A stretch of DNA of 52,037 nt, from the IMG/VR virus record IMGVR_UViG_3300025151_000050, positions 1 to 52,037 of that record, one strand, 5' to 3'. The DNA is from a virus (lineage: Duplodnaviria > Caudoviricetes). A model generated the notes under the pieces. That model did no database searches, was not told the origin of the DNA, and saw only the letters and a program-made list of their open reading frames with translations. Below, one piece after another: positions 1 through 52,037 of this stretch (positions are counted from its first letter, which is position 1; each line of letters opens with the position of its first letter). The translations under genes were made by a program, and so were the position numbers.

Positions 1-2
1 AT

Positions 3-119
3 GGTGTATTATCAGAATTAGTAGCACTAGGTTCAGGCGTTGCATATCCAAACTTTAGTGTATTAACCAAGTCTGAAGCTCAGACATTAGCAAATAGTTC
101 AACATTTACAGGAGAATAA
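3..119 (+). CDS. 3' end of a truncated gene (...LTKSEAQTLANSSTFTGE), probably a small virion-associated protein
   Basis: Open frame from the window edge to TAA at 117-119. Its end carries the AGGAG RBS of the lysozyme gene. Confidence 0.6.
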   Translation, partial: GVLSELVALGSGVAYPNFSVLTKSEAQTLANSSTFTGE

Positions 120-120
120 G

Positions 121-543
121 ATGGTAAATAAGTTATCTGATGAATTAAGAGAAGCAGTAAAGTTATCTGAAGGATATAGAACTAGAGTCTACAAAGATAC
201 TTTAGGTATAGATACTATTGGCTATGGCTTTGCAATTAAAGATTTAGAACTAGATAAAGATATATGTGATATGATATTAGATAAAAAATTAAACAAGTTG
301 ATTAAAGATGTAGATAATAAGTTTTCATTTATGGATGACATTGCTGTAGAAGCACAAGATGTAGTTTATGAAATGTGTTATCAGCTTGGCATAAATGGAT
401 TTTCAAAATTTAAAAAGACTATTGCTTATTTAAGAGATGAGAATTATAAAATGGCAGCAATAGAAATGCTTGATTCTAGGTGGGCAAAACAAACACCTAA
501 TAGAGCAAAGCGTTTAAGTAATATTATTAAGGATTTAGCATGA
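121..543 (+). CDS. T4-type (GH24) lysozyme / endolysin
   Basis: EGYRTRVYKDTLGIDTIGYG has the E-x8-D-x5-T catalytic triad. SRWAKQTPNRAKR matches the T4 lysozyme C-terminal motif. AGGAG RBS upstream. Confidence 0.95.
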   Translation: MVNKLSDELREAVKLSEGYRTRVYKDTLGIDTIGYGFAIKDLELDKDICDMILDKKLNKLIKDVDNKFSFMDDIAVEAQDVVYEMCYQLGINGFSKFKKTIAYLRDENYKMAAIEMLDSRWAKQTPNRAKRLSNIIKDLA

Positions 544-689
544 TTGACAGCCTTAAAACACTATCTGTAAGCACAAGTGGCATGGTAGTTACATGGATGG
601 AATGGTTACCTGTGTTAGTTAGGATAGGAGTTGGAATAGCAACTATAATATACATAGGAGTTAAGACCTATAAAGAATACAAAAAATAA
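540..689 (+). CDS. 49-aa membrane protein, holin candidate (MIDSLKTLSV...IGVGIATIIYIGVKTYKEYKK)
   Basis: Not in the ORF track. ATGA overlap with the lysozyme stop, hydrophobic segment(s) followed by a basic tail. Confidence 0.65.
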   Translation: MIDSLKTLSVSTSGMVVTWMEWLPVLVRIGVGIATIIYIGVKTYKEYKK

Positions 690-699
690 AAACGTAGAA

Positions 700-1458
700 G
701 TGCTTAAACGGGCAATAGTAACTCCCGATAAGCATTTTCCTTTACATGACCCTGAAGCAATTAGTTGTGTAAATCAAGCGATAGAAATAGTTAAACCTGA
801 TATCTATATAGATTTAGGTGATACAGGAGAATGGTCTTACTTTAGCACACATTACTGGAAAGGTAAGTTTGCGAAACCAATGGAAGATTTAATTCCACTA
901 TTGGACCAAGATGTAGCTGAAGTCAATGCTGGTATGGATTGGATTGATGCCTCTTTGGACAAAATAGGCTGTAAAGAGCGACATTTTATTCAAGGTAACC
1001 ATGAGGTATGGTTAGACAAATTCGTTACTAGATACCCGTATTTAGGCCATTATGAGACATCAAAGGCATTAAAGCTAAAAGAAAGAGGATATAAATATCA
1101 TCCTTATAATAAGAAAAAGAATTTAAAGATAGGTAAAATAAACTTTACACATGGAAAATATGTACCCAAATATCATGCTTATAAACATCTTGACCATTAT
1201 GGTGAGAATATTATGTATGGACACACGCATGACCTGCAAAGGTTTACAAAAACTTTTAATGGAGGTACTATAAGCTCGTGGAGTTTAGGTTGCTTAAAAG
1301 ATATAGAAGCTGATGAAGATTGGTTGGGTGGTAAGTTGACAAATTGGAATCATGCATTTGCAATAATAGATTTCTTTAAAGGTGGTAATTTTAAAGTAGA
1401 AGTAGTAGAAATTATAAAAGGAGTTACTACAGTATGGGGAAATTTAATTAAAGGATGA
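700..1458 (+). CDS. Calcineurin-like metallophosphoesterase
   Basis: Motifs DKH, LGD, GNHE, THG and GHTH in canonical order. GTG start. Confidence 0.9.
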   Translation: MLKRAIVTPDKHFPLHDPEAISCVNQAIEIVKPDIYIDLGDTGEWSYFSTHYWKGKFAKPMEDLIPLLDQDVAEVNAGMDWIDASLDKIGCKERHFIQGNHEVWLDKFVTRYPYLGHYETSKALKLKERGYKYHPYNKKKNLKIGKINFTHGKYVPKYHAYKHLDHYGENIMYGHTHDLQRFTKTFNGGTISSWSLGCLKDIEADEDWLGGKLTNWNHAFAIIDFFKGGNFKVEVVEIIKGVTTVWGNLIKG

Positions 1459-1619
1459 TACAAGTAGTATTAGGTAATTTATTAGGCAAGTTTATTGCAA
1501 AGAAAGGTGGAATACATGTTCTGCTTTTTGTTGGAGATTTGATAGTAAAGACAACAAAGTCAAAAAAAGATGATGAGCTTTGGAAAAAAATAAAGCCTAT
1601 TATCAAGAAATATAAATAA
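1455..1619 (+). CDS. 54-aa amphipathic/basic protein (MIQVVLGNLL...TKSKKDDELWKKIKPIIKKYK)
   Basis: Not in the ORF track. ATGA overlap with the upstream stop, and it fills the gap to the next RBS. Confidence 0.65.
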   Translation: MIQVVLGNLLGKFIAKKGGIHVLLFVGDLIVKTTKSKKDDELWKKIKPIIKKYK

Positions 1620-1630
1620 GGAGGTATGCT

Positions 1631-1765
1631 ATGCCATACGGTAAAGGAACATACGGAAGTAAAAAGGGTAGGCCATCAAAAAAAGCTAAGGCAGCTGCTA
1701 GAAAAAAAATGTCTCCAGCTAAAAGAAAAGTGATGAAGTCTAAATCTAAAAGAAAGAAGAAGTAA
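1631..1765 (+). CDS. 44-aa Lys/Arg-rich protamine-like peptide (MPYGKGTYGSKKGRPSKKAK...KRKKK)
   Basis: Not in the ORF track. Strong AAGGAGGT RBS. 20 of 44 residues are K/R and none is acidic. Confidence 0.8.
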   Translation: MPYGKGTYGSKKGRPSKKAKAAARKKMSPAKRKVMKSKSKRKKK

Positions 1766-1932
1766 TGTCTTTATATAAAAATATTAACAAACGTAAAAAA
1801 GCAGGAACAAGTCGTTCTAAAAAGAAGTCTACAATTTCTGCTAAAAACTATAGGGAGATGAAAAAAGGATTTCCTAATAGTAAAAAGAATAAAGCTAAAC
1901 GTAAGCGTAAAGCAACCAAAAAACGGAGGTAG
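1765..1932 (+). CDS. 55-aa Lys/Arg-rich peptide (MSLYKNINKRKKAGTSRSKKK...KRKRKATKKRR)
   Basis: Not in the ORF track. TAATG coupling to the previous ORF, and it ends in the GGAGG RBS of the next gene. Confidence 0.8.
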   Translation: MSLYKNINKRKKAGTSRSKKKSTISAKNYREMKKGFPNSKKNKAKRKRKATKKRR

Positions 1933-1933
1933 T

Positions 1934-2212
1934 ATGTTAGATTTTTTAGTAAGTAATTCAACGTTAATAGGTGGTGTTGGAGGAGGTGGTGTAGTATTAT
2001 ACATCCTTAAAAAGATACCTAATGAAAGTATATGTAGCGTAATAGAAACAACATTTAAAAGCTTAGGTAGATGCATGACACTAGGACTTGGTAAATGGAA
2101 GTTTTCTAAAGGTGTTTGGAATAGTCAAATAGAGCCATGGTTTATTGACTTAATTGACAATATTTTTGGTAGTATTGTTAGAGGTTTTATTAAAGGATTA
2201 CGAAGCGACTGA
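1934..2212 (+). CDS. Small protein with N-terminal hydrophobic/Gly-rich segment, possibly lysis-related
   Basis: GGAGG RBS, hydrophobic N-terminus, located in the lysis cluster. Confidence 0.65.
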   Translation: MLDFLVSNSTLIGGVGGGGVVLYILKKIPNESICSVIETTFKSLGRCMTLGLGKWKFSKGVWNSQIEPWFIDLIDNIFGSIVRGFIKGLRSD

Positions 2213-2250
2213 GCTTAAATTAAGTTTGCTTTTAGTTAAAAGTTGAAATA

Positions 2251-5235
2251 GTGCCAAGAGAAATTAAAAATATCAATAAATTTAATGGGGGTCTGAATAA
2301 TGCTTCGGACCCCAGTGACATTGAAGACAATCAAGTTGCTAATGTTAAAGGATTTGATTTTAGCAAGAATGGAAAAATTAGACCTATGGGCAGGTGTGAA
2401 GTTGATGAATCTTTACATAGCGTATATGGTAGCATTAGTCCAGGCTATGGATTAAATATATTTCGTTCATCTTATGGATTTCAACCATCTGAAGCTGGAG
2501 GTTTAAATTTAAGTCAACAAATAACTGCTCAAGGTACAACAGGTTCAAAAGCATCTTTTTATATAATGTTTGGAGATTACAATCATAATTTAGCTGATAT
2601 TGCTGATGGCTCTGGTGATAATAGTGGAAATTATGATAGTGATATATATTTTACATTAACTGTAGATGGCAGCACTATTATTGCTGAAGATAATCCTGTA
2701 GATGGCGGGTTATCTGCAGGTCAGTTTCCAGTTTATGATAGAAGTGACCAAAATCCAGATTATTATGATTTGCATAATACAGGATTTAATCAATCAACTG
2801 TAGATGCAGGTGTAGCAACATTATGTGATAATCTTATTACATCTATAAATGCAGGTACTGGTAGCCATGGATGGGTAGCTAGTGAATATGCTAGTAATCC
2901 TAGAGGAGTATTTATTGAAAAAAATGTTACAGGTGCAGCATATAATGACCAAGTAATATTTACATGGTATGGGTGGCCTACATTAGTAAACAGTATTAGT
3001 ATATTTCCTGGACCTGGCAATGTTGTAGAAACAGGGACTACTCCTAATTCTACAAAAACCTTTTCAGCAGCAGGTGGTACTGACGATGTAGCTGAGGTGC
3101 ATAAAATTAAGTTTTCAGGTACTCCAGTTGCAGGTGAAAAAGTCTATGTAAAAATAGAAGGTCAAGGTGGCGGGGCATTTTCTCATACTGTATCTCATAC
3201 TGTTACTGGCGGACAAACTGCTGAAAATGTAAGAGATTCAATTGATTCTTTATTAGATACTGCAGTTTCTGGAGGTAATCCTTTAAATGGAAAAGTAACT
3301 ATTTCTGAAAGTGATACAGGTGGATATTTTTCAATAATAACATCTGCTACTACAGGGGCTGGTGGAGCTTTGCAAATATCATCTTGGACATCTGATGGCA
3401 TAATGTCTAATGAAGATGTAGAAATATTATCTTTAGTAGATAAATATGGCACTTTAAAAGTACATGATAAAACAAATTCAACTCCATGGTCAAGTTCATT
3501 TAGTGATATAGGATGGGGAAGTGATTTTTGCAAACCTATTATGTTTACTGAAAATAGCTTATTAAGAATAGTTGATTCTAATTATTCTGGAATATTTACA
3601 GATGATACTGTAGATACTGACCATAGTGCAGGTAGTGGTGACAATTTTGGAGGTAACCCTAAAATATTAAGAATGGACAGTACAAGAAATTTAGCTGTAG
3701 GTATGGGTGTTAGTGGTACAGGTGTTGCTGCTGGCTCAGTTATTACTCAAATTGATTCAAATACATTATTTAGAGTTGATTTAAATACTACAGCTACAAA
3801 TAATAATCAATTAATGACATTTACATTTGATAATGCTAATAGAATAGTAGGTCCTATATATAAACCTTATTTATTTAATAGTCAAAAAACTATAAATGAA
3901 TTTTGTAATGAAGAAAACAAAATAGCTTCTCCAAATGCATCTACTCTTGTACGAAGATGCGATAATTCTTTGGATGGAGTTATAAATGATGGCACTATGG
4001 AGCTTAAAATAGTTGCTAGTGGCGTTTCAGATAGTGGTAATTGGGATGGGACATATAAATTTTATGCTAGCTGTGTATATGATGACGGGCAAGAGTCATT
4101 GCCTGATTTTGTATTTCATCATGATGGCTCTTCTACTGAAACATTAACTATTTCTGAAAAATCATTATTAGTTACTATTCAATGTGACCATGGAGCTAAT
4201 TACGCATTTCCTTTAAGACAAACAGGATTTAGAATTTACTGGAGTCAAGATTCAGATGGTTATGGAGAAAAGAATTTATTAGGTACTATAGATTTTAGAG
4301 AAGGATTTATACGTTCTGATGGCGGAGCTACTATAGGATGGAGAGATGAAACTAGTGGAAGTCCTGAAGTTGTAATAGCATCTACAGGTTCTAGTGGAGA
4401 GCAGATAGAAATAGAAACTCCTCCAGAAATAGAAACATTTGAATTAATAAATGGATATTCGCACAAAAATACTACTCTTACTGCAAGATATAAAACTATT
4501 GCATTTGGAGGAAGACGTGCATTTATAGGTAACGTTAGATATGGAACTAACAATAATGAAATAATTTATGCAGATAGAATTATAGTATCTCCTCCTAATC
4601 AAGTAGATGTATTTCCTGCTCCATATAATGTTATACAAACAAGTGTAACTGATGGAGATTCTATAGTTAAATTAGAAACATTTGAAGACCATTTATTAGA
4701 ATATAAAAGAAACTCATTATATATACATAACATTGCATCAGGAGACCCTGGAACTTTCTTTTTAGCTAGAAATATAAAGTTTTTAGGGATATCAAGTCCT
4801 AATGCTGTAGTTAAAACACCACATGGATTGTTTTGGGTAAATTACTTAGGTGCATATTTGTTTGATGGTAATCCTGAAGATGTAAAATATTTAGCTTATT
4901 TTGGAGATTCAGATAATAGTTCAGAAAGAATATCACAAGACACATTTACTACTTATGGAGCAAATAGTACAGGCGTGATGTGTGGATACGACCCTTCTTC
5001 TGATACAGTTATTATTAAAAAAACATGTGAAGCTACAACTACTAGTGGCATTGTTATGACATATAGTTTTAAAAATGATACATTTTCTTTGTCAGATAGC
5101 TCTGCAGGTACAGGGTTATTTGTAGATAATAAAGCAACTACTAACTTTGCAAATACTACCGCTGGTGAATTAATTTTAGGCGTAGATACTCCTGGAGGTA
5201 TTCCAGATGGTGATGATGGAGGCTCTCCAAAATAA
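2251..5235 (+). CDS. Tail nozzle / tubular protein B-like (P22 gp10 / T7 gp12 class) with inserted beta-rich domains
   Basis: N-terminal FNGGLNN..D..DI motif and C-terminal propeller-like repeats (RRAFIGNV, GDSIVKL, GLFWVNYLGAYLFDG, GYDP). Lies before the fibre and ejection genes. Confidence 0.7.
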   Translation: MPREIKNINKFNGGLNNASDPSDIEDNQVANVKGFDFSKNGKIRPMGRCEVDESLHSVYGSISPGYGLNIFRSSYGFQPSEAGGLNLSQQITAQGTTGSKASFYIMFGDYNHNLADIADGSGDNSGNYDSDIYFTLTVDGSTIIAEDNPVDGGLSAGQFPVYDRSDQNPDYYDLHNTGFNQSTVDAGVATLCDNLITSINAGTGSHGWVASEYASNPRGVFIEKNVTGAAYNDQVIFTWYGWPTLVNSISIFPGPGNVVETGTTPNSTKTFSAAGGTDDVAEVHKIKFSGTPVAGEKVYVKIEGQGGGAFSHTVSHTVTGGQTAENVRDSIDSLLDTAVSGGNPLNGKVTISESDTGGYFSIITSATTGAGGALQISSWTSDGIMSNEDVEILSLVDKYGTLKVHDKTNSTPWSSSFSDIGWGSDFCKPIMFTENSLLRIVDSNYSGIFTDDTVDTDHSAGSGDNFGGNPKILRMDSTRNLAVGMGVSGTGVAAGSVITQIDSNTLFRVDLNTTATNNNQLMTFTFDNANRIVGPIYKPYLFNSQKTINEFCNEENKIASPNASTLVRRCDNSLDGVINDGTMELKIVASGVSDSGNWDGTYKFYASCVYDDGQESLPDFVFHHDGSSTETLTISEKSLLVTIQCDHGANYAFPLRQTGFRIYWSQDSDGYGEKNLLGTIDFREGFIRSDGGATIGWRDETSGSPEVVIASTGSSGEQIEIETPPEIETFELINGYSHKNTTLTARYKTIAFGGRRAFIGNVRYGTNNNEIIYADRIIVSPPNQVDVFPAPYNVIQTSVTDGDSIVKLETFEDHLLEYKRNSLYIHNIASGDPGTFFLARNIKFLGISSPNAVVKTPHGLFWVNYLGAYLFDGNPEDVKYLAYFGDSDNSSERISQDTFTTYGANSTGVMCGYDPSSDTVIIKKTCEATTTSGIVMTYSFKNDTFSLSDSSAGTGLFVDNKATTNFANTTAGELILGVDTPGGIPDGDDGGSPK

Positions 5236-5648
5236 TGGCTGATGTAATATCATTTAAAAAATGGAACAATACTCCCTACTCTACAAATGGGGAAAAATCA
5301 TTTGAAACTAAATATCATTCTTTAGACTCTTCTAGTAATAAAGCAGTAGTCATGAAATTTGTTGTGAATCTATTAGCCTCTGCTGCAAGCAATGGAACTG
5401 TATTAGTTTACTATAGAACAAATACAGAAGGCTCTTATATATTATATGGAATTGGAGAAATTGCATATAATGCTAGTGCATCTGGTACTGAAGTGGTTAT
5501 AAGCAGTCATACTTCAGCTCCTATACAAAATGCTCCAGGTGTTCAATTTAAAATTACATTACAATCTACTAATGATGTGTCAATAAATAGTTATCATTTT
5601 ATGTATAGAAATAAAAGAAATTATTCTACTACGGATGTTGAGTCTTGA
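5235..5648 (+). CDS. Beta-sandwich tail protein, probably the detached C-terminal domain of the nozzle
   Basis: TAATG coupling. The SFETK...K...VQFKI...SINSYHFMYRNK pattern resembles nozzle C-termini. Confidence 0.5.
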   Translation: MADVISFKKWNNTPYSTNGEKSFETKYHSLDSSSNKAVVMKFVVNLLASAASNGTVLVYYRTNTEGSYILYGIGEIAYNASASGTEVVISSHTSAPIQNAPGVQFKITLQSTNDVSINSYHFMYRNKRNYSTTDVES

Positions 5649-8119
5649 AACTAGATAAAAGATTATTAATGAAGCAAGAAAAGATACCTCAGGTAAAAGT
5701 GGGGTATCCTTCTCCTAAGGAAGGCTCTGAGGGAGATATGCAAATAAGAGCAGTTCCTAATAAGGGACTTTTTTTATTTTATAAATATGGTAATAATTGG
5801 TATGGCTCTAGAATGGAGAAATCTTCTGATATAAAGAATCCTAGGGATGATAGAAGAGTAGTTGTACAATCAGGAGCTAGTAAGAAAACAGGAGAAATAT
5901 CACGCTCTGGCAATACTTTTAAAGGTAGAATAGCAGATGGAACAGATAAAGAATTGTATAGAGCAGGCGGCACTGATATACCCGTAGCAGATGGTGGAAC
6001 GGGAGCGTCTACAGAAGATGGAGCATTAGATAATTTAGGTGGTACGACTGTTGGTAAAAATGTATTTAAAGCTGCATCAAAATCAGCGGCACGTTCTGCT
6101 ATTAGTGTGGATGAAGCAGGTACAGATAATTCCACTCCTGTAACTTTTGCAGCTGGGGCTAAAGATTATTTATCGCTATCTGGTCAAGAAATTACTGTAG
6201 GCTTAGTTGATTTATCTGATAATGTTACTGGTTTACTTGCTAAGTCTTCAGTAAATACAGCTTCAACATGGGCTGATTCAGACATTCCTAATTTAAGTGC
6301 AAATAAAATTAATGCAGATAGTTTTCATTTAGATAGAATACCTACTATACCTAATACTAAACTTCAGAATGATAGTATTAGTTTAGGTGGTGTAAGTGTA
6401 GATTTGGGAAGTAGTAATGCAACACCTGCATTTGATTTGCAAAACTCTACTAATACAAATTTAGATAGTATAAAATCAGGAAGTCAAATATCAGCAGCTA
6501 ATATATCTGATGTTGAATCATTTAGCCAATCAGGAACATATTCTGGTTTAACAGCAGGAACTGTAACAACTAATGCTAATTTAACAGGAGATATAACTTC
6601 TAGTGGGAATGCTACAACTTACAATAATGCAGTTCCAGAAGCTAAGGGAGGAACAGGTGTAACATCTACAACTGCTGTAGGTAAAGCATTACTAGGAATA
6701 GCAGATGGTAGTGGAGAAAGATTTATTAAAATTAATGACGATGAAACTATTACTGTTAGAACAGATTCACAATTTAGGGGAGATATAGGAGCAGGTACAA
6801 GTAATTTTGACGGAGATTATGGTTCATTGTCAAACATCCCATCTACATTTGCACCTATTATTGGGGCTGCTTCTAATCAAGCTTTAGCAGGTAATACTAC
6901 TGTCACTAATTGGGATGGAGGGTCTACTGGACTAACTGCAGGTACAGGTAGAACTTCTTTAGGTTTAGGTACTGCTGCTACAAAAGATACAGGAACAGCT
7001 GCAGGCAATGTTATACTTGGTAACGATTCAAGGTTATCTGATGCTAGACAATGTAACAATACTTTTGTTGATACTTCTACAGCAAGAAGTAATCTAGGTG
7101 TAGACCCTGCGGGTACAGATAATTCTACACCTGTCACAATAGCATCAGGAAAAGATTACATATCACTATCAGGACAAGAACTAACTCTTGGCAACATAGA
7201 TTTAACAAGTGATGTTACAGGAACATTACCTATAGGCAATACAGAGGCTAAAGTTACAGAGGTTGATGGAAATACTGGAGCTGTTACTGCAGCTGAAATT
7301 AGAGCTACTGCTTTGACTGACGCTACTGCAGGTCAATTATCTGCATCTAAAGCTATTATTACAGATGCTAATAGTAGAATAGATGAAATAAAACCAGAAC
7401 TTATTACCGTAGGAACTGGTAGTGGCCAAGGTGTAATTAAATCAAATGGAAACCATAACATTTCTATTTCAACTGGAAATACTACTACTGGTGCTATTAG
7501 TATTGTAAATGGAGCTAATGGTGCTATTAATCTTGCTACTAATGGAACTGGCGTAATAAGAGTTGGAAGTGGAACTAATCCAGGGCATATTACAACTAAA
7601 AGTGGACACGATTTAAAATTAAGTACTAATGACGATACTAATAGTGGCACAATTACAATTACAGATGGAACTGATGGAGATATTACAATTGCTCCTCAAA
7701 GAAATGTAGTTGCTAATAAGCCAATAGGTTTTACACATTATGCTCTTTCTGATATAAGTGGTGATGCAGCAACTCTTGATTTTGATTTTGGTACTAATGG
7801 AAATAAAATTAGGGTAGCATTTACAGCAGCTTCTGCGACAATTAGTGAAGCTCGATTAGTATTTCCTACTAATATTTCAGGAAATTATACTGTAATAGTA
7901 AAAAATCATACTAGTGCAATAACTAAAAATGAAATTACTTTATGGACTTCTAGTTTTGGAACTGCAGGTACAGATAAAGTAAATGTAAAATGGCCAAATA
8001 ATACCATTCCTTCAGTTACTGAATCAGACCCTAGCAGAATAGATATATTTAGTTTTTATTGGGATTGTAATGATAAAATTGCATATGGCGTATCAACATT
8101 AAATTTCTATTCATCATAA
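5645..8119 (+). CDS. Tail fibre protein
   Basis: G/T/S/A-rich with P-x-x-x-GGTG repeats, ARSNLG/RTSLGLGTAAT fibre motifs, internal duplications, and a C-terminal VKWP...P..T....RIDIFSF domain. Confidence 0.85.
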   Translation: MKLDKRLLMKQEKIPQVKVGYPSPKEGSEGDMQIRAVPNKGLFLFYKYGNNWYGSRMEKSSDIKNPRDDRRVVVQSGASKKTGEISRSGNTFKGRIADGTDKELYRAGGTDIPVADGGTGASTEDGALDNLGGTTVGKNVFKAASKSAARSAISVDEAGTDNSTPVTFAAGAKDYLSLSGQEITVGLVDLSDNVTGLLAKSSVNTASTWADSDIPNLSANKINADSFHLDRIPTIPNTKLQNDSISLGGVSVDLGSSNATPAFDLQNSTNTNLDSIKSGSQISAANISDVESFSQSGTYSGLTAGTVTTNANLTGDITSSGNATTYNNAVPEAKGGTGVTSTTAVGKALLGIADGSGERFIKINDDETITVRTDSQFRGDIGAGTSNFDGDYGSLSNIPSTFAPIIGAASNQALAGNTTVTNWDGGSTGLTAGTGRTSLGLGTAATKDTGTAAGNVILGNDSRLSDARQCNNTFVDTSTARSNLGVDPAGTDNSTPVTIASGKDYISLSGQELTLGNIDLTSDVTGTLPIGNTEAKVTEVDGNTGAVTAAEIRATALTDATAGQLSASKAIITDANSRIDEIKPELITVGTGSGQGVIKSNGNHNISISTGNTTTGAISIVNGANGAINLATNGTGVIRVGSGTNPGHITTKSGHDLKLSTNDDTNSGTITITDGTDGDITIAPQRNVVANKPIGFTHYALSDISGDAATLDFDFGTNGNKIRVAFTAASATISEARLVFPTNISGNYTVIVKNHTSAITKNEITLWTSSFGTAGTDKVNVKWPNNTIPSVTESDPSRIDIFSFYWDCNDKIAYGVSTLNFYSS
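6110..7230 (+). repeat. Duplicated ~43-aa module in the tail fibre (about 6110-6240 and 7103-7230)
   Basis: DEAGTDNSTPVTFAAGAKDYLSLSGQEITVGLVDLSDNVTG versus DPAGTDNSTPVTIASGKDYISLSGQELTLGNIDLTSDVTG. Confidence 0.9.
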
Positions 8120-8670
8120 TGGCATTTAAAGATAACACATTAGAATTTAGTGACACTCAAATCTTTGATGTGCAATCAGGCATAGAAGTAATGATGTTTT
8201 GGGAAGTTCCTATAATGCAGAAAGCTGCAGAATACATATCACATAATAATGGAGATGTACTTGAAATAGGATTTGGCATGGGTATATGTGCTGATTATAT
8301 ACAAGAACAAGGTGTAAATAGCCATACAATAATTGAAATACATCCACAGATTTTAGAAAAGTTAAATGACTGGGCTAGTGGTAAGTCTAATGTAACAATA
8401 ATTGAGGGAGATTGGGCTAATTTAAGCCTTACAGATACATATGATGGCATCTTTCTAGATACATTTGGAGATGATAATTTAGATAGCTTTAAAACATTTG
8501 CATTAGAACGTATTAAATCAGGTGGTAAAATAACATACTGGAATAACGAACCTTCTGAAAATAATAAGTATGCATTCGATTCTATATCATATGAGCAAAT
8601 AAATGTAACTCCTGATGAAAATTTATACTTTGATGGTAATGTTTATTATATGCCAAAGGTAACAGTTTAA
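8119..8670 (+). CDS. Class I SAM-dependent methyltransferase, guanidinoacetate N-methyltransferase / Rmt2-like
   Basis: VMMFWEVPIM, VLEIGFGMG (motif I), HTIIEIH, EGDW and YDGIFLDTF follow the GAMT/Rmt2 motif series. Confidence 0.85.
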   Translation: MAFKDNTLEFSDTQIFDVQSGIEVMMFWEVPIMQKAAEYISHNNGDVLEIGFGMGICADYIQEQGVNSHTIIEIHPQILEKLNDWASGKSNVTIIEGDWANLSLTDTYDGIFLDTFGDDNLDSFKTFALERIKSGGKITYWNNEPSENNKYAFDSISYEQINVTPDENLYFDGNVYYMPKVTV

Positions 8671-9326
8671 TGCCTACTGAGTTAATATACTCTACTACAG
8701 GAGGAGATGGATATGTAGGTAAAGGCTCTAGTACATATGCAGGTGCAAGAGATGCAACTACAGGAAGTTTTGGAAGTAACACCTTGACTTCAAATGCATA
8801 TGGAATTAGGTCTACAGTAACTACTGCAAGAGGAACTACGTCATATATAATATCAAGGTCGTTTTTTTATTTTAATACATCTAGCATTACAACAGCTCCT
8901 GACTCTGGAGTTTTAAAAGTACGTGGAAGAACATTTGGAAATTCTGATGTTGCATGTGTTAAAGCAAGTCATGGAATAAGTTTAACAACTGCTGATTTTG
9001 ATGCAATACCAGGATGGCAAACAGGAGTAAATAATAATGGAAATGTAACTCATTATGCGAGTGTATTAACATCATGGAATACTAGTGGATTTAATTCATT
9101 TACTTTAAATAGCGATGCATTAGTAGATATTAGGTCAAACAATACATTGCAAGTTTGTTTATTAGATTTTCCAAATGATTTAAGAAATACTGCACCAACA
9201 TCAGGTTCTAATATTAGTGGTGTATATTATGCAGATTATGGAGATACTGCTTACTGGCCACATTTAAACTTAACAATGCCAGATGATGTGTCGACAAATG
9301 CTATATTTTTTGGAGCAAATTTTTAG
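8670..9326 (+). CDS. Beta-rich virion/tail-associated protein
   Basis: TAATG coupling, T/S/G-rich, with an RSFFYFNTSSI motif of the kind seen in carbohydrate-binding-like beta-sandwiches. Confidence 0.55.
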   Translation: MPTELIYSTTGGDGYVGKGSSTYAGARDATTGSFGSNTLTSNAYGIRSTVTTARGTTSYIISRSFFYFNTSSITTAPDSGVLKVRGRTFGNSDVACVKASHGISLTTADFDAIPGWQTGVNNNGNVTHYASVLTSWNTSGFNSFTLNSDALVDIRSNNTLQVCLLDFPNDLRNTAPTSGSNISGVYYADYGDTAYWPHLNLTMPDDVSTNAIFFGANF

Positions 9327-9380
9327 TATGAATATTTTAAGACTTTTATTACATTACATTGATAAAAAGGAGTTGATTTT

Positions 9381-10115
9381 ATGGCTCAACGTCATTACAT
9401 ACCAGGTGTAAAAAAACCTCAAGATAATAGCAGTAGATTAGATTACCTCGACAATCTTGAAAAAGAAAGAAGAGAAAAAGCAGAATTTCCTAAACAAGTT
9501 GTAAGTTTAGCAGGAAAAACTATTCCTTCTGCAATGAACACCATGAAAGCTATCGAAAAAATAGAAACAGCTAAACTCCTTGATAGCGAAATATTAGAAA
9601 TGACTGACCCTGCAACCAATAAACCTATCTTTGTAGATAATACATTTACAGATAATAATTATGTTACAAATGAAATAGCAAATGCTACATCTCCTTGGAC
9701 TAGTAAAGTTAAAGTAAACCCTGCATTAGATTATAAAGAATATGAAATAGCTGAAATGTTATTCGATAAAGGTGTAGACCCAAGTACAACTAGTAAATTA
9801 GTTTCTACTGAAAAGCCAATGTCTACATATGCTCAAGTGTCTAAAGGAGTAAGCGAAGGCTCTAAATTTAGTAATATGCTTGAAAGCTCTGAAAGTATGG
9901 GGTTAACTACACAATCTGAAAAAATAGGTGCAACTTTAGGAAAGGCAGGGACCGCTTTATCAATTGGGTCAGGAGTATATAGAGTGTTTGCTGAAGATGA
10001 AATGCATGAAAAAATACATGGAGGGATTCAAGCTCTTTCTCCATATTTAATATCTACAGGGCCTTTAGGAGCAAGTATAGCTGCAATTAATTTTGTATGG
10101 GACTTTTTAGATTAA
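9381..10115 (+). CDS. Putative ejection (internal virion) protein
   Basis: AAGGAG RBS, no Cys, G/A-rich hydrophobic C-terminus, first gene of the ejection cluster. Confidence 0.55.
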   Translation: MAQRHYIPGVKKPQDNSSRLDYLDNLEKERREKAEFPKQVVSLAGKTIPSAMNTMKAIEKIETAKLLDSEILEMTDPATNKPIFVDNTFTDNNYVTNEIANATSPWTSKVKVNPALDYKEYEIAEMLFDKGVDPSTTSKLVSTEKPMSTYAQVSKGVSEGSKFSNMLESSESMGLTTQSEKIGATLGKAGTALSIGSGVYRVFAEDEMHEKIHGGIQALSPYLISTGPLGASIAAINFVWDFLD

Positions 10116-10471
10116 TGCGTAGAGAATTAAATAAAATGCAAGTAGAAAATATAGAATCTTATTTAAATAAATCTGGTGATAATATGCATGAATTTATGAA
10201 TAAAAATCCTAAATCTCATGTCTATGAAGTTCCAAATATGGGCTGGATTGAGTATTACGTATGGGATAAAATATTTTGGATACATACTGCATTTTCAAAA
10301 TTATCCACTAAAGAAACAAAAGAAATATGGAAATCTATTATTAAAATGGCTAAATACGAAGGATGTGAAAAAATACAATTTACCACAAAAAGAAATCCAA
10401 AAGCTTTTGAAAGATTATATAACGTTAAGACTGTACAATATAAAATGGAGCTTGACTTAACCAAGGAGTAG
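10115..10471 (+). CDS. GNAT-fold protein of the podovirus ejection cluster (T7 gp13-like position)
   Basis: FWIHTAFS...IIKMAKYEGCEKIQFTTKRNPKAFERLY is a truncated GNAT pattern. Start moved to the TAATG-coupled ATG at 10115. Confidence 0.6.
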   Translation: MRRELNKMQVENIESYLNKSGDNMHEFMNKNPKSHVYEVPNMGWIEYYVWDKIFWIHTAFSKLSTKETKEIWKSIIKMAKYEGCEKIQFTTKRNPKAFERLYNVKTVQYKMELDLTKE

Positions 10472-10473
10472 TT

Positions 10474-11565
10474 ATGAACAAATTATTAGAAAATATTAGC
10501 AATTGGATGCAAAATGGCTATAAAGGTAATCATTTACAAAGCAATGCTGCGTACGACCCTGATACAGGTGCGTATTCAGCAATAGGTACTGACCCTGGAA
10601 GTAAAATAGGTACTATAAGAAGAGTAGGAAAAGGAGATAGTTTTAAAGGGAAAAAATCTAAATGGAGAGGAGAGCAAACAGAAGCAGTTACTAAATCAGG
10701 AAAAGAATTTACATCTCTCGCTGAATGGGAAACAGAATGGAGAAATCCTTACATTGAAGGTAAAGAAGATGAAATTAAAACAATGGGTCAAAATATTTTA
10801 AGTACTGGAGAAGGAGAAGGAGTAGAAGGCACTGGATTTAAATATGCAGGAGACGAATATGCTTTTGAAGCTGCAGCCTCAGGATTTGAAGAAGCTGAAG
10901 GTGCTAGAGACCAAGCTATAAAAGATTTAGAAATAGCAGAAGAAGAATATATTGCAGGTAAAGAAAGAGCAGAAGAAGAATATCAAGCAGATATTAATAA
11001 AATGGCTCGAGATAAAGGAAGTATATCTAGTGAAGGGTATTCAGATTTATTAGCATCTGGAGCCGCTGAAAGTCAATCAGGATATGCTATGTCAGGACCT
11101 ACAGAAGAAAGAGCTTTAATGTCTAGTGGGGAAACAAGAAACAGGATGACTGAATTATCTCAAAGTAAATTTGAAAGAAAAGTTCAAAGAGATGATGAGC
11201 TAGAAGCTATTGAAGCTGATTTTGATGCTGCAAAAGACGTAGAATCTGCTGCTCAAAAAAGATTTAAAACTGAAGAAGCAGGATATAAAAGCACTGTTGA
11301 TAGTTTAATTGCTACAACTTTACAAACTTTAGATGATACTGAAGAAGCTATTTTTTTTAAAGGAGAAGAAGATACAGGCATTGAAGATTTATATATCTCA
11401 TCATCTACAGGTAGAGCAAAAGATTTATGGCAAAACATTTCTCAGCGTAGTGCCTACAGAGATACTTTGCAAAAAGTTAGAGATTTAAGAACAGGATATG
11501 ATACATTGAGAAGTAAAGTAGAAAGTGGCGAATACTTTGAATCTGGGTCAGGAGGTAATGAGTAA
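10474..11565 (+). CDS. Putative ejection protein, acidic coiled coil
   Basis: AAGGAG RBS, helical E/A-rich composition, no Cys. Confidence 0.6.
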   Translation: MNKLLENISNWMQNGYKGNHLQSNAAYDPDTGAYSAIGTDPGSKIGTIRRVGKGDSFKGKKSKWRGEQTEAVTKSGKEFTSLAEWETEWRNPYIEGKEDEIKTMGQNILSTGEGEGVEGTGFKYAGDEYAFEAAASGFEEAEGARDQAIKDLEIAEEEYIAGKERAEEEYQADINKMARDKGSISSEGYSDLLASGAAESQSGYAMSGPTEERALMSSGETRNRMTELSQSKFERKVQRDDELEAIEADFDAAKDVESAAQKRFKTEEAGYKSTVDSLIATTLQTLDDTEEAIFFKGEEDTGIEDLYISSSTGRAKDLWQNISQRSAYRDTLQKVRDLRTGYDTLRSKVESGEYFESGSGGNE

Positions 11566-13166
11566 TGGCAGATTTTATGGATGATTTAGTTAACATAATA
11601 AATGCTGGTGCAAATGCATATGATTCTTATGCAAGCTCTAAATTAGCAAGTGCGAATGCTAGAGCTGCTTCAAGAGAGCGTAGAGAAATGGCTGTTTTTC
11701 AAGATTCATTATTACGTGAACGACAAAATGATAAAATTGTTATTGATGCTTTAGAAGATAGATATAATGAATCAGTTAAAGAAATTAAAAGGTTAGATGC
11801 AGAAGCTACTAACCTTGGATTTGATTATGAGAGTTATTTAGGAACTATACCTGAAAACGAAAGAACTCAAGATATGCTTTCTGTTTTTGAAAATGAAACT
11901 GATTATCAAAATAAAACATTATTTGCAAGCGTAAAAGAAGCTAATGATATTGATACATTAAAGAAAAATCAAAAAGCTAGTACTGCTATGAATGAATGGA
12001 AAATTAGAGAAATAGGCAATCTTATTAACCAATATGAAGCTGGTGAAGCTGATGCTAAAATGATGGATACAGAAATGGGAATTAAAAGTATTCCTGATTA
12101 TTATGATTATCAAAATAAAGTAAAAGAATTTAGTGATAAATATTTAATGTCTGAAGATGATGTCAGAAGATTTCAATCTGAATTTATGGGCATGAAAGAA
12201 GGCGATGAAGGTTATGGTATTTTTGGACCTAAGACAACTAAAGCTTATGATGAACTAAATCGTGGACCTATGATTTCTTTAGATGCAGGTCCTGATGAAA
12301 TATTAGGTAGCCTTGACGATACTAGAAGAGGATTATCTGCTAGAGGTGCAGGATTAATGAGCGGTGCTCCTACTACTAAAGAGCAATTGCAATTAGAAAC
12401 TGCATTAACTAATCTTAAAAATAAAAAATTAACTGATGATGCTAAATCTGGTTCAATTGATTTTACTCAAGCAAGAAGTGAAAATTGGTCTAGTGTAAAT
12501 TCAGATATGAGAAGTTACGCTACTAATGTTGCACAACTTCAAGGCACTGGTAGTTTAAATGAAGACTATAGAGAAAAATTTGCATTTGATGCATCTATTA
12601 AATTTGACAAAGAAGGTGGATTTAATAGTAAAGAAGATTTAAAACAATTTAGAGATAGTTTAGGTCAAAAGCTTTTGCAAGTAGCTAAATGGGGAGATGA
12701 CTCTAGCTTGTCTGATGATTTAAGAAAAGCAGTAATAGCTGGTGATTTGCTTGATTTATCTAATAAATTAATACCAGATAATCCAAATGACATTGACCCA
12801 ATGACTGGAGTTAGTAAAAAATATTCTGGTAATTTATTTGACTTTGCAGGATTTAATGATATGGGTGTAAATGAAAATAGACATTTTGTAGAAAATTTAA
12901 AAATGTGGAAAAAAGCATACGACATAGAAGGTGATATTGATAAATTTGAATTAGGGTTATTAAAAACACAGGCAGAGCAAAACAAAAGATTATCTAATTT
13001 AATATTACCCTCTTATTCTCCTTCAGAATTTGGAAAAGATGATATTGCCCAATTAGATGCATTTTTACCAAAAGACCTTTCAGTCTATGACGATAAAGGC
13101 GGAATAGATTATGAGCAATTATCTAAAGTATTAGATATGATGAAACTTTTTAATTTTGGGAAATAA
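11565..13166 (+). CDS. Putative ejection protein
   Basis: TAATG coupling with GGAGG RBS, helical, no Cys. Confidence 0.6.
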   Translation: MADFMDDLVNIINAGANAYDSYASSKLASANARAASRERREMAVFQDSLLRERQNDKIVIDALEDRYNESVKEIKRLDAEATNLGFDYESYLGTIPENERTQDMLSVFENETDYQNKTLFASVKEANDIDTLKKNQKASTAMNEWKIREIGNLINQYEAGEADAKMMDTEMGIKSIPDYYDYQNKVKEFSDKYLMSEDDVRRFQSEFMGMKEGDEGYGIFGPKTTKAYDELNRGPMISLDAGPDEILGSLDDTRRGLSARGAGLMSGAPTTKEQLQLETALTNLKNKKLTDDAKSGSIDFTQARSENWSSVNSDMRSYATNVAQLQGTGSLNEDYREKFAFDASIKFDKEGGFNSKEDLKQFRDSLGQKLLQVAKWGDDSSLSDDLRKAVIAGDLLDLSNKLIPDNPNDIDPMTGVSKKYSGNLFDFAGFNDMGVNENRHFVENLKMWKKAYDIEGDIDKFELGLLKTQAEQNKRLSNLILPSYSPSEFGKDDIAQLDAFLPKDLSVYDDKGGIDYEQLSKVLDMMKLFNFGK

Positions 13167-16100
13167 TGGCAGAAGAAAAATATGGAATAGGCTTTAATCC
13201 TATTGAAGAAGAAGATGAAGCTGTAAGATTATTACGTAGCTTAGATTACATACAAAATCAAACAAAACCTTTAAATGACGATGAAAAGTTAATAAGTGGT
13301 GATAAAGAAAAGTATGTAAAGCTTCCAGAAGAAGAACCTGTTGTAGAGCAAATAGAACCTCAAGAAGAATCAGAAGAAAACCAACAATTATATAACTACG
13401 CAAATCAGTTCATAGAGGCACAAAATATTCCTATTGGTGATAGTGGCAAGCCTATAGTAAATCCTTCCGATATAGGGCTATTTTTAAAGCAAACAAACCC
13501 ATATGATAGAGAAATACAAGACTATGATGCTGATTTATTGGGTGATAAATGGCTTAGAGAAAATCCAAACCAAAAACAATTTGAGATATATGAAACTAGT
13601 CTCTCAGATGAATTAGCTTATACATTTAGAGAATTTGCTGATAATATTAAATTATCTGTACCTGCTTTTTTACAAATGGCAGCACAGCAATCTAATGAAT
13701 ATAGTTATTTAAATACTGTAAAATCATTAGTAGGAGAAGAACCTCAAGATATATTTGACGATGAAACAAATATTAAACTCCCAAGAGATAAAAAAATAGA
13801 TATAATAAACATGCTTCAAGATGCTAAAAAAGCTCAACTTGAAGAAAATAGAAAAGATGTTGAGTATATGGCATGGATGAGATATGCTGCTGACACACCT
13901 ATGTCAGAATGGGGTGAAGGGGTATGGGCAAGAAGTGCTGGTCGTTCAGTTTCTAATTTATTACTTCAATATCTTATTCCAACTGGAGCTGCTATAATAA
14001 CTAGAAATCCAAATGTAGGATTAGTTTCTAGCTTAGGATTAGGTTATTTATTAGAAGGCTCTAATCAAATGTCTAGTTCTATTGATTATTTAATGCAAGG
14101 TAAAGAAATATCTTTAGATGAATATAATAAAAAATTATCTTTATTTAGAAATACATGGTCCGAAGAATATAAAGAGCAGTTTGGGGAAGATATTAGTGAA
14201 AAGAAATTAAAATTAGATAGCGATACATGGACAAATAATAACTTTGATATGAGTCAATTAAGTAAAGGTATTATTAAAGAGTATGGCCATTCTAAAGAAG
14301 AAGCGTATGATATAGCATGGGTTGCTGCTAATACGTATGCAGTAGCTTCAACTAGTATTGAATTTTTCCCTGGAATGAGAATAATGAAAAGAGCTGCTGG
14401 TGTAGATAGAAAAATGATTGGACCTAAAACATATAGAGCTTCTTTATTTTCAACCATATTAAATAAAACATCTGATGCAACTAAGCGTATTGCTCAAAAA
14501 ACTGGACTTGCTACACGATTATCTACTCCAGCAATAGCAGCAAATGTTGGAAAGACAAGTATTTTAGAAGGAGCAACAGAGTGGATGCAGTATAATGCTG
14601 AAGTAGCTATTGAAACTATAGGTCCAGCAGCGTATAAAAGCGAATCTTTTTCAGAAGTATATGATTACAATACTGCATTAGAATCATTTGTAGGTGGAAT
14701 GATGGGTGGCGGTATAATGTCTTTGTCTACTGATATAGTAAATAAATCAGGAGCAATGCAAAGAGTAGCTAACTTTAGCAAGAAAATGTATCCAGGTCGT
14801 AATACTATTGTAGTTAAAAAAGACGATGATGGTAGATATAAACTTGTATTTAATGATAAGTTCCAAGGAGTTACAATTGGAGACCCTGAAGTTAGAAATC
14901 AATTACTACAAAGAAATTTCAAAAAAGAGTTATTAAGAGACGAACAAAATAATGAAATATCTTATTCTAACTTTAGAGAGGCATCAGAAGTTGCTAGTCA
15001 ATTAACTGATGAAATGAATAAGTTTGACAATCAAATCTTCTTACATAAAATGCAGTCTTATATAGGAGGTGAAGTAAAGATAGAGCAAACCTCTGAAGGC
15101 AAGTTTCAAGTAAATGCTTATAATAAAGAAGGTAAATTTATAAACACTATTGAAACTGCTGATACTAAAGTTGCTGCTAAAAAGACATTAAAGATAGCGT
15201 CACAAAATATAGTATCTATAAATAAATTAAATGAGCAGATTAGTGAAAAAGAAATGTCTGAAAATAGATTCTTGCAACAACTTAAGCAAGAAGAAAGCAC
15301 TACAGGCGTTAATGTAGATGTTAAAACATCTGAAGTTAAGAATAGAGGATTAATTAATAATAGAGATTTAAATACTGATATAAATATATTAAAAGCATTT
15401 AATCCTGATAGTGAAGTTAAAACAGAAGAAGAAAATGATGTTATCGATAAAGTTAACGATGATTATAACCTGCATGAAGATTCTAATATTATTAAAGAAA
15501 TTATAGAAGAGCGTGGTGGTAATGTTATATTGCATAGTGGACAAACTCCTGTTGAGTTTTTAAAAGAATATGAAGATACTTTTGGAGAAGATAGCCCTGA
15601 AAATGTAGAAGCTATACGAAATATTTTAATAGAAGATGAGTTGTTACCTCCTAGTGAAATGCCACAAGACAATGAATCTACTCCTGCAGAAAAAGTAGAA
15701 AAAGAAATTGAATTAGGCCCAGAAGGTGATGCTGTTTTAGATAGAACAGATATACCTATAACAACAGTAGATAGAGATGATAATACTGGACGTAATATAA
15801 ATATAGATAAAGGTGAAAAATTACCTATACAAAAAACTCCAAAGCCTAAGGCTAGTAAAAAACAAAAAGAATTATCTAGCTTAACAGATGAGCAATTAAA
15901 GTCTAGATTAGCTACATTAATATCAACTGAAAAAAAAGCTGGACTTCCATTAGCTAGTCAGAAAAAAGAATTATTAGACGAACTTAAAGCTAGAGGTATA
16001 GATGAAAAAGATTTAGATTTAAAACAAAAAATATCTCCACGTATTCTTGAAAAATTAGAAGCTAATAGGGAAAAATATATTGAAATTGTATTGCCAAAAG

Positions 16101-19100
16101 ACATAGATGGAGATGTAGAAGAGCGAATAAATTACAAAGAATTTGCTAAAGAACTATCTAGACTTATTAAAATAGATACTCCATCTAGTGATTTGCTTAC
16201 TAGAGACTTTATTGACAATTCTATAAAACCATTTTTTGATAAACGAATAGTTAATAGTAAAGGTGAAAAGTTATTTAACGTTAAAGAAGTAAACGACCCT
16301 CAAGTATTTAATAAGGGATGGTATGTACCTTCAGAAAAAACGCTATACATAAATACTGCCTATGCTACAAAAGATACTCCTTTTCATGAATTTGCACATC
16401 CTATATTAGAATACATGGATAAGCAAGACCCTAAAACTTTCGATAAATTATATGAAGAAATTTTAAATACTCCTGAAGGCAAAAAAGCACATAGCGTTGT
16501 AAAAGAACTATATCCTGTAGATTATCAAAATCAAACTGCTTTATTTAAACATGAAGTATTTGCTGAAGCTTTAGGTTATATGGGTAAAAAGAAGTACTTA
16601 AGTCCTGCTGATAAAACTTTATGGCAAAAAATAGTTGATTTTATTAAACAAGTATTTGGAATAAAGCCTGAGTCTTGGAGGTCTATGAAAGCTGATAAGG
16701 TTCTTACTGGCCCTAATGTTAGTATAGAAAAACTTGTAGAAGTTATATCTGACCCTACTAAAAAATATACATTAGAAGTTTTTACTGACGAAGAAAAATT
16801 AGCATCTATGCAAGATATACTGCTAACAATGCCAAATCCATCTCCTACAATGAATCCTACTATACCTCAAAGAATTTTAACTCCTGTATTTAGTGAGATA
16901 AAAGATGCTGAATCTAGTCAAAGAGAGTTTCTAGATGTTGTAGTGGGTGAAGCTTTAAATGAAGCATTAAGTAATTTACCTGATAATCTTACCGATAACG
17001 ATATATTTAATCTTAATAAGTCTATTTCTTTAGCTTTAGGTAAAAAATTAAAAACTATGCTTAAAATACCAAAGCGTTTATATAAAGGTAAAAAGTATAA
17101 AGTAGGAGATATTGATTCTCAAGTTGTAGATATATTAGACAATTCATATAAAGAATTATTCAGTCAGACATTAGTTAAGTCTGGATTGCAAAGTAAACTT
17201 TCTGGAGATGACATTAGTCCAAAATGGACAAATCCTTTGTTTACATATTCAGACGATAGAAAAACAATAACTTTAACTGCCGAAGGGTCAGCATTGCATG
17301 ATGTATTTAAAGCAGTGCAATTTAAGAATAGGGTATCAGAATTTTTAAGAAAGAAACAAATAAAGTTTTCTGTAAATGACATTAATGCAAAGTTTAGTAA
17401 ACAATCTGAATTTGGCAAAGAGAGTAAAGAAATACAAGAATTTCAAAAGTATTTAGATAAAAAAGATATTTTAAATGTTGATGGCAAAAGAATAAAATCT
17501 ATTGATTCATTTGAATTAGCAGAACATTTTGACACCTATATGGCAGAAAAGTATCCATTATTTTACGAATCGTTTCCCAAAAATTATGGAGTAGAAATAC
17601 ATAAAATATATAGAGATTATGAATTATCAGAGCAGATGAAAGAAAATAGTATAGCTAATAGAGTTGCATTTTTTGATAAAGCAACCACTCTACATAACTA
17701 CTTTTCATATCATGGAATGGGTAAAGGATATAAAGAAGGTCCAGCCTCTATTGATAATACTGCTCCTTTATTTTGGTATAGTTATGAGAAAACTCATGAT
17801 GGAGATATTGTATTATATGAATATCAAAGTGATATATTTGACAAAGATGTATCTACAGGATTAAGTTCAAATGATTTAATAAAAGATTTAAAAACCAAAG
17901 GAAGCGATTCTACAACTAGTGGATTTATATTAGAAAAAGCACTTGATGTATATTATGGAAAAAGCTCAGATGCTGTAGCTGATATGTTAAAATATGGATA
18001 TAGAATACCTCCTGTAATAAAAAGGATGATTAATTTTGAGTTTAAATTTAAAGATTTAATTAAATATGTCGATGAAACTGATGAGAATAAATCATTACTT
18101 ATAAAAAAGATAGTTGATAATAATTTAATGCCTATGTTTCATTTAGATGACTTAAGGAATAGTAATAAGAAAGAATTATTTAAACTATTAGGTAATCATG
18201 CATTTGATGTATTTAAAACTACTGGAGATTTTAATAAAGCTTTAAATAGCTATAAAGACATTTTATCATTCCAAGTTCCTGACGTTACTTCGTTTGATGA
18301 AAATAGGCAATTAAATAATTGGGAAAATATATTGCATGAGTTTAAAGTGTGGTCTTCATCTATGTCTGGATACAATGCTTATGGAGTTAATAAAATAGAT
18401 AATGAAATGTCAGTAGCTTTAATGCAAGATATTATTAATAATAAAGCTAACAAGGAAAGATATTATGAAATTTTAACTGCTATAAATAATGGAGAGCAAG
18501 TTGAAGGTGGTAATGAAGCAGCATTAATTGCTTTAAACGAAAACAAATATAGAGAAATATCTTCTCGATATCAAAGAATAAAAACAGAAGGACTTAATAA
18601 AGAAAAATCATCTAATGCATTAACTGAATTTATAAAAAGTTCAATTATAAATAATCCTTCTTTTATGGAAGCAACATTAATTAGATACAAGCGTAGTTCT
18701 GAAATCCCTAATTTAATGTATAAAGCATTAGCCATGTCAAAAAGATTTACAAAACAAGCTGAAGCTGAGTTTCAAAAAGGTTTAAGATTTGCTAATAATG
18801 CTAAATTTTTAACAAATGAAGTATTTTCAAGCAAAGAAGCATTACGTGCTTTTGCAGAAGCTGAATTTCAAGAATCTATTGTTAAATTTTTAAACATATA
18901 TATATCAAATAGAAGTTCTTCTGAAATAAAAAGCAAGGCTCTTGAATTAGCTAATGAAAAAAATCAAGTAAATGCAGAAAAAATAGCTAAAGAATTTAAG
19001 GTAATTAAAGATAGACACGATAAAATGATTAATCCTGTTGTGCAGTCAAGATATTTTGATTGGATTATTCGTCATTCAATTATAAATGCATCTCAATTAA

Positions 19101-22100
19101 TAGAAGAAGGAAAATCTATTTATTTAAATACAGGTGCAAGTATTCACAAACAAGAGCATTGGGATGAGCAAAATGACCCATTTCATATCTATAAGTCTCC
19201 AAATGAAAATAAATGGCATATTACTAAACAAATTTTAATGGACGATAGAGATGCCCTATTAAGACAGAAATTGTCTAAAATGTTTGCTAAAGATGGTTTA
19301 GAAGATAAATATAAAATGAATTTAGGTATGTTTTTAGATACCTTTACTACTTCTGGTCCTGGTTTATTAGGATATAAATATGAATATGGTGAAATTAATC
19401 CTTACGATAATAAAGATTATAGAGAGGTTCAAGATTGGCTATCTAATAATATAAAAAATGCAGTTTCTGTATATAAGCCAACTGAAAAAACTACCGTTGC
19501 TGGTTTTGATTATAAATATGAAGCAACTAAAAAGAGATTAGAAAATTGGAATAAAGTAGGACCATGGTATACAGCATTAACAAAAATTAAAAATTTAGGA
19601 CTTGAATATGTTACTCCAGAATGGTCATCAGTTCCTTTGCTTAAAGTAACTAAAATACCTTCTGACTTAACTCCTACATTTTATCAAAAAACTGTATTAG
19701 AGATAAGTGATGCAGAAGGAAATCCACAATCTTTATCAGATATTAAAGAACTAGCTAATCATTTATTGGAAAAAAGAAATCTTACAGCTAGAAAGAAAGA
19801 CAGAATATTTAAGAATGCATGGAAACAATTAAATGAAATCAAAGAAGGAATTGTTGCAGACCCACAAGAATTTAGAGTCGCAATGATAGATGGACTGCCT
19901 ATTGATATAAGAGATGATTTTGTTAAATGGTTTAAAGTTAATTTTAACAAAGATAAAATGCAGAAGATTAGAAGTAAAGAAGCGTTTGGGGAATCTCAAG
20001 AATATTTTCTAGATATAGAAGATGTTGCAAGTAATGTTATGACATATTTAAATGAAATGTCTGAAGGCTTAGATGACTTATCTAATAAAAAACAAACTAA
20101 TGAAAAAGAAATAGGTATTAATGAACTTACCTATTTTAGAGAGTTAGGTATAAATATAAGTCAAAATGAATTAAAATCAGTTAGAAAAGAAGCACATAAA
20201 ATAGATAGATTTGAAGACTGGTTAAAAGAAGTAGGTCCTAAATACTTTGCATTAGCTCCTTCTAAAATGGTTAATTGGAAGAAAAATGGATTGCAAAAAT
20301 ATTATTTAAGGATTAGAAGTAGTATTAGAGTAAATACATCTGAAGGTGTAAATAATGAACGAGACAATTTTAATGTAGAAATAGTTGATGAATGGATAGA
20401 CGGACAGTGGGTAGTTAAAGATTTTAAGATAGGATTAAAAGGCCCTGAAGACAAAAGCTCAGGCAAAAAGAATGCTACTTTTGAAAAAATAATGCCATTT
20501 GAATTTGTAGAAAAAGGTTTGTTTGGTTTTATATCTCCTAAAGACATGAGAGTTTCTAGAGCAAAAAAAGATGAAGACGGAGAATATGTTTTAGACAATA
20601 CAGGTAAAGCAGAAAGAGAACTTAAGGAAAGATATGGAAGTTTAACAGAACGTGAACTTTTACTGTTATCTAAAAGATTAGGAGAAAAAGACCTTGCCAT
20701 AGCATTTATGAGAGGTGAAGCAGGAAAGCTCGGTATTGTAAGGATTACTTCTGACCATAAAAATAAAGCTAAAAATGCTGATGATTACTTTGATTTAAAA
20801 GGAGTAAGCCCTGAAATGAAAGAAGAGCTTATGGGCAAAGGCTTAAAGTTTAAAGATAATAACGCTAGAATGCAATACATAGCTGCAGAGATTGCTGTCG
20901 TTGAAGCTATGGAAAAAGTATTCCCTGATTATTTAAATAGAAGTATAGCTAATGTATACAAAAGAATAAAGCTACCTTTTACACCAGCTACATTTTCTCA
21001 TGAAATGGAAGATATAAAATTAAGACGTATTAGTCCTGAAGAATTAAAAGATTTAAGATTTGTATATAACAATAAAACTAATACAGATGGTTTAAAGAAT
21101 GTTAAAGGAGTTGGCGTTAAATATATAGCAGACGGTGGTACTATTAATGGTAGAAATATATTTGAAAAGTTTTATAAAGGGTTTGGTTTAAAGAGAGGTA
21201 CAGCTAAAGGTAAGACTGTTATATATCATAATGATGGCTCAGGAAATGTTATTGCAGTAAAACATCAGCATTCTATGATGGAAAAACTTATGGATATCTA
21301 TGTAGGTGATAAGAGAATTGCTTATACAGATAAAAATGGTAATTTATTTTTAGACAATGGAAGTCCTATAGATATGCTAGCTACTGAAGATGAAATTAAA
21401 ATTTTAACGGGAGCTGGTAATTTATCTAATGAGATAATAGAAATACCAGGGAATGCAATAGGGTTTATAAAGTTTGATGAGCATACATCTACAAATGGTA
21501 AAACTGCTATTCAAGCATGGAATCATATTTATGATAGAAATTTAGTAAGTGCATTTAATCAGTTCATGGTGCCTCAAGCTGAAAAAGAAATTAGAAAAAT
21601 GATTTTACTTGCTGTAGATACTGTTAATTCTAAGTCTATAGATAAACAATTAGAATTATTAAAGATATTAGAAAATCAAGATTCTGAAGGATATATGCCA
21701 TCTGCATTAGAAATGGCTAAATTAGGAGCAGGTAATCATCCTTCTATGGCTCCTGTTTATAATAAACTTGTACAAAGACATATCATTGAACCTGGGGTGC
21801 AGTTATCTAAAGTTCCAGGCTCACGATTAGATTTTGCTCCTAACTTTAGAGGAGATTTAGATAGAGGTGAAGTAGCATTATCGATTCAGAATGCTAAAGC
21901 TATTAAAGAAAAATATGCTGAAATGAATGACATGAGTCTTTCTGATGTAGATAAATTATCAATGAAAGTTTTAAATGAATGGTTAGCAGATAATCCTATA
22001 TATATATTTGCATCTAGAAGTCCTATACCACACGTTGGTGGTGCGATGATGGCTAGAGTTAAAAGACTGCATGGAAGAAAGGGTCTTATTGAAATTAATA

Positions 22101-23500
22101 CCGATGATGTATTTGCTAGATTTGAAGGTGATTTTGATGGAGATGAGCTACACATAGAAGTTTTACCTCAAGGTATGGGACAGCCTATGTTAGAATTTTA
22201 TGACAACATAGCTAAAAATTTAAAAGGTATTAGCTTAGATAAGTTTGTTAATCCTAATAATAATGCTAATTTTAGTATAGGCAATAGACGAGATAGATTT
22301 AAAATTATGGAAGCGTTAGGTCATGGAAATAATGCCATGGGAGAAATATCTAATGTTCAAGGCGTTTACGGTCAAATGGTTCAAATGATAGAGTCAATAG
22401 AGTTGCCATATTCAGGTAAAAAAATTATGCTAAAGCAGCCTACTGATATAATAAAATGGAAGCCTTCTTATTATAAAGATGGAAAATGGTCTGGGAATAT
22501 TAGTGACTTTTTAAGAATAATGTTACAAGCAGCTTTTGATAATAATGAATTTATGCTACTAGGCGAATGGAATTATAATCAGGATGGTCTGTATAGATTT
22601 TTATTTAAAGATGAAAAAGGCAATCCAATTACTGAATTAGATTTTGATTTATTAAGACCATTATTAAAATTAATAAAATCTGCTCAAGACATAAGAAATG
22701 CTAAGACTTATGTTGATGGCCAATTTGATTTGCTTACTACTATGAGAAAAAGTTCAGAGCTAAATAATTTTATTGAACGACTTAATACTGGTATTGTAGG
22801 TGATTTAAAAATTAAAAAATATGATGATGCAGTTATGAGCCCTGTACAAAGCCTTGCAATACTGCCATATCGTTTATATCAGGAATATCTATCTAAATAC
22901 GAAAGAATAGGTGAAAATGGTACTCCATTCCACTTAAACCCTTATCTTCATTATAACGCCCATTTAGACGCTATGGAGCGTATTGATAAAGAAGAGTATG
23001 ATATGTTAGCACAGGCATTAACAGTAGATGGAGTAAATATAGAAGGAAGTGGTGCTTATATAAGACAGCAAGTATCTGAAGGCAATAAATACGCTATGAA
23101 AATGGGTAAGGAATTTTATCGCATATTAGGTGGAGTATCTAAAGCTGGTCCTCAAACTACAGATAGAAATGAAGATTTTATAGCATTTAAAGAACAATAT
23201 AATAAAGAATTTAAAGAATTGTCTAATACAGCACAAGTAGCTGCTACTATTAAGTTCTTAAAAGGAGTAACTATATGGAGAGAAAACATTGCAAAGAAAA
23301 AAACAAAGGCTCCTCATTATTTACCATCTGCTAGTAGGTCTAAAGCAGAATTTCAATTGCTTGATGCAAACGTATTAAGTAGATTCTTTAGATATTATAA
23401 TGAAATAACTAATGCTCCTGAGAATAGAGATTTAAGAGCATCTAAAAGAAAATTAAAATACACTCCTACAATGGATTTATTAAAAAGGTTTGGTTGTTAA
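13166..23500 (+). CDS. Giant ejection polyprotein with zincin protease and double-psi beta-barrel virion RNA polymerase
   Basis: HEFAH at 16385-16399 with downstream EVFAE. RNAP motifs KR, ADGG (21131), SRSP (22013), GDFDGD (22127-22144), MGEISN and QAAFDN. Confidence 0.85.
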   Translation: MAEEKYGIGFNPIEEEDEAVRLLRSLDYIQNQTKPLNDDEKLISGDKEKYVKLPEEEPVVEQIEPQEESEENQQLYNYANQFIEAQNIPIGDSGKPIVNPSDIGLFLKQTNPYDREIQDYDADLLGDKWLRENPNQKQFEIYETSLSDELAYTFREFADNIKLSVPAFLQMAAQQSNEYSYLNTVKSLVGEEPQDIFDDETNIKLPRDKKIDIINMLQDAKKAQLEENRKDVEYMAWMRYAADTPMSEWGEGVWARSAGRSVSNLLLQYLIPTGAAIITRNPNVGLVSSLGLGYLLEGSNQMSSSIDYLMQGKEISLDEYNKKLSLFRNTWSEEYKEQFGEDISEKKLKLDSDTWTNNNFDMSQLSKGIIKEYGHSKEEAYDIAWVAANTYAVASTSIEFFPGMRIMKRAAGVDRKMIGPKTYRASLFSTILNKTSDATKRIAQKTGLATRLSTPAIAANVGKTSILEGATEWMQYNAEVAIETIGPAAYKSESFSEVYDYNTALESFVGGMMGGGIMSLSTDIVNKSGAMQRVANFSKKMYPGRNTIVVKKDDDGRYKLVFNDKFQGVTIGDPEVRNQLLQRNFKKELLRDEQNNEISYSNFREASEVASQLTDEMNKFDNQIFLHKMQSYIGGEVKIEQTSEGKFQVNAYNKEGKFINTIETADTKVAAKKTLKIASQNIVSINKLNEQISEKEMSENRFLQQLKQEESTTGVNVDVKTSEVKNRGLINNRDLNTDINILKAFNPDSEVKTEEENDVIDKVNDDYNLHEDSNIIKEIIEERGGNVILHSGQTPVEFLKEYEDTFGEDSPENVEAIRNILIEDELLPPSEMPQDNESTPAEKVEKEIELGPEGDAVLDRTDIPITTVDRDDNTGRNINIDKGEKLPIQKTPKPKASKKQKELSSLTDEQLKSRLATLISTEKKAGLPLASQKKELLDELKARGIDEKDLDLKQKISPRILEKLEANREKYIEIVLPKDIDGDVEERINYKEFAKELSRLIKIDTPSSDLLTRDFIDNSIKPFFDKRIVNSKGEKLFNVKEVNDPQVFNKGWYVPSEKTLYINTAYATKDTPFHEFAHPILEYMDKQDPKTFDKLYEEILNTPEGKKAHSVVKELYPVDYQNQTALFKHEVFAEALGYMGKKKYLSPADKTLWQKIVDFIKQVFGIKPESWRSMKADKVLTGPNVSIEKLVEVISDPTKKYTLEVFTDEEKLASMQDILLTMPNPSPTMNPTIPQRILTPVFSEIKDAESSQREFLDVVVGEALNEALSNLPDNLTDNDIFNLNKSISLALGKKLKTMLKIPKRLYKGKKYKVGDIDSQVVDILDNSYKELFSQTLVKSGLQSKLSGDDISPKWTNPLFTYSDDRKTITLTAEGSALHDVFKAVQFKNRVSEFLRKKQIKFSVNDINAKFSKQSEFGKESKEIQEFQKYLDKKDILNVDGKRIKSIDSFELAEHFDTYMAEKYPLFYESFPKNYGVEIHKIYRDYELSEQMKENSIANRVAFFDKATTLHNYFSYHGMGKGYKEGPASIDNTAPLFWYSYEKTHDGDIVLYEYQSDIFDKDVSTGLSSNDLIKDLKTKGSDSTTSGFILEKALDVYYGKSSDAVADMLKYGYRIPPVIKRMINFEFKFKDLIKYVDETDENKSLLIKKIVDNNLMPMFHLDDLRNSNKKELFKLLGNHAFDVFKTTGDFNKALNSYKDILSFQVPDVTSFDENRQLNNWENILHEFKVWSSSMSGYNAYGVNKIDNEMSVALMQDIINNKANKERYYEILTAINNGEQVEGGNEAALIALNENKYREISSRYQRIKTEGLNKEKSSNALTEFIKSSIINNPSFMEATLIRYKRSSEIPNLMYKALAMSKRFTKQAEAEFQKGLRFANNAKFLTNEVFSSKEALRAFAEAEFQESIVKFLNIYISNRSSSEIKSKALELANEKNQVNAEKIAKEFKVIKDRHDKMINPVVQSRYFDWIIRHSIINASQLIEEGKSIYLNTGASIHKQEHWDEQNDPFHIYKSPNENKWHITKQILMDDRDALLRQKLSKMFAKDGLEDKYKMNLGMFLDTFTTSGPGLLGYKYEYGEINPYDNKDYREVQDWLSNNIKNAVSVYKPTEKTTVAGFDYKYEATKKRLENWNKVGPWYTALTKIKNLGLEYVTPEWSSVPLLKVTKIPSDLTPTFYQKTVLEISDAEGNPQSLSDIKELANHLLEKRNLTARKKDRIFKNAWKQLNEIKEGIVADPQEFRVAMIDGLPIDIRDDFVKWFKVNFNKDKMQKIRSKEAFGESQEYFLDIEDVASNVMTYLNEMSEGLDDLSNKKQTNEKEIGINELTYFRELGINISQNELKSVRKEAHKIDRFEDWLKEVGPKYFALAPSKMVNWKKNGLQKYYLRIRSSIRVNTSEGVNNERDNFNVEIVDEWIDGQWVVKDFKIGLKGPEDKSSGKKNATFEKIMPFEFVEKGLFGFISPKDMRVSRAKKDEDGEYVLDNTGKAERELKERYGSLTERELLLLSKRLGEKDLAIAFMRGEAGKLGIVRITSDHKNKAKNADDYFDLKGVSPEMKEELMGKGLKFKDNNARMQYIAAEIAVVEAMEKVFPDYLNRSIANVYKRIKLPFTPATFSHEMEDIKLRRISPEELKDLRFVYNNKTNTDGLKNVKGVGVKYIADGGTINGRNIFEKFYKGFGLKRGTAKGKTVIYHNDGSGNVIAVKHQHSMMEKLMDIYVGDKRIAYTDKNGNLFLDNGSPIDMLATEDEIKILTGAGNLSNEIIEIPGNAIGFIKFDEHTSTNGKTAIQAWNHIYDRNLVSAFNQFMVPQAEKEIRKMILLAVDTVNSKSIDKQLELLKILENQDSEGYMPSALEMAKLGAGNHPSMAPVYNKLVQRHIIEPGVQLSKVPGSRLDFAPNFRGDLDRGEVALSIQNAKAIKEKYAEMNDMSLSDVDKLSMKVLNEWLADNPIYIFASRSPIPHVGGAMMARVKRLHGRKGLIEINTDDVFARFEGDFDGDELHIEVLPQGMGQPMLEFYDNIAKNLKGISLDKFVNPNNNANFSIGNRRDRFKIMEALGHGNNAMGEISNVQGVYGQMVQMIESIELPYSGKKIMLKQPTDIIKWKPSYYKDGKWSGNISDFLRIMLQAAFDNNEFMLLGEWNYNQDGLYRFLFKDEKGNPITELDFDLLRPLLKLIKSAQDIRNAKTYVDGQFDLLTTMRKSSELNNFIERLNTGIVGDLKIKKYDDAVMSPVQSLAILPYRLYQEYLSKYERIGENGTPFHLNPYLHYNAHLDAMERIDKEEYDMLAQALTVDGVNIEGSGAYIRQQVSEGNKYAMKMGKEFYRILGGVSKAGPQTTDRNEDFIAFKEQYNKEFKELSNTAQVAATIKFLKGVTIWRENIAKKKTKAPHYLPSASRSKAEFQLLDANVLSRFFRYYNEITNAPENRDLRASKRKLKYTPTMDLLKRFGC

Positions 23501-26500
23501 TGGCTAATAAATGCGATACAGGTAAAGCAGGATTTGATAATTTAAATAACGATAATGAAGCTCGGAACAAAATATCAGCTGCTGATGCTGATAAAAAAGT
23601 TAAAGCTACAGGGCGTTTATTAGAACGTGAAAATATTGTATCAGAATTAGAAAAAAACAACAAACCTAATTCTATTATTAAAGAGAAAGATTTAGACAAC
23701 GCTATTAAAGCTGTATTTGGTAAAGATGAAAGAAAAGTTTTATTACACAAAATTGACTCTTTATTTCATACAAATGAAATGATGCGACCTGTACTTGAAG
23801 ATATAATAAGAGAACATGTTGTTGTACATCAAAAAACAGGTGGTATAAAAGATTTTAATAAGTTAGGTCTTGAAGCATTAACGCCTAGTAGTTTAAAAGT
23901 TGTTTATAGAGAAATGAATAATTTTTTAGCTGCTACTAATGTAGGTGATAAAAAAGGAAATTATGCTGTAGGATTAATTAAGCATTTTAAAGTAAAACTA
24001 TATACTCCAAAAACTTCAGGTAAGACTGTATATGCAGATAAAGATGGTTCATTTTTTAAATTTGCTGATGAAATAACAAGACTGCATGAGAGAATATCGT
24101 ATCGTATTAATGAGTTTATGTTTAAACCAAAGACATGGAAATCTAAAAGACAATATGGTATGAATGACATATTAACTAGCTTAAGAAATTTAGCAGATGA
24201 TATTCCTTTAAATCAGCGTAAAGAGATTGAAAGACCTGATGAAAAAATAGTTACTATATGGTCGTGGATGATGGGTGGTAGAGTTTTTATAGGACCTAAA
24301 ACAATTAAAGTAGATGATAAAGATGTACCTAATCCTAATGTAGGTAAATTAATGATTTATCAAGAAAGAGCTTCTACTGGTAAGAAATATAAAGAGACTG
24401 ATGACCTTATATTTGCATGGCAAGACCCTGTTCTTTTATCTGAATATAAAAACGGAGAGTTTGCAATACCTTTTAGCTCTACAATGTTTAATAATTTATT
24501 AAAATTAGTTGAAAAAGGTAGAGTTGTAGACAATGAAATGCTTGATTATATGAATGAAAGGCATCCTAAGTCTGTAAAAGCAATAGAAGTAGCAATGAAA
24601 AAACTATTTAAAGGATTAACTGGAGTTGAAATTACTAATATATTGTGGAAACCTGAAAGCAAGGAAGCTCTTGCTGCTTTAAATAAGCTTTCTGACAATC
24701 AAAAAGTTTTATATAAAAAACTATTAGATGCATTTCAAGGGTATGCTTTATTAGAACCTTCTATTTACAATGGTCAGGTAGCTCAAAAAAAAGAAAATCA
24801 CTTTCCTGTGCAATATCAAAAAGAAATTATGCCTTATTTAATAGATAATTATATTTCTAGAAGAGAAAGTGAACTTTTTGACAAAAAAGGTGAGCTTGAA
24901 ATATCTACAGGCAAGGAACGAAAAGTTATTAAAAAAGAAATATCTGATTTAAAATCTAATATATCTAGAGCTCAATTTATACGTGATAGAATAGATGGTT
25001 ATCCGTTAGATACTAGCCAAAACATTATACTTCCTATAGCTAAGGATAATAAATTTGTTAAAAGAATTACAAATGCATTCCCTCATGAAGCTATGAGAAC
25101 AGATGGTGGTGTTTATTATACATATTCAAAACATATTATGTCTGGTATACAACGTAACTTTTTAACAGCACAGCTTATAGAATCTCTAGCAACTGCAGGT
25201 AATGAAAAAATACAAGATGCATTAATTAATTACTACAAAGTTCCATTTAATAAGCCTGATGTTAAAACTAATATTTTAGGTACATATACTTCTGTAGAAA
25301 ATATATCTAGACGATTAGGTAGTATTAACATAAATATTACTCCTGAAATGTTAAGCAGAAGAATAGGAACACTTAATTCGTGGGTTACAGCTAATTATTT
25401 ATCAGGACTGGGAACAACTGTACAAAATTTTACAGCTATAAATCAAAACATTATTGACCATAGCTGGGGGTCATTAAGAGATGCACAAGACTCATGGTCT
25501 AAATACAAAAAAGAATGGACTGAACTTATAAATGAATCAGGTATAGTAGAGTTCCAAGACTTTTTTAGTAAATCGATGATTAATGACCTTGCTAATCAAG
25601 AGTTAGAGGATAAAACTTCTGAAACTTTATTGGCATCTATGTTACAATATCACGCTGAAAAGAAAAAAATAGGTGAACCTAAAGCTAGAGAAAACTTTGA
25701 AAGCAACATAGCTAGAGCTTTAAAAGAATCAGCTTTATTTGACCAAAATATTGTTATTCTAGATGAATCAGAAATTAAACAACGTTCTAAAGAAAGAAAG
25801 TCTGAACGTAATAGAAGAATAATAAACAAAATGGTTCAATTTGCTATTAATAAAGAATTTGAATTTAATAGGCATATAAAAGGATGGAAAGTAGTTCCTT
25901 ATACTGCATTAGGAGCTTACCTTAAAACATGGACTGCAATTGCATCTAATATGGGTGTTTTAGGAAGCATGGGCTCTACTGAAGGTTATATAAGAAGTAT
26001 GAGTTTTATTATAGGAGTGCAAACAGCACAAAAGAATGGATATATTAGAGATGATATTCAGCCATGGAAAAATAAGGATGAATTAGGAGCTATTATTGAA
26101 ATAGGTAGAACATTTTCTAGGTTTACTAATTTTGGATTATCAACTACTGATGTAGGAGAAGGTTCTTATGGTAGAATAGGCAATTTAAATATGAAGTTTA
26201 AATACTGGTCTCAACAAAAGTTTGGTAGGGATGTGCGTATTATAAAAAACGCAATTACTTCAATGCAAGATATAGATAAGATAAGTAAAGGTAAAAGTGC
26301 TAATCCATTTTTTAATCCAAAAGAAGTTTTAAAGATATTGAAGCTTATGTTATCACCTAAATATATGGGGAAAGGTTCTGATGCATTAAGAAAAGTTAAT
26401 CCTGAAGTTGCAGCATTAAGAAACTTTTTATTTATACAAGGTATTATGACAATATTATTTGATTTTTTTATATTTGGACCATTATTATTACCTGGATATC

Positions 26501-26835
26501 TAGGAAGACAATTAGCTATAGGTCCTACTAAATATTTAAGAGGAATGGGAAGTGATTTATTATCATTAAGTATGATAGTACCAATGCTTGCATTAATGGC
26601 GTATATGGGAGATGATGAGGAAGAAGATGTAGAAAGAACTCTTACTCAATATTTAAGAAGAACTTATATTGGATATTTGCCTATGATGGCTTGGGATTAC
26701 ATAGTATTTTTATTTTACTTACTAAATGATAATACCAGTGGAGTAGCTAAACAAGCTGGCAACATTACAAGAGCATTGCCAGGTGGTAAATATGCGGGGC
26801 CTGTAGTTAGAGAAGCAATAGAAGCAGCTGAATAG
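23500..26835 (+). CDS. Large ejection protein with C-terminal membrane segments (T7 gp16-like role)
   Basis: TAATG-coupled ATG at 23500. Helical, with several hydrophobic C-terminal segments. Last gene of the late block. Confidence 0.65.
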   Translation: MANKCDTGKAGFDNLNNDNEARNKISAADADKKVKATGRLLERENIVSELEKNNKPNSIIKEKDLDNAIKAVFGKDERKVLLHKIDSLFHTNEMMRPVLEDIIREHVVVHQKTGGIKDFNKLGLEALTPSSLKVVYREMNNFLAATNVGDKKGNYAVGLIKHFKVKLYTPKTSGKTVYADKDGSFFKFADEITRLHERISYRINEFMFKPKTWKSKRQYGMNDILTSLRNLADDIPLNQRKEIERPDEKIVTIWSWMMGGRVFIGPKTIKVDDKDVPNPNVGKLMIYQERASTGKKYKETDDLIFAWQDPVLLSEYKNGEFAIPFSSTMFNNLLKLVEKGRVVDNEMLDYMNERHPKSVKAIEVAMKKLFKGLTGVEITNILWKPESKEALAALNKLSDNQKVLYKKLLDAFQGYALLEPSIYNGQVAQKKENHFPVQYQKEIMPYLIDNYISRRESELFDKKGELEISTGKERKVIKKEISDLKSNISRAQFIRDRIDGYPLDTSQNIILPIAKDNKFVKRITNAFPHEAMRTDGGVYYTYSKHIMSGIQRNFLTAQLIESLATAGNEKIQDALINYYKVPFNKPDVKTNILGTYTSVENISRRLGSININITPEMLSRRIGTLNSWVTANYLSGLGTTVQNFTAINQNIIDHSWGSLRDAQDSWSKYKKEWTELINESGIVEFQDFFSKSMINDLANQELEDKTSETLLASMLQYHAEKKKIGEPKARENFESNIARALKESALFDQNIVILDESEIKQRSKERKSERNRRIINKMVQFAINKEFEFNRHIKGWKVVPYTALGAYLKTWTAIASNMGVLGSMGSTEGYIRSMSFIIGVQTAQKNGYIRDDIQPWKNKDELGAIIEIGRTFSRFTNFGLSTTDVGEGSYGRIGNLNMKFKYWSQQKFGRDVRIIKNAITSMQDIDKISKGKSANPFFNPKEVLKILKLMLSPKYMGKGSDALRKVNPEVAALRNFLFIQGIMTILFDFFIFGPLLLPGYLGRQLAIGPTKYLRGMGSDLLSLSMIVPMLALMAYMGDDEEEDVERTLTQYLRRTYIGYLPMMAWDYIVFLFYLLNDNTSGVAKQAGNITRALPGGKYAGPVVREAIEAAE

Positions 26836-27021
26836 TTAAGCTTGAGCATAATTCAGTAATTTCTTTCTTTCTCTTAATGTAACATGAACTTTTATTTTAT
26901 CTTTATTATCCAAAGAATCATAATCACAATTCACAAATAATTTTGAAAGCATAGTGTCTAAGATAACTACTTTAGCCATAACTTGCATTTGTTCTTGATA
27001 TATTCGTTCCTTATAAGTCAA
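26836..27021 (-). CDS. Hypothetical protein
   Basis: TTG start with AGGAG upstream. Last gene of the - strand block. Confidence 0.55.
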   Translation of the reverse strand: MTYKERIYQEQMQVMAKVVILDTMLSKLFVNCDYDSLDNKDKIKVHVTLRERKKLLNYAQA

Positions 27022-27361
27022 TTTTATCTCCTTTTATTAAATTTAAAAAGCTATCTATTTCAATAGCAGCATATGTTTTACTTCTATTTCGTTTAAAAAT
27101 AAGCACAGGTGTTCTATCATTACAATTTTCTTCTGCTTGTTCTAATGAAGACCATATATTTAGTCGTTCTTGATTTTTACATTCAAAACTATATGGTATA
27201 AGTTTTCTTGCAGCAGGAGAAAGTTTTATATCCTCACCTGACTCTCCCATAATAGCTGACTTTATATCATCTTCTTCTAAACTGCTAAATAAACTTCTTA
27301 ATTTGTCTCTTACGAAATCTTGAAGTTTTCTACCTTTAGCTTTTTTTGATGCAGTCTTCAT
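27011..27361 (-). CDS. PD-(D/E)XK nuclease, Holliday junction resolvase-like
   Basis: AKGRKLQ...GESGEDI...SFECKNQE...PVLIFKRNR. The start at MKTASKK is preferred. Confidence 0.85.
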   Translation of the reverse strand: MKTASKKAKGRKLQDFVRDKLRSLFSSLEEDDIKSAIMGESGEDIKLSPAARKLIPYSFECKNQERLNIWSSLEQAEENCNDRTPVLIFKRNRSKTYAAIEIDSFLNLIKGDKIDL

Positions 27362-27542
27362 ATAATAATACCCTATCAAGCCTTCTATTAGTTACTCTTT
27401 TAAATTCTCTTAACTTACATTCATTAACTATTTCATCAACTCCATCTTTCAGTAATTTCTCTATTGAAAGCAAAGCTTCTCTTGTAAGCTGAATTTCTGA
27501 GTCTCTAAAGGCTTCTCTTATATATTTTTTAGATATACCCAT
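27336..27542 (-). CDS. Histone-fold-like small protein
   Basis: 68 aa with short helix, loop IQLTREA, long helix, loop FKRVT and short helix, the spacing of a prokaryotic histone fold. Confidence 0.6.
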   Translation of the reverse strand: MGISKKYIREAFRDSEIQLTREALLSIEKLLKDGVDEIVNECKLREFKRVTNRRLDRVLLYEDCIKKS

Positions 27543-27742
27543 TACATTCCCATTCTATTTCTTATTCTATCAAAAATACTTTTTCTTTCTTCATGTTCTT
27601 TGCTAACTTTAATTAACTCTGCAGCCATTTGAGTAATATCAACTTCAATTCTCTCTAAATCTTGACCAAGCTTACTAACTTTATCAAATAATTTATCAAT
27701 ATCAATTGAAGGTGTTTTAGTTTCTTTTTTTGCTTTTGTCAT
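27542..27742 (-). CDS. Small coiled-coil protein
   Basis: AAGGAG RBS and heptad pattern. Confidence 0.7.
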   Translation of the reverse strand: MTKAKKETKTPSIDIDKLFDKVSKLGQDLERIEVDITQMAAELIKVSKEHEERKSIFDRIRNRMGM

Positions 27743-27848
27743 TATAGCTCCTTTGATTCATTCGTTTAATAGCCTTTTCTCTATCAGCTAATATTTTGTC
27801 TATTTTTTCTAGATGAAGTATTTCACCACAGCGTTCACACACTATCAT
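27717..27848 (-). CDS. 43-aa protein with CxxC (MIVCERCGEILHLEKID...)
   Basis: Not in the ORF track. GGAG RBS, fills the gap between neighbours. Confidence 0.5.
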   Translation of the reverse strand: MIVCERCGEILHLEKIDKILADREKAIKRMNQRSYNDKSKKRN

Positions 27849-27887
27849 TTAATCTCTCCATATTTTTTAATAATATATTTTCTTAGT

Positions 27888-28097
27888 TTATTTAGAGTCT
27901 TTTGTATCTTCTTTTGGTCCAGATTCTTTAACTTTATATTTCTTCGAGAGGAACTCAATAAAATCTTCCTTTTTTCCTAAAAATTCAATTAGGTCTGTTA
28001 ATGTTTTACCTACAACTTCTACTGCATGATTATATTTATTATCTACAGCTCCTATATAATTTTGTAATTGCTGATTAGTTAATTTCTTATTCTTCAT
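27888..28097 (-). CDS. Hypothetical protein
   Basis: ORF overlapping the upstream stop, in operon orientation. Confidence 0.7.
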   Translation of the reverse strand: MKNKKLTNQQLQNYIGAVDNKYNHAVEVVGKTLTDLIEFLGKKEDFIEFLSKKYKVKESGPKEDTKDSK

Positions 28098-28272
28098 TTA
28101 AAAAGCTTCTCCATAATTTGAAAGTATGACGTTGTTTTTTTCTCCAAGCTTCATGCTCTTTAGCTGTTCTAGGTTTGCGTCCTAATTTTTTGCGTTTAGC
28201 TTCTACAGCTTTCTTTAAATTATCAGGGTTAGAGTCAAATCCACCCTTCTTATGATACATTTTAGATTTCAT
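28087..28272 (-). CDS. Small basic hypothetical protein
   Basis: GGAG RBS, overlapping neighbours, K/R-rich. Confidence 0.65.
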   Translation of the reverse strand: MKSKMYHKKGGFDSNPDNLKKAVEAKRKKLGRKPRTAKEHEAWRKKQRHTFKLWRSFLNEE

Positions 28273-28498
28273 TCATTTTCTCCCAATATTTATTACGAAC
28301 TTTTCTTTTTAATTTGCTATCAGTCTTTCGATACTTTCTAAGTATCCATTCATTATTTATTTTAAATGTATAAAAGTCTTTTTCTTCCCATTGTAATCTA
28401 TGATATTTAGCTTTAGGATGTGGTCTAGGATTATTAATATTCCATTGCTCATCTATCGCTGTTAAAAAAAATACTAATATATATCCTTTAATTACCAT
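28262..28498 (-). CDS. Hypothetical protein with hydrophobic N-terminus
   Basis: ORF in operon orientation with AGGT upstream. Confidence 0.6.
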   Translation of the reverse strand: MVIKGYILVFFLTAIDEQWNINNPRPHPKAKYHRLQWEEKDFYTFKINNEWILRKYRKTDSKLKRKVRNKYWEKMNEI

Positions 28499-28587
28499 CT
28501 ACCTAAATAATCTATTATTTTAACAAACAATAAAATGCTTAATATGATAAATACTGCATAGCATATTATAAATATAAATATATTCAT
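28492..28587 (-). CDS. 31-aa single-pass membrane peptide (MNIFIFIICYAVFIILSILLFVKIIDYLGRW)
   Basis: Not in the ORF track. ATGA-coupled upstream, overlapping the downstream start, entirely hydrophobic. Confidence 0.5.
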   Translation of the reverse strand: MNIFIFIICYAVFIILSILLFVKIIDYLGRW

Positions 28588-28787
28588 TTAAATAACTTTA
28601 TCGCTTGTAGAGTTAATGGATGGTCGCAAAACTGCCTACATCCTTTATTAATAATTTTTTTTGGTATATCTTTTGGTTCTTCGTCTTTAAAATACTTAAA
28701 CCAAGTACATTTATTATTTTCAAAGAACTTACAATTAAAACAAGAAACCTGGGGGGCTTCGCCCCCCATTAGTTTCCTTTTCGACAA
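28584..28787 (-). CDS. Small Cys-rich, possibly metal-binding protein (start uncertain)
   Basis: CFNCKFF...CTWF...GCRQFC. Confidence 0.55.
   Translation of the reverse strand: MSKRKLMGGEAPQVSCFNCKFFENNKCTWFKYFKDEEPKDIPKKIINKGCRQFCDHPLTLQAIKLFK
28750..28768 (-). terminator. GC hairpin TGGGGGGC-GAA-GCCCCCCA, possible terminator/attenuator
   Basis: Perfect 8-bp stem followed on the - strand by GGTTTCTT, a weak U tract. Confidence 0.5.
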
Positions 28788-28877
28788 GACAACACCATCC
28801 CTGGCATTACCTAAATCTCTTCATATCTTATAAGATATCCACATATCATAGATAATAATGTAAGATATTATTAATAG

Positions 28878-29693
28878 CTACGCAACACATTTTAACAGAT
28901 TGTCTGTAACATATGCATTATGACTAAACGATGCAACTGTAGGTTTCTTTTCATGCCATAGTATATCAGTACAAGCATTATATAAATCCCACATAGTATT
29001 CTTAGTTAATGCAGAATTATCATCGTCATTTACATAGTTATTAAGATATTGGTCTGTTATCTTACCCCATGTAGTTGTGGGTAGTGCAGGTATATTTTGC
29101 CTAGCAATCTTTAGAGTATCTAAATCCATTTCTAGATTTGTCATAGCTCTAAATTTTCTAGCAATACTCTCTACACTATTCCCACAACCATTTATGATAT
29201 TGACGACTTTCATCATTTCTTCTTCATAACCTTGGCTTGATATATCGTGTTTGAATCGATAGGAGTTGAAATGGTCGTTAGTCATCATACCATTAGTACA
29301 TACAAGTCTCATTAAGAATAACTTCATTTTTAATGCAGTGCTACCATCATAGCTATTCCAAAATCCTAAACCTAACGCTACATCATCATCTTTAGCTATT
29401 TGAACTCTATGAGTTTGAGATACTAGTCCATAAAAATATCTTCTACCATCAAAGAACTCTTTAGCTGGAGTAAATTCAGCATTACAAAGACTAGATATAG
29501 TATCAGCCATTTCTTTTACATCTTTGTTAGGTATTAATAAATATTTCTGTCCTACTACACCACATTCTACCCAGTCTTCTCTGCCTGTTCCATCTTTATT
29601 ATTCTTTATTTCTTTTCGCTGCACAGCAAAAGCTGAGGATGTAATCCCCTGATAATCTAAGGGGACTTTTCTTATTTCGTTATATGGATACAT
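28878..29693 (-). CDS. DUF932/DUF945-family protein
   Basis: Signature FWNSYDGS...RLVCTNGM...RFKH and a C-terminal WDLYNACT. Confidence 0.85.
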   Translation of the reverse strand: MYPYNEIRKVPLDYQGITSSAFAVQRKEIKNNKDGTGREDWVECGVVGQKYLLIPNKDVKEMADTISSLCNAEFTPAKEFFDGRRYFYGLVSQTHRVQIAKDDDVALGLGFWNSYDGSTALKMKLFLMRLVCTNGMMTNDHFNSYRFKHDISSQGYEEEMMKVVNIINGCGNSVESIARKFRAMTNLEMDLDTLKIARQNIPALPTTTWGKITDQYLNNYVNDDDNSALTKNTMWDLYNACTDILWHEKKPTVASFSHNAYVTDNLLKCVA

Positions 29694-31438
29694 TATAAAT
29701 TCCTTTCCATTTTAAGTTTGTTAAGTTTTAATACTAAGTTAAGTTGTTCCTTTTCTCTATTAGCAGTTGTAGCTACATGAAGCAATTTAATATTACCATC
29801 TTGACCTTTACGAGGTGTGATAGATAATACTTTACTTGCATTATATGCTATACGAAATGAGCCACGTGATGAAGCAATATTCATACCTTCAGCCATAGCT
29901 GTTTTAGTAATTTCTGATACAGCAAATACAACTAGGTTATTTCTAATAGCTACTTCTGTTAACGCACCTGCTATTTCCTCCATCTTGAGATTTAAGTCCT
30001 TATGCTTTGATTGCATTAAACCTATGTGGTCTACAACTACAACCTCTGGTTTAACAGGAAGCATATTTATCTTTTTCTCAAGCTCAAGAGCTAAACAAGG
30101 AGCATAGTCTACATACAACCATTTGAAAGCATCACTTATACCGTTCATACTTTGTTGGTAATACTCTCGTATCTCTTCTTCTGACCAGCCTTTTTCTATT
30201 TGAATAAAACGTTGCCATATTTGCCTAGCAGACATTTCCATTTCTAAGAAATAAGTTGGTCGTTTAAGATGATTAACCCAATTCTGTAAGAGCATAGTCT
30301 TCATAGATTTAGGTGGAGCTTGTATAACAACTAACTCGCCAGGATATATAGGAAATTCTACGCCATATTGTTTACCTATATCTATTGGCTTTAAATCACT
30401 ACGATAGAAATTAATTAAATTAGTTTCCATCTGTTCAGCTGTCATCAAACTAGTAGACTTCTTTGATTTATAGATTTTGCATGTAGATTTACAATAACTA
30501 TCCATTACTGTATCCATACATCCGTATCTATAGCCATTACCTCCATGACCTTTATAGCAATCAGTAACAATTCTATCCATTTCTGACACTTTAAATGGAT
30601 GTGAATCACTACTTACACGTTTACGCCAATCTTCCATAATAAGCCTAACTGTATGCTCAGGATAACGCCATCGCAGCCACGCAGCAATACGCAATGCTAC
30701 TGCATGACGATTTCCAAATGATGTACCTTGCAACATACCTGATATACAAGGATGATTGACAGGGTCAGGATTCATACCTACTTCGGTTTTATACATAACT
30801 GTTTCTTTCTTAACATTACGAACAAGAACATCGAATACTGGATTAGCAGCAATCAATTCTTTCGGCAACTTATCTTGTCGAGATTTACTAGCTAAGGATT
30901 GTATCTCTATTCCAGATAGACTATTTAATTCTTTTTCATCCATATATATTTTCCATAATCTGGATTTAGTATTTAAAGTATTATTTAGTCTTATTATTCT
31001 TGTTTTATCAGTTACTGAAGCATCAGCATAATCGTATACACCTTTCTTGGTAAGTTCATCTTTAACTTTAAGATGTAGATTTTGACAAGGCTCCCATTTA
31101 AAAGCAGTGTCAGGTATACCTATATGAAAACCTCTGCCACTAAAATATATATTATATGGAACTTCTAGTTTCTTAAGTAGTTTAAGAAGCTCTATTGTTT
31201 TAGCTTTAGCAGTTTCTATAGTATTACCATCTACATCTAATAAAAACTCTTTAGGCATATATATCTTACCATCAAAACCTGATAATGATTTAGTGCCTTC
31301 AAAGAACTTTATTACATAGCTATCATAACCATACAAAGAAATAAATGTATCCTTAGCTGTATTCTCAAACGAAGATTTCTTAGACGAATCAAAGAAATGA
31401 TGTCTATCAGAATAGCTAAACGCAAATTCTCTTATCAT
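29693..31438 (-). CDS. AEP primase-polymerase fused to a Cys-containing helical domain and a DnaB/RecA-type helicase
   Basis: AEP motifs LLDVD, FSGRGFH and RIIRL. Helicase motifs APPKSMKT, FLEMEMS and VVVDH. AAGGAG RBS. Confidence 0.85.
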   Translation of the reverse strand: MIREFAFSYSDRHHFFDSSKKSSFENTAKDTFISLYGYDSYVIKFFEGTKSLSGFDGKIYMPKEFLLDVDGNTIETAKAKTIELLKLLKKLEVPYNIYFSGRGFHIGIPDTAFKWEPCQNLHLKVKDELTKKGVYDYADASVTDKTRIIRLNNTLNTKSRLWKIYMDEKELNSLSGIEIQSLASKSRQDKLPKELIAANPVFDVLVRNVKKETVMYKTEVGMNPDPVNHPCISGMLQGTSFGNRHAVALRIAAWLRWRYPEHTVRLIMEDWRKRVSSDSHPFKVSEMDRIVTDCYKGHGGNGYRYGCMDTVMDSYCKSTCKIYKSKKSTSLMTAEQMETNLINFYRSDLKPIDIGKQYGVEFPIYPGELVVIQAPPKSMKTMLLQNWVNHLKRPTYFLEMEMSARQIWQRFIQIEKGWSEEEIREYYQQSMNGISDAFKWLYVDYAPCLALELEKKINMLPVKPEVVVVDHIGLMQSKHKDLNLKMEEIAGALTEVAIRNNLVVFAVSEITKTAMAEGMNIASSRGSFRIAYNASKVLSITPRKGQDGNIKLLHVATTANREKEQLNLVLKLNKLKMERNL

Positions 31439-31458
31439 ATTATTTCTCCTTGGGGTTA

Positions 31459-31548
31459 AAATGGGGACTCACGTATTCCTTCGCCTAACAGGGCACCTGA
31501 AAAGGTTATCGTAATTAGGACTTACAGGACGAGTTGATGTCCCCATTT
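31459..31548 (-). other. Structured intergenic element closed by a 10-bp stem AAATGGGGAC/GTCCCCATTT
   Basis: Perfect inverted repeat enclosing about 70 nt of comparatively GC-rich sequence between ssb and the primase gene. Confidence 0.6.
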
Positions 31549-31558
31549 ATAGGGTTAT

Positions 31559-32059
31559 TTAGAACGGGTCAGCAGTAGCTGTACTGTCAGCAGGCTTTTG
31601 TGTCCTACCAGCAATGTATTTCTCAGCTGCTTGCTTAATGTTTTCTATTCTATCTTCAGTATATTTATCTACTGCATTCTCAAATGGTGCGGCAGGAGCA
31701 ACCTTCTGAGCTACTTCTGCATATCCATTAGCATTTTTATAGAATAAAACTTGTAATTTCTTACCTTTTAATGATGCAGGACTGTCATCTAACGATGCCA
31801 TTTTAGTTCCATCATCACTTTCATGCTCTTCAAGAACATCAGGATTACAGCTACGAATCATATTAGATACGCTAAACTCTTCACCATCTTGTCCTCTTGC
31901 TTCCCAGATTCTACATTTAAGAGTTTCTGGATAGTCTTCAAACCATAAATCAACAAATCCAGAGCCATTATAGTCTCCTCTTTTAGCTTGACTTATCGTT
32001 ACATTCTTCCATCCTTCACCGAAAGATGTTCCTGATTTTTCTTTTACAGTAATTGCCAT
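31559..32059 (-). CDS. ssb: Single-stranded DNA-binding protein
   Basis: Beta-rich core, C-terminal ...ADPF tail, directly downstream of the Sak4-like gene. Confidence 0.65.
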   Translation of the reverse strand: MAITVKEKSGTSFGEGWKNVTISQAKRGDYNGSGFVDLWFEDYPETLKCRIWEARGQDGEEFSVSNMIRSCNPDVLEEHESDDGTKMASLDDSPASLKGKKLQVLFYKNANGYAEVAQKVAPAAPFENAVDKYTEDRIENIKQAAEKYIAGRTQKPADSTATADPF

Positions 32060-32062
32060 TAC

Positions 32063-32818
32063 TTATTCTCCTTGTGTTTTATTAATTAATGTTTTACAAC
32101 TAAGCGTTTTACCACTACCAGGTTCTCCTATAATAAGAATCTTTGCTGAATCCCAGCCTTTCTTCTTTATTACATCAAGTATTACCTGATAATCTTGTGG
32201 CATTTCAGGTTCTAACATTTGACTTCTATCTTTTGCATGACAATAGTGTTCGTCTCTAGCTGTTACCCAAACATACTCTCTTTCACCTTTCTTATTTTTC
32301 TTAACTTTGGTATACAATACAAAGTCAAACCATTTACCAACATCTACTTTAGTAGAGCCTTCGATATATGGCATCATTCGCAATACACCATTTTCATTGT
32401 CTTGTTCTGCTTTAGAATGACAATTAACTATCAAACTACATGGAATAGAGTTAGTAAAAGCAAAGAAACTATCTAGTTTATCCTTCAATTTACCCCATTG
32501 CTGTAGTTTTAACGCATCTTGTGAGCCTTTTAGCTCTCTTGCGTACTTTTTAGCCATTTCACTAGCTGTGTCAATAACCATACATTCTACTTTATGGCCA
32601 TCTTTAGGCACAACCTTTAGAGATGTCTGATTTACTTTAACACCATCTATATCAACAACTGATTCAACTCTTTCACGAGTCCATAGCTGTGCTATAAATG
32701 ATGAGAAGTCTGAGAATGTATTAAATTCAAGTGGGCTATATCCAAACATTTGTTTAATACTATCTCTGCTTCCTAGTGATTTGTAACCGTTTTCTAGGTC
32801 AACATATAGTGTTTTCAT
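32063..32818 (-). CDS. Sak4/AAA_24-like ATPase (recombinase), circularly permuted
   Basis: LYVDLENG, MVIDTAS (Walker B), WGKL, NCH, FDFVLY and AKDR. Walker A GEPGSGKT lies at the extreme C-terminus. Confidence 0.85.
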   Translation of the reverse strand: MKTLYVDLENGYKSLGSRDSIKQMFGYSPLEFNTFSDFSSFIAQLWTRERVESVVDIDGVKVNQTSLKVVPKDGHKVECMVIDTASEMAKKYARELKGSQDALKLQQWGKLKDKLDSFFAFTNSIPCSLIVNCHSKAEQDNENGVLRMMPYIEGSTKVDVGKWFDFVLYTKVKKNKKGEREYVWVTARDEHYCHAKDRSQMLEPEMPQDYQVILDVIKKKGWDSAKILIIGEPGSGKTLSCKTLINKTQGE

Positions 32819-32895
32819 ACGTTATTATTTCCTTTTTTATTTGATTTTTAGTAAGTGTTAAATTTACAATAACTTATACAATAATAAAAGAAATA

Positions 32896-33102
32896 TTACT
32901 TACTTACATTATATGTGTACTTAGCATAACCCTTTTTAGGTACAATATTAGTCTCAATATCATGACCTTCTTGCCTTAGATTAAATATTAAAGCACCTAA
33001 CCTAAAGCTTCCATATTTTTCTAAAGCTTCAAGTGGTGTTATGCTGCCATATGTTTGTAAGTGAGTAAGTACTTTTTCTTGTTTACTTATTTTCTTGTCC
33101 AT
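32896..33102 (-). CDS. Winged helix-turn-helix protein (HTH_39-like)
   Basis: Q..VL.HL...GSITPLEA...YG.FRL.A.I..LR..G..I.T pattern. AAGGAG RBS. Confidence 0.85.
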   Translation of the reverse strand: MDKKISKQEKVLTHLQTYGSITPLEALEKYGSFRLGALIFNLRQEGHDIETNIVPKKGYAKYTYNVSK

Positions 33103-33238
33103 AATACTCCTTTGCTGTTATTTTGTTGTCTTTAATAGTATTCCAATTGACTGATTTGGGAAGATTATCCCAGTCATATCCTAAATCGTAACCGTAATCT
33201 GATAGCCAATCTTGTGCTACATCTTTTACTCTACCCAT
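33083..33238 (-). CDS. 51-aa hypothetical protein (MGRVKDVAQDWLSDYGYDLGYDWDNLP...)
   Basis: Not in the ORF track. AAGGAG RBS, overlaps both neighbours. Confidence 0.7.
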   Translation of the reverse strand: MGRVKDVAQDWLSDYGYDLGYDWDNLPKSVNWNTIKDNKITAKEYYGQENK

Positions 33239-33482
33239 TTTTTATTCTCCTTATCAATATCCATTCTCCAGTATGAGTAACATGATGAATAATCTTTTCT
33301 TGCATTTGCCTATCATTTAACTCACCATCCTCCCATATTTCTTCTGCAGGTACTTCTTCCCAGTTATCTACATCTTCACCCATATCTTTATCTTTCCACC
33401 AATGATATCTTTTATCTTTGGGTTGTTCGTTTACAACTGGTTTACATACACATACTTTATAAATACATTTACATTCAATCAT
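33231..33482 (-). CDS. Hypothetical protein with Cys-rich N-terminus
   Basis: AAGGAG RBS. Confidence 0.65.
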   Translation of the reverse strand: MIECKCIYKVCVCKPVVNEQPKDKRYHWWKDKDMGEDVDNWEEVPAEEIWEDGELNDRQMQEKIIHHVTHTGEWILIRRIKNG

Positions 33483-33492
33483 ATTAATCTCC

Positions 33493-34353
33493 TTAGAATA
33501 TATATCTTATTGTTTGCCATGGTATGTTGTGATAATGTAGATTCTCAAACTTTTTAATGTAATCTTTCTTAAATCTATAGTAATAACGTATATTATCACC
33601 TCCATATTCAGATGTTTTATCTTCCTGTAAGCTTGGATTCCACAAAAATTCTTCACCAGATACATCATTATCTACATTATATTGATGCATTTCTTTATTA
33701 TGAGTTAAAAATATGCATTCTGCTTTGACTTTATCTTTAATACTATCATCTACAATAGCATTTACATGAGTAAATAACTCTTTATAATCTTCTACAAAGT
33801 CTTTATACATAATAATAGGTGAGTAATTTAGATGCACATCGTATCCAGCTTCATAAAAATCATTAACAGCTTTAATTCTGTCAAGTATTTTACTTGTACC
33901 AGGCTCTAATACATCAGACATCACTTGTGGCATTAAACTAAAGCGTATTCTAACCTTACGATTAGCGTTATATTTTAATAAATGTTTATTTACATACTTA
34001 GTAGCTGCTGTGCCCATAGCTTTTTCATTACTTTTAAAATAATCAAATAGCTTTTCCCATTCGTGGTACTTTGCATGAGCTACATAGTCCTCGTTACAGC
34101 TAAAGTCATAAGTATAATATGTTTCGTGTGTTTGATTAGGCTCTTTAGGCCAATCAAGTAGCCATAAATGTCTATCAATAGCATCTAATATAGCATTTGT
34201 ATTCTTAGCAATTGTCAAACCATGTTTATTATGCCTACGCATATAACAATAACTACATTTATATATACAGCCATAACCAAAGCTGGGAGTTATATAGTCG
34301 CTACTACGACCTGAAGGTCGAATAATCATTGACTTTCTATCTATATATTTCAT
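33493..34353 (-). CDS. splB: Spore photoproduct lyase family radical SAM enzyme
   Basis: GCIYKCSYCY (CxxxCxxC with the YCY tyrosines), DFSCNED (fourth Cys), RIRFSL and EPGTS...RI.A. The ATG at 34353 has an AGGAG RBS. Confidence 0.85.
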   Translation of the reverse strand: MKYIDRKSMIIRPSGRSSDYITPSFGYGCIYKCSYCYMRRHNKHGLTIAKNTNAILDAIDRHLWLLDWPKEPNQTHETYYTYDFSCNEDYVAHAKYHEWEKLFDYFKSNEKAMGTAATKYVNKHLLKYNANRKVRIRFSLMPQVMSDVLEPGTSKILDRIKAVNDFYEAGYDVHLNYSPIIMYKDFVEDYKELFTHVNAIVDDSIKDKVKAECIFLTHNKEMHQYNVDNDVSGEEFLWNPSLQEDKTSEYGGDNIRYYYRFKKDYIKKFENLHYHNIPWQTIRYIF

Positions 34354-34432
34354 TCTTGCTCCTGTATAAGGGCCTGCAACCTTGGTTATCAACTATTCGT
34401 CACAGGATTTACTGCAGACCCTATTATATTAT

Positions 34433-34684
34433 TTAATCTTTTAATCCTAATACTGGTAAAACATCTTGCTCTTTACCTGTTCCATACCATAATGCTCCAC
34501 CATCATTACCTTCATCATCTGCTTGTAATATTAATCGTGTGCCATTATCAAGAACTATACATACAGGCCTAGAATGCCAGTCATAATCTCTAGCTTCTTC
34601 AACACCCATATATTTTACATCAACTATTTTACGTTTAAGTAATACATCACGTGCTTTTTCATTCCAATATTCTGGTAAATCCAT
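34433..34684 (-). CDS. Hypothetical phage protein (DDEGNDGG motif)
   Basis: AAGGAG RBS, coupled to the upstream stop. Confidence 0.75.
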   Translation of the reverse strand: MDLPEYWNEKARDVLLKRKIVDVKYMGVEEARDYDWHSRPVCIVLDNGTRLILQADDEGNDGGALWYGTGKEQDVLPVLGLKD

Positions 34685-35244
34685 TATTTAGTCTCCTTAA
34701 TTTCTTTGTATTCATTTAGTTTTTCTCTTATTTCTCTTGCAGATTTACGTCCCATATTTTTATATTTTAAAAGTCTACTTTCAGGTATATACATAAGCTC
34801 TTCAAGATATTTAAATCCAGCATTTAAAAGACAATGATGTGTTCTAACACTAAATTCAGCATCTTGTATTGGAGTAATTAATTCTGCACCTTTATATTGA
34901 GAAGCAAACTTTTTATCAGTATATACATAATTAGATTTTACTTTTTCAATACATCTTAAAGCACCTTCTCTTTTTACTTTAAATACTACATGAAGTCTTC
35001 TTTTAACTTCATCAGGATTAACTTTAGGATAGTTTTCATTGTTTAAAATATAATTAGGTACATCACGATAATGATGCCATTGTTTACGTTGGTATATTTT
35101 ACACCATTGTCTAGCTCTTTCTTCTGTTACATCAAAATAAAACTTTTCACCTACTTTCATCTCAGACATAATTTGCATTGCCAGACTTTTAGGATATACT
35201 AGTTTTAATTTATTATTTTTTGTATATACTTTATATAATTCCAT
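34684..35244 (-). CDS. Protein with C-terminal RNA polymerase alpha-CTD domain
   Basis: PIQDAEFSVRTHHCLLNAG...LLKYKNMGRKSAREIREKL aligns by eye to RpoA CTD. The ATG at 35244 has a CAGGAG RBS. Confidence 0.85.
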   Translation of the reverse strand: MELYKVYTKNNKLKLVYPKSLAMQIMSEMKVGEKFYFDVTEERARQWCKIYQRKQWHHYRDVPNYILNNENYPKVNPDEVKRRLHVVFKVKREGALRCIEKVKSNYVYTDKKFASQYKGAELITPIQDAEFSVRTHHCLLNAGFKYLEELMYIPESRLLKYKNMGRKSAREIREKLNEYKEIKETK

Positions 35245-35289
35245 TGTTTTCTCCTGTGAGTTGATATTTATTATTAGTGATATACTTAT

Positions 35290-35680
35290 TGAAGCATTAT
35301 TAAGCTTTTTTATCATTCTATGGTAGTGCCTTAAAGACTGTGCTTGTAGTCCATATATTTTGTTTCCATCTCCATCAACAGTTTGCATGGGAGAACTTTA
35401 AGGTTCCTGGAATAAACTTAGGCTAACTTCTCAGGACTGCCATAGCTATAGTTAGCTACTTATATATGCTTTAGAGCTGTACCACACAATAACGGGCCAT
35501 TAAGGATATATTGTCCACCTTACTCTATAATTTAAAAGGGGGCTTGACCCTCGTTAGTGCCTAACAAACATTGTAAGTAAAATGTAAACACTCGCCTGTC
35601 AATATCCCCCTAAATGATTGGGTGCGACAGTATTTAAACTGCTAAAGATTTGCTGTCACACAACTCTTCGCACCCACAAC
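35290..35680 (-). ncRNA. Candidate multi-hairpin structured RNA region
   Basis: Successive stems at 35619-35676 (TGGGTGCGA) and 35537-35611 (long irregular hairpin), plus TAGAGT/GCTCTA and GCTAACT/AGTTAGC. Confidence 0.45.
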
Positions 35681-35687
35681 ATAGAAT

Positions 35688-36215
35688 CTAGCCGATTTCA
35701 AATCCACCAGATTCAGAGCAGAACAAAATAAAGTCTTGCAGATGACCCACACTAAATGGATACATCATATTAAAATCTTTAGGGTTACCATATTCATCTT
35801 TCTCAGCTTGTTCTATAGATAACTTTATTTCATTTTCATAATGAGCAGCTCTACCGTCATCAATACTTGCTTGTAAATCTCTAGCCATACCACTAGCTTT
35901 TTCTTCAGAGATTTCATAGCAGTCATTATAACTACCACGTTCAAAATCTTCTTCAGTTAAATCAGAACATACTTCACAAGCATACGCCCATAATCTACGC
36001 CACCACCATACATTAGAACGAAAATATATGCCTGGATTTTCTTTCTCTCTTAACGTCATTTCACTATAATAAGCCTTCTCTAACTCATCTTTAGCTTCTT
36101 TAAAAATCGCTTGTCGCTCATCCCAATTCATACCTTCATATTTATTATATGTAGGATATTTATCTTCGTTTATTTCTCTCATTACTGGATTCATACCATA
36201 TAAATCAAATCCCAT
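35688..36215 (-). CDS. Hypothetical phage protein (MGFDLYG...YFRSNVWWWR)
   Basis: TAAGGAG RBS, clean ORF. Confidence 0.8.
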   Translation of the reverse strand: MGFDLYGMNPVMREINEDKYPTYNKYEGMNWDERQAIFKEAKDELEKAYYSEMTLREKENPGIYFRSNVWWWRRLWAYACEVCSDLTEEDFERGSYNDCYEISEEKASGMARDLQASIDDGRAAHYENEIKLSIEQAEKDEYGNPKDFNMMYPFSVGHLQDFILFCSESGGFEIG

Positions 36216-36472
36216 TGTTCTTACTCCTTATGTTGTTGTTTATTATCAAAATCTAGACCCCAAGTAGTCTAGGAGGAGCAACTCGGGGCGGTGTGTATAT
36301 CTACACTTAAAGACTGTTTACTAACCACTTTCGCTCGTAGTATTCAACTCCTGTTAATGGGTCTGTGGCAGTTTCGTGAGAGGTGTTCCGAGAGTCCTAG
36401 GACCTCTGTCGTTTCAACATCGTGTGGTACTTTCTTCGTGCCATTAACTATTACAACACACGCTAATGTGCT

Positions 36473-36793
36473 TTAATTTATTTCCATCTCTATATTAAAT
36501 GGTTTAACATCTAAACCATCATCAAACTTATGGATAAAATCATTTATTACTTTCCATTTATCTTTATCTTTAGGTGATACACCAAACATAAATTCCATTT
36601 CTGCATTATTATTATGATGGTGTACATTTATATCGTTATCATAAACAGTAACTATTACATTCTTCGTGTTTACTTCATAACTATCACATATATCTTGTTC
36701 AACAGCATCTTGTATTGCTAACGCTATCGGACAATTACATTCATCTTCTTGAATACCATTTTTTATATGGTCTTTAGTAATCTCTATCAACAT
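36473..36793 (-). CDS. Hypothetical phage protein (CPIALA motif)
   Basis: GGAGG RBS. Confidence 0.75.
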   Translation of the reverse strand: MLIEITKDHIKNGIQEDECNCPIALAIQDAVEQDICDSYEVNTKNVIVTVYDNDINVHHHNNNAEMEFMFGVSPKDKDKWKVINDFIHKFDDGLDVKPFNIEMEIN

Positions 36794-36980
36794 TATACTT
36801 AGCCTCCATTTCTTTTTGGTCTAGCCAATTATCATAAGCATCCATTTCTTGCTCATTTTCTTTTATCTGTTGTTTTAATTCTTTTTTAAATGTTTCTATA
36901 TCATCATCAGCGTCTGTCTTTAATAAACGTAACGCTGTTTTTAGCATGGCTGTGCTATCAGCTAGTTCTGTGTAACTCAT
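36774..36980 (-). CDS. Acidic helical hypothetical protein
   Basis: TAAGGAG RBS. Confidence 0.7.
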   Translation of the reverse strand: MSYTELADSTAMLKTALRLLKTDADDDIETFKKELKQQIKENEQEMDAYDNWLDQKEMEAKYNVDRDY

Positions 36981-37132
36981 TTCTCTAGTCTCCTTAGATT
37001 TAATTGGTATTGATACCGTACTCGTTTAGTAGCCTGCTTGATAGAAATGTGGGTATACTCAGCAGCTGAGACATTCCTACCAAGGGCTACATCTTTACGG
37101 TTTATATAATGAATAAACTCGCTTGCTCTCAT
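36977..37132 (-). CDS. 51-aa ORF (MRASEFIHYINRKDVALG...) overlapping a long RNA hairpin
   Basis: Not in the ORF track. ATGA overlaps at both ends. Confidence 0.5.
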   Translation of the reverse strand: MRASEFIHYINRKDVALGRNVSAAEYTHISIKQATKRVRYQYQLNLRRLEK

Positions 37133-37470
37133 CCTCCAAAGTACTCCTGTAAATCACAATAAATAGCGTGCATAATTTCAGTATATCTTTCTTCATTAAC
37201 ACGTTCATTATTTATTTCTCTTAATTCTACAAATACTTTAGTGATAAGAGCTTGAAAGGGTTGTTCTAACCATGGCTTAGGAGGAGGTTCTTTTAACAAC
37301 GCCTTATTTAGCTCGGATGGATGTTCATTTATCATATGTTCCATAAGATTATTATCAGGTTGATTGATAAATATATCATCAACATATCTATTGTCTTCTT
37401 GCACACAGAAAGGACATGGCTCACCATTACCAACAGCTAACATACCTTCAACATCTATTTGTTTAGCCAT
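37129..37470 (-). CDS. Hypothetical protein with C2H2-like zinc finger (CPFC...HMINEH)
   Basis: AAGGAGG RBS. CxxC followed by HxxxxH. Confidence 0.7.
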   Translation of the reverse strand: MAKQIDVEGMLAVGNGEPCPFCVQEDNRYVDDIFINQPDNNLMEHMINEHPSELNKALLKEPPPKPWLEQPFQALITKVFVELREINNERVNEERYTEIMHAIYCDLQEYFGG

Positions 37471-37594
37471 TTCTGTCCTCCTTATTTATTTTATTTACAT
37501 CGATACCAAGTTTCTTTTCTATGTTCTCGATGCGATTTAATATAATTCTAGCTGTCTCTCTTAGTTCTCTAACTATATCATCATAGATACTCAT
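37463..37594 (-). CDS. 43-aa coiled-coil peptide (MSIYDDIVRELRETARIILNRIENIEKKLG...)
   Basis: Not in the ORF track. AAGGAG RBS. Confidence 0.65.
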   Translation of the reverse strand: MSIYDDIVRELRETARIILNRIENIEKKLGIDVNKINKEDRNG

Positions 37595-37608
37595 TTGTTC
37601 GCTCCTTG

Positions 37609-37880
37609 TTTAAATTGTTGGGCTACTAGTCGCTCCTGACGTTCACCCACGCACCTTTAGTCTATCAGAATTATGTTGTGCTAGCAGAGTGGAGAAGGGT
37701 TAAATCACCATATTAACTTTCCTCAGCTTTGGCCGTCAAGCCGCTATTATATACTATTAAAGTATACTATACATTATGGCTCTAACCCCATAACAGCAGA
37801 ATCCTACTCATTAATACTTTTAACTCTCATCAGGCTATTAACCTGAGCCGAACCCTCAAAGCGGGCTAACACAATTTAAA
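37609..37880 (-). ncRNA. Candidate 272-nt ncRNA closed by a 10-bp terminal stem
   Basis: TTTAAATTGT at 37609-37618 and ACAATTTAAA at 37871-37880 bracket an intergenic block with internal hairpins. Strand inferred from flanking genes. Confidence 0.45.
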
Positions 37881-37881
37881 T

Positions 37882-38064
37882 TTACTTATCATTACCATAA
37901 AATATATCTAGGATAGGACTGATAGATAATCCTAGAAAGATTAACCACGCTGTTAATATTGGCGTTAGTTCGATACCTTTATACCAGTGATGTAACACAA
38001 GTATAGACATTAATATTTGTGCTGCTATTGGGGCATATTTAGCCCATTTATCAAAGAAATCCAT
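37882..38064 (-). CDS. Two-helix membrane protein
   Basis: GGAG RBS and two hydrophobic segments. Confidence 0.7.
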   Translation of the reverse strand: MDFFDKWAKYAPIAAQILMSILVLHHWYKGIELTPILTAWLIFLGLSISPILDIFYGNDK

Positions 38065-38178
38065 AATGTTGACACTCCATATTGTTTAGGACACGTTTAT
38101 TTATATATACTTACGTTTTAGTGTGTGTGAGAAGTAGTAAGGAAGTGAGTAAGAACCCACTCCCCTGCTACGATAAGA

Positions 38179-38538
38179 CTAATTGAAAGGCTGTTCAGAT
38201 ACAGAATCATCAGTATCTTGTTGCAATGATGCTTGATACTGTGCTTTGGTGTAAAGTTTGTCATCCTTGTCAATATAAATCTCTTCTCCATACTCAGCCT
38301 TGTAAAGCTCCACCTCTTCATCATTCACATCATTGAGCCAAATAGTAACTATATCACTAGTAGCCTCTTGTGACTGAGTAACACCTCTCTTGAGTCTAGA
38401 TATTGAGAAGTTTGTAGATGTATCGCCAAAGAAATCAACTGTCTTTTTGGGTTGCCTATTTGAGTAAGCCCAAGTGTTGCCTGAGTTGCCTGTAGTTGCT
38501 GAAGACCAAGCTATCTTCTGTAGTGTAAGACGTTCCAT
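38179..38538 (-). CDS. First gene of the leftward operon, with an acidic SSB-like tail
   Basis: AAAGGAG RBS. C-terminus DTDDSVSEQPFN. Confidence 0.75.
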   Translation of the reverse strand: MERLTLQKIAWSSATTGNSGNTWAYSNRQPKKTVDFFGDTSTNFSISRLKRGVTQSQEATSDIVTIWLNDVNDEEVELYKAEYGEEIYIDKDDKLYTKAQYQASLQQDTDDSVSEQPFN

Positions 38539-38663
38539 ATATTCTCCTTTGTAATTAATTCAATTCAAACTTAACCTTTTTCGATATGAAAAAAGCTATA
38601 TCAAGGGGTATACCTTATGAATATGGTTGTATAACATTTTGTAATATTTTTCAAAACTTGCCC

Positions 38664-38693
38664 TTGTATTTATAATAGTAGGTTTAGTATATT
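38664..38693 (+). promoter_or_regulatory. Sigma70-like promoter TTGTAT-N18-TATATT
   Basis: Lies in the divergent intergenic region just before a structured non-coding block. AT-rich DNA makes a chance match possible. Confidence 0.4.
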
Positions 38694-39019
38694 ATTTGGT
38701 TCATGAGGCAATATATAAATATTATCACCCTAGAAGTACCCCTGCAATGGTTCTGCTTAGAGGGTCAGACGTTGGTTTTACTCTCCATATAGGATAAAGA
38801 GTTTTTCACCGATAGCCTCACAAATTGTTTTAATATAAGCTTTAGTATGGGTCGATGTATAATTACTCGATGAAGGCAAGATGAGAATGAGAATGTCCGT
38901 AGGAGACTAAATAAGCTTGGTTTACTGAAAGTAGTTATCTAGTGTACTGGCTAAATGTGAAATTTAAAATTAAATATTTTTACCCTACAGGGATACTTAC
39001 GTCCTTTTGCATGTCGCTC

Positions 39020-39055
39020 ACACTATTTGGAAATAGTGTTCGCTTTTTGTATATT
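39020..39055 (+). promoter_or_regulatory. Sigma70-like promoter TTGGAA-N17-TATATT with a palindrome over the -35
   Basis: -35 at 39027-39032 and -10 at 39050-39055. Inverted repeat ACACTATTT-GG-AAATAGTGT at 39020-39039. The predicted +1 coincides with the ATG at 39062. Confidence 0.6.
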
Positions 39056-39061
39056 TAACCT

Positions 39062-39277
39062 ATGAGTAAACCTAAAAAGAATATTGTTACTTATACATTA
39101 AATATTAAATACAATAAAGATACCGATGAAGTTGAATATATTGCAGAAGGTTATGATGATGATATGGCTGATTTTGTCCCTATAACTCCATTTAATATAG
39201 AAAAAGACTATACTGAGTTTATTACAAGTGAAGATATGGAAATGATACAAGAAATTTATGACATCGAAGATTGTTAA
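39062..39277 (+). CDS. Acidic hypothetical protein, probably leaderless
   Basis: No SD sequence. The ATG lies 7 nt after the -10 box. Confidence 0.7.
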   Translation: MSKPKKNIVTYTLNIKYNKDTDEVEYIAEGYDDDMADFVPITPFNIEKDYTEFITSEDMEMIQEIYDIEDC

Positions 39278-40008
39278 TGAGACAATATACTGTAAATAAA
39301 TTTAAACATAATGTATATGAAGATGATGGGGAAGTTCCGTCTAATATAATTGTTAAAGAAGATTGGCGTACAGCTAATATAGGAGACTGGGTAAGAGCAG
39401 ATGATGACTGCATTATTCAGATTCTTCGTAAAGGTAAGATGCTTAGAAAAAAAGGTACTCGGTATTATGTAGGAACATGTACGGGTACTTTTTTAGTTTT
39501 ACCTAAAACAAAAATGGATACAGACCGTAGGTCTAATATATACTCTTTTGGTGGGCATGAAACACCTGAGGAAGTAGTAAAGAATAGAAAAGAATTAACA
39601 GCCAATGAGGAACTTTTTGTTAAGTTTATGGCTATAGATAAAGATATGCCAGAAGAAGCGTACGTTAAAGCGTTTCCTACAAATAATAAAAGGTATGCTA
39701 GAGTTAAAGCTGCTAACCTTTTACAAACTGAGAGGATAAGAACTCGCATGAAAGAAGACTTAAAACCAACCTTAGATGAATTAGGTATAGACGATAGAAT
39801 GGTTCTAAGTGGAATAAAGTCAGAAGCAGTAAATGCTGAAAAAGCAGATACAAGACTTAAAGCTTTATTTAAATTATCTGATATACTTGATTTAGAAGAA
39901 AAGACTACTACTAAAGTCCAGCAAGTTGCAGGAGCTGTATTTCAAGGATTTACCGATGATATGATAGAACCTGTAGAAAAATTAAAAGAAATATCTGATG
40001 GAAAATAG
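39277..40008 (+). CDS. terS: Terminase small subunit with N-terminal extension
   Basis: LTANEELFV...EEAYVKAF...AANLL HTH and D.RLKALFKL motif. TAATG-coupled start, upstream of terL. Confidence 0.7.
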   Translation: MRQYTVNKFKHNVYEDDGEVPSNIIVKEDWRTANIGDWVRADDDCIIQILRKGKMLRKKGTRYYVGTCTGTFLVLPKTKMDTDRRSNIYSFGGHETPEEVVKNRKELTANEELFVKFMAIDKDMPEEAYVKAFPTNNKRYARVKAANLLQTERIRTRMKEDLKPTLDELGIDDRMVLSGIKSEAVNAEKADTRLKALFKLSDILDLEEKTTTKVQQVAGAVFQGFTDDMIEPVEKLKEISDGK

Positions 40009-40153
40009 TAGGCCCAAGTTAGAGGCAGTTAGGCTTGAAACTCCATTTGGTGCTATAGAAAGTGATAGTGGTAATCATTCTGTAGATGTTATTACTATAG
40101 GTGCATTGATAATTATATTATATATATGCAAGAGGATATATTTTGGTAGATGA
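39998..40153 (+). CDS. 51-aa protein with C-terminal transmembrane segment
   Basis: Not in the ORF track. Overlaps the terS end. Ends VITIGALIIILYICKRIYFGR. Confidence 0.55.
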   Translation: MENSRPKLEAVRLETPFGAIESDSGNHSVDVITIGALIIILYICKRIYFGR

Positions 40154-40172
40154 TAGAAGAGGTAATTAGTTT

Positions 40173-41726
40173 ATGGCTAATGTTAATTTTAATAATGTAT
40201 CAAAAGCAGAAGAAGCATTAAAACTTGCTAGTAAAGATAATATTGCATTTGGTAAATTATTTTTACAAGATGACTTTCTTAGGAGTGAAACTCCACCTTT
40301 CCATTATGAAATAGCCGATGTAATTTCAAACGAAGAACATAAGCAAGTAGCTATAATACTTCCTAGGGGTCATGGTAAGACAGTAATGACTAAGTGTGAT
40401 ATACTTAAATCATTTTGCTTTACTAAAGACCCTTTGTTTTATGGATGGGTATCAGCTACTGCTAAATTAGCTACTGGTAATATGGATTATATTAAATACC
40501 ATATTGAATTTAACGAACGGATTAATTATTACTTTGGTAACTTAAAGGGTAATAAATGGACTGAAACTGATGTGGAGCTTACAAATGGATGCAAACTTAT
40601 TTCAAAATCAAATATCTCAGGGATTCGTGGAGGTGCTAAACTCCATAAAAGATACGACCTTATCATTCTGGACGACTTTGAAGACGAAAACAATACGATT
40701 ACACCAGAAGCTAGAGCCAAAAACTCCAACCTTATCACTGCTGTGGTCTTTCCTGCACTTGAACCTCATACTGGTAGGTTACGTATTAATGGTACTCCTG
40801 TGCATTTTGATTCTTTTATTAACAATCTTATTGTTAATCACGAGCAGTCTAAGAAAGAAAACAAAGACTTTTCGTGGAAAGTAGTTCTTAAAAAAGCAAT
40901 AGAAGATGATGGTACTATGCTATGGGATTCATGGTTTGGTGCTAAAGAAATGGAGCGTAAAAAGAAGTTTTACGCTGATAGTGGGCAACCCCAAAAGTTT
41001 TTCCAAGAATATATGATGGAAGTGCAGAGTGAAGATGATGCTATGTTTACTCGCGACCATATTAAATATTATAAAGGTAACTTTATGCATGATGCTGATT
41101 CAGGAATAGGATATCTTATACCTGATGATGGAGATGCACAGCCTGTAAATGTATATGTAGGAGTTGACCCAGCGACTGACAGTGCAAGAAGAGAAGCTGA
41201 TTATAGCGTATTACTTGCAGTTGCAGTTGATTTAAACAACAATGTATATATATTAGAATATTTAAGAAAAAGAGGTATACCTGTACTTGGTATTCCAGGA
41301 GAGGATAAAAAAGGAATAGTAGATTATATTTTTGACTTTGCGTCTAAATATTCTCCACAGCTATTTACTATAGAAGATACTGCAATGAGTAAGCCAGTAT
41401 TCCAAGCATTAAGAGCCGAGATGCGTAGACGCAATAATTTTGATGTACGTTTTAAGGAAGAATTACCAGGAACTAGATTATCTAAAAGAGATAGAATACA
41501 AGGTATTCTTGCACAACGATTTGCAATAGGTCAAATACATTTAAAGAAAGATATGTATGATTTACAAAGAGAGATAATAACATTTGGTCCACGTATGAGC
41601 CATGATGATACTATTGATGCACTTGCATATGCATGTAAGTATGCACAGCCACCTATTGGAATAAAAGAAAATAAAGATAGTTATTATAAACATAGACCAA
41701 AAGCTAAAAGCTGGGTAACTGCGTAA
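40173..41726 (+). CDS. terL: Terminase large subunit
   Basis: Walker A PRGHGKT, Walker B LIILDDFE, GTP motif, nuclease motifs VGVDPA and HDDTIDA. Confidence 0.95.
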   Translation: MANVNFNNVSKAEEALKLASKDNIAFGKLFLQDDFLRSETPPFHYEIADVISNEEHKQVAIILPRGHGKTVMTKCDILKSFCFTKDPLFYGWVSATAKLATGNMDYIKYHIEFNERINYYFGNLKGNKWTETDVELTNGCKLISKSNISGIRGGAKLHKRYDLIILDDFEDENNTITPEARAKNSNLITAVVFPALEPHTGRLRINGTPVHFDSFINNLIVNHEQSKKENKDFSWKVVLKKAIEDDGTMLWDSWFGAKEMERKKKFYADSGQPQKFFQEYMMEVQSEDDAMFTRDHIKYYKGNFMHDADSGIGYLIPDDGDAQPVNVYVGVDPATDSARREADYSVLLAVAVDLNNNVYILEYLRKRGIPVLGIPGEDKKGIVDYIFDFASKYSPQLFTIEDTAMSKPVFQALRAEMRRRNNFDVRFKEELPGTRLSKRDRIQGILAQRFAIGQIHLKKDMYDLQREIITFGPRMSHDDTIDALAYACKYAQPPIGIKENKDSYYKHRPKAKSWVTA

Positions 41727-42052
41727 TGGATATACTTGCATTAATAGAAACGTTTGGAGTTCCAGTTGCTATGAGTATTGCATTTGGTTTTTTTATTTGG
41801 AAACAAAACAACTGGATACAAAACGAACTACAAAAAGAACTACGAGAATCTTTCGAACGATTAGAAGATATGATAGATAAAGATTTTAGAAATATAGTTA
41901 TTGGTCTTATTAATGCACAAAAAGAAACTCAAATTAAAATAAGTGAAATAAATAGAAGTTATAAAGCTATTGTCGAAATTATATGTATGTTAGAAGATAA
42001 TGGTTTAAAAAAGAAATGGCTTCAGAAAAAAACAGTAGAAGAAGACTGGTAA
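41726..42052 (+). CDS. N-terminally anchored membrane protein, holin-like
   Basis: One TM segment (FGVPVAMSIAFGFFIW) followed by a coiled coil. Confidence 0.55.
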   Translation: MDILALIETFGVPVAMSIAFGFFIWKQNNWIQNELQKELRESFERLEDMIDKDFRNIVIGLINAQKETQIKISEINRSYKAIVEIICMLEDNGLKKKWLQKKTVEEDW

Positions 42053-42093
42053 ACTTTATTATATTTAGATGCTAAATACCATAAGGACTATAA

Positions 42094-44358
42094 ATGGCAA
42101 AAATAGATAAAAGAGTACAAAGAATTAATGACGTGTACAATGCCTCACGTACTGAAAAAAGAGTACAGTGGGAATATATTAATCAAAAAGGATTTGATTT
42201 TGCTAATGACAATCAATTAACTGAAGAAGAACGATTACAACTTGAAGAACAAGGTATGCCAACATTTACTATTAATAGGATTATTCCTGTTGTAGAAATG
42301 TTAAATTATTATGCTACTGCTAAAACGCCAAGATGGCAAGCAGTAGGAGTTGATGGTAGTGATAGTGATGTAGCTTCAGTATTTTCTGATGTAGCTGATT
42401 ATATTTGGTATCATTCAAAAGGTGATACGCTGTTATCTAATGCTGTTAATGATAGTATAACTAAATCAATAGGTTATTTATTAGTAACTATAGACCCTAA
42501 TGCTGATAGAGGAATGGGAGAAGTTGTTATAAAACAACCAGACCCATTTGATATATTTGTAGATAATAAATCAAGAGATATTTTATTCAGGGATGCAGCA
42601 TATATTCTCATCCGCAAAATCCTACCAAAAGGTCATCTCGTTAAACTGTTTCCAGAAAGCAAAAGAAAAATAATGACTGCATCCTCGAATAATAATAGTT
42701 ATGATAATTATTCTGAAAAAAGTATTGATAGAAGTCAGCATGATTTCCATTATAAAGAAATGGAAGACAATACATCTTTATATAATGACAAAGAAAGTCA
42801 ACTATTAGAATTTCATGAATTATACGAAAAAGTTAAATTAGAATATGTTAATGTTTTTTATAGAGAGCTTCCTGATGAAGAGAAAATGAAAGATATTATA
42901 GCTGAAACAGAACAAATAATTAAAAGAATGTCTGTTGAACTTGAGGTTGCGTTTAAAGAAAAGAAATTAGAAATGGATATAATGCTTGAAAAAGGAGAAT
43001 TGCTTCCAGAGCGTTATGAATTAGAACTTCAAAAAATTAAAGAATCTAATAAACAGCAATTAGAGCAAGTAGAAATAGAAACAATGCACAGACTTACAGA
43101 AGAAGATTCTAAAACTTCTAATAAAATAGTTACTGCAAAAGAATTTAAAGTATTACAAGAAACTAAAACATTTAAAGATAGAATATTAAATGCTGTTAAT
43201 TTTTATGAAGATAAAGTAAAACTTACATGTATTGCTGGAGATAAGTTTTTATATGAAAAATTTTTACCAATAACTGAATATCCATTAATACCATTTCATT
43301 ATAAATGGACAGGAACACCTTTCCCAATGTCAGCTGTTTCTCCATTAATAGGAAAACAAAGAGAATTAAATAAAGCTCATCAGTTAATGGTACATAACGC
43401 ATCATTAGGTTCATCATTAAGATGGATGTACGAAGAAGGAAGTATTGATACAGACTATTGGGAAAAATATTCATCAGCTCCTGGTGCTTTGTTGCCAAAA
43501 CGTAGTGGTTTTGAAGCTCCACAGCCAGTAATGCCTTTTCAATTAAACAATGCATTTTTTAGTTTAGTGCAAGCAGGTAAAGGAGATATGGAATATTTAG
43601 CTGGTATATATTCATCAATGCAAGGTGATATAGGAGCTTCAGGAGATATGCCTTATCGTGGTATGCTTGCTATGGATGAATACGGAACTAGAAGAATTAA
43701 ATATTGGTTAAAAAATAGCATGGAACCTGCACTTCAACAAGTAGGTCAAGTTGTTAAAGAATATTCTCAAGCTGTTTATACAGCACACAAAGTATTTACA
43801 ATTACTCAACCTGATGATAGTATAAAAACCGTTGAATTAAATGTTCCATTGTATAATGACTTTGGAAGAGTAATAGGCAAATGGAGAGATTACAATACAT
43901 CTAGATTTGATGTAAGAATTTTATCAGGTTCTACATTGCCATTAAATAGATGGGCATATTTAGAAGAATTAAAACAATTAATGCAGCTTGGAGTTGTAGA
44001 TGATATGGCTGTACTAGCTGAAACTGATATAAAGAATAAAGATAAAATAGCATCACGTAAATCTTTATATGCTCAATTACAAGGTCAGATTGAAGAAATG
44101 AAAAAATTAATGCAAGATAAAGAGGGAACTATTGAAACCCTTGAAAGACAACTTGTTCAAGCAGGTATTAAAAATAAAGTTATGCAAGGTCAAGTTGAAA
44201 TTAGTAAACAAACACACGATTCAAGAAGTGCTATTAAAAAAGAAGAGATGGAAAGCAAAGCAATGCAAAAACTCTTAAGGCAAATGATGAAAAATGATGC
44301 TGACACTAAAAAAACAAAAGCACAAGATAAAATGAATAATTTGCAAAATAAAAATTAG
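42094..44358 (+). CDS. Portal protein (P22-like) with helical insertion and C-terminal coiled coil
   Basis: NQLT...P.FTINRI.P, YPLIPF, Q.ELNK and FDVRI..G motifs. Lies after terL. Confidence 0.9.
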   Translation: MAKIDKRVQRINDVYNASRTEKRVQWEYINQKGFDFANDNQLTEEERLQLEEQGMPTFTINRIIPVVEMLNYYATAKTPRWQAVGVDGSDSDVASVFSDVADYIWYHSKGDTLLSNAVNDSITKSIGYLLVTIDPNADRGMGEVVIKQPDPFDIFVDNKSRDILFRDAAYILIRKILPKGHLVKLFPESKRKIMTASSNNNSYDNYSEKSIDRSQHDFHYKEMEDNTSLYNDKESQLLEFHELYEKVKLEYVNVFYRELPDEEKMKDIIAETEQIIKRMSVELEVAFKEKKLEMDIMLEKGELLPERYELELQKIKESNKQQLEQVEIETMHRLTEEDSKTSNKIVTAKEFKVLQETKTFKDRILNAVNFYEDKVKLTCIAGDKFLYEKFLPITEYPLIPFHYKWTGTPFPMSAVSPLIGKQRELNKAHQLMVHNASLGSSLRWMYEEGSIDTDYWEKYSSAPGALLPKRSGFEAPQPVMPFQLNNAFFSLVQAGKGDMEYLAGIYSSMQGDIGASGDMPYRGMLAMDEYGTRRIKYWLKNSMEPALQQVGQVVKEYSQAVYTAHKVFTITQPDDSIKTVELNVPLYNDFGRVIGKWRDYNTSRFDVRILSGSTLPLNRWAYLEELKQLMQLGVVDDMAVLAETDIKNKDKIASRKSLYAQLQGQIEEMKKLMQDKEGTIETLERQLVQAGIKNKVMQGQVEISKQTHDSRSAIKKEEMESKAMQKLLRQMMKNDADTKKTKAQDKMNNLQNKN

Positions 44359-44402
44359 TGTGTTAATTTATCTATTAGATTTTTCAATAAAAGGAGAAGT
44401 AA

Positions 44403-45296
44403 ATGAGTGATAATACAAACGGTAACCCAAAAGCAGTAGATGATGCAGTTTTTGGCTCCGCAGATTCATTCTTTGACTCACTTGAAGATGATGTTAATGG
44501 CATCATTCATGATGATGTTGATGAAACAAAGGCAACTCCAGAAATGGACCCCAATGTAAATAATCAGCCTCAAGAAACACAGGTGTCAAATACCTCAACT
44601 GAAAATCAAGATATTGATTGGAAGAAAAGGTACAGCGATTCCAGTCGTGAAGCACAAAAAATGCAAGCCGAGCTTAATGAGCTCAAACCTTACGTTCCAG
44701 TGTTAGATGCGATGAAAAAAGATAGTAGACTAGTAGACCATGTTAGAGGATATTTCCAAGAAGGCAATGACGTTCCACAAAATATCAAAGAGCAATTAAA
44801 GCTTCAAGAAGATTTTGAGTTCGATACTGACGAAATGGTAAATAACCCTAATTCGGACTCTCGTAAGGTCTTTAATTCAATGGTAGACAATATTGTTCAA
44901 ACACGAGCAAATCAAATACTGTCACAACAAGAACATCAATCTAGAGAAGCTAAAAATAAAGAAGCTATAAAAAATGAAGCTTTGGCTTTCAAAGAAAAGC
45001 ATAATATGGATTCTGATGAATTTAAAGTTTTTTTAGATACTGCTAAGAGTAAATTCTCTAAGCAAGGTCGCTTGTCTTTTGATGATATGTATTTACTTGT
45101 TAATCGTGATTCAGTTAAACAAAATGTTGCCAATGCAGCCAAGGAAGATATGCTTACTCAAATGAAGAATGTTAGAAACATTCCAACTAGTCAAGGAGGC
45201 ACTAATAACGCAGGAAATACTAAAGCTAGTCCAGATGATGGTGTATTTGATGTATTATTAGATGTCGATGGTAATCTCGATAACATGTTTGGCTAG
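44403..45296 (+). CDS. Capsid scaffolding protein
   Basis: Acidic and helical, WKKRYSDSSREAQK motif, between portal and major capsid genes. Confidence 0.8.
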   Translation: MSDNTNGNPKAVDDAVFGSADSFFDSLEDDVNGIIHDDVDETKATPEMDPNVNNQPQETQVSNTSTENQDIDWKKRYSDSSREAQKMQAELNELKPYVPVLDAMKKDSRLVDHVRGYFQEGNDVPQNIKEQLKLQEDFEFDTDEMVNNPNSDSRKVFNSMVDNIVQTRANQILSQQEHQSREAKNKEAIKNEALAFKEKHNMDSDEFKVFLDTAKSKFSKQGRLSFDDMYLLVNRDSVKQNVANAAKEDMLTQMKNVRNIPTSQGGTNNAGNTKASPDDGVFDVLLDVDGNLDNMFG

Positions 45297-45360
45297 ATAA
45301 AACAACTAAAAAGACTATCTAGCTTAACTAACTTCACATAAATGTGGAAAGGATAGTCTC

Positions 45361-46833
45361 ATGGCAGATTTATTCAATTTATCGAATTTGGATGTCTCTC
45401 CTGTTTCTGGTAACGGACCTGGTGCTGGTGCTAGTTTATCGACTGGAGATATGCGTAGACGGTTTAACTTTGGTGACAGAGTTTCTGAACTATCTATCGC
45501 TCAAGACCCATTTTTTCGATTCGTAAGTAAAGTGGCTAAAAAGCCAACAGATGACCCTCAATTCAAATTTACTGAAAAGAGGCACTCATATCATAAAAGG
45601 TATGCATACCTAAAAGCAATGGGAAGTAATTTTGCAACTGCTTTAACAGGAACTGTAGGTAGTGCTAATGGTTTTGCATCTGGTGAAACTTTTTATGGTA
45701 AATTTGGAGCTGATTACTCTAACCAAGGTAATTTAGTAAATAGGTTTGGTCAAACTCCTGAATATGAAGAAGGCGATACAAATACAAAGCCAGGATTCTT
45801 TATGGAAGGTCAATTAATTAAAGTTCCTGTAGCTTCTGCTGATAATACAGGTGGAGCTTCATCTGTAATTGACTACCAAATTGTTAAAGTTACTAGTGTT
45901 GTTGATAATGGTAATTATGTTAATATTACTGGTACAGTAATTAAAGGTGTTGCTACAGGTAGATACTATATGGGTGTGCCTGTATCAATAGTTAACAATG
46001 CTGGTACAACAACTCAAAGCGAAGAAGCTTTAGCTCCTTTCAAATGTTATGTTGTAGGTACTGCTCATGCTGAAGGCTCTGGTTATCCAGAAACTTGGCA
46101 AGACCAGCCTTACTCAACAAACTATGGAAGAACTCAAATATTTAAAACTTCTCTAGCTATGACTAACACAGCGATGGCTACTCAACTAAAGCATGAATCT
46201 AGTGAGTGGGCAAGAATGTGGAAAGAAAAGCTAATAGAGCATAAGTTTGATATTGAAACTTCTTTATTGTTTGGAACTCAAAGTGATACATATTACACAA
46301 CTCAAGGTGCAGTTGACTATATTAATAGTTATGGTAATTCATTTACACTAGACACTAACACTAAGACTTCAGATGATTTCTTAGATGATATGTCAGCGTA
46401 CATGGACCCAAGATACAACTCACAAAGTGCTAATGTGTATTTTGCTAGTACAGCTGTATATAACTGGCTACATAAAATGGGTGGATACTTCAAGAATAAT
46501 CTTGAAATTTCATCTAACTTTAAGTCAGATATTGCTATGACTGGTAAAAAGAAAGTATTTGGTGTAGATATCACTTCTTTCTCAACTCCATATGGTGACC
46601 TTAATGTGGCTAGAAATATCCACCTTGATGGAACTAATGTAAAGATGCTTGGAATTGATATGAAGCACTGTGCGTATCGTCCACTAGTGGGCAACGGTAT
46701 CAACAGAGACACTTCAGTTTACGTAGGTGTGCAAACACTCGAAAACTCTGGTGTTGACCGTAGAGTTGACTTAGTCTTAACAGAAGCGGGAATGGAATGG
46801 TCAATGCCTGAAGCTCACGCTATCTGGTTATAA
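45361..46833 (+). CDS. Major capsid protein (HK97 fold) with insertion domain
   Basis: PFF...K, NY..TQIF, EHK.DIE.SLLFG, TPYG.L and TEAG.E..PEAH motifs. Size and position fit. Confidence 0.9.
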   Translation: MADLFNLSNLDVSPVSGNGPGAGASLSTGDMRRRFNFGDRVSELSIAQDPFFRFVSKVAKKPTDDPQFKFTEKRHSYHKRYAYLKAMGSNFATALTGTVGSANGFASGETFYGKFGADYSNQGNLVNRFGQTPEYEEGDTNTKPGFFMEGQLIKVPVASADNTGGASSVIDYQIVKVTSVVDNGNYVNITGTVIKGVATGRYYMGVPVSIVNNAGTTTQSEEALAPFKCYVVGTAHAEGSGYPETWQDQPYSTNYGRTQIFKTSLAMTNTAMATQLKHESSEWARMWKEKLIEHKFDIETSLLFGTQSDTYYTTQGAVDYINSYGNSFTLDTNTKTSDDFLDDMSAYMDPRYNSQSANVYFASTAVYNWLHKMGGYFKNNLEISSNFKSDIAMTGKKKVFGVDITSFSTPYGDLNVARNIHLDGTNVKMLGIDMKHCAYRPLVGNGINRDTSVYVGVQTLENSGVDRRVDLVLTEAGMEWSMPEAHAIWL

Positions 46834-46846
46834 GGAGGTTTAGATT

Positions 46847-47161
46847 ATGGGTATACCATTATATGGACAAAATAAAGATGGCGATAAGTTAAACTTATTT
46901 GCTAATGCTTTAGTGGCATCTAAAACACATGACTATGCAAGTTTAGCTGATGAAGCTGATGAAGCTACAACTGTAGACTGTCCTGGTGCTGTTTTAGGTG
47001 ATTTTGCACTAGCTTCCCTAAGCATAGACAATGAAGACATTATAATGTCTGCATCTGTTTCTGCCGCTGACACAGTGACTGTTAATGCAAAAAATATTGG
47101 TGGTGGCACTAAGGACTTAGGTTCTGCTACTATTAATGTTTTAGTTATTAAACAGTCGTAA
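46847..47161 (+). CDS. Capsid decoration-like protein
   Basis: TAAGGAGG RBS immediately after the capsid gene. PGAVLGD...A.VSAADTVTV...N.....DL pattern. Confidence 0.7.
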   Translation: MGIPLYGQNKDGDKLNLFANALVASKTHDYASLADEADEATTVDCPGAVLGDFALASLSIDNEDIIMSASVSAADTVTVNAKNIGGGTKDLGSATINVLVIKQS

Positions 47162-47172
47162 GGAGGTAGATA

Positions 47173-47589
47173 ATGGCTGACGGAAATGGAACTAAGTTAG
47201 CTGGAAGAGCTAATTATCAAGATGGCGAATATATATTTGCTATGAATGATGCTTCTGCTTCAACTCACAATCTTGAAATTGGAGATAGTGGAAAAGTATA
47301 CTTTTTAAGTAATACTGTAGCAAGAACCATCAATTTACCTGCTCCTGCAGCTGGTGTCCGATTTAAATTTATAAATACGGATACTACTGCAGATAGTAGT
47401 ATTGTTGCAACTGGAGCTATCCTTAAAGGTGGTGCAGAATGTGGTGATGCTTACTTAACTCTTGTTGGAACAACTATTGTTGTTGAAGCAGAGGGAGCTA
47501 TAGGTGATTGGCTTGAGTTAATTAGTGATGGTACTTATTGGTATGTTAGTGGTCATGGTTCACATGATGCTAGCTTCTCAGTATCTTAG
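47173..47589 (+). CDS. Capsid-associated beta protein
   Basis: TAAGGAGG RBS. DSGK...LPAPAAG.RF.F...GD..EL..DGT.WYV pattern. Confidence 0.65.
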   Translation: MADGNGTKLAGRANYQDGEYIFAMNDASASTHNLEIGDSGKVYFLSNTVARTINLPAPAAGVRFKFINTDTTADSSIVATGAILKGGAECGDAYLTLVGTTIVVEAEGAIGDWLELISDGTYWYVSGHGSHDASFSVS

Positions 47590-47606
47590 TAAATAATAAA
47601 CTAATC

Positions 47607-47634
47607 GAGTTTGCCTGTTTCGGCAGGCAGACTC
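47607..47634 (+). terminator. UUCG-capped hairpin ending the head-gene block
   Basis: GAGTTTGCCTGT-TTCG-GCAGGCAGACTC, a 12-bp stem whose G-U pairs fit the + strand. There is no clear U tract, so it may be a stabiliser or leaky terminator. Confidence 0.65.
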
Positions 47635-47651
47635 ACTTAGTAAAGGAATAA

Positions 47652-48536
47652 ATGCAAACATTTGAAGAAAGAATAGAAAGTTTAACTAAAATAGCAATAA
47701 CGTCATCGTCTACTCCTAGTCAGGCTGATGTAAGTGAATACTTACAAGATGGAGTTAAAGATTATTTAAGAAAATTAATTACTTTAGGAAATGCTAAAGC
47801 TTTAGTTCCTTTTACACAAATTTCAAATGTATCAGATGGAAATGGACTGTCTGTAGAAACAACAGCAGTTTTAAATGTATTAAGAGGCGATGGTACGATA
47901 ATGAATCCTGCTACTGAAATACCTGCAGCTTTAAAAGGTAGAGCAGCGGATACAGATAGTATATATTATCAAAGTAAATATAATCCTGTATTTTATCAAG
48001 AAGGTAAAAAAATATATGTGTTACCTACACCTACAAGTGGGAGTGTAGACAATGCAGAGATTCATCATGTTAAATTTGATGCAGATATAAATCATGCGTC
48101 AGTTAGCATTTCTAATTTTACAAAAGATAGTGAATATTTAATTGTATTATATGCAGCATCAATGTCTTGCTTATCTGCTGCAACTGATATACATAATAAT
48201 CCACCTACTCCTCCTACATATGTTACTCCAAATACAACATTATCATTTACTGATGTCGATGCTGAGTTTACAGATGAAGACCCAGAAATGATTGATAAAA
48301 GATTAGCAAAGATGGATAAGCAGATTACAGAAATAGAAAATAACATCACAAATGCTAAAAATAAATATCAAGAAGAATTAGATGAGTACAATAAAACATT
48401 AGAATTAAATGTAAATAAATATAAATGGTGGATGGAACAATACGTTAGATTAATGTCTCAATACAATAGTGGTATTATGGGTATAGCTAACCCAACGAAA
48501 TCTAGAAAATCTAAAGAAAGAAGGGAGCAAAAATAG
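47652..48536 (+). CDS. Head-tail adaptor / ring-like protein with C-terminal coiled coil
   Basis: N-terminal helices, PVFY....KIYVLPTP and LIVLYAA motifs. Position after the head genes. Confidence 0.6.
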   Translation: MQTFEERIESLTKIAITSSSTPSQADVSEYLQDGVKDYLRKLITLGNAKALVPFTQISNVSDGNGLSVETTAVLNVLRGDGTIMNPATEIPAALKGRAADTDSIYYQSKYNPVFYQEGKKIYVLPTPTSGSVDNAEIHHVKFDADINHASVSISNFTKDSEYLIVLYAASMSCLSAATDIHNNPPTPPTYVTPNTTLSFTDVDAEFTDEDPEMIDKRLAKMDKQITEIENNITNAKNKYQEELDEYNKTLELNVNKYKWWMEQYVRLMSQYNSGIMGIANPTKSRKSKERREQK

Positions 48537-49049
48537 ATGGCTGATTCAGCTACAATTAAATATACTGGTTCAGTTAATATTACTGAAACTATAGAAGCAT
48601 TAGATACTTCTCAAACTACAACTATTGTTCATAGTAAAGTAGATAAAGGATTTGGAGCAAATTTTTCTTTTAACCCAGCTTCCGTAAGTGAATTTTCATT
48701 AGTTACTGGATTAGAAACAACTACTTCATTAACAGATATAACTTTTTCAGATGCTTCAACTGGACATACTAAAGCTACATTTTATGATGGAATGACTGCT
48801 GCAAGTGAAGCTTCTGTTGATTTCTTTTTTGCTTATATTGAATCAGCTTTAAGCACAGGAACTCCTGATGCTACATTTAAATTTGGAAATCAAACTGCTT
48901 TTCAACCAATGCTAAAAGGTGTTGGAGATTTTTGTATTATACCCATGGTAAACTATAATCAAGGCACAGCTGATTTTGATGTTGAGATTCAATCTAGCGG
49001 AGCTACTACAACAGCTAAAGTAACAGTTTTAATAGCAAATAGGGATTAA
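48537..49049 (+). CDS. Virion structural protein
   Basis: T/S/A-rich beta composition, abuts the upstream stop. Confidence 0.55.
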   Translation: MADSATIKYTGSVNITETIEALDTSQTTTIVHSKVDKGFGANFSFNPASVSEFSLVTGLETTTSLTDITFSDASTGHTKATFYDGMTAASEASVDFFFAYIESALSTGTPDATFKFGNQTAFQPMLKGVGDFCIIPMVNYNQGTADFDVEIQSSGATTTAKVTVLIANRD

Positions 49050-49050
49050 T

Positions 49051-49332
49051 ATGACAGTTAAAGAATTGATGGAAAGATGTAATATGACTCAAACAGGTAA
49101 AGCTATTGCTTATATAAAAGATGGCTTAGAAGATTTAAATATAAAATTTAATACTCATACTGATACAGAAAGAATAGATATTGTTGAAGATAAAAGGTTT
49201 TATGAATTTCCTGATGATATGGTAAAGTTAATAGACATAAGAATGAAAAATTATTTAAATACTAAAGATGAATATAGAAGCATACCAAGAATGATACATC
49301 AACCAACTATAAAAGATGGAGATGATATTTAA
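49051..49332 (+). CDS. Adaptor-like protein, N-terminal half
   Basis: MTVKELM...YIKDGL.DL...RFYEFP.D resembles adaptor N-termini. Confidence 0.5.
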   Translation: MTVKELMERCNMTQTGKAIAYIKDGLEDLNIKFNTHTDTERIDIVEDKRFYEFPDDMVKLIDIRMKNYLNTKDEYRSIPRMIHQPTIKDGDDI

Positions 49333-50036
49333 TGGCTAGTATAAAAGATTATGCTTATTACATAGAAGGAAATAAAATTGCAATAGTAGAAAAAGATACT
49401 GCATTTGATAATAATATTAATTCAAAAGAATATGGTCCAGGAGTATCAAGAGCTATGTGGAAATCTCCTAAAACATCTGTAACTGATGGACTTGAAATAA
49501 AGTATGCTTATAATCCTAAATATTTTATAGTTGACAAAGCTACAGCTGTTGATACTAATATAACTAAATACAAAGCAAGTAGTGATAATTTCTTAATGCT
49601 ACAAGATGATACTTCAACTCATGAAAATTATAATACTGCTCCTCAATCATTATCTGTAGGTGATTATATAGTTTTAAAAGATGCTGATAGTTTTAATGGA
49701 TTGCATAAAATATCAGCTATTACTTCAGATACAGGTACAAATAATGTTTTAACTTTAGAAACAAAATATACAGGCACTACTACTTGGACAGCTATAAGTC
49801 CTAAATTATATTATAATATTGATGTATTAGATGATGAGTCAGATACTATAGATATTCCTTCTTATTTAAGCAAGGCTTTGGTATATTACGTGAAGGGTAG
49901 ACTGGCAGAAGATGCTGGTGAAATAGAATTAAAAGAATATATGATGAGAGAATATAAAAAACATATAGAAGTTTATGAATCTTCTCTTGTTAAAGGACTT
50001 AGAATGATGAGTCCAGGTATTCATGCAATAAGATAA
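49332..50036 (+). CDS. Adaptor-like protein, C-terminal half with inserted beta domain
   Basis: YAYYIEG, LEIKY and DIP.YL.KALVYYVK...E motifs. TAATG coupling. Confidence 0.5.
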   Translation: MASIKDYAYYIEGNKIAIVEKDTAFDNNINSKEYGPGVSRAMWKSPKTSVTDGLEIKYAYNPKYFIVDKATAVDTNITKYKASSDNFLMLQDDTSTHENYNTAPQSLSVGDYIVLKDADSFNGLHKISAITSDTGTNNVLTLETKYTGTTTWTAISPKLYYNIDVLDDESDTIDIPSYLSKALVYYVKGRLAEDAGEIELKEYMMREYKKHIEVYESSLVKGLRMMSPGIHAIR

Positions 50037-50093
50037 AATAGTACATTCACGGTCAAGCTAAGACCTTAAAGTACAACTCGAAAGGAGAATAAA

Positions 50094-50426
50094 ATGGCAA
50101 GTAAAGGATTACACAGTTATACTGTGCAAGAAGCCCAAAATGCTACAATGGGACAAGCAGGTAGTGTCTATTTAGATACTGATGGAACAACATTCACTCC
50201 AACCTCTGGAGTAGTAGTAGCAATTACAATGATATCAGATACAGATTTTGATACATTAACTGCTGAAACAGGAGCTAAATGTATTGAAGTAGGCGGTACA
50301 GGATATGAATCGGCTGGTGATACATTAGCTAATACTGATTTATTCCCAGCAGGTATGACAATTTATGGAAGATGGAGTAGCGTATCTGTAAATACTAACG
50401 GTGCATGTATATGCTATATAGGATAA
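50094..50426 (+). CDS. Small virion beta protein
   Basis: AAAGGAG RBS. VAIT...FPAG.TIYGRW.S....G..I.Y pattern. Confidence 0.65.
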   Translation: MASKGLHSYTVQEAQNATMGQAGSVYLDTDGTTFTPTSGVVVAITMISDTDFDTLTAETGAKCIEVGGTGYESAGDTLANTDLFPAGMTIYGRWSSVSVNTNGACICYIG

Positions 50427-50427
50427 T

Positions 50428-51621
50428 ATGCCTAAGTTAGGATTAGGAAACGCATCATCTTCAGGTTCTTCAATGATTACTCCAGGTGTCGTTACAGATG
50501 GTCTGGTTATGAAACATATGTATCCTGCAGGAGCAGTACAGCCATTAAGTGATGGTGCTGCATATTTTGATGGAGATGATACCTCTGGTTCTTATATAGA
50601 TTGTGCTGCATCTAATAATTTTATAACAGGAACAAATGTTACATATTCTTGTTGGGTTAACGTATCTGATGCTGACCAAGCTCGTTTAATAACTGCTCAA
50701 AAAGGCCCAGGCTCAACAAACCTTTCTTTAGGCGTAAATAATAACAATGGTGCAGAAGTTAAAGGATATATTACTTTTATAGTTTGGAATGGTTCAAGTA
50801 GTCATAATTATGTTAACTACAGCGCTGGAATAAATGATAATAATTGGCATCATATAGCTGCCACAACTACATCTTCAGCACAAAATTTATACCTTGATGG
50901 AGCTTTAGTAGCATCAGGGTCAAATACGTTTGGAAATGCAGCAAGTTCAAATAGATTTACATTAGGCTCTTTTCATAATTCGGGTGAATTTTTAGGTGGC
51001 TATATGGCTAATGTAGGAGTATGGAATAGAGTATTAACTCAAGCTGAAATAAAATCAATTATGTGGAAACAGTATGCAGATTTATCAACTAGTGAAAAAA
51101 CTAGTTTAGTATCATTTTGGAATTTAGATGCTTTAACTGAATTTGATTCTGTTGGAACTGACAATGGCCTTGTTCTTGATAATCATGATACTACAGTAGG
51201 TAGTGAACTGCTTACAGGATTTACTAATGGTTCTTCTTATCCCTTTAATATTTTTACTTCATCAGGAAGAGAGATATCAGCAGCAATAGAAACAAGTGGT
51301 AATTGGGGTGGATGTGCATCTAATGCAATTAGTGTAACTGCAGGAGAATGGTATAAATGCACTTTTGATTTAACATATATTTCTGGAACTGACAATCTCC
51401 AAGTAGTTATTGGAAATGGACCAAGTGGGGCTAGCTCAGAGCGAAGCAATGATACTTTTACAAGCACAAATGGGGCTAATACAGTTTATTTAAAAATTAC
51501 TGATACAGACAACGCAGCTTATTTGCAAATTGGAACTGGTGCAGAAACTGATGTAATTAATTTTAGCATGTCAAATATATCTCTAAAGAAAATGAATGGC
51601 AACCATGGAGAGCTTAAATAA
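50428..51621 (+). CDS. LamG/concanavalin A-like domain virion protein
   Basis: YFDG.D, TYSCWV, NDNNWHHIA, LYLDG and G.MANVGVWNRVLTQAEI. Confidence 0.9.
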   Translation: MPKLGLGNASSSGSSMITPGVVTDGLVMKHMYPAGAVQPLSDGAAYFDGDDTSGSYIDCAASNNFITGTNVTYSCWVNVSDADQARLITAQKGPGSTNLSLGVNNNNGAEVKGYITFIVWNGSSSHNYVNYSAGINDNNWHHIAATTTSSAQNLYLDGALVASGSNTFGNAASSNRFTLGSFHNSGEFLGGYMANVGVWNRVLTQAEIKSIMWKQYADLSTSEKTSLVSFWNLDALTEFDSVGTDNGLVLDNHDTTVGSELLTGFTNGSSYPFNIFTSSGREISAAIETSGNWGGCASNAISVTAGEWYKCTFDLTYISGTDNLQVVIGNGPSGASSERSNDTFTSTNGANTVYLKITDTDNAAYLQIGTGAETDVINFSMSNISLKKMNGNHGELK

Positions 51622-52037
51622 TGCCAGCTACAATACAAAAAATATTAAAACCAACTAAATACAGAGCGGTAGATACAGCTCCTAATAATTTATATTCATC
51701 TAATTTAGCAAATGATTTTGAAAATGTTAGTTTTGATAATTTTTCGTTTGTTAATGGAGTGCTTACTTTAGAAGCTACAGGAAGCGATGTAGAAAATGTT
51801 GCCATTACTAATCCTGTTGATGTTGCTGTTGGAGATGAATTTTTAGTTTCTTTTACAATATCTTCAGGTGGAGGAAGTGGAGTATATTTTAAATTAGCTC
51901 CTGATTCAAATTTAAATTCTGCAGATTTTACAACTGATGCTTTAGCTAATGGGACTCATAGCTTCACTATGTCTTCTAGTAGTTTAACAGATTCTACATC
52001 ATATTTTGGTTTCCGTTCTAATGATGCTCATAATGGA
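51621..52037 (+). CDS. 5' part of a truncated virion protein (MPATIQKILKPTKYRAVDT...)
   Basis: TAATG-coupled ATG, open to the window end, S/T/G-rich. Confidence 0.7.
   Translation, partial: MPATIQKILKPTKYRAVDTAPNNLYSSNLANDFENVSFDNFSFVNGVLTLEATGSDVENVAITNPVDVAVGDEFLVSFTISSGGGSGVYFKLAPDSNLNSADFTTDALANGTHSFTMSSSSLTDSTSYFGFRSNDAHNG

What the first reader, a model, noticed from the sequence alone, without database searches (positions are those of the whole stretch)
20900..23500. Single-chain double-psi beta-barrel virion RNA polymerase inside a 3444-aa ejection protein
Seen, in order: VYKRIKL, ADGG (D2656), GTAKG/AVKH/EIK lysine candidates, SRSPIPH (R2951), FEGDFDGDEL (D2989-D2993), MGEISN and QAAFDN. 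Known: this order is the core of two-barrel polymerases. RxP and DxDGD are shared with the beta' subunit, and the single-chain arrangement occurs in RNAi RdRPs (QDE-1), YonO and crAss-like virion RNAPs. Inference: the phage injects its own RNAP to transcribe the leftward early operon. A compact genome with SD-led genes and GDFDGD rather than the DFDID reported for phi14:2 suggests a lineage distinct from crAss-like phages.
Basis: partly seen in the sequence, partly recalled or inferred. Interest (0 to 1): 0.92.

Follow-up and report, generated by a model that had tools for sequence, protein, structure and literature searches.

The report
Giant phage protein with RNA-polymerase signature
The last third of a 3444-residue phage structural-operon protein carries the invariant catalytic residues of two-barrel RNA polymerases, so it is probably a polymerase delivered with the phage DNA, in an uncultured phage group unrelated to crAss-like phages.

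Summary
ORF 13166-23500 (+) encodes 3444 aa, and all eight motifs sit at the stated residues.

The C-terminal ~1200 aa form a conserved module. It has 209 representative homologues at E<=1e-3 and 32 related IMG/VR loci on contigs of 17.5-59 kb.

RxP (R2951, P2953) and D2989/D2991/D2993 are invariant in 65 of 65 aligned sequences. D2656, K2683 and K2699 are invariant wherever that region is present. These match, in order, the eight residues said to define two-barrel RNAPs (PMC2919709).

Two downstream motifs align with the bridge helix and trigger loop of phi14:2 gp66, with matching spacing. Nearest named ESM Atlas clusters are PF05183 RdRP, YonO-like.

No HMM or profile search gives a significant link to any known polymerase.

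The capsid, portal and terminase genes are not crAss-type. Virion delivery and early-operon transcription are inferred from gene position only.

Verdict: probably a new family of virion two-barrel RNAP. This is a new variant of a known kind.

The parts
13166..23500 (+). Giant ORF of 3444 aa (P0001). It is the penultimate gene of the rightward structural block. Its start overlaps the stop of ORF 11565-13166, and its stop overlaps the start of the next gene.
16385..16399 (+). HEFAH (residues 1074-1078), a zincin-like HExxH motif inside the conserved N-terminal module (about residues 1000-1230)
   Evidence: located the motif. One search showed (P)FHExxHP kept in 14 homologous stretches from 14 proteins. 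By analogy, phi14:2 gp65 is described as zincin-like (bioRxiv 10.1101/2020.03.07.982082, section 8), and an HEIMH motif was found in phi14:2 gp076.
19898..23497 (+). Conserved C-terminal module (residues 2245-3444), the putative polymerase
   Evidence: One search gave the coverage profile of homologues. One search found 209 representatives at E<=1e-3.
20954..21400 (+). Putative beta-like barrel motifs: R2600 (58/58), D2656-G2657 (59/59), G2674 (59/59), K2683 (59/59), K2699 (60/60), E2743 and K2745 (61/61)
   Evidence: The assignment of D2656, K2683 and K2699 to the universal Asp and two basic residues is by order only and is not structurally verified.
22016..22024 (+). R2951-S-P2953, the RxP motif of the beta'-like barrel
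   Evidence: 65/65 and 49/49. It lies 38 residues before the first Asp, against 39 in gp66 and 43 in YonO.
22130..22144 (+). D2989-F-D2991-G-D2993, the putative Mg-binding loop
   Evidence: All three Asp are kept in 65/65. The fourth residue is G in 47, H in 14, and N, A and I in 1 each. All 32 IMG/VR loci keep the motif.
22337..22354 (+). MGEISN (family consensus AIGEIAN), a bridge-helix-like motif
   Evidence: It aligns to GVGITAN (starting at 1546) inside gp66's bridge helix 1529-1559. It also aligns to the YonO family consensus NIGeiSN.
22526..22543 (+). QAAFDN (Q3121 64/64, D3125 65/65), a trigger-loop-like motif
   Evidence: It aligns to AFVDNAKD (starting at 1609) inside gp66's trigger loop 1598-1636. 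The spacing from the previous motif is 62 residues here and 60 in gp66.
23500..26835 (+). Downstream 1111-aa gene with no family hit. It is the last gene before the convergent leftward block.
   Evidence: It is syntenic in 27 of 32 related loci and has no PHROG or Pfam hit. Its position matches that of gp076 in phi14:2.

Best explanation
Residues ~2245-3444 of the 3444-aa protein, with a catalytic core at ~2590-3130, form a single-chain two-barrel (beta-like plus beta'-like) nucleotide polymerase. It belongs to the clade that holds YonO, QDE-1/RDR enzymes and crAss-like gp66.

Proposed mechanism, inferred from the homologous residues of known enzymes: D2989, D2991 and D2993 hold the catalytic Mg2+. 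R2951 and P2953 position the incoming NTP and the RNA 3' end. D2656, K2683 and K2699, from the first barrel, complete the site. The AIGEIAN and QAAVDN segments act as bridge helix and trigger loop.

The gene is co-directional and translationally coupled with the late structural genes. It is fused to a zincin-like HExxH module, as in crAss-like polyproteins. The protein is therefore most likely packaged in the virion, ejected with the DNA, and used to start phage transcription before any phage protein is made.

My odds: polymerase domain about 0.85, virion-packaged and ejected about 0.65, transcribes the leftward replication block about 0.45.

Shown: motif presence, invariance, order and spacing, family size and synteny. 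Inferred: fold, activity, template, packaging and target genes.
For: 1. The ORF and all motifs are present.
2. The family is large, with 209 representatives at E<=1e-3 and 85 at E<=1e-30. Many are proteins of 2000-4447 aa with the module at the C-terminus.
3. Invariant columns coincide with the two-barrel signature. R2951, P2953, D2989, D2991 and D2993 are kept in 65/65. D2656 and K2683 are kept in 59/59 and K2699 in 60/60. PMC2919709 (sections 8-9) defines the superfamily by exactly these residues: three Asp, RxP, one Asp and two basic residues.
4. The signature is specific, with 0 hits outside this family and YonO in 262,230 ORF residues.
5. The bridge-helix plus trigger-loop segment aligns to the crAss-like profile. 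hhalign gave score 24.8 and E 6.7e-4, and 0 of 30 column shuffles reached it (max 17.1). Spacings are 38 vs 39 for RxP to DxDxD, and 62 vs 60 for bridge helix to trigger loop.
6. In the ESM Atlas, 23 of 30 hits and 29 of 30 named hits are PF05183 RdRP clusters from viruses and Bacillota. Scores were 0.92-0.93, with 178-186 of 256 features shared.
7. The layout matches phi14:2: giant RNAP gene, then one more large virion gene, then a convergent replication block (vs 1, 56). A zincin-like motif sits in the same protein block (bioRxiv 10.1101/2020.03.07.982082, section 8).
8. The same accessory domains (SF1 helicase, DUF7831, cpYpsA) are fused to homologues in both families.
Against: No significant sequence or profile link to any known polymerase was found:
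- Pfam and PHROGs gave 0 hits.
- PF05183 and PF00623 gave no match in the genome at E<=10.
- PDB phmmer and profile searches gave no polymerase.
- tblastn against 50,697 phage records gave no match.
- Full-length hhalign against the crAss-like profile gave E 0.081, and against YonO E 0.17.
- The beta'-barrel segment scored 17.9 against a shuffle maximum of 19.6. The beta-barrel segment scored 12.1 against a maximum of 16.5.

The same method also fails on a known pair. CrAss-like against YonO scored 27.0 (E 0.063), against 27.3 for this family against crAss-like. Reversed controls scored 19-23.

Other weaknesses:
- The Atlas 'recognition' values (1507, 1808) are below the 2300 level at which a high score counts as strong.
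- K2683 and K2699 are 16 residues apart, against 5-8 in known enzymes (PMC2919709).
- No hydrophobic segment typical of membrane-inserting ejection proteins was found.
- There are no virion proteomics, no isolate and no known host.
- No repeated promoter-like element was found in the leftward block.
Confidence: 0.68

Rival explanations
1. It is a two-barrel RNA polymerase but is not packaged. It is made in the infected cell and transcribes middle or late genes, as YonO does for SPbeta. The giant N-terminal part has another role.
For: The nearest named Atlas clusters are YonO-like PF05183 proteins. The bridge-helix motif IGEI(S/A)N is nearly identical to the YonO family consensus. YonO is named DNA-directed RNA polymerase by NCBI. 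That it is non-virion is recalled, not checked here. The giant protein has no strongly hydrophobic segment.
Against: The gene is the penultimate gene of the structural block and is translationally coupled to its neighbours. A polymerase needed before late expression would have to be carried in. Its size and position mirror phi14:2 gp66 and its neighbours. It is fused to a zincin-like module, as described for virion polyproteins of crAss-like phages (bioRxiv 10.1101/2020.03.07.982082, section 8).
Confidence: 0.15
2. The C-terminal module is not a polymerase. It is another Mg-dependent enzyme, or a structural ejection domain whose acidic loop and RxP are conserved for a different reason.
For: No HMM, profile or PDB sequence search links it significantly to any polymerase. 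The fold could not be predicted. Two of three segment alignments do not beat shuffled controls.
Against: All eight universal two-barrel positions can be filled, in the right order, by residues invariant in 59-65 sequences. The co-linear bridge-helix and trigger-loop match to gp66 beats 30 of 30 shuffles. Atlas neighbours are almost only RdRP clusters. The signature has no background hits. The known pair crAss-like and YonO is equally undetectable by the same method.
Confidence: 0.1
3. It is a two-barrel enzyme used for something other than mRNA synthesis, for example priming or helping replication of the ejected genome, or RNA-templated RNA synthesis.
For: No DNA polymerase gene was recognised in the genome. 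Only a primase-helicase and a Sak4-like protein were found. QDE-1-type enzymes act on ssDNA and RNA (bioRxiv 10.1101/2020.03.07.982082, section 9). PolD is a two-barrel DNA polymerase (PMC10770324, passages).
Against: The phage has its own primase-helicase. The motif set, including RxP and bridge-helix and trigger-loop-like blocks, is that of RNAPs. Every characterised phage example read about here transcribes phage genes.
Confidence: 0.05

Closest known systems
crAss-like virion RNAP, phi14:2 gp66 (GenBank gp077, P0152; 2180 aa)
   Same: Both are single-chain and part of a giant virion-block protein. RxP lies 38-39 residues before DxDxD. The bridge-helix (G..G..AN) and trigger-loop (A.VDN.K) motifs are co-linear, 60-62 residues apart. 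In both genomes the gene is followed by one more large gene and then a convergent replication block. A zincin-like HExxH module sits in the same block. Homologues carry the same fused accessory domains.
   Different: There is no significant profile similarity (E 0.081). The fourth motif residue is G or H here, against I or V in crAss-like phages (bioRxiv section 7). The Mg loop is 64 residues from the bridge-helix motif here and 181 in gp66. The RNAP is C-terminal in a 3444-aa fusion. The genome is 52 kb rather than about 100 kb. TerL, portal and MCP fall in different PHROGs. Many genes here have SD sites.
YonO of SPbeta and YonO-like PF05183 proteins
   Same: YonO has a DxDGD-type loop (DNDGD), and DNDGD also occurs in members of this family. 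RSPH...G follows the Arg in both. The IGEI(S/A)N motif lies 57-69 residues after the loop. These are the nearest named clusters in the ESM Atlas.
   Different: YonO is a free-standing protein of about 840 aa in a 134-kb temperate phage and lies outside the structural operon. hhalign is not above reversed controls (23.6 vs 21.0 and 22.8). PF05183 does not match here.
N4-type virion RNAP (Schitoviridae gp50, about 3500 aa)
   Same: Both are giant (~3400-3500 aa) proteins of a podovirus-type genome, proposed to be ejected to start transcription. TerL of this phage has weak tblastn matches (23-26% identity) to cobavirus, ICP2 and N4-like phages.
   Different: That the N4 enzyme has a T7-like single-subunit fold is recalled, not tested here. 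No sequence match to any phage record was found. The catalytic motifs here are of the two-barrel type.
P23-45 gp96, a tape-measure-fused virion two-barrel RNAP
   Same: A DFDGD-bearing two-barrel RNAP fused into a giant virion protein and found by searching virion proteins for DxDxD (PMC10770324, passages).
   Different: In P23-45 the RNAP is N-terminal, in a siphovirus tape measure, and a second non-virion RNAP is present. Here it is C-terminal, and no second RNAP was recognised.

Membership tests
Two-barrel (double-psi beta-barrel) RNA polymerase superfamily | Invariant DxDxD Mg-binding loop | tested here: met
   D2989, D2991 and D2993 are kept in 65/65 aligned sequences and in all 32 IMG/VR loci.
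Two-barrel (double-psi beta-barrel) RNA polymerase superfamily | Invariant Arg-x-Pro upstream of the loop (Rpb1 R446/P448; Qde1 R962/P964; PMC2919709) | tested here: met
   R2951 and P2953 are kept in 65/65. They lie 38 residues before D2989, against 39 in gp66, 43 in YonO and 45 in Qde1 (PMC2919709, section 8).
Two-barrel (double-psi beta-barrel) RNA polymerase superfamily | Invariant Asp and two basic residues in the first (beta-like) barrel, placed before the RxP | tested here: inconclusive
   Candidates D2656 (59/59), K2683 (59/59) and K2699 (60/60) are in the right order. The Lys-Lys spacing is 16 against 5-8 in known enzymes. R2600, E2743 and K2745 are also invariant. The assignment needs a structure. 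The segment hhalign was not above shuffles (12.1 vs a maximum of 16.5).
Two-barrel (double-psi beta-barrel) RNA polymerase superfamily | Two double-psi beta-barrel folds facing each other | not testable with these tools
The Atlas holds no model of this protein.
Two-barrel (double-psi beta-barrel) RNA polymerase superfamily | Bridge helix and trigger loop after the second barrel | tested here: met
   A single 81-column hhalign alignment matches residues 3043-3128 (segment columns 9-94) to columns 8-91 of the gp66 1525-1640 segment, which holds the bridge helix and trigger loop of the crAss-like profile. It scored 24.8 with E 6.7e-4, and 0 of 30 shuffles reached it. The segments were chosen after seeing the motifs, so the E-value is optimistic.
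Two-barrel (double-psi beta-barrel) RNA polymerase superfamily | Significant sequence or profile similarity to a recognised member | tested here: not met
   The positive control crAss-like vs YonO fails equally (27.0, E 0.063). PMC10770324 (section 12) states that families share little beyond the DxDxD region.
crAss-like (Crassvirales) virion RNAP, gp66 family | DFDxD with Ile or Val at the fourth position (bioRxiv 10.1101/2020.03.07.982082, section 7) | tested here: not met
   The fourth residue is G in 47, H in 14, and N, A and I in 1 each, of 65.
crAss-like (Crassvirales) virion RNAP, gp66 family | Detectable homology to gp66 orthologues, and a Crassvirales genome backbone | tested here: not met
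   hmmsearch in both directions gave a best E of 0.012-0.017 on small local databases. MCP, portal and TerL fall in PHROGs 1328/156/38 here, against 11589/6547/6681 in phi14:2. tblastn of the 26 window ORFs of >=150 aa against phi14:2 bases 45,265-100,000 gave nothing at E<=0.01.
YonO / PF05183 RdRP family | Match to Pfam PF05183 | tested here: not met
   There was no match at E<=10 in the genome or by hmmscan. YonO's own phage record also gave no match at E<=1, so the model is insensitive. The Atlas features point to this family as the nearest one.
N4-type (T7-like) virion RNAP | Sequence similarity to single-subunit T7-like RNAP families | tested here: not met
   Pfam and PHROGs gave 0 families on P0001. 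tblastn against phages, which include N4-like genomes, gave no match.

The most novel reading that the evidence does not exclude
This is an undescribed family of virion-delivered two-barrel RNA polymerases. It defines an uncultured group of phages with contigs up to 59 kb, a podovirus-type backbone unrelated to Crassvirales, and probably non-Bacteroidota hosts that use SD sites.

It keeps the canonical DxDGD loop and a short loop-to-bridge-helix distance. It would therefore be the most 'cellular-looking' link between YonO, QDE-1 and crAss-like vRNAPs. It would show that injecting a two-barrel polymerase, fused to a zincin-like module and swappable cargo domains, is a widespread phage strategy that arose or spread beyond crAss-like phages.
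Probability: 0.5. Interest if true: 0.75.

Novelty: new variant of a known kind. Interest (0 to 1): 0.62.

Why it matters
Virion-delivered two-barrel RNAPs are known from crAss-like phages and, fused to a tape measure, from P23-45.

A third, sequence-unrelated family would show that this infection strategy is not a crAss peculiarity. This one sits in small podovirus-type genomes, with a canonical DxDGD loop and a compact core.

It would also add a deep branch to the phage and plasmid single-subunit clade from which eukaryotic RNAi polymerases are proposed to derive. The ~1200-aa enzyme is compact enough for structural and biochemical study.

At present neither Pfam nor PHROGs matches it, and no source named any of the 9 homologues listed.

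Tried and rejected
Searches and tests that led nowhere:
- Pfam and PHROGs on the whole protein gave 0 families.
- Pfam on 32 family members gave only accessory domains.
- PDB sequence search with the protein gave nothing. Profiles A2 and A3 gave only low-complexity or chance hits and no polymerase.
- tblastn of both halves of the protein against 50,697 phage records gave no match.
- PF05183 and PF00623 against the genome gave none.
- hhalign of the family profile against single gp66 and single YonO sequences was not significant.
- hhalign against family profiles built here from 46 crAss-like and 76 YonO-like sequences gave E 0.081 and 0.17.
- Reversed-profile controls scored 19-23, and the known pair crAss-like vs YonO scored 27.0. 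Full-length hhalign without secondary structure therefore cannot decide.
- Segment tests: the beta'-barrel segment aligned RxP and DxDxD correctly but scored below the best shuffle, and the beta-barrel segment was at null level.
- YonO segments aligned only 17 and 9 columns, just above 40 shuffles. The combined segment was not above them (20.0 vs a maximum of 21.7).
- hmmsearch between the two families in both directions gave only E>0.01.
- A search for a repeated promoter-like element or hairpin in 26.7-39.4 kb found only SD-region repeats. Sigma-70-like sites were at shuffle level, 71 against a mean of 72.
- There are no terminal repeats, no tRNA genes and no hydrophobic segments in the giant protein.

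Readings rejected:
- Membership of Crassvirales.
- An N4-type T7-like RNAP.

Literature:
- Searches listed no paper describing this family.
- The list of 23 two-barrel families in PMC10770324 is in a figure and in Supplementary Data 3. I could not see either, so the family may already be catalogued there.
Full report
**What is there**

The window is a whole virus record of 52,037 bp. It is classed linear, is estimated 93% complete and has about 31% GC.

One rightward block runs from terminase small subunit (39271) through terminase large subunit, portal and major capsid protein. It continues from the start of the record through a metallophosphoesterase (700), several large unknown genes and a methyltransferase, up to 26835. 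A leftward block (about 38.5 to 26.8 kb) holds a primase-helicase, a Sak4-like ATPase and small ORFs.

ORF 13166-23500 (+) encodes 3444 aa. It is the penultimate gene of the rightward block. Its start overlaps the previous stop, and its stop overlaps the next start.

**The family**

A full HMMER scan of 1.84 billion representatives with residues 2479-3444 found 209 proteins at E<=1e-3 and 85 at E<=1e-30. Many are 2000-4447 aa long with the match at their C-terminus.

Local phmmer with the whole protein shows the shared module spans about 2200-3444. A second, less widely shared module covers about 200-1200. The middle (1250-2200) is almost unique.

IMG/VR holds 32 related loci on contigs of 17.5 to 59 kb, 12 of them over 50 kb. 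The giant gene is followed by a homologue of the 1111-aa gene in 27 of 32. The convergent primase-helicase block follows in 18-19 of 32.

The word-indexed search found 9 long homologues, none named by any source.

**Conservation**

In a 49-row alignment (query plus 48 homologues), RxP and DxDxD are kept in every row.

In the 65-row alignment A1, trimmed to the query, the fully invariant columns are:
- R2951, P2953, D2989, D2991, D2993 and D3125, each in 65/65
- R2600 (58/58)
- D2656, G2657, G2674 and K2683 (59/59)
- K2699 (60/60)
- E2743 and K2745 (61/61)
- Q3121, H3266 and the last residue C3444 (64/64)

The fourth residue of the acidic loop is G in 47, H in 14, and N, A and I in one each.

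The pattern R.P.{30,50}D.D.D has 35 hits in 262,230 residues of ORFs >=100 aa from all DNA held. All 35 are in this family's giant proteins or in YonO.

**Comparison with the definition of two-barrel polymerases**

Ruprich-Robert and Thuriaux (PMC2919709; abstract and sections 8-9 read) define the superfamily by eight invariant residues:
- the three Asp of the Mg loop
- an Arg-x-Pro upstream in the same barrel
- one Asp and two basic residues in the other barrel

In Qde1 the order along the chain is D709, R738, K743, R962, P964, D1007/1009/1011.

Here invariant residues fill the same order: D2656, K2683, K2699, R2951, P2953, D2989/2991/2993. The second-barrel part is firm. The first-barrel assignment is by order only. 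The Lys pair is 16 residues apart rather than 5-8, and other invariant charged residues (R2600, E2743, K2745) are nearby.

**Comparison with phi14:2 gp66**

I fetched the 2180-aa protein (KC821624, 45265-51807, minus strand). The preprint (abstract, sections 7-9 and passages read) gives these landmarks: connector 1095-1238, DFDID 1361-1365, bridge helix 1529-1559 and trigger loop 1598-1636.

GVGITAN (starting at 1546) lies in the bridge helix, and AFVDNAKD (starting at 1609) in the trigger loop. The family consensus here reads G..AIGEIAN and LQAAVDN.K.

Spacings compare as follows:

| Interval | This protein | gp66 | YonO |
|---|---|---|---|
| Bridge-helix motif to trigger-loop motif | 62 | 60 | not measured |
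| RxP to first Asp | 38 | 39 | 43 |
| Acidic loop to bridge-helix motif | 64 | 181 | about 57 |

Segment hhalign gave three results:
- Bridge helix plus trigger loop: one 81-column alignment, score 24.8, E 6.7e-4, above all 30 column shuffles (max 17.1).
- Second barrel: RxP aligned on RxP and DxDxD on DFDID, but score 17.9 is below the best shuffle (19.6).
- First barrel: at null level (12.1 against a maximum of 16.5). It did pair K2683, K2699 and D2742..K2745 with Lys and Asp-Lys positions of gp66.

I chose the segments after seeing the motifs, so these E-values are optimistic.

**Comparison with YonO**

I fetched YonO from the SPbeta record. Its sequence reads LRSPHL...DNDGD...NIGEYSN...IDFAK.

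A profile of 76 YonO-like proteins aligned only the 17 columns round the acidic loop and the 9 columns of IGEI(S/A)N. Each was just above 40 shuffles. The combined segment was not.

**Global searches were negative**

- Pfam, PHROGs, PDB sequences, phage tblastn and targeted PF05183/PF00623 searches gave no polymerase.
- Full-length hhalign gave 27.3 (E 0.081) against crAss-like and 23.6 against YonO.
- Reversed controls gave 19-23.
- The two known polymerase families scored 27.0 (E 0.063) against each other.

The method therefore cannot see even the known relationship. PMC10770324 (section 12 read) says these families share little beyond the DxDxD region. The negatives weigh little, but they mean homology is not statistically shown.

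**An independent lead**

The ESM Atlas feature search put PF05183 RdRP clusters from viruses and Bacillota in 23 of the 30 best hits for residues 2245-3444. For residues 2580-3145 they were 29 of the 30 best named hits. Scores were 0.92-0.93, with 178-186 of 256 features shared. The tool's own 'recognition' values were low (1507, 1808), so this is a lead and not proof.

**Is it virion-delivered?**

This is inference. The arguments for it are:
- The gene sits at the end of the structural block and is coupled to its neighbours. A polymerase expressed late is useful for early transcription only if it is packaged.
- The layout matches phi14:2. There the MS-verified virion proteins gp078, gp077 (the RNAP) and gp076 end the structural block, facing a convergent replication block.
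- The preprint (section 8) says these three proteins are fused into one polyprotein in some crAss-like phages, and that one carries a zincin-like protease domain.
- The giant protein here has a conserved (P)FHExxHP motif at 1074, kept in 14 homologues. phi14:2 gp076 has HEIMH.
- Homologues in both families carry the same kinds of fused accessory domains.

The arguments against it are:
- There is no hydrophobic segment.
- There are no proteomics.
- There is no promoter-like repeat in the leftward block.

**Not a crAss-like phage**

- TerL matches cobavirus, ICP2 and N4-like phages at 23-26% identity.
- MCP matches CRP-810 and 119X-type podoviruses.
- Portal matches one Aeromonas phage weakly.
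- PHROG families differ from those of phi14:2 for all three genes. Only the metallophosphoesterase family (phrog_221) is shared.
- SD-like sites precede 16 of 26 ORF starts.

**Verdict**

The polymerase reading is well supported by invariant-residue logic and partly by alignment, but fold and activity are untested. Delivery and target genes are plausible inference.

It is best filed as a new family within the known kind 'single-chain two-barrel phage RNAP'. It is not a member of the crAss-like or YonO families.

Literature searches listed no description of it. The supplementary family lists of PMC10770324 could not be seen.

Noticed in passing
window 34684-35388 (-): This 234-aa protein in the leftward block has C-terminal 60 residues matching Pfam RNA_pol_A_CTD, the C-terminal domain of the bacterial RNAP alpha subunit (E 3.4e-17, 62 bits, cut-off 23.8). 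It may redirect or mimic part of the host RNAP, which bears on how middle and late genes are transcribed.
   Followed up: no
window 16385-16399 (residues 1074-1078 of the giant protein): A zincin-like HExxH motif (HEFAH), within a conserved block (T-PFHEFxHP), is kept in 14 homologues. It may be a self-processing or cell-wall protease, as proposed for gp65 of phi14:2.
   Followed up: partly
window 23495-23497 and 22961-22963 (C3444, H3266): The very last residue of the giant protein is a Cys kept in 64 of 64 homologues, and H3266 is also invariant. I have no explanation.
   Followed up: no
window 28750-28768: A perfect 8-bp, G+C-rich hairpin (7 G-C pairs) scores as a terminator on both strands inside the leftward block. 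It separates the small ORFs at 26.8-28.5 kb from the replication genes.
   Followed up: no
window 26800-38600: No DNA polymerase gene was recognised anywhere. The genes found were a primase-helicase (29693-31438), a Sak4-like AAA_24 protein (32063-32818), DUF932 (28878-29693), a spore-photoproduct-lyase-like radical SAM protein (33493-34392) and a PDDEXK nuclease (27011-27379).
   Followed up: partly
window 8119-8670 (+): A small methyltransferase matching rRNA adenine dimethylase and Methyltransf_25 models sits inside the structural block.
   Followed up: no
homologues P0393-P0396 and members of A3; crAss-like homologues P0169-P0271: The giant proteins of this family and those of the crAss-like vRNAP family carry the same kinds of fused extra domains: SF1 helicase (AAA_30/PIF1/UvrD_C_2), DUF7831 and cpYpsA. 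One member of this family carries HATPase_c instead. This suggests a shared repertoire of cargo modules on ejected polymerases.
   Followed up: partly
window 700-1458 (+); L001 18229-19152 (-): A metallophosphoesterase of PHROG 221 lies in the structural block both here and in phi14:2 (gp086). It is the only gene family found shared between the two phages.
   Followed up: partly

Follow-up and report, generated by a model that had tools for sequence, protein, structure and literature searches.

How podophages store, order and release the very large proteins that they inject into their hosts is an open question, and the structural papers on crAss001 and N4, in the portions of their text available, do not settle how the polymerase proteins are arranged. 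Three known systems stand closest to the one described here. Firstly, in the Schitoviridae (N4-like phages), cysteine is suppressed across the ejection operon, and the view that injected proteins such as the N4 virion RNA polymerase are without cysteine, which the original prediction for the locus described here took as known, is already in print (PMC11445570, available portion). These N4-like ejection proteins are essentially without any cysteine, and hence have no terminal pair. The N4 polymerase itself is a T7-like single-subunit enzyme.

Secondly, cryo-EM of the pre-ejectosome of cyanophage A4 (Anabaena phage A-4L) has resolved a disulfide between Cys1715 of gp27 and Cys5 of gp26 (PDB 9K2V and 9K3A), with the C-terminal helix of gp27 docked in a cleft of gp26, in a ring that holds five copies of each protein; the available text of that report (PMC12002296) ascribes to the bond a role in keeping the folded pre-ejectosome stable rather than that of a linker to be cleaved, and does not there describe gp27 as a polymerase. 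In the sequence record of A-4L, Cys1715 is the only cysteine of gp27 (1717 aa) and Cys5 the only one of gp26 (1114 aa), and the terminal pair is kept in 4/4 A-4L relatives examined.

Thirdly, the Crassvirales carry cysteines at the termini of their polymerase-module proteins. In phi14:2, the only cysteine of gp67 is its last residue, gp66 (PDB 6VR4) has Cys3 and Cys2179 of 2180 residues, and gp65 carries a single one, Cys3. In crAss001, the sole cysteine of gp47 is Cys2339 (of 2341 residues), gp50 has three, Cys5, Cys1334 and Cys2404 (of 2412 residues), and that of gp49 is again Cys5 alone; the gene for gp47 lies on the strand opposite to those for gp50 and gp49 and apart from the gene of its presumed partner. 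Disulfides between virion proteins do occur in crAss001 tails (PMC10172136, available portion). The crAss papers that were searched by word do not mention these terminal cysteines, and the wider literature searches found no statement of a terminal-cysteine rule beyond the single A4 bond.

Here we describe an uncultured phage in which a giant protein of 3444 aa and the 1111-aa protein encoded next to it each have a single cysteine, at the ends that face one another across the gene junction. If the two are indeed linked covalently at these termini, the link would fix order and stoichiometry by simple physical means, would account for the long-noted scarcity of cysteine in ejected proteins and would constitute a built-in release switch, whilst the terminal-cysteine rule could offer a sequence signature for ejection-protein chains in uncultured phages that match no family.

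Cysteine content of the gene block

The sequence studied, IMGVR_UViG_3300025151_000050:1-52037, is referred to as the window, meaning the whole stretch of 52,037 nt that was analysed; no terminal repeats were found in it. Cysteines were counted in its 37 listed ORFs (Table 1). Five of these (244, 363, 533, 3444 and 1111 aa) together hold two cysteines in 5,695 residues, against 50.3 expected from the remaining ORFs of the window (81 cysteines in 9,167 residues, or 0.88%), and the Poisson probability of two or fewer is 1.8e-19; suppression of this kind is shared with the ejection proteins of the Schitoviridae. Given one cysteine in each of the last two proteins, the probability that they fall within the last four residues of the giant and the first eight of its partner is about 8e-6. 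The terminal-cysteine pattern is real, and far beyond chance.

The census bore out the counts of the original prediction for all five of these proteins, which had nonetheless left unmentioned a 124-aa ORF with one cysteine inside the block. This ORF probably stands outside the cysteine constraint of its neighbours, and the ORF of 120–150 aa at the equivalent place in relatives has 0–4 cysteines. Where such ORFs are present, the one immediately before the giant is free of cysteine in 30/30 cases (29 loci and the window), and the second ORF upstream in 25/28 (27 loci and the window). An ejection or internal role for the 244-aa ORF is putative, being suggested by its position and its absence of cysteine. 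None of the six block proteins found a match in Pfam, PHROGs or PDB sequences. Other virion proteins of the window carry cysteine, the 754-aa portal-like protein, for example, having one.

Table 1. Positions of the features discussed, in nucleotides of the window; cysteine counts are those of the ORF census.
Feature	Position	Strand	Remarks
244-aa ORF, putative ejection/internal protein	9381..10115	+	0 Cys
124-aa ORF	10097..10471	+	one Cys (residue 90), within a block otherwise Cys-free
363-aa ORF	10474..11565	+	0 Cys
533-aa ORF, directly upstream of the giant	11565..13166	+	0 Cys
Giant 3444-aa protein	13166..23500	+	one Cys, the last residue (3444)
HEFAH motif (HExxH, zincin-like), giant residues 1074-1078	16385..16399	+	
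Predicted two-barrel RNA polymerase domain, C-terminal 1050 residues	20348..23497	+	AF2 model, Foldseek
DFDGD metal-binding motif of the predicted polymerase, residues 2989-2993	22130..22144	+	
Cys3444 codon TGT, last residue of the giant	23495..23497	+	
TAATG stop/start overlap	23498..23502	+	ATG begins on the final A of TAA
1111-aa partner, mostly helical	23500..26835	+	one Cys, residue 5
Cys5 codon TGC of the partner	23512..23514	+	
Two hydrophobic segments, partner residues 975-1001 and 1016-1038	26422..26613	+	candidate membrane helices

The gene junction and conservation of the pair

At the junction, the giant ends with AAA AGG TTT GGT TGT TAA (KRFGC-stop) and the partner opens with ATG GCT AAT AAA TGC (MANKC). 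Relatives arrange the same boundary as TAATG, as TAAATG, with short gaps, or with a GTG start of the partner that overlaps the cysteine codon of the giant (TGTG, in about a dozen loci); across loci the two cysteine codons lie roughly 8–31 nt apart, the two genes occur in all three relative reading frames, and both TGT and TGC are found at each of the two sites (29 TGT and 3 TGC at the terminal codon of the giant). Since both codons are used, all three frames occur and crAss001 has its gp47 gene on the other strand from gp50 and gp49, selection acts on the protein and not on the DNA.

Exactly one cysteine, 1–3 residues ahead of the stop, is present in 31/31 giants from IMG/VR with a closed 3' end. 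The 32 giants from these 31 loci and the window (20 clusters at 50% identity) comprise 90,402 residues and 32 cysteines, every one of them within the last four residues of its protein and followed by 0–3 residues. The polymerase domains of the relatives are 19–39% identical to that of the window's protein. The terminal cysteine is one of 20 invariant columns in an alignment of these 32 sequences (A3), within a segment that is otherwise variable. Among nine giant homologues, eight have one cysteine in the last three residues, and the ninth (P0010) ends some 250 aligned columns early.

The partner mirrors this at its other end, with a cysteine at about residue 4–7 in 30/30 downstream ORFs. When full-length representatives of clusters at 50% identity are considered, 61 of 65 have a cysteine in the first 12 residues, 58 of those 61 have no other, and the remainder consist of one with cysteine at residue 13 and three that are N-terminally truncated. 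In an alignment of 67 sequences the N-terminal cysteine is among the few columns conserved at 90% or above, and the three sequences without it are missing the whole N-terminal region; the surrounding segment is variable, and the partner proteins are otherwise free of cysteine over about 77,000 residues. Both cysteines are kept in 22/22 metagenome loci that contain the junction, some of whose contigs duplicate those of IMG/VR. Co-conservation of the terminal pair in homologues, which the original prediction had put forward as a check, was complete, and no form that had lost either cysteine was found among complete sequences.

No tblastn match was obtained in 50,697 phage records, and no cultured member of the family was found. 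Nor is there a sign of split giants, with no ORF upstream of any giant matching any giant (blastp, E <= 1e-5). The search among longer proteins found no fused giant–partner form, which is weak evidence, with no partner profile hit above 1386 aa among the 150 matches listed.

Predicted folds and relationships of the two proteins

The C-terminal 1050 residues of the giant give a confident AF2 model (pLDDT 87.7, pTM 0.84) that is predicted to fold like the crAss-like virion RNA polymerase: the best Foldseek match is 6vr4_A, the phi14:2 enzyme (E 4.2e-13, prob 1.00, TMq 0.43), followed by chains of QDE-1 (E 1e-9 to 1e-8). Within the polymerase motif, all 32 sequences of alignment A3 share G594, D595, D597 and D599. 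The last helix spans model residues 1041–1049 and is followed directly by the cysteine. Packaging of the giant in the virion and its injection are suggested by its position in the structural and ejection block together with its purge of cysteine, and in these respects it would resemble N4 gp50 and DEV gp71, which are likewise giant (about 3,400–3,500 aa) RNA polymerase proteins packaged and injected. Unlike the N4 enzyme, the polymerase of the window's phage is predicted to be two-barrel, and no T7-like chain appears among the Foldseek matches listed for the domain. Further upstream in the giant, the HEFAH motif points to a possible peptidase role; the consensus of this region in nine homologues is FHEFxHP, and the region has no Pfam match.

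The partner found no match in Pfam, PHROG or PDB sequences, and its model (pLDDT 84.2), in which a helix at residues 6–33 begins right after Cys5, found no fold match in the PDB by Foldseek at E <= 0.001. Three of the top seven weak Foldseek rows are internal-core proteins of T7 or PhiM1 (probability <=0.2), and a wide VIA-align search returned only helical-hairpin matches (Z < 8). Its two C-terminal hydrophobic segments, helical in the model and with Kyte-Doolittle means over 19 residues of 1.6–1.9, may insert into a membrane.

The large terminase (TerL) is distantly similar to that of the Schitoviridae, and the tblastn matches listed for it (the best 15 of 609 records) come from podophages, N4-like or of Roseobacter, with about 25% identity. 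Over all 609 records, no crassvirus figures among the ten commonest organism names, and the capsid protein, with 19 matching records, has no crassvirus among the best 15 of 19. Likenesses to the Crassvirales lie in the polymerase fold (6VR4), the DxDGD-type motif and the terminal-cysteine census. By hhalign, no sequence similarity to the Crassvirales polymerase-module proteins was seen (probability 0.15% for the giant against gp66), and the giant has no sequence hit in the PDB. The layout also differs, in that the Crassvirales have three proteins and two junctions, and the window's phage has two proteins and one junction, with its polymerase forming the C-terminal part of the first member of the pair.

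A probable disulfide between the termini, and its alternatives

The pair resembles that of A4 in several respects. In both phages, two genes in succession within the internal or ejection module encode a protein whose sole cysteine lies at the C-terminal end and then one whose sole cysteine is residue 5; the second proteins are nearly equal in size (1111 aa here, 1114 aa for gp26); the first ends in a C-terminal helix, followed in the model of the giant by the cysteine; and the neighbouring ejection proteins are poor in cysteine. The first proteins differ, one being 3444 aa with a predicted terminal two-barrel RNA polymerase and the other the 1717-aa gp27, and the disulfide, observed in A4, is here a prediction. 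The profile of the partner aligned to A4 gp26 with a probability of 0.5% in hhalign, and neither Foldseek nor VIA-align listed an A4 chain for the 1111-residue model, a whole-protein model that may miss domain matches. Neither sequence nor fold comparison detected a relationship with gp26 or gp27, so the A4 precedent serves as an analogy.

By that analogy, Cys3444 of the giant and Cys5 of the partner would pair as an intermolecular disulfide in the mature, oxidised particle, joining the two tail to head as one unbranched chain of 4,555 residues in the internal (pre-ejectosome) complex. Purging has removed every other cysteine from the two proteins and from those encoded immediately upstream, as in other tail-injected proteins, so that no cross-link but the terminal one is possible. 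The bond would keep giant and partner in a 1:1 ratio during assembly and ejection, until thiol reductants of the host cytoplasm opened it and freed the polymerase. We consider it probable that giant and partner are tied in the particle by a Cys3444–Cys5 disulfide, a reading well supported by analogy given the census, the conservation and the A4 precedent. The formation of the bond in this phage, the pairing in equal numbers and the reductive opening are what we infer.

The original prediction had proposed just such a tail-to-head bond as a redox-cleavable linker. Its core is plausible in light of the co-conserved pair and of the gp27–gp26 disulfide seen by cryo-EM, whilst its notion of a linker made to be cleaved departs from the stabilising function that the A4 authors describe. 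Reductive release of the polymerase from a membrane-anchored partner is a conjecture prompted by the two hydrophobic C-terminal segments. Phage particles assemble in a reducing cytoplasm, which counts against a disulfide, and the 16 of 37 window ORFs scanned by Pfam, 10 minus-strand ORFs among them, yielded no thiol oxidase or thioredoxin-like enzyme. A complex prediction for the last 250 residues of the giant and the first 250 of the partner returned no verdict (score 0.00) and weighs neither for nor against binding.

One must also consider that each cysteine may act independently, in homodimers or joined to some third protein of the virion, for example the portal or a tail protein, with the adjacency of the genes incidental. 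Conservation alone fits two independent essential cysteines equally well, because both are always present and give no signal of co-loss or covariation, so that invariance cannot separate pairing from independent roles; further virion proteins with a cysteine, such as the portal-like protein, are also at hand. Independent roles are nonetheless unlikely, given that the number of C-terminal cysteines always equals the number of N-terminal cysteines on the next protein in four groups with no detectable sequence relation (the window's family, the A-4L group, phi14:2 and crAss001), and that the partner observed in A4 is the next protein (PMC12002296, available portion).

Two facing thiols at flexible termini could alternatively chelate a metal ion (Zn, Fe or Cu) that several copies in a ring might share, and a ring of five copies each, as described in the available text on A4, could bring several pairs close together. 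Such a bridge appears distinctly unlikely: no conserved His, Asp or extra Cys accompanies either cysteine, the terminal segments are variable, and in the solved A4 analogue, as there reported, the link is modelled as a disulfide.

Terminal cysteines serve lipidation or thioester chemistry in other systems, and the cysteines here might likewise be sites of acylation, of another modification or of a processing nucleophile, with no link between the proteins. We regard this as very improbable, in that there is neither signal peptide nor lipobox, neither cysteine is flanked by conserved residues, the distance to the end varies (0–3 residues after the C-terminal cysteine, with the N-terminal one at positions 4–8), and the scanned ORFs revealed no enzyme for such chemistry. 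That TGT or TGC is kept as a nucleic-acid signal at the junction, for translational coupling or as an RNA element, is scarcely credible, for although the codons lie close together and overlap a start codon in some loci, layouts, frames and synonymous codons differ among loci, such a signal cannot explain why the giants (90,402 residues) and the partners (about 77,000) are otherwise free of cysteine, and crAss001 gp47 has its C-terminal cysteine away from its presumed partner gene.

Terminal cysteines as a possible wider device

The disulfide reading invites a broader and more tentative proposal, which we would sooner doubt than expect to hold, that tailed phages which inject giant proteins make general use of terminal-only cysteines. 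This would apply to three or more groups that share no detectable sequence similarity (the ocean-metagenome family described here, the Crassvirales and the A-4L cyanophage group), in each of which Cys-free ejection proteins, strung tail to head by disulfides as an unbranched super-polypeptide (4,555 residues in the window's phage), would thread the tail in a single N-to-C pass and, once its ends reached the host cytoplasm, would be cut by thiol reductants into working parts. Release of a virion RNA polymerase would then be timed by redox state, in place of a peptide bond and a protease.

In some gut crassviruses the purge of internal cysteine is incomplete, cr118_1, cr10_1 and DAC15 having 3–6, so that freedom from cysteine is not strictly required for ejection, which counts against the disulfide reading. 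Of three fused crassvirus giants examined, the internal cysteines of cr118_1 and cr10_1 are scattered, and cr55_1 (4551 aa) has no cysteine in its first 4,025 residues.

Cysteine content of the ejection-protein block

The 52-kb phage sequence (G+C 32%) carries genes for terminase, portal and capsid, and a long run of structural genes on the plus strand. Within positions 23480-23520 the 3444-aa polymerase-bearing protein (the giant) ends in AAA AGG TTT GGT TGT TAA, and the ATG GCT AAT AAA TGC that opens the next protein (its 1111-aa partner) takes the final A of the stop codon as its first base. A census of the 37 listed ORFs of the window returned no cysteine in the 244-, 363- and 533-aa ORFs, a sole cysteine in the giant at its final residue (3444) and a sole cysteine in the partner at residue 5. 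This is the count that the original prediction had given for all five proteins, although it left unmentioned a 124-aa ORF within the block that has one cysteine. At the frequency seen in the remaining ORFs of the window (81 cysteines per 9,167 residues), the block of 5,695 residues should contain about 50 (P(<=2) = 1.8e-19), and the chance of both cysteines falling at these two ends is ~8e-6.

Features of the window discussed in the text
Feature	Window position	Residues	Strand	Remarks
124-aa ORF	10097-10471		+	within block
Giant ORF	13166-23500	3444 aa	+	C-terminus KRFGC
HEFAH (HExxH) motif	16385-16399	giant 1074-1078	+	mid-giant; from sequence
DFDGD motif		giant 2989-2993	+	from sequence
Partner ORF	23500-26835	1111 aa	+	ATG at 23500; N-terminus MANKC
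TerL	40173-41726			~25% identity to N4-like and Roseobacter podophages
Capsid protein	45361-46833
Radical SAM-like protein	33493-34392	299 aa	-	PF20903, E 8.9e-22
Alpha-CTD-like protein	34684-35388	234 aa	-	PF03118, E 3.4e-17
52-nt repeat	6105-6156 and 7098-7149		+	73% identity, 993 nt apart; within 824-aa ORF

Nature of the two proteins

Searches of Pfam, PHROGs and PDB sequences gave no match for any of the six block proteins. For an AlphaFold2 model of the last 1050 residues of the giant, built from 32 aligned sequences (pLDDT 87.7, pTM 0.84), the best Foldseek match was 6VR4, the RNA polymerase packaged in virions of the crAss-like phage phi14:2 (E 4.2e-13, prob 1.00, TMq 0.43), followed by QDE-1. 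These matches bear out the earlier reading of an 'RNAP end' on the giant; as modelled, the polymerase is of the two-barrel crAss type and not of the N4 type. The model closes with a short terminal helix (model residues 1041-1049), then the cysteine. The HExxH motif of the giant appears as FHEFxHP in the consensus of nine giant homologues and precedes the polymerase, whereas in phage phi14:2 the available part of the preprint reports a zincin-like domain in gp65, encoded after the polymerase. The partner is predicted to be nearly all helical (pLDDT 84.2), and structure searches with its model gave no significant match; a long helix (residues 6-33) begins directly past Cys5, and two hydrophobic stretches (975-1001 and 1016-1038) lie near the C-terminus.

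Conservation of the terminal cysteines

With the polymerase region as query, a word-indexed search recovered nine giants of 2286-3604 aa, the window's own included. Eight have exactly one cysteine, in one of the final three positions; the ninth (P0010) has none, but stops ~250 aligned columns early. A scan of IMG/VR yielded 33 loci. In 31 of them the 3' end of the giant ORF lies within the locus, and all 31 giants have exactly one cysteine, then one to three residues; the two ORFs truncated at the end of their locus have none. With the window's own protein this makes 32 cysteines in 90,402 residues of 32 giants. In an alignment of 32 polymerase domains, which fall into 20 clusters at 50% identity and are 19-39% identical to the window's protein, just 20 columns are invariant, among them the terminal cysteine and the catalytic GDxDxD. 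The ORF directly upstream of the giant lacks cysteine in 30/30 cases and the second ORF upstream in 25 of 28.

The partner's cysteine is similarly constant. Thirty IMG/VR loci contain a partner ORF (1070-1400 aa), every one with a cysteine at about residue 4-7, counted from the likely start codon; it is unique in 28, while the partner in L013 has an additional Cys33 and that in L027 a second cysteine upstream of the ATG, within the ORF as called mechanically. Locus L008 stops just past the junction, and its partner opens with MATNC. With a profile of the partner, a full HMMER search identified 194 cluster representatives (E <= 0.001). Among the matches listed, 61 of 65 representatives of at least 1000 aa have a cysteine in their first 12 residues (58 of these without a further one), another has it at residue 13, and three begin far inside the profile and are thus N-terminally truncated. 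Few columns reach 90% conservation in an alignment of 67 partners, and Cys5 is one of them. A metagenome scan added 35 loci, some contigs repeating IMG/VR ones: both cysteines are present in 22/22 loci containing the junction, and of the 13 not covering it, 12 lack the partner N-terminus and show no cysteine, and L054 retains the partner's N-terminal cysteine with the upstream ORF absent. Co-conservation of the pair in homologues, a proposed check on the original prediction, therefore holds; there is no covariation signal because neither cysteine is ever missing. Fused or split forms of the two proteins were found neither among the partner-profile matches listed, nor in a search for longer proteins, nor among upstream ORFs.

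Comparison with cyanophage and crassvirus systems

A disulfide between two such proteins, linking Cys1715 of gp27 to Cys5 of gp26, has been directly seen by cryo-EM in the pre-ejectosome of cyanophage A4 (Anabaena phage A-4L), as described in the available part of that report (PMC12002296). In the GenBank record, the sole cysteine of gp27 (1717 aa) is Cys1715 and that of gp26 (1114 aa) is Cys5; gp29 has none. In the relatives compared (Pf-WMP3, Pf-WMP4, CHP58 and TR020; 23-27% identity to gp26), the first protein has its sole cysteine one or two residues before its end (4/4) and the second has Cys5 or Cys8 (4/4), that of TR020 with two extra cysteines. The sole family with an observed bond therefore has the signature found in the window. 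In the A-4L/CHP58 module the only other cysteine cluster is a CxxC near the C-terminus of the gp28-type ejection protein (Cys1036/1039 in A-4L, L035; Cys1022/1025 in CHP58, L040 ORF 8-3139), a possible metal site. The A4 report (PMC12002296) assigns this type of protein lytic transglycosylase and metallopeptidase domains.

In the cultured crassviruses phi14:2 (L037, 98-16301) and crAss001 (L034, 6120-24724) the terminal-cysteine rule extends over two junctions, against one in the window. The sole cysteine of phi14:2 gp67 is its last residue, gp66 (the polymerase of crystal structure 6VR4) has Cys3 and Cys2179 of 2180, and gp65 has Cys3 alone. In crAss001, gp47 has only Cys2339 of 2341, gp50 has Cys5, Cys1334 and Cys2404 of 2412, and gp49 has only Cys5; the strand that encodes gp47 is opposite to that of gp50 and gp49. 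In DAC15, cr55_1 and cr118_1 a cysteine 0-3 residues from the C-end faces Cys3-5 of the next protein; three to six internal cysteines occur in cr118_1, cr10_1 and DAC15. Comparison by hhalign revealed no sequence similarity of the partner to A-4L gp26, or of the window proteins to phi14:2 gp65, gp66 and gp67; the likeness to both systems is therefore one of design, with the polymerase fold as the exception.

Cysteine suppression in injected proteins, which the original prediction had stated for N4 vRNAP, has been published for N4-like phages (PMC11445570, available part). Literature searches found no statement of a general terminal-cysteine rule: the crAss001 paper (PMC10172136) places disulfides only in the tail and lacks the word cysteine, and neither 'disulfide' nor 'cysteine' occurs in the phi14:2 preprint text. 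The generality of the design appears not to be in print. By this comparison, the window family is a new, uncultured one whose terminal-cysteine design is that of both the solved A4 pair and the crassvirus polymerase module.

A proposed disulfide link and its alternatives

The C-terminal cysteine of the giant and the N-terminal cysteine of the partner probably form an inter-protein disulfide in the mature particle, which would join the two ends. Linked from C-terminus to next N-terminus, the chain would be unbranched and of single polarity, with stubs of at most three and about seven residues, and the lack of any other cysteine would prevent loops or wrong links; both properties would fit exit through a narrow tail. 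The interpretation in the original prediction is supported in part: the disulfide itself gains support by analogy with the A4 pair. Its bolder part, in which the bond would hold the two proteins together for ejection in order and be reduced in the cytoplasm to release them, is less likely than not. Alternatively, the bond may mainly staple the folded core, the role stated by the A4 authors in the available text (PMC12002296). No redox enzyme was seen among the window ORFs scanned with Pfam (16 of the 37 listed).

Other explanations for the cysteines fare worse than a disulfide. That each serves an independent role is improbable, a metal bridge between the two somewhat more so, and other thiol chemistry at these residues very unlikely. 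A nucleic-acid signal at the junction is scarcely credible: TGT and TGC each occur at both sites across loci, and each of the three possible reading-frame relations between the two genes is found (TAATG, TAAATG, small gaps, or a GTG start overlapping the cysteine codon), which argues for selection on the cysteine residue rather than on a signal at the junction. In some dozen relatives (L015, L017-L025, L028 and L030) the partner's GTG start takes its first two bases from the giant's cysteine codon and its third from the base that follows (TGTG), so that it is physically built on that codon.

The phage and its other genes

The giant and the partner have no relative in 50,697 GenBank phage records, yet at least 33 IMG/VR loci and the 194 partner cluster representatives are related, and many related contigs bear TARA labels. 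A crAss-type two-barrel virion polymerase, carried in a giant of N4 size, here occurs together with a terminase matching N4-like and Roseobacter podophages. On the minus strand, the C-terminal 60 residues of the 234-aa protein match the C-terminal domain of the bacterial RNA polymerase alpha subunit; a possible role for this protein is that of decoy or adaptor, towards host transcription factors or in the binding of UP elements. The 299-aa protein, which carries Cys42, Cys46 and Cys49, shows similarity to the spore photoproduct lyase and radical SAM families; a spore photoproduct lyase-like gene is unusual for a small podophage. Finally, the 52-nt repeat suggests, from its sequence, an internal domain duplication in a tail-region protein.
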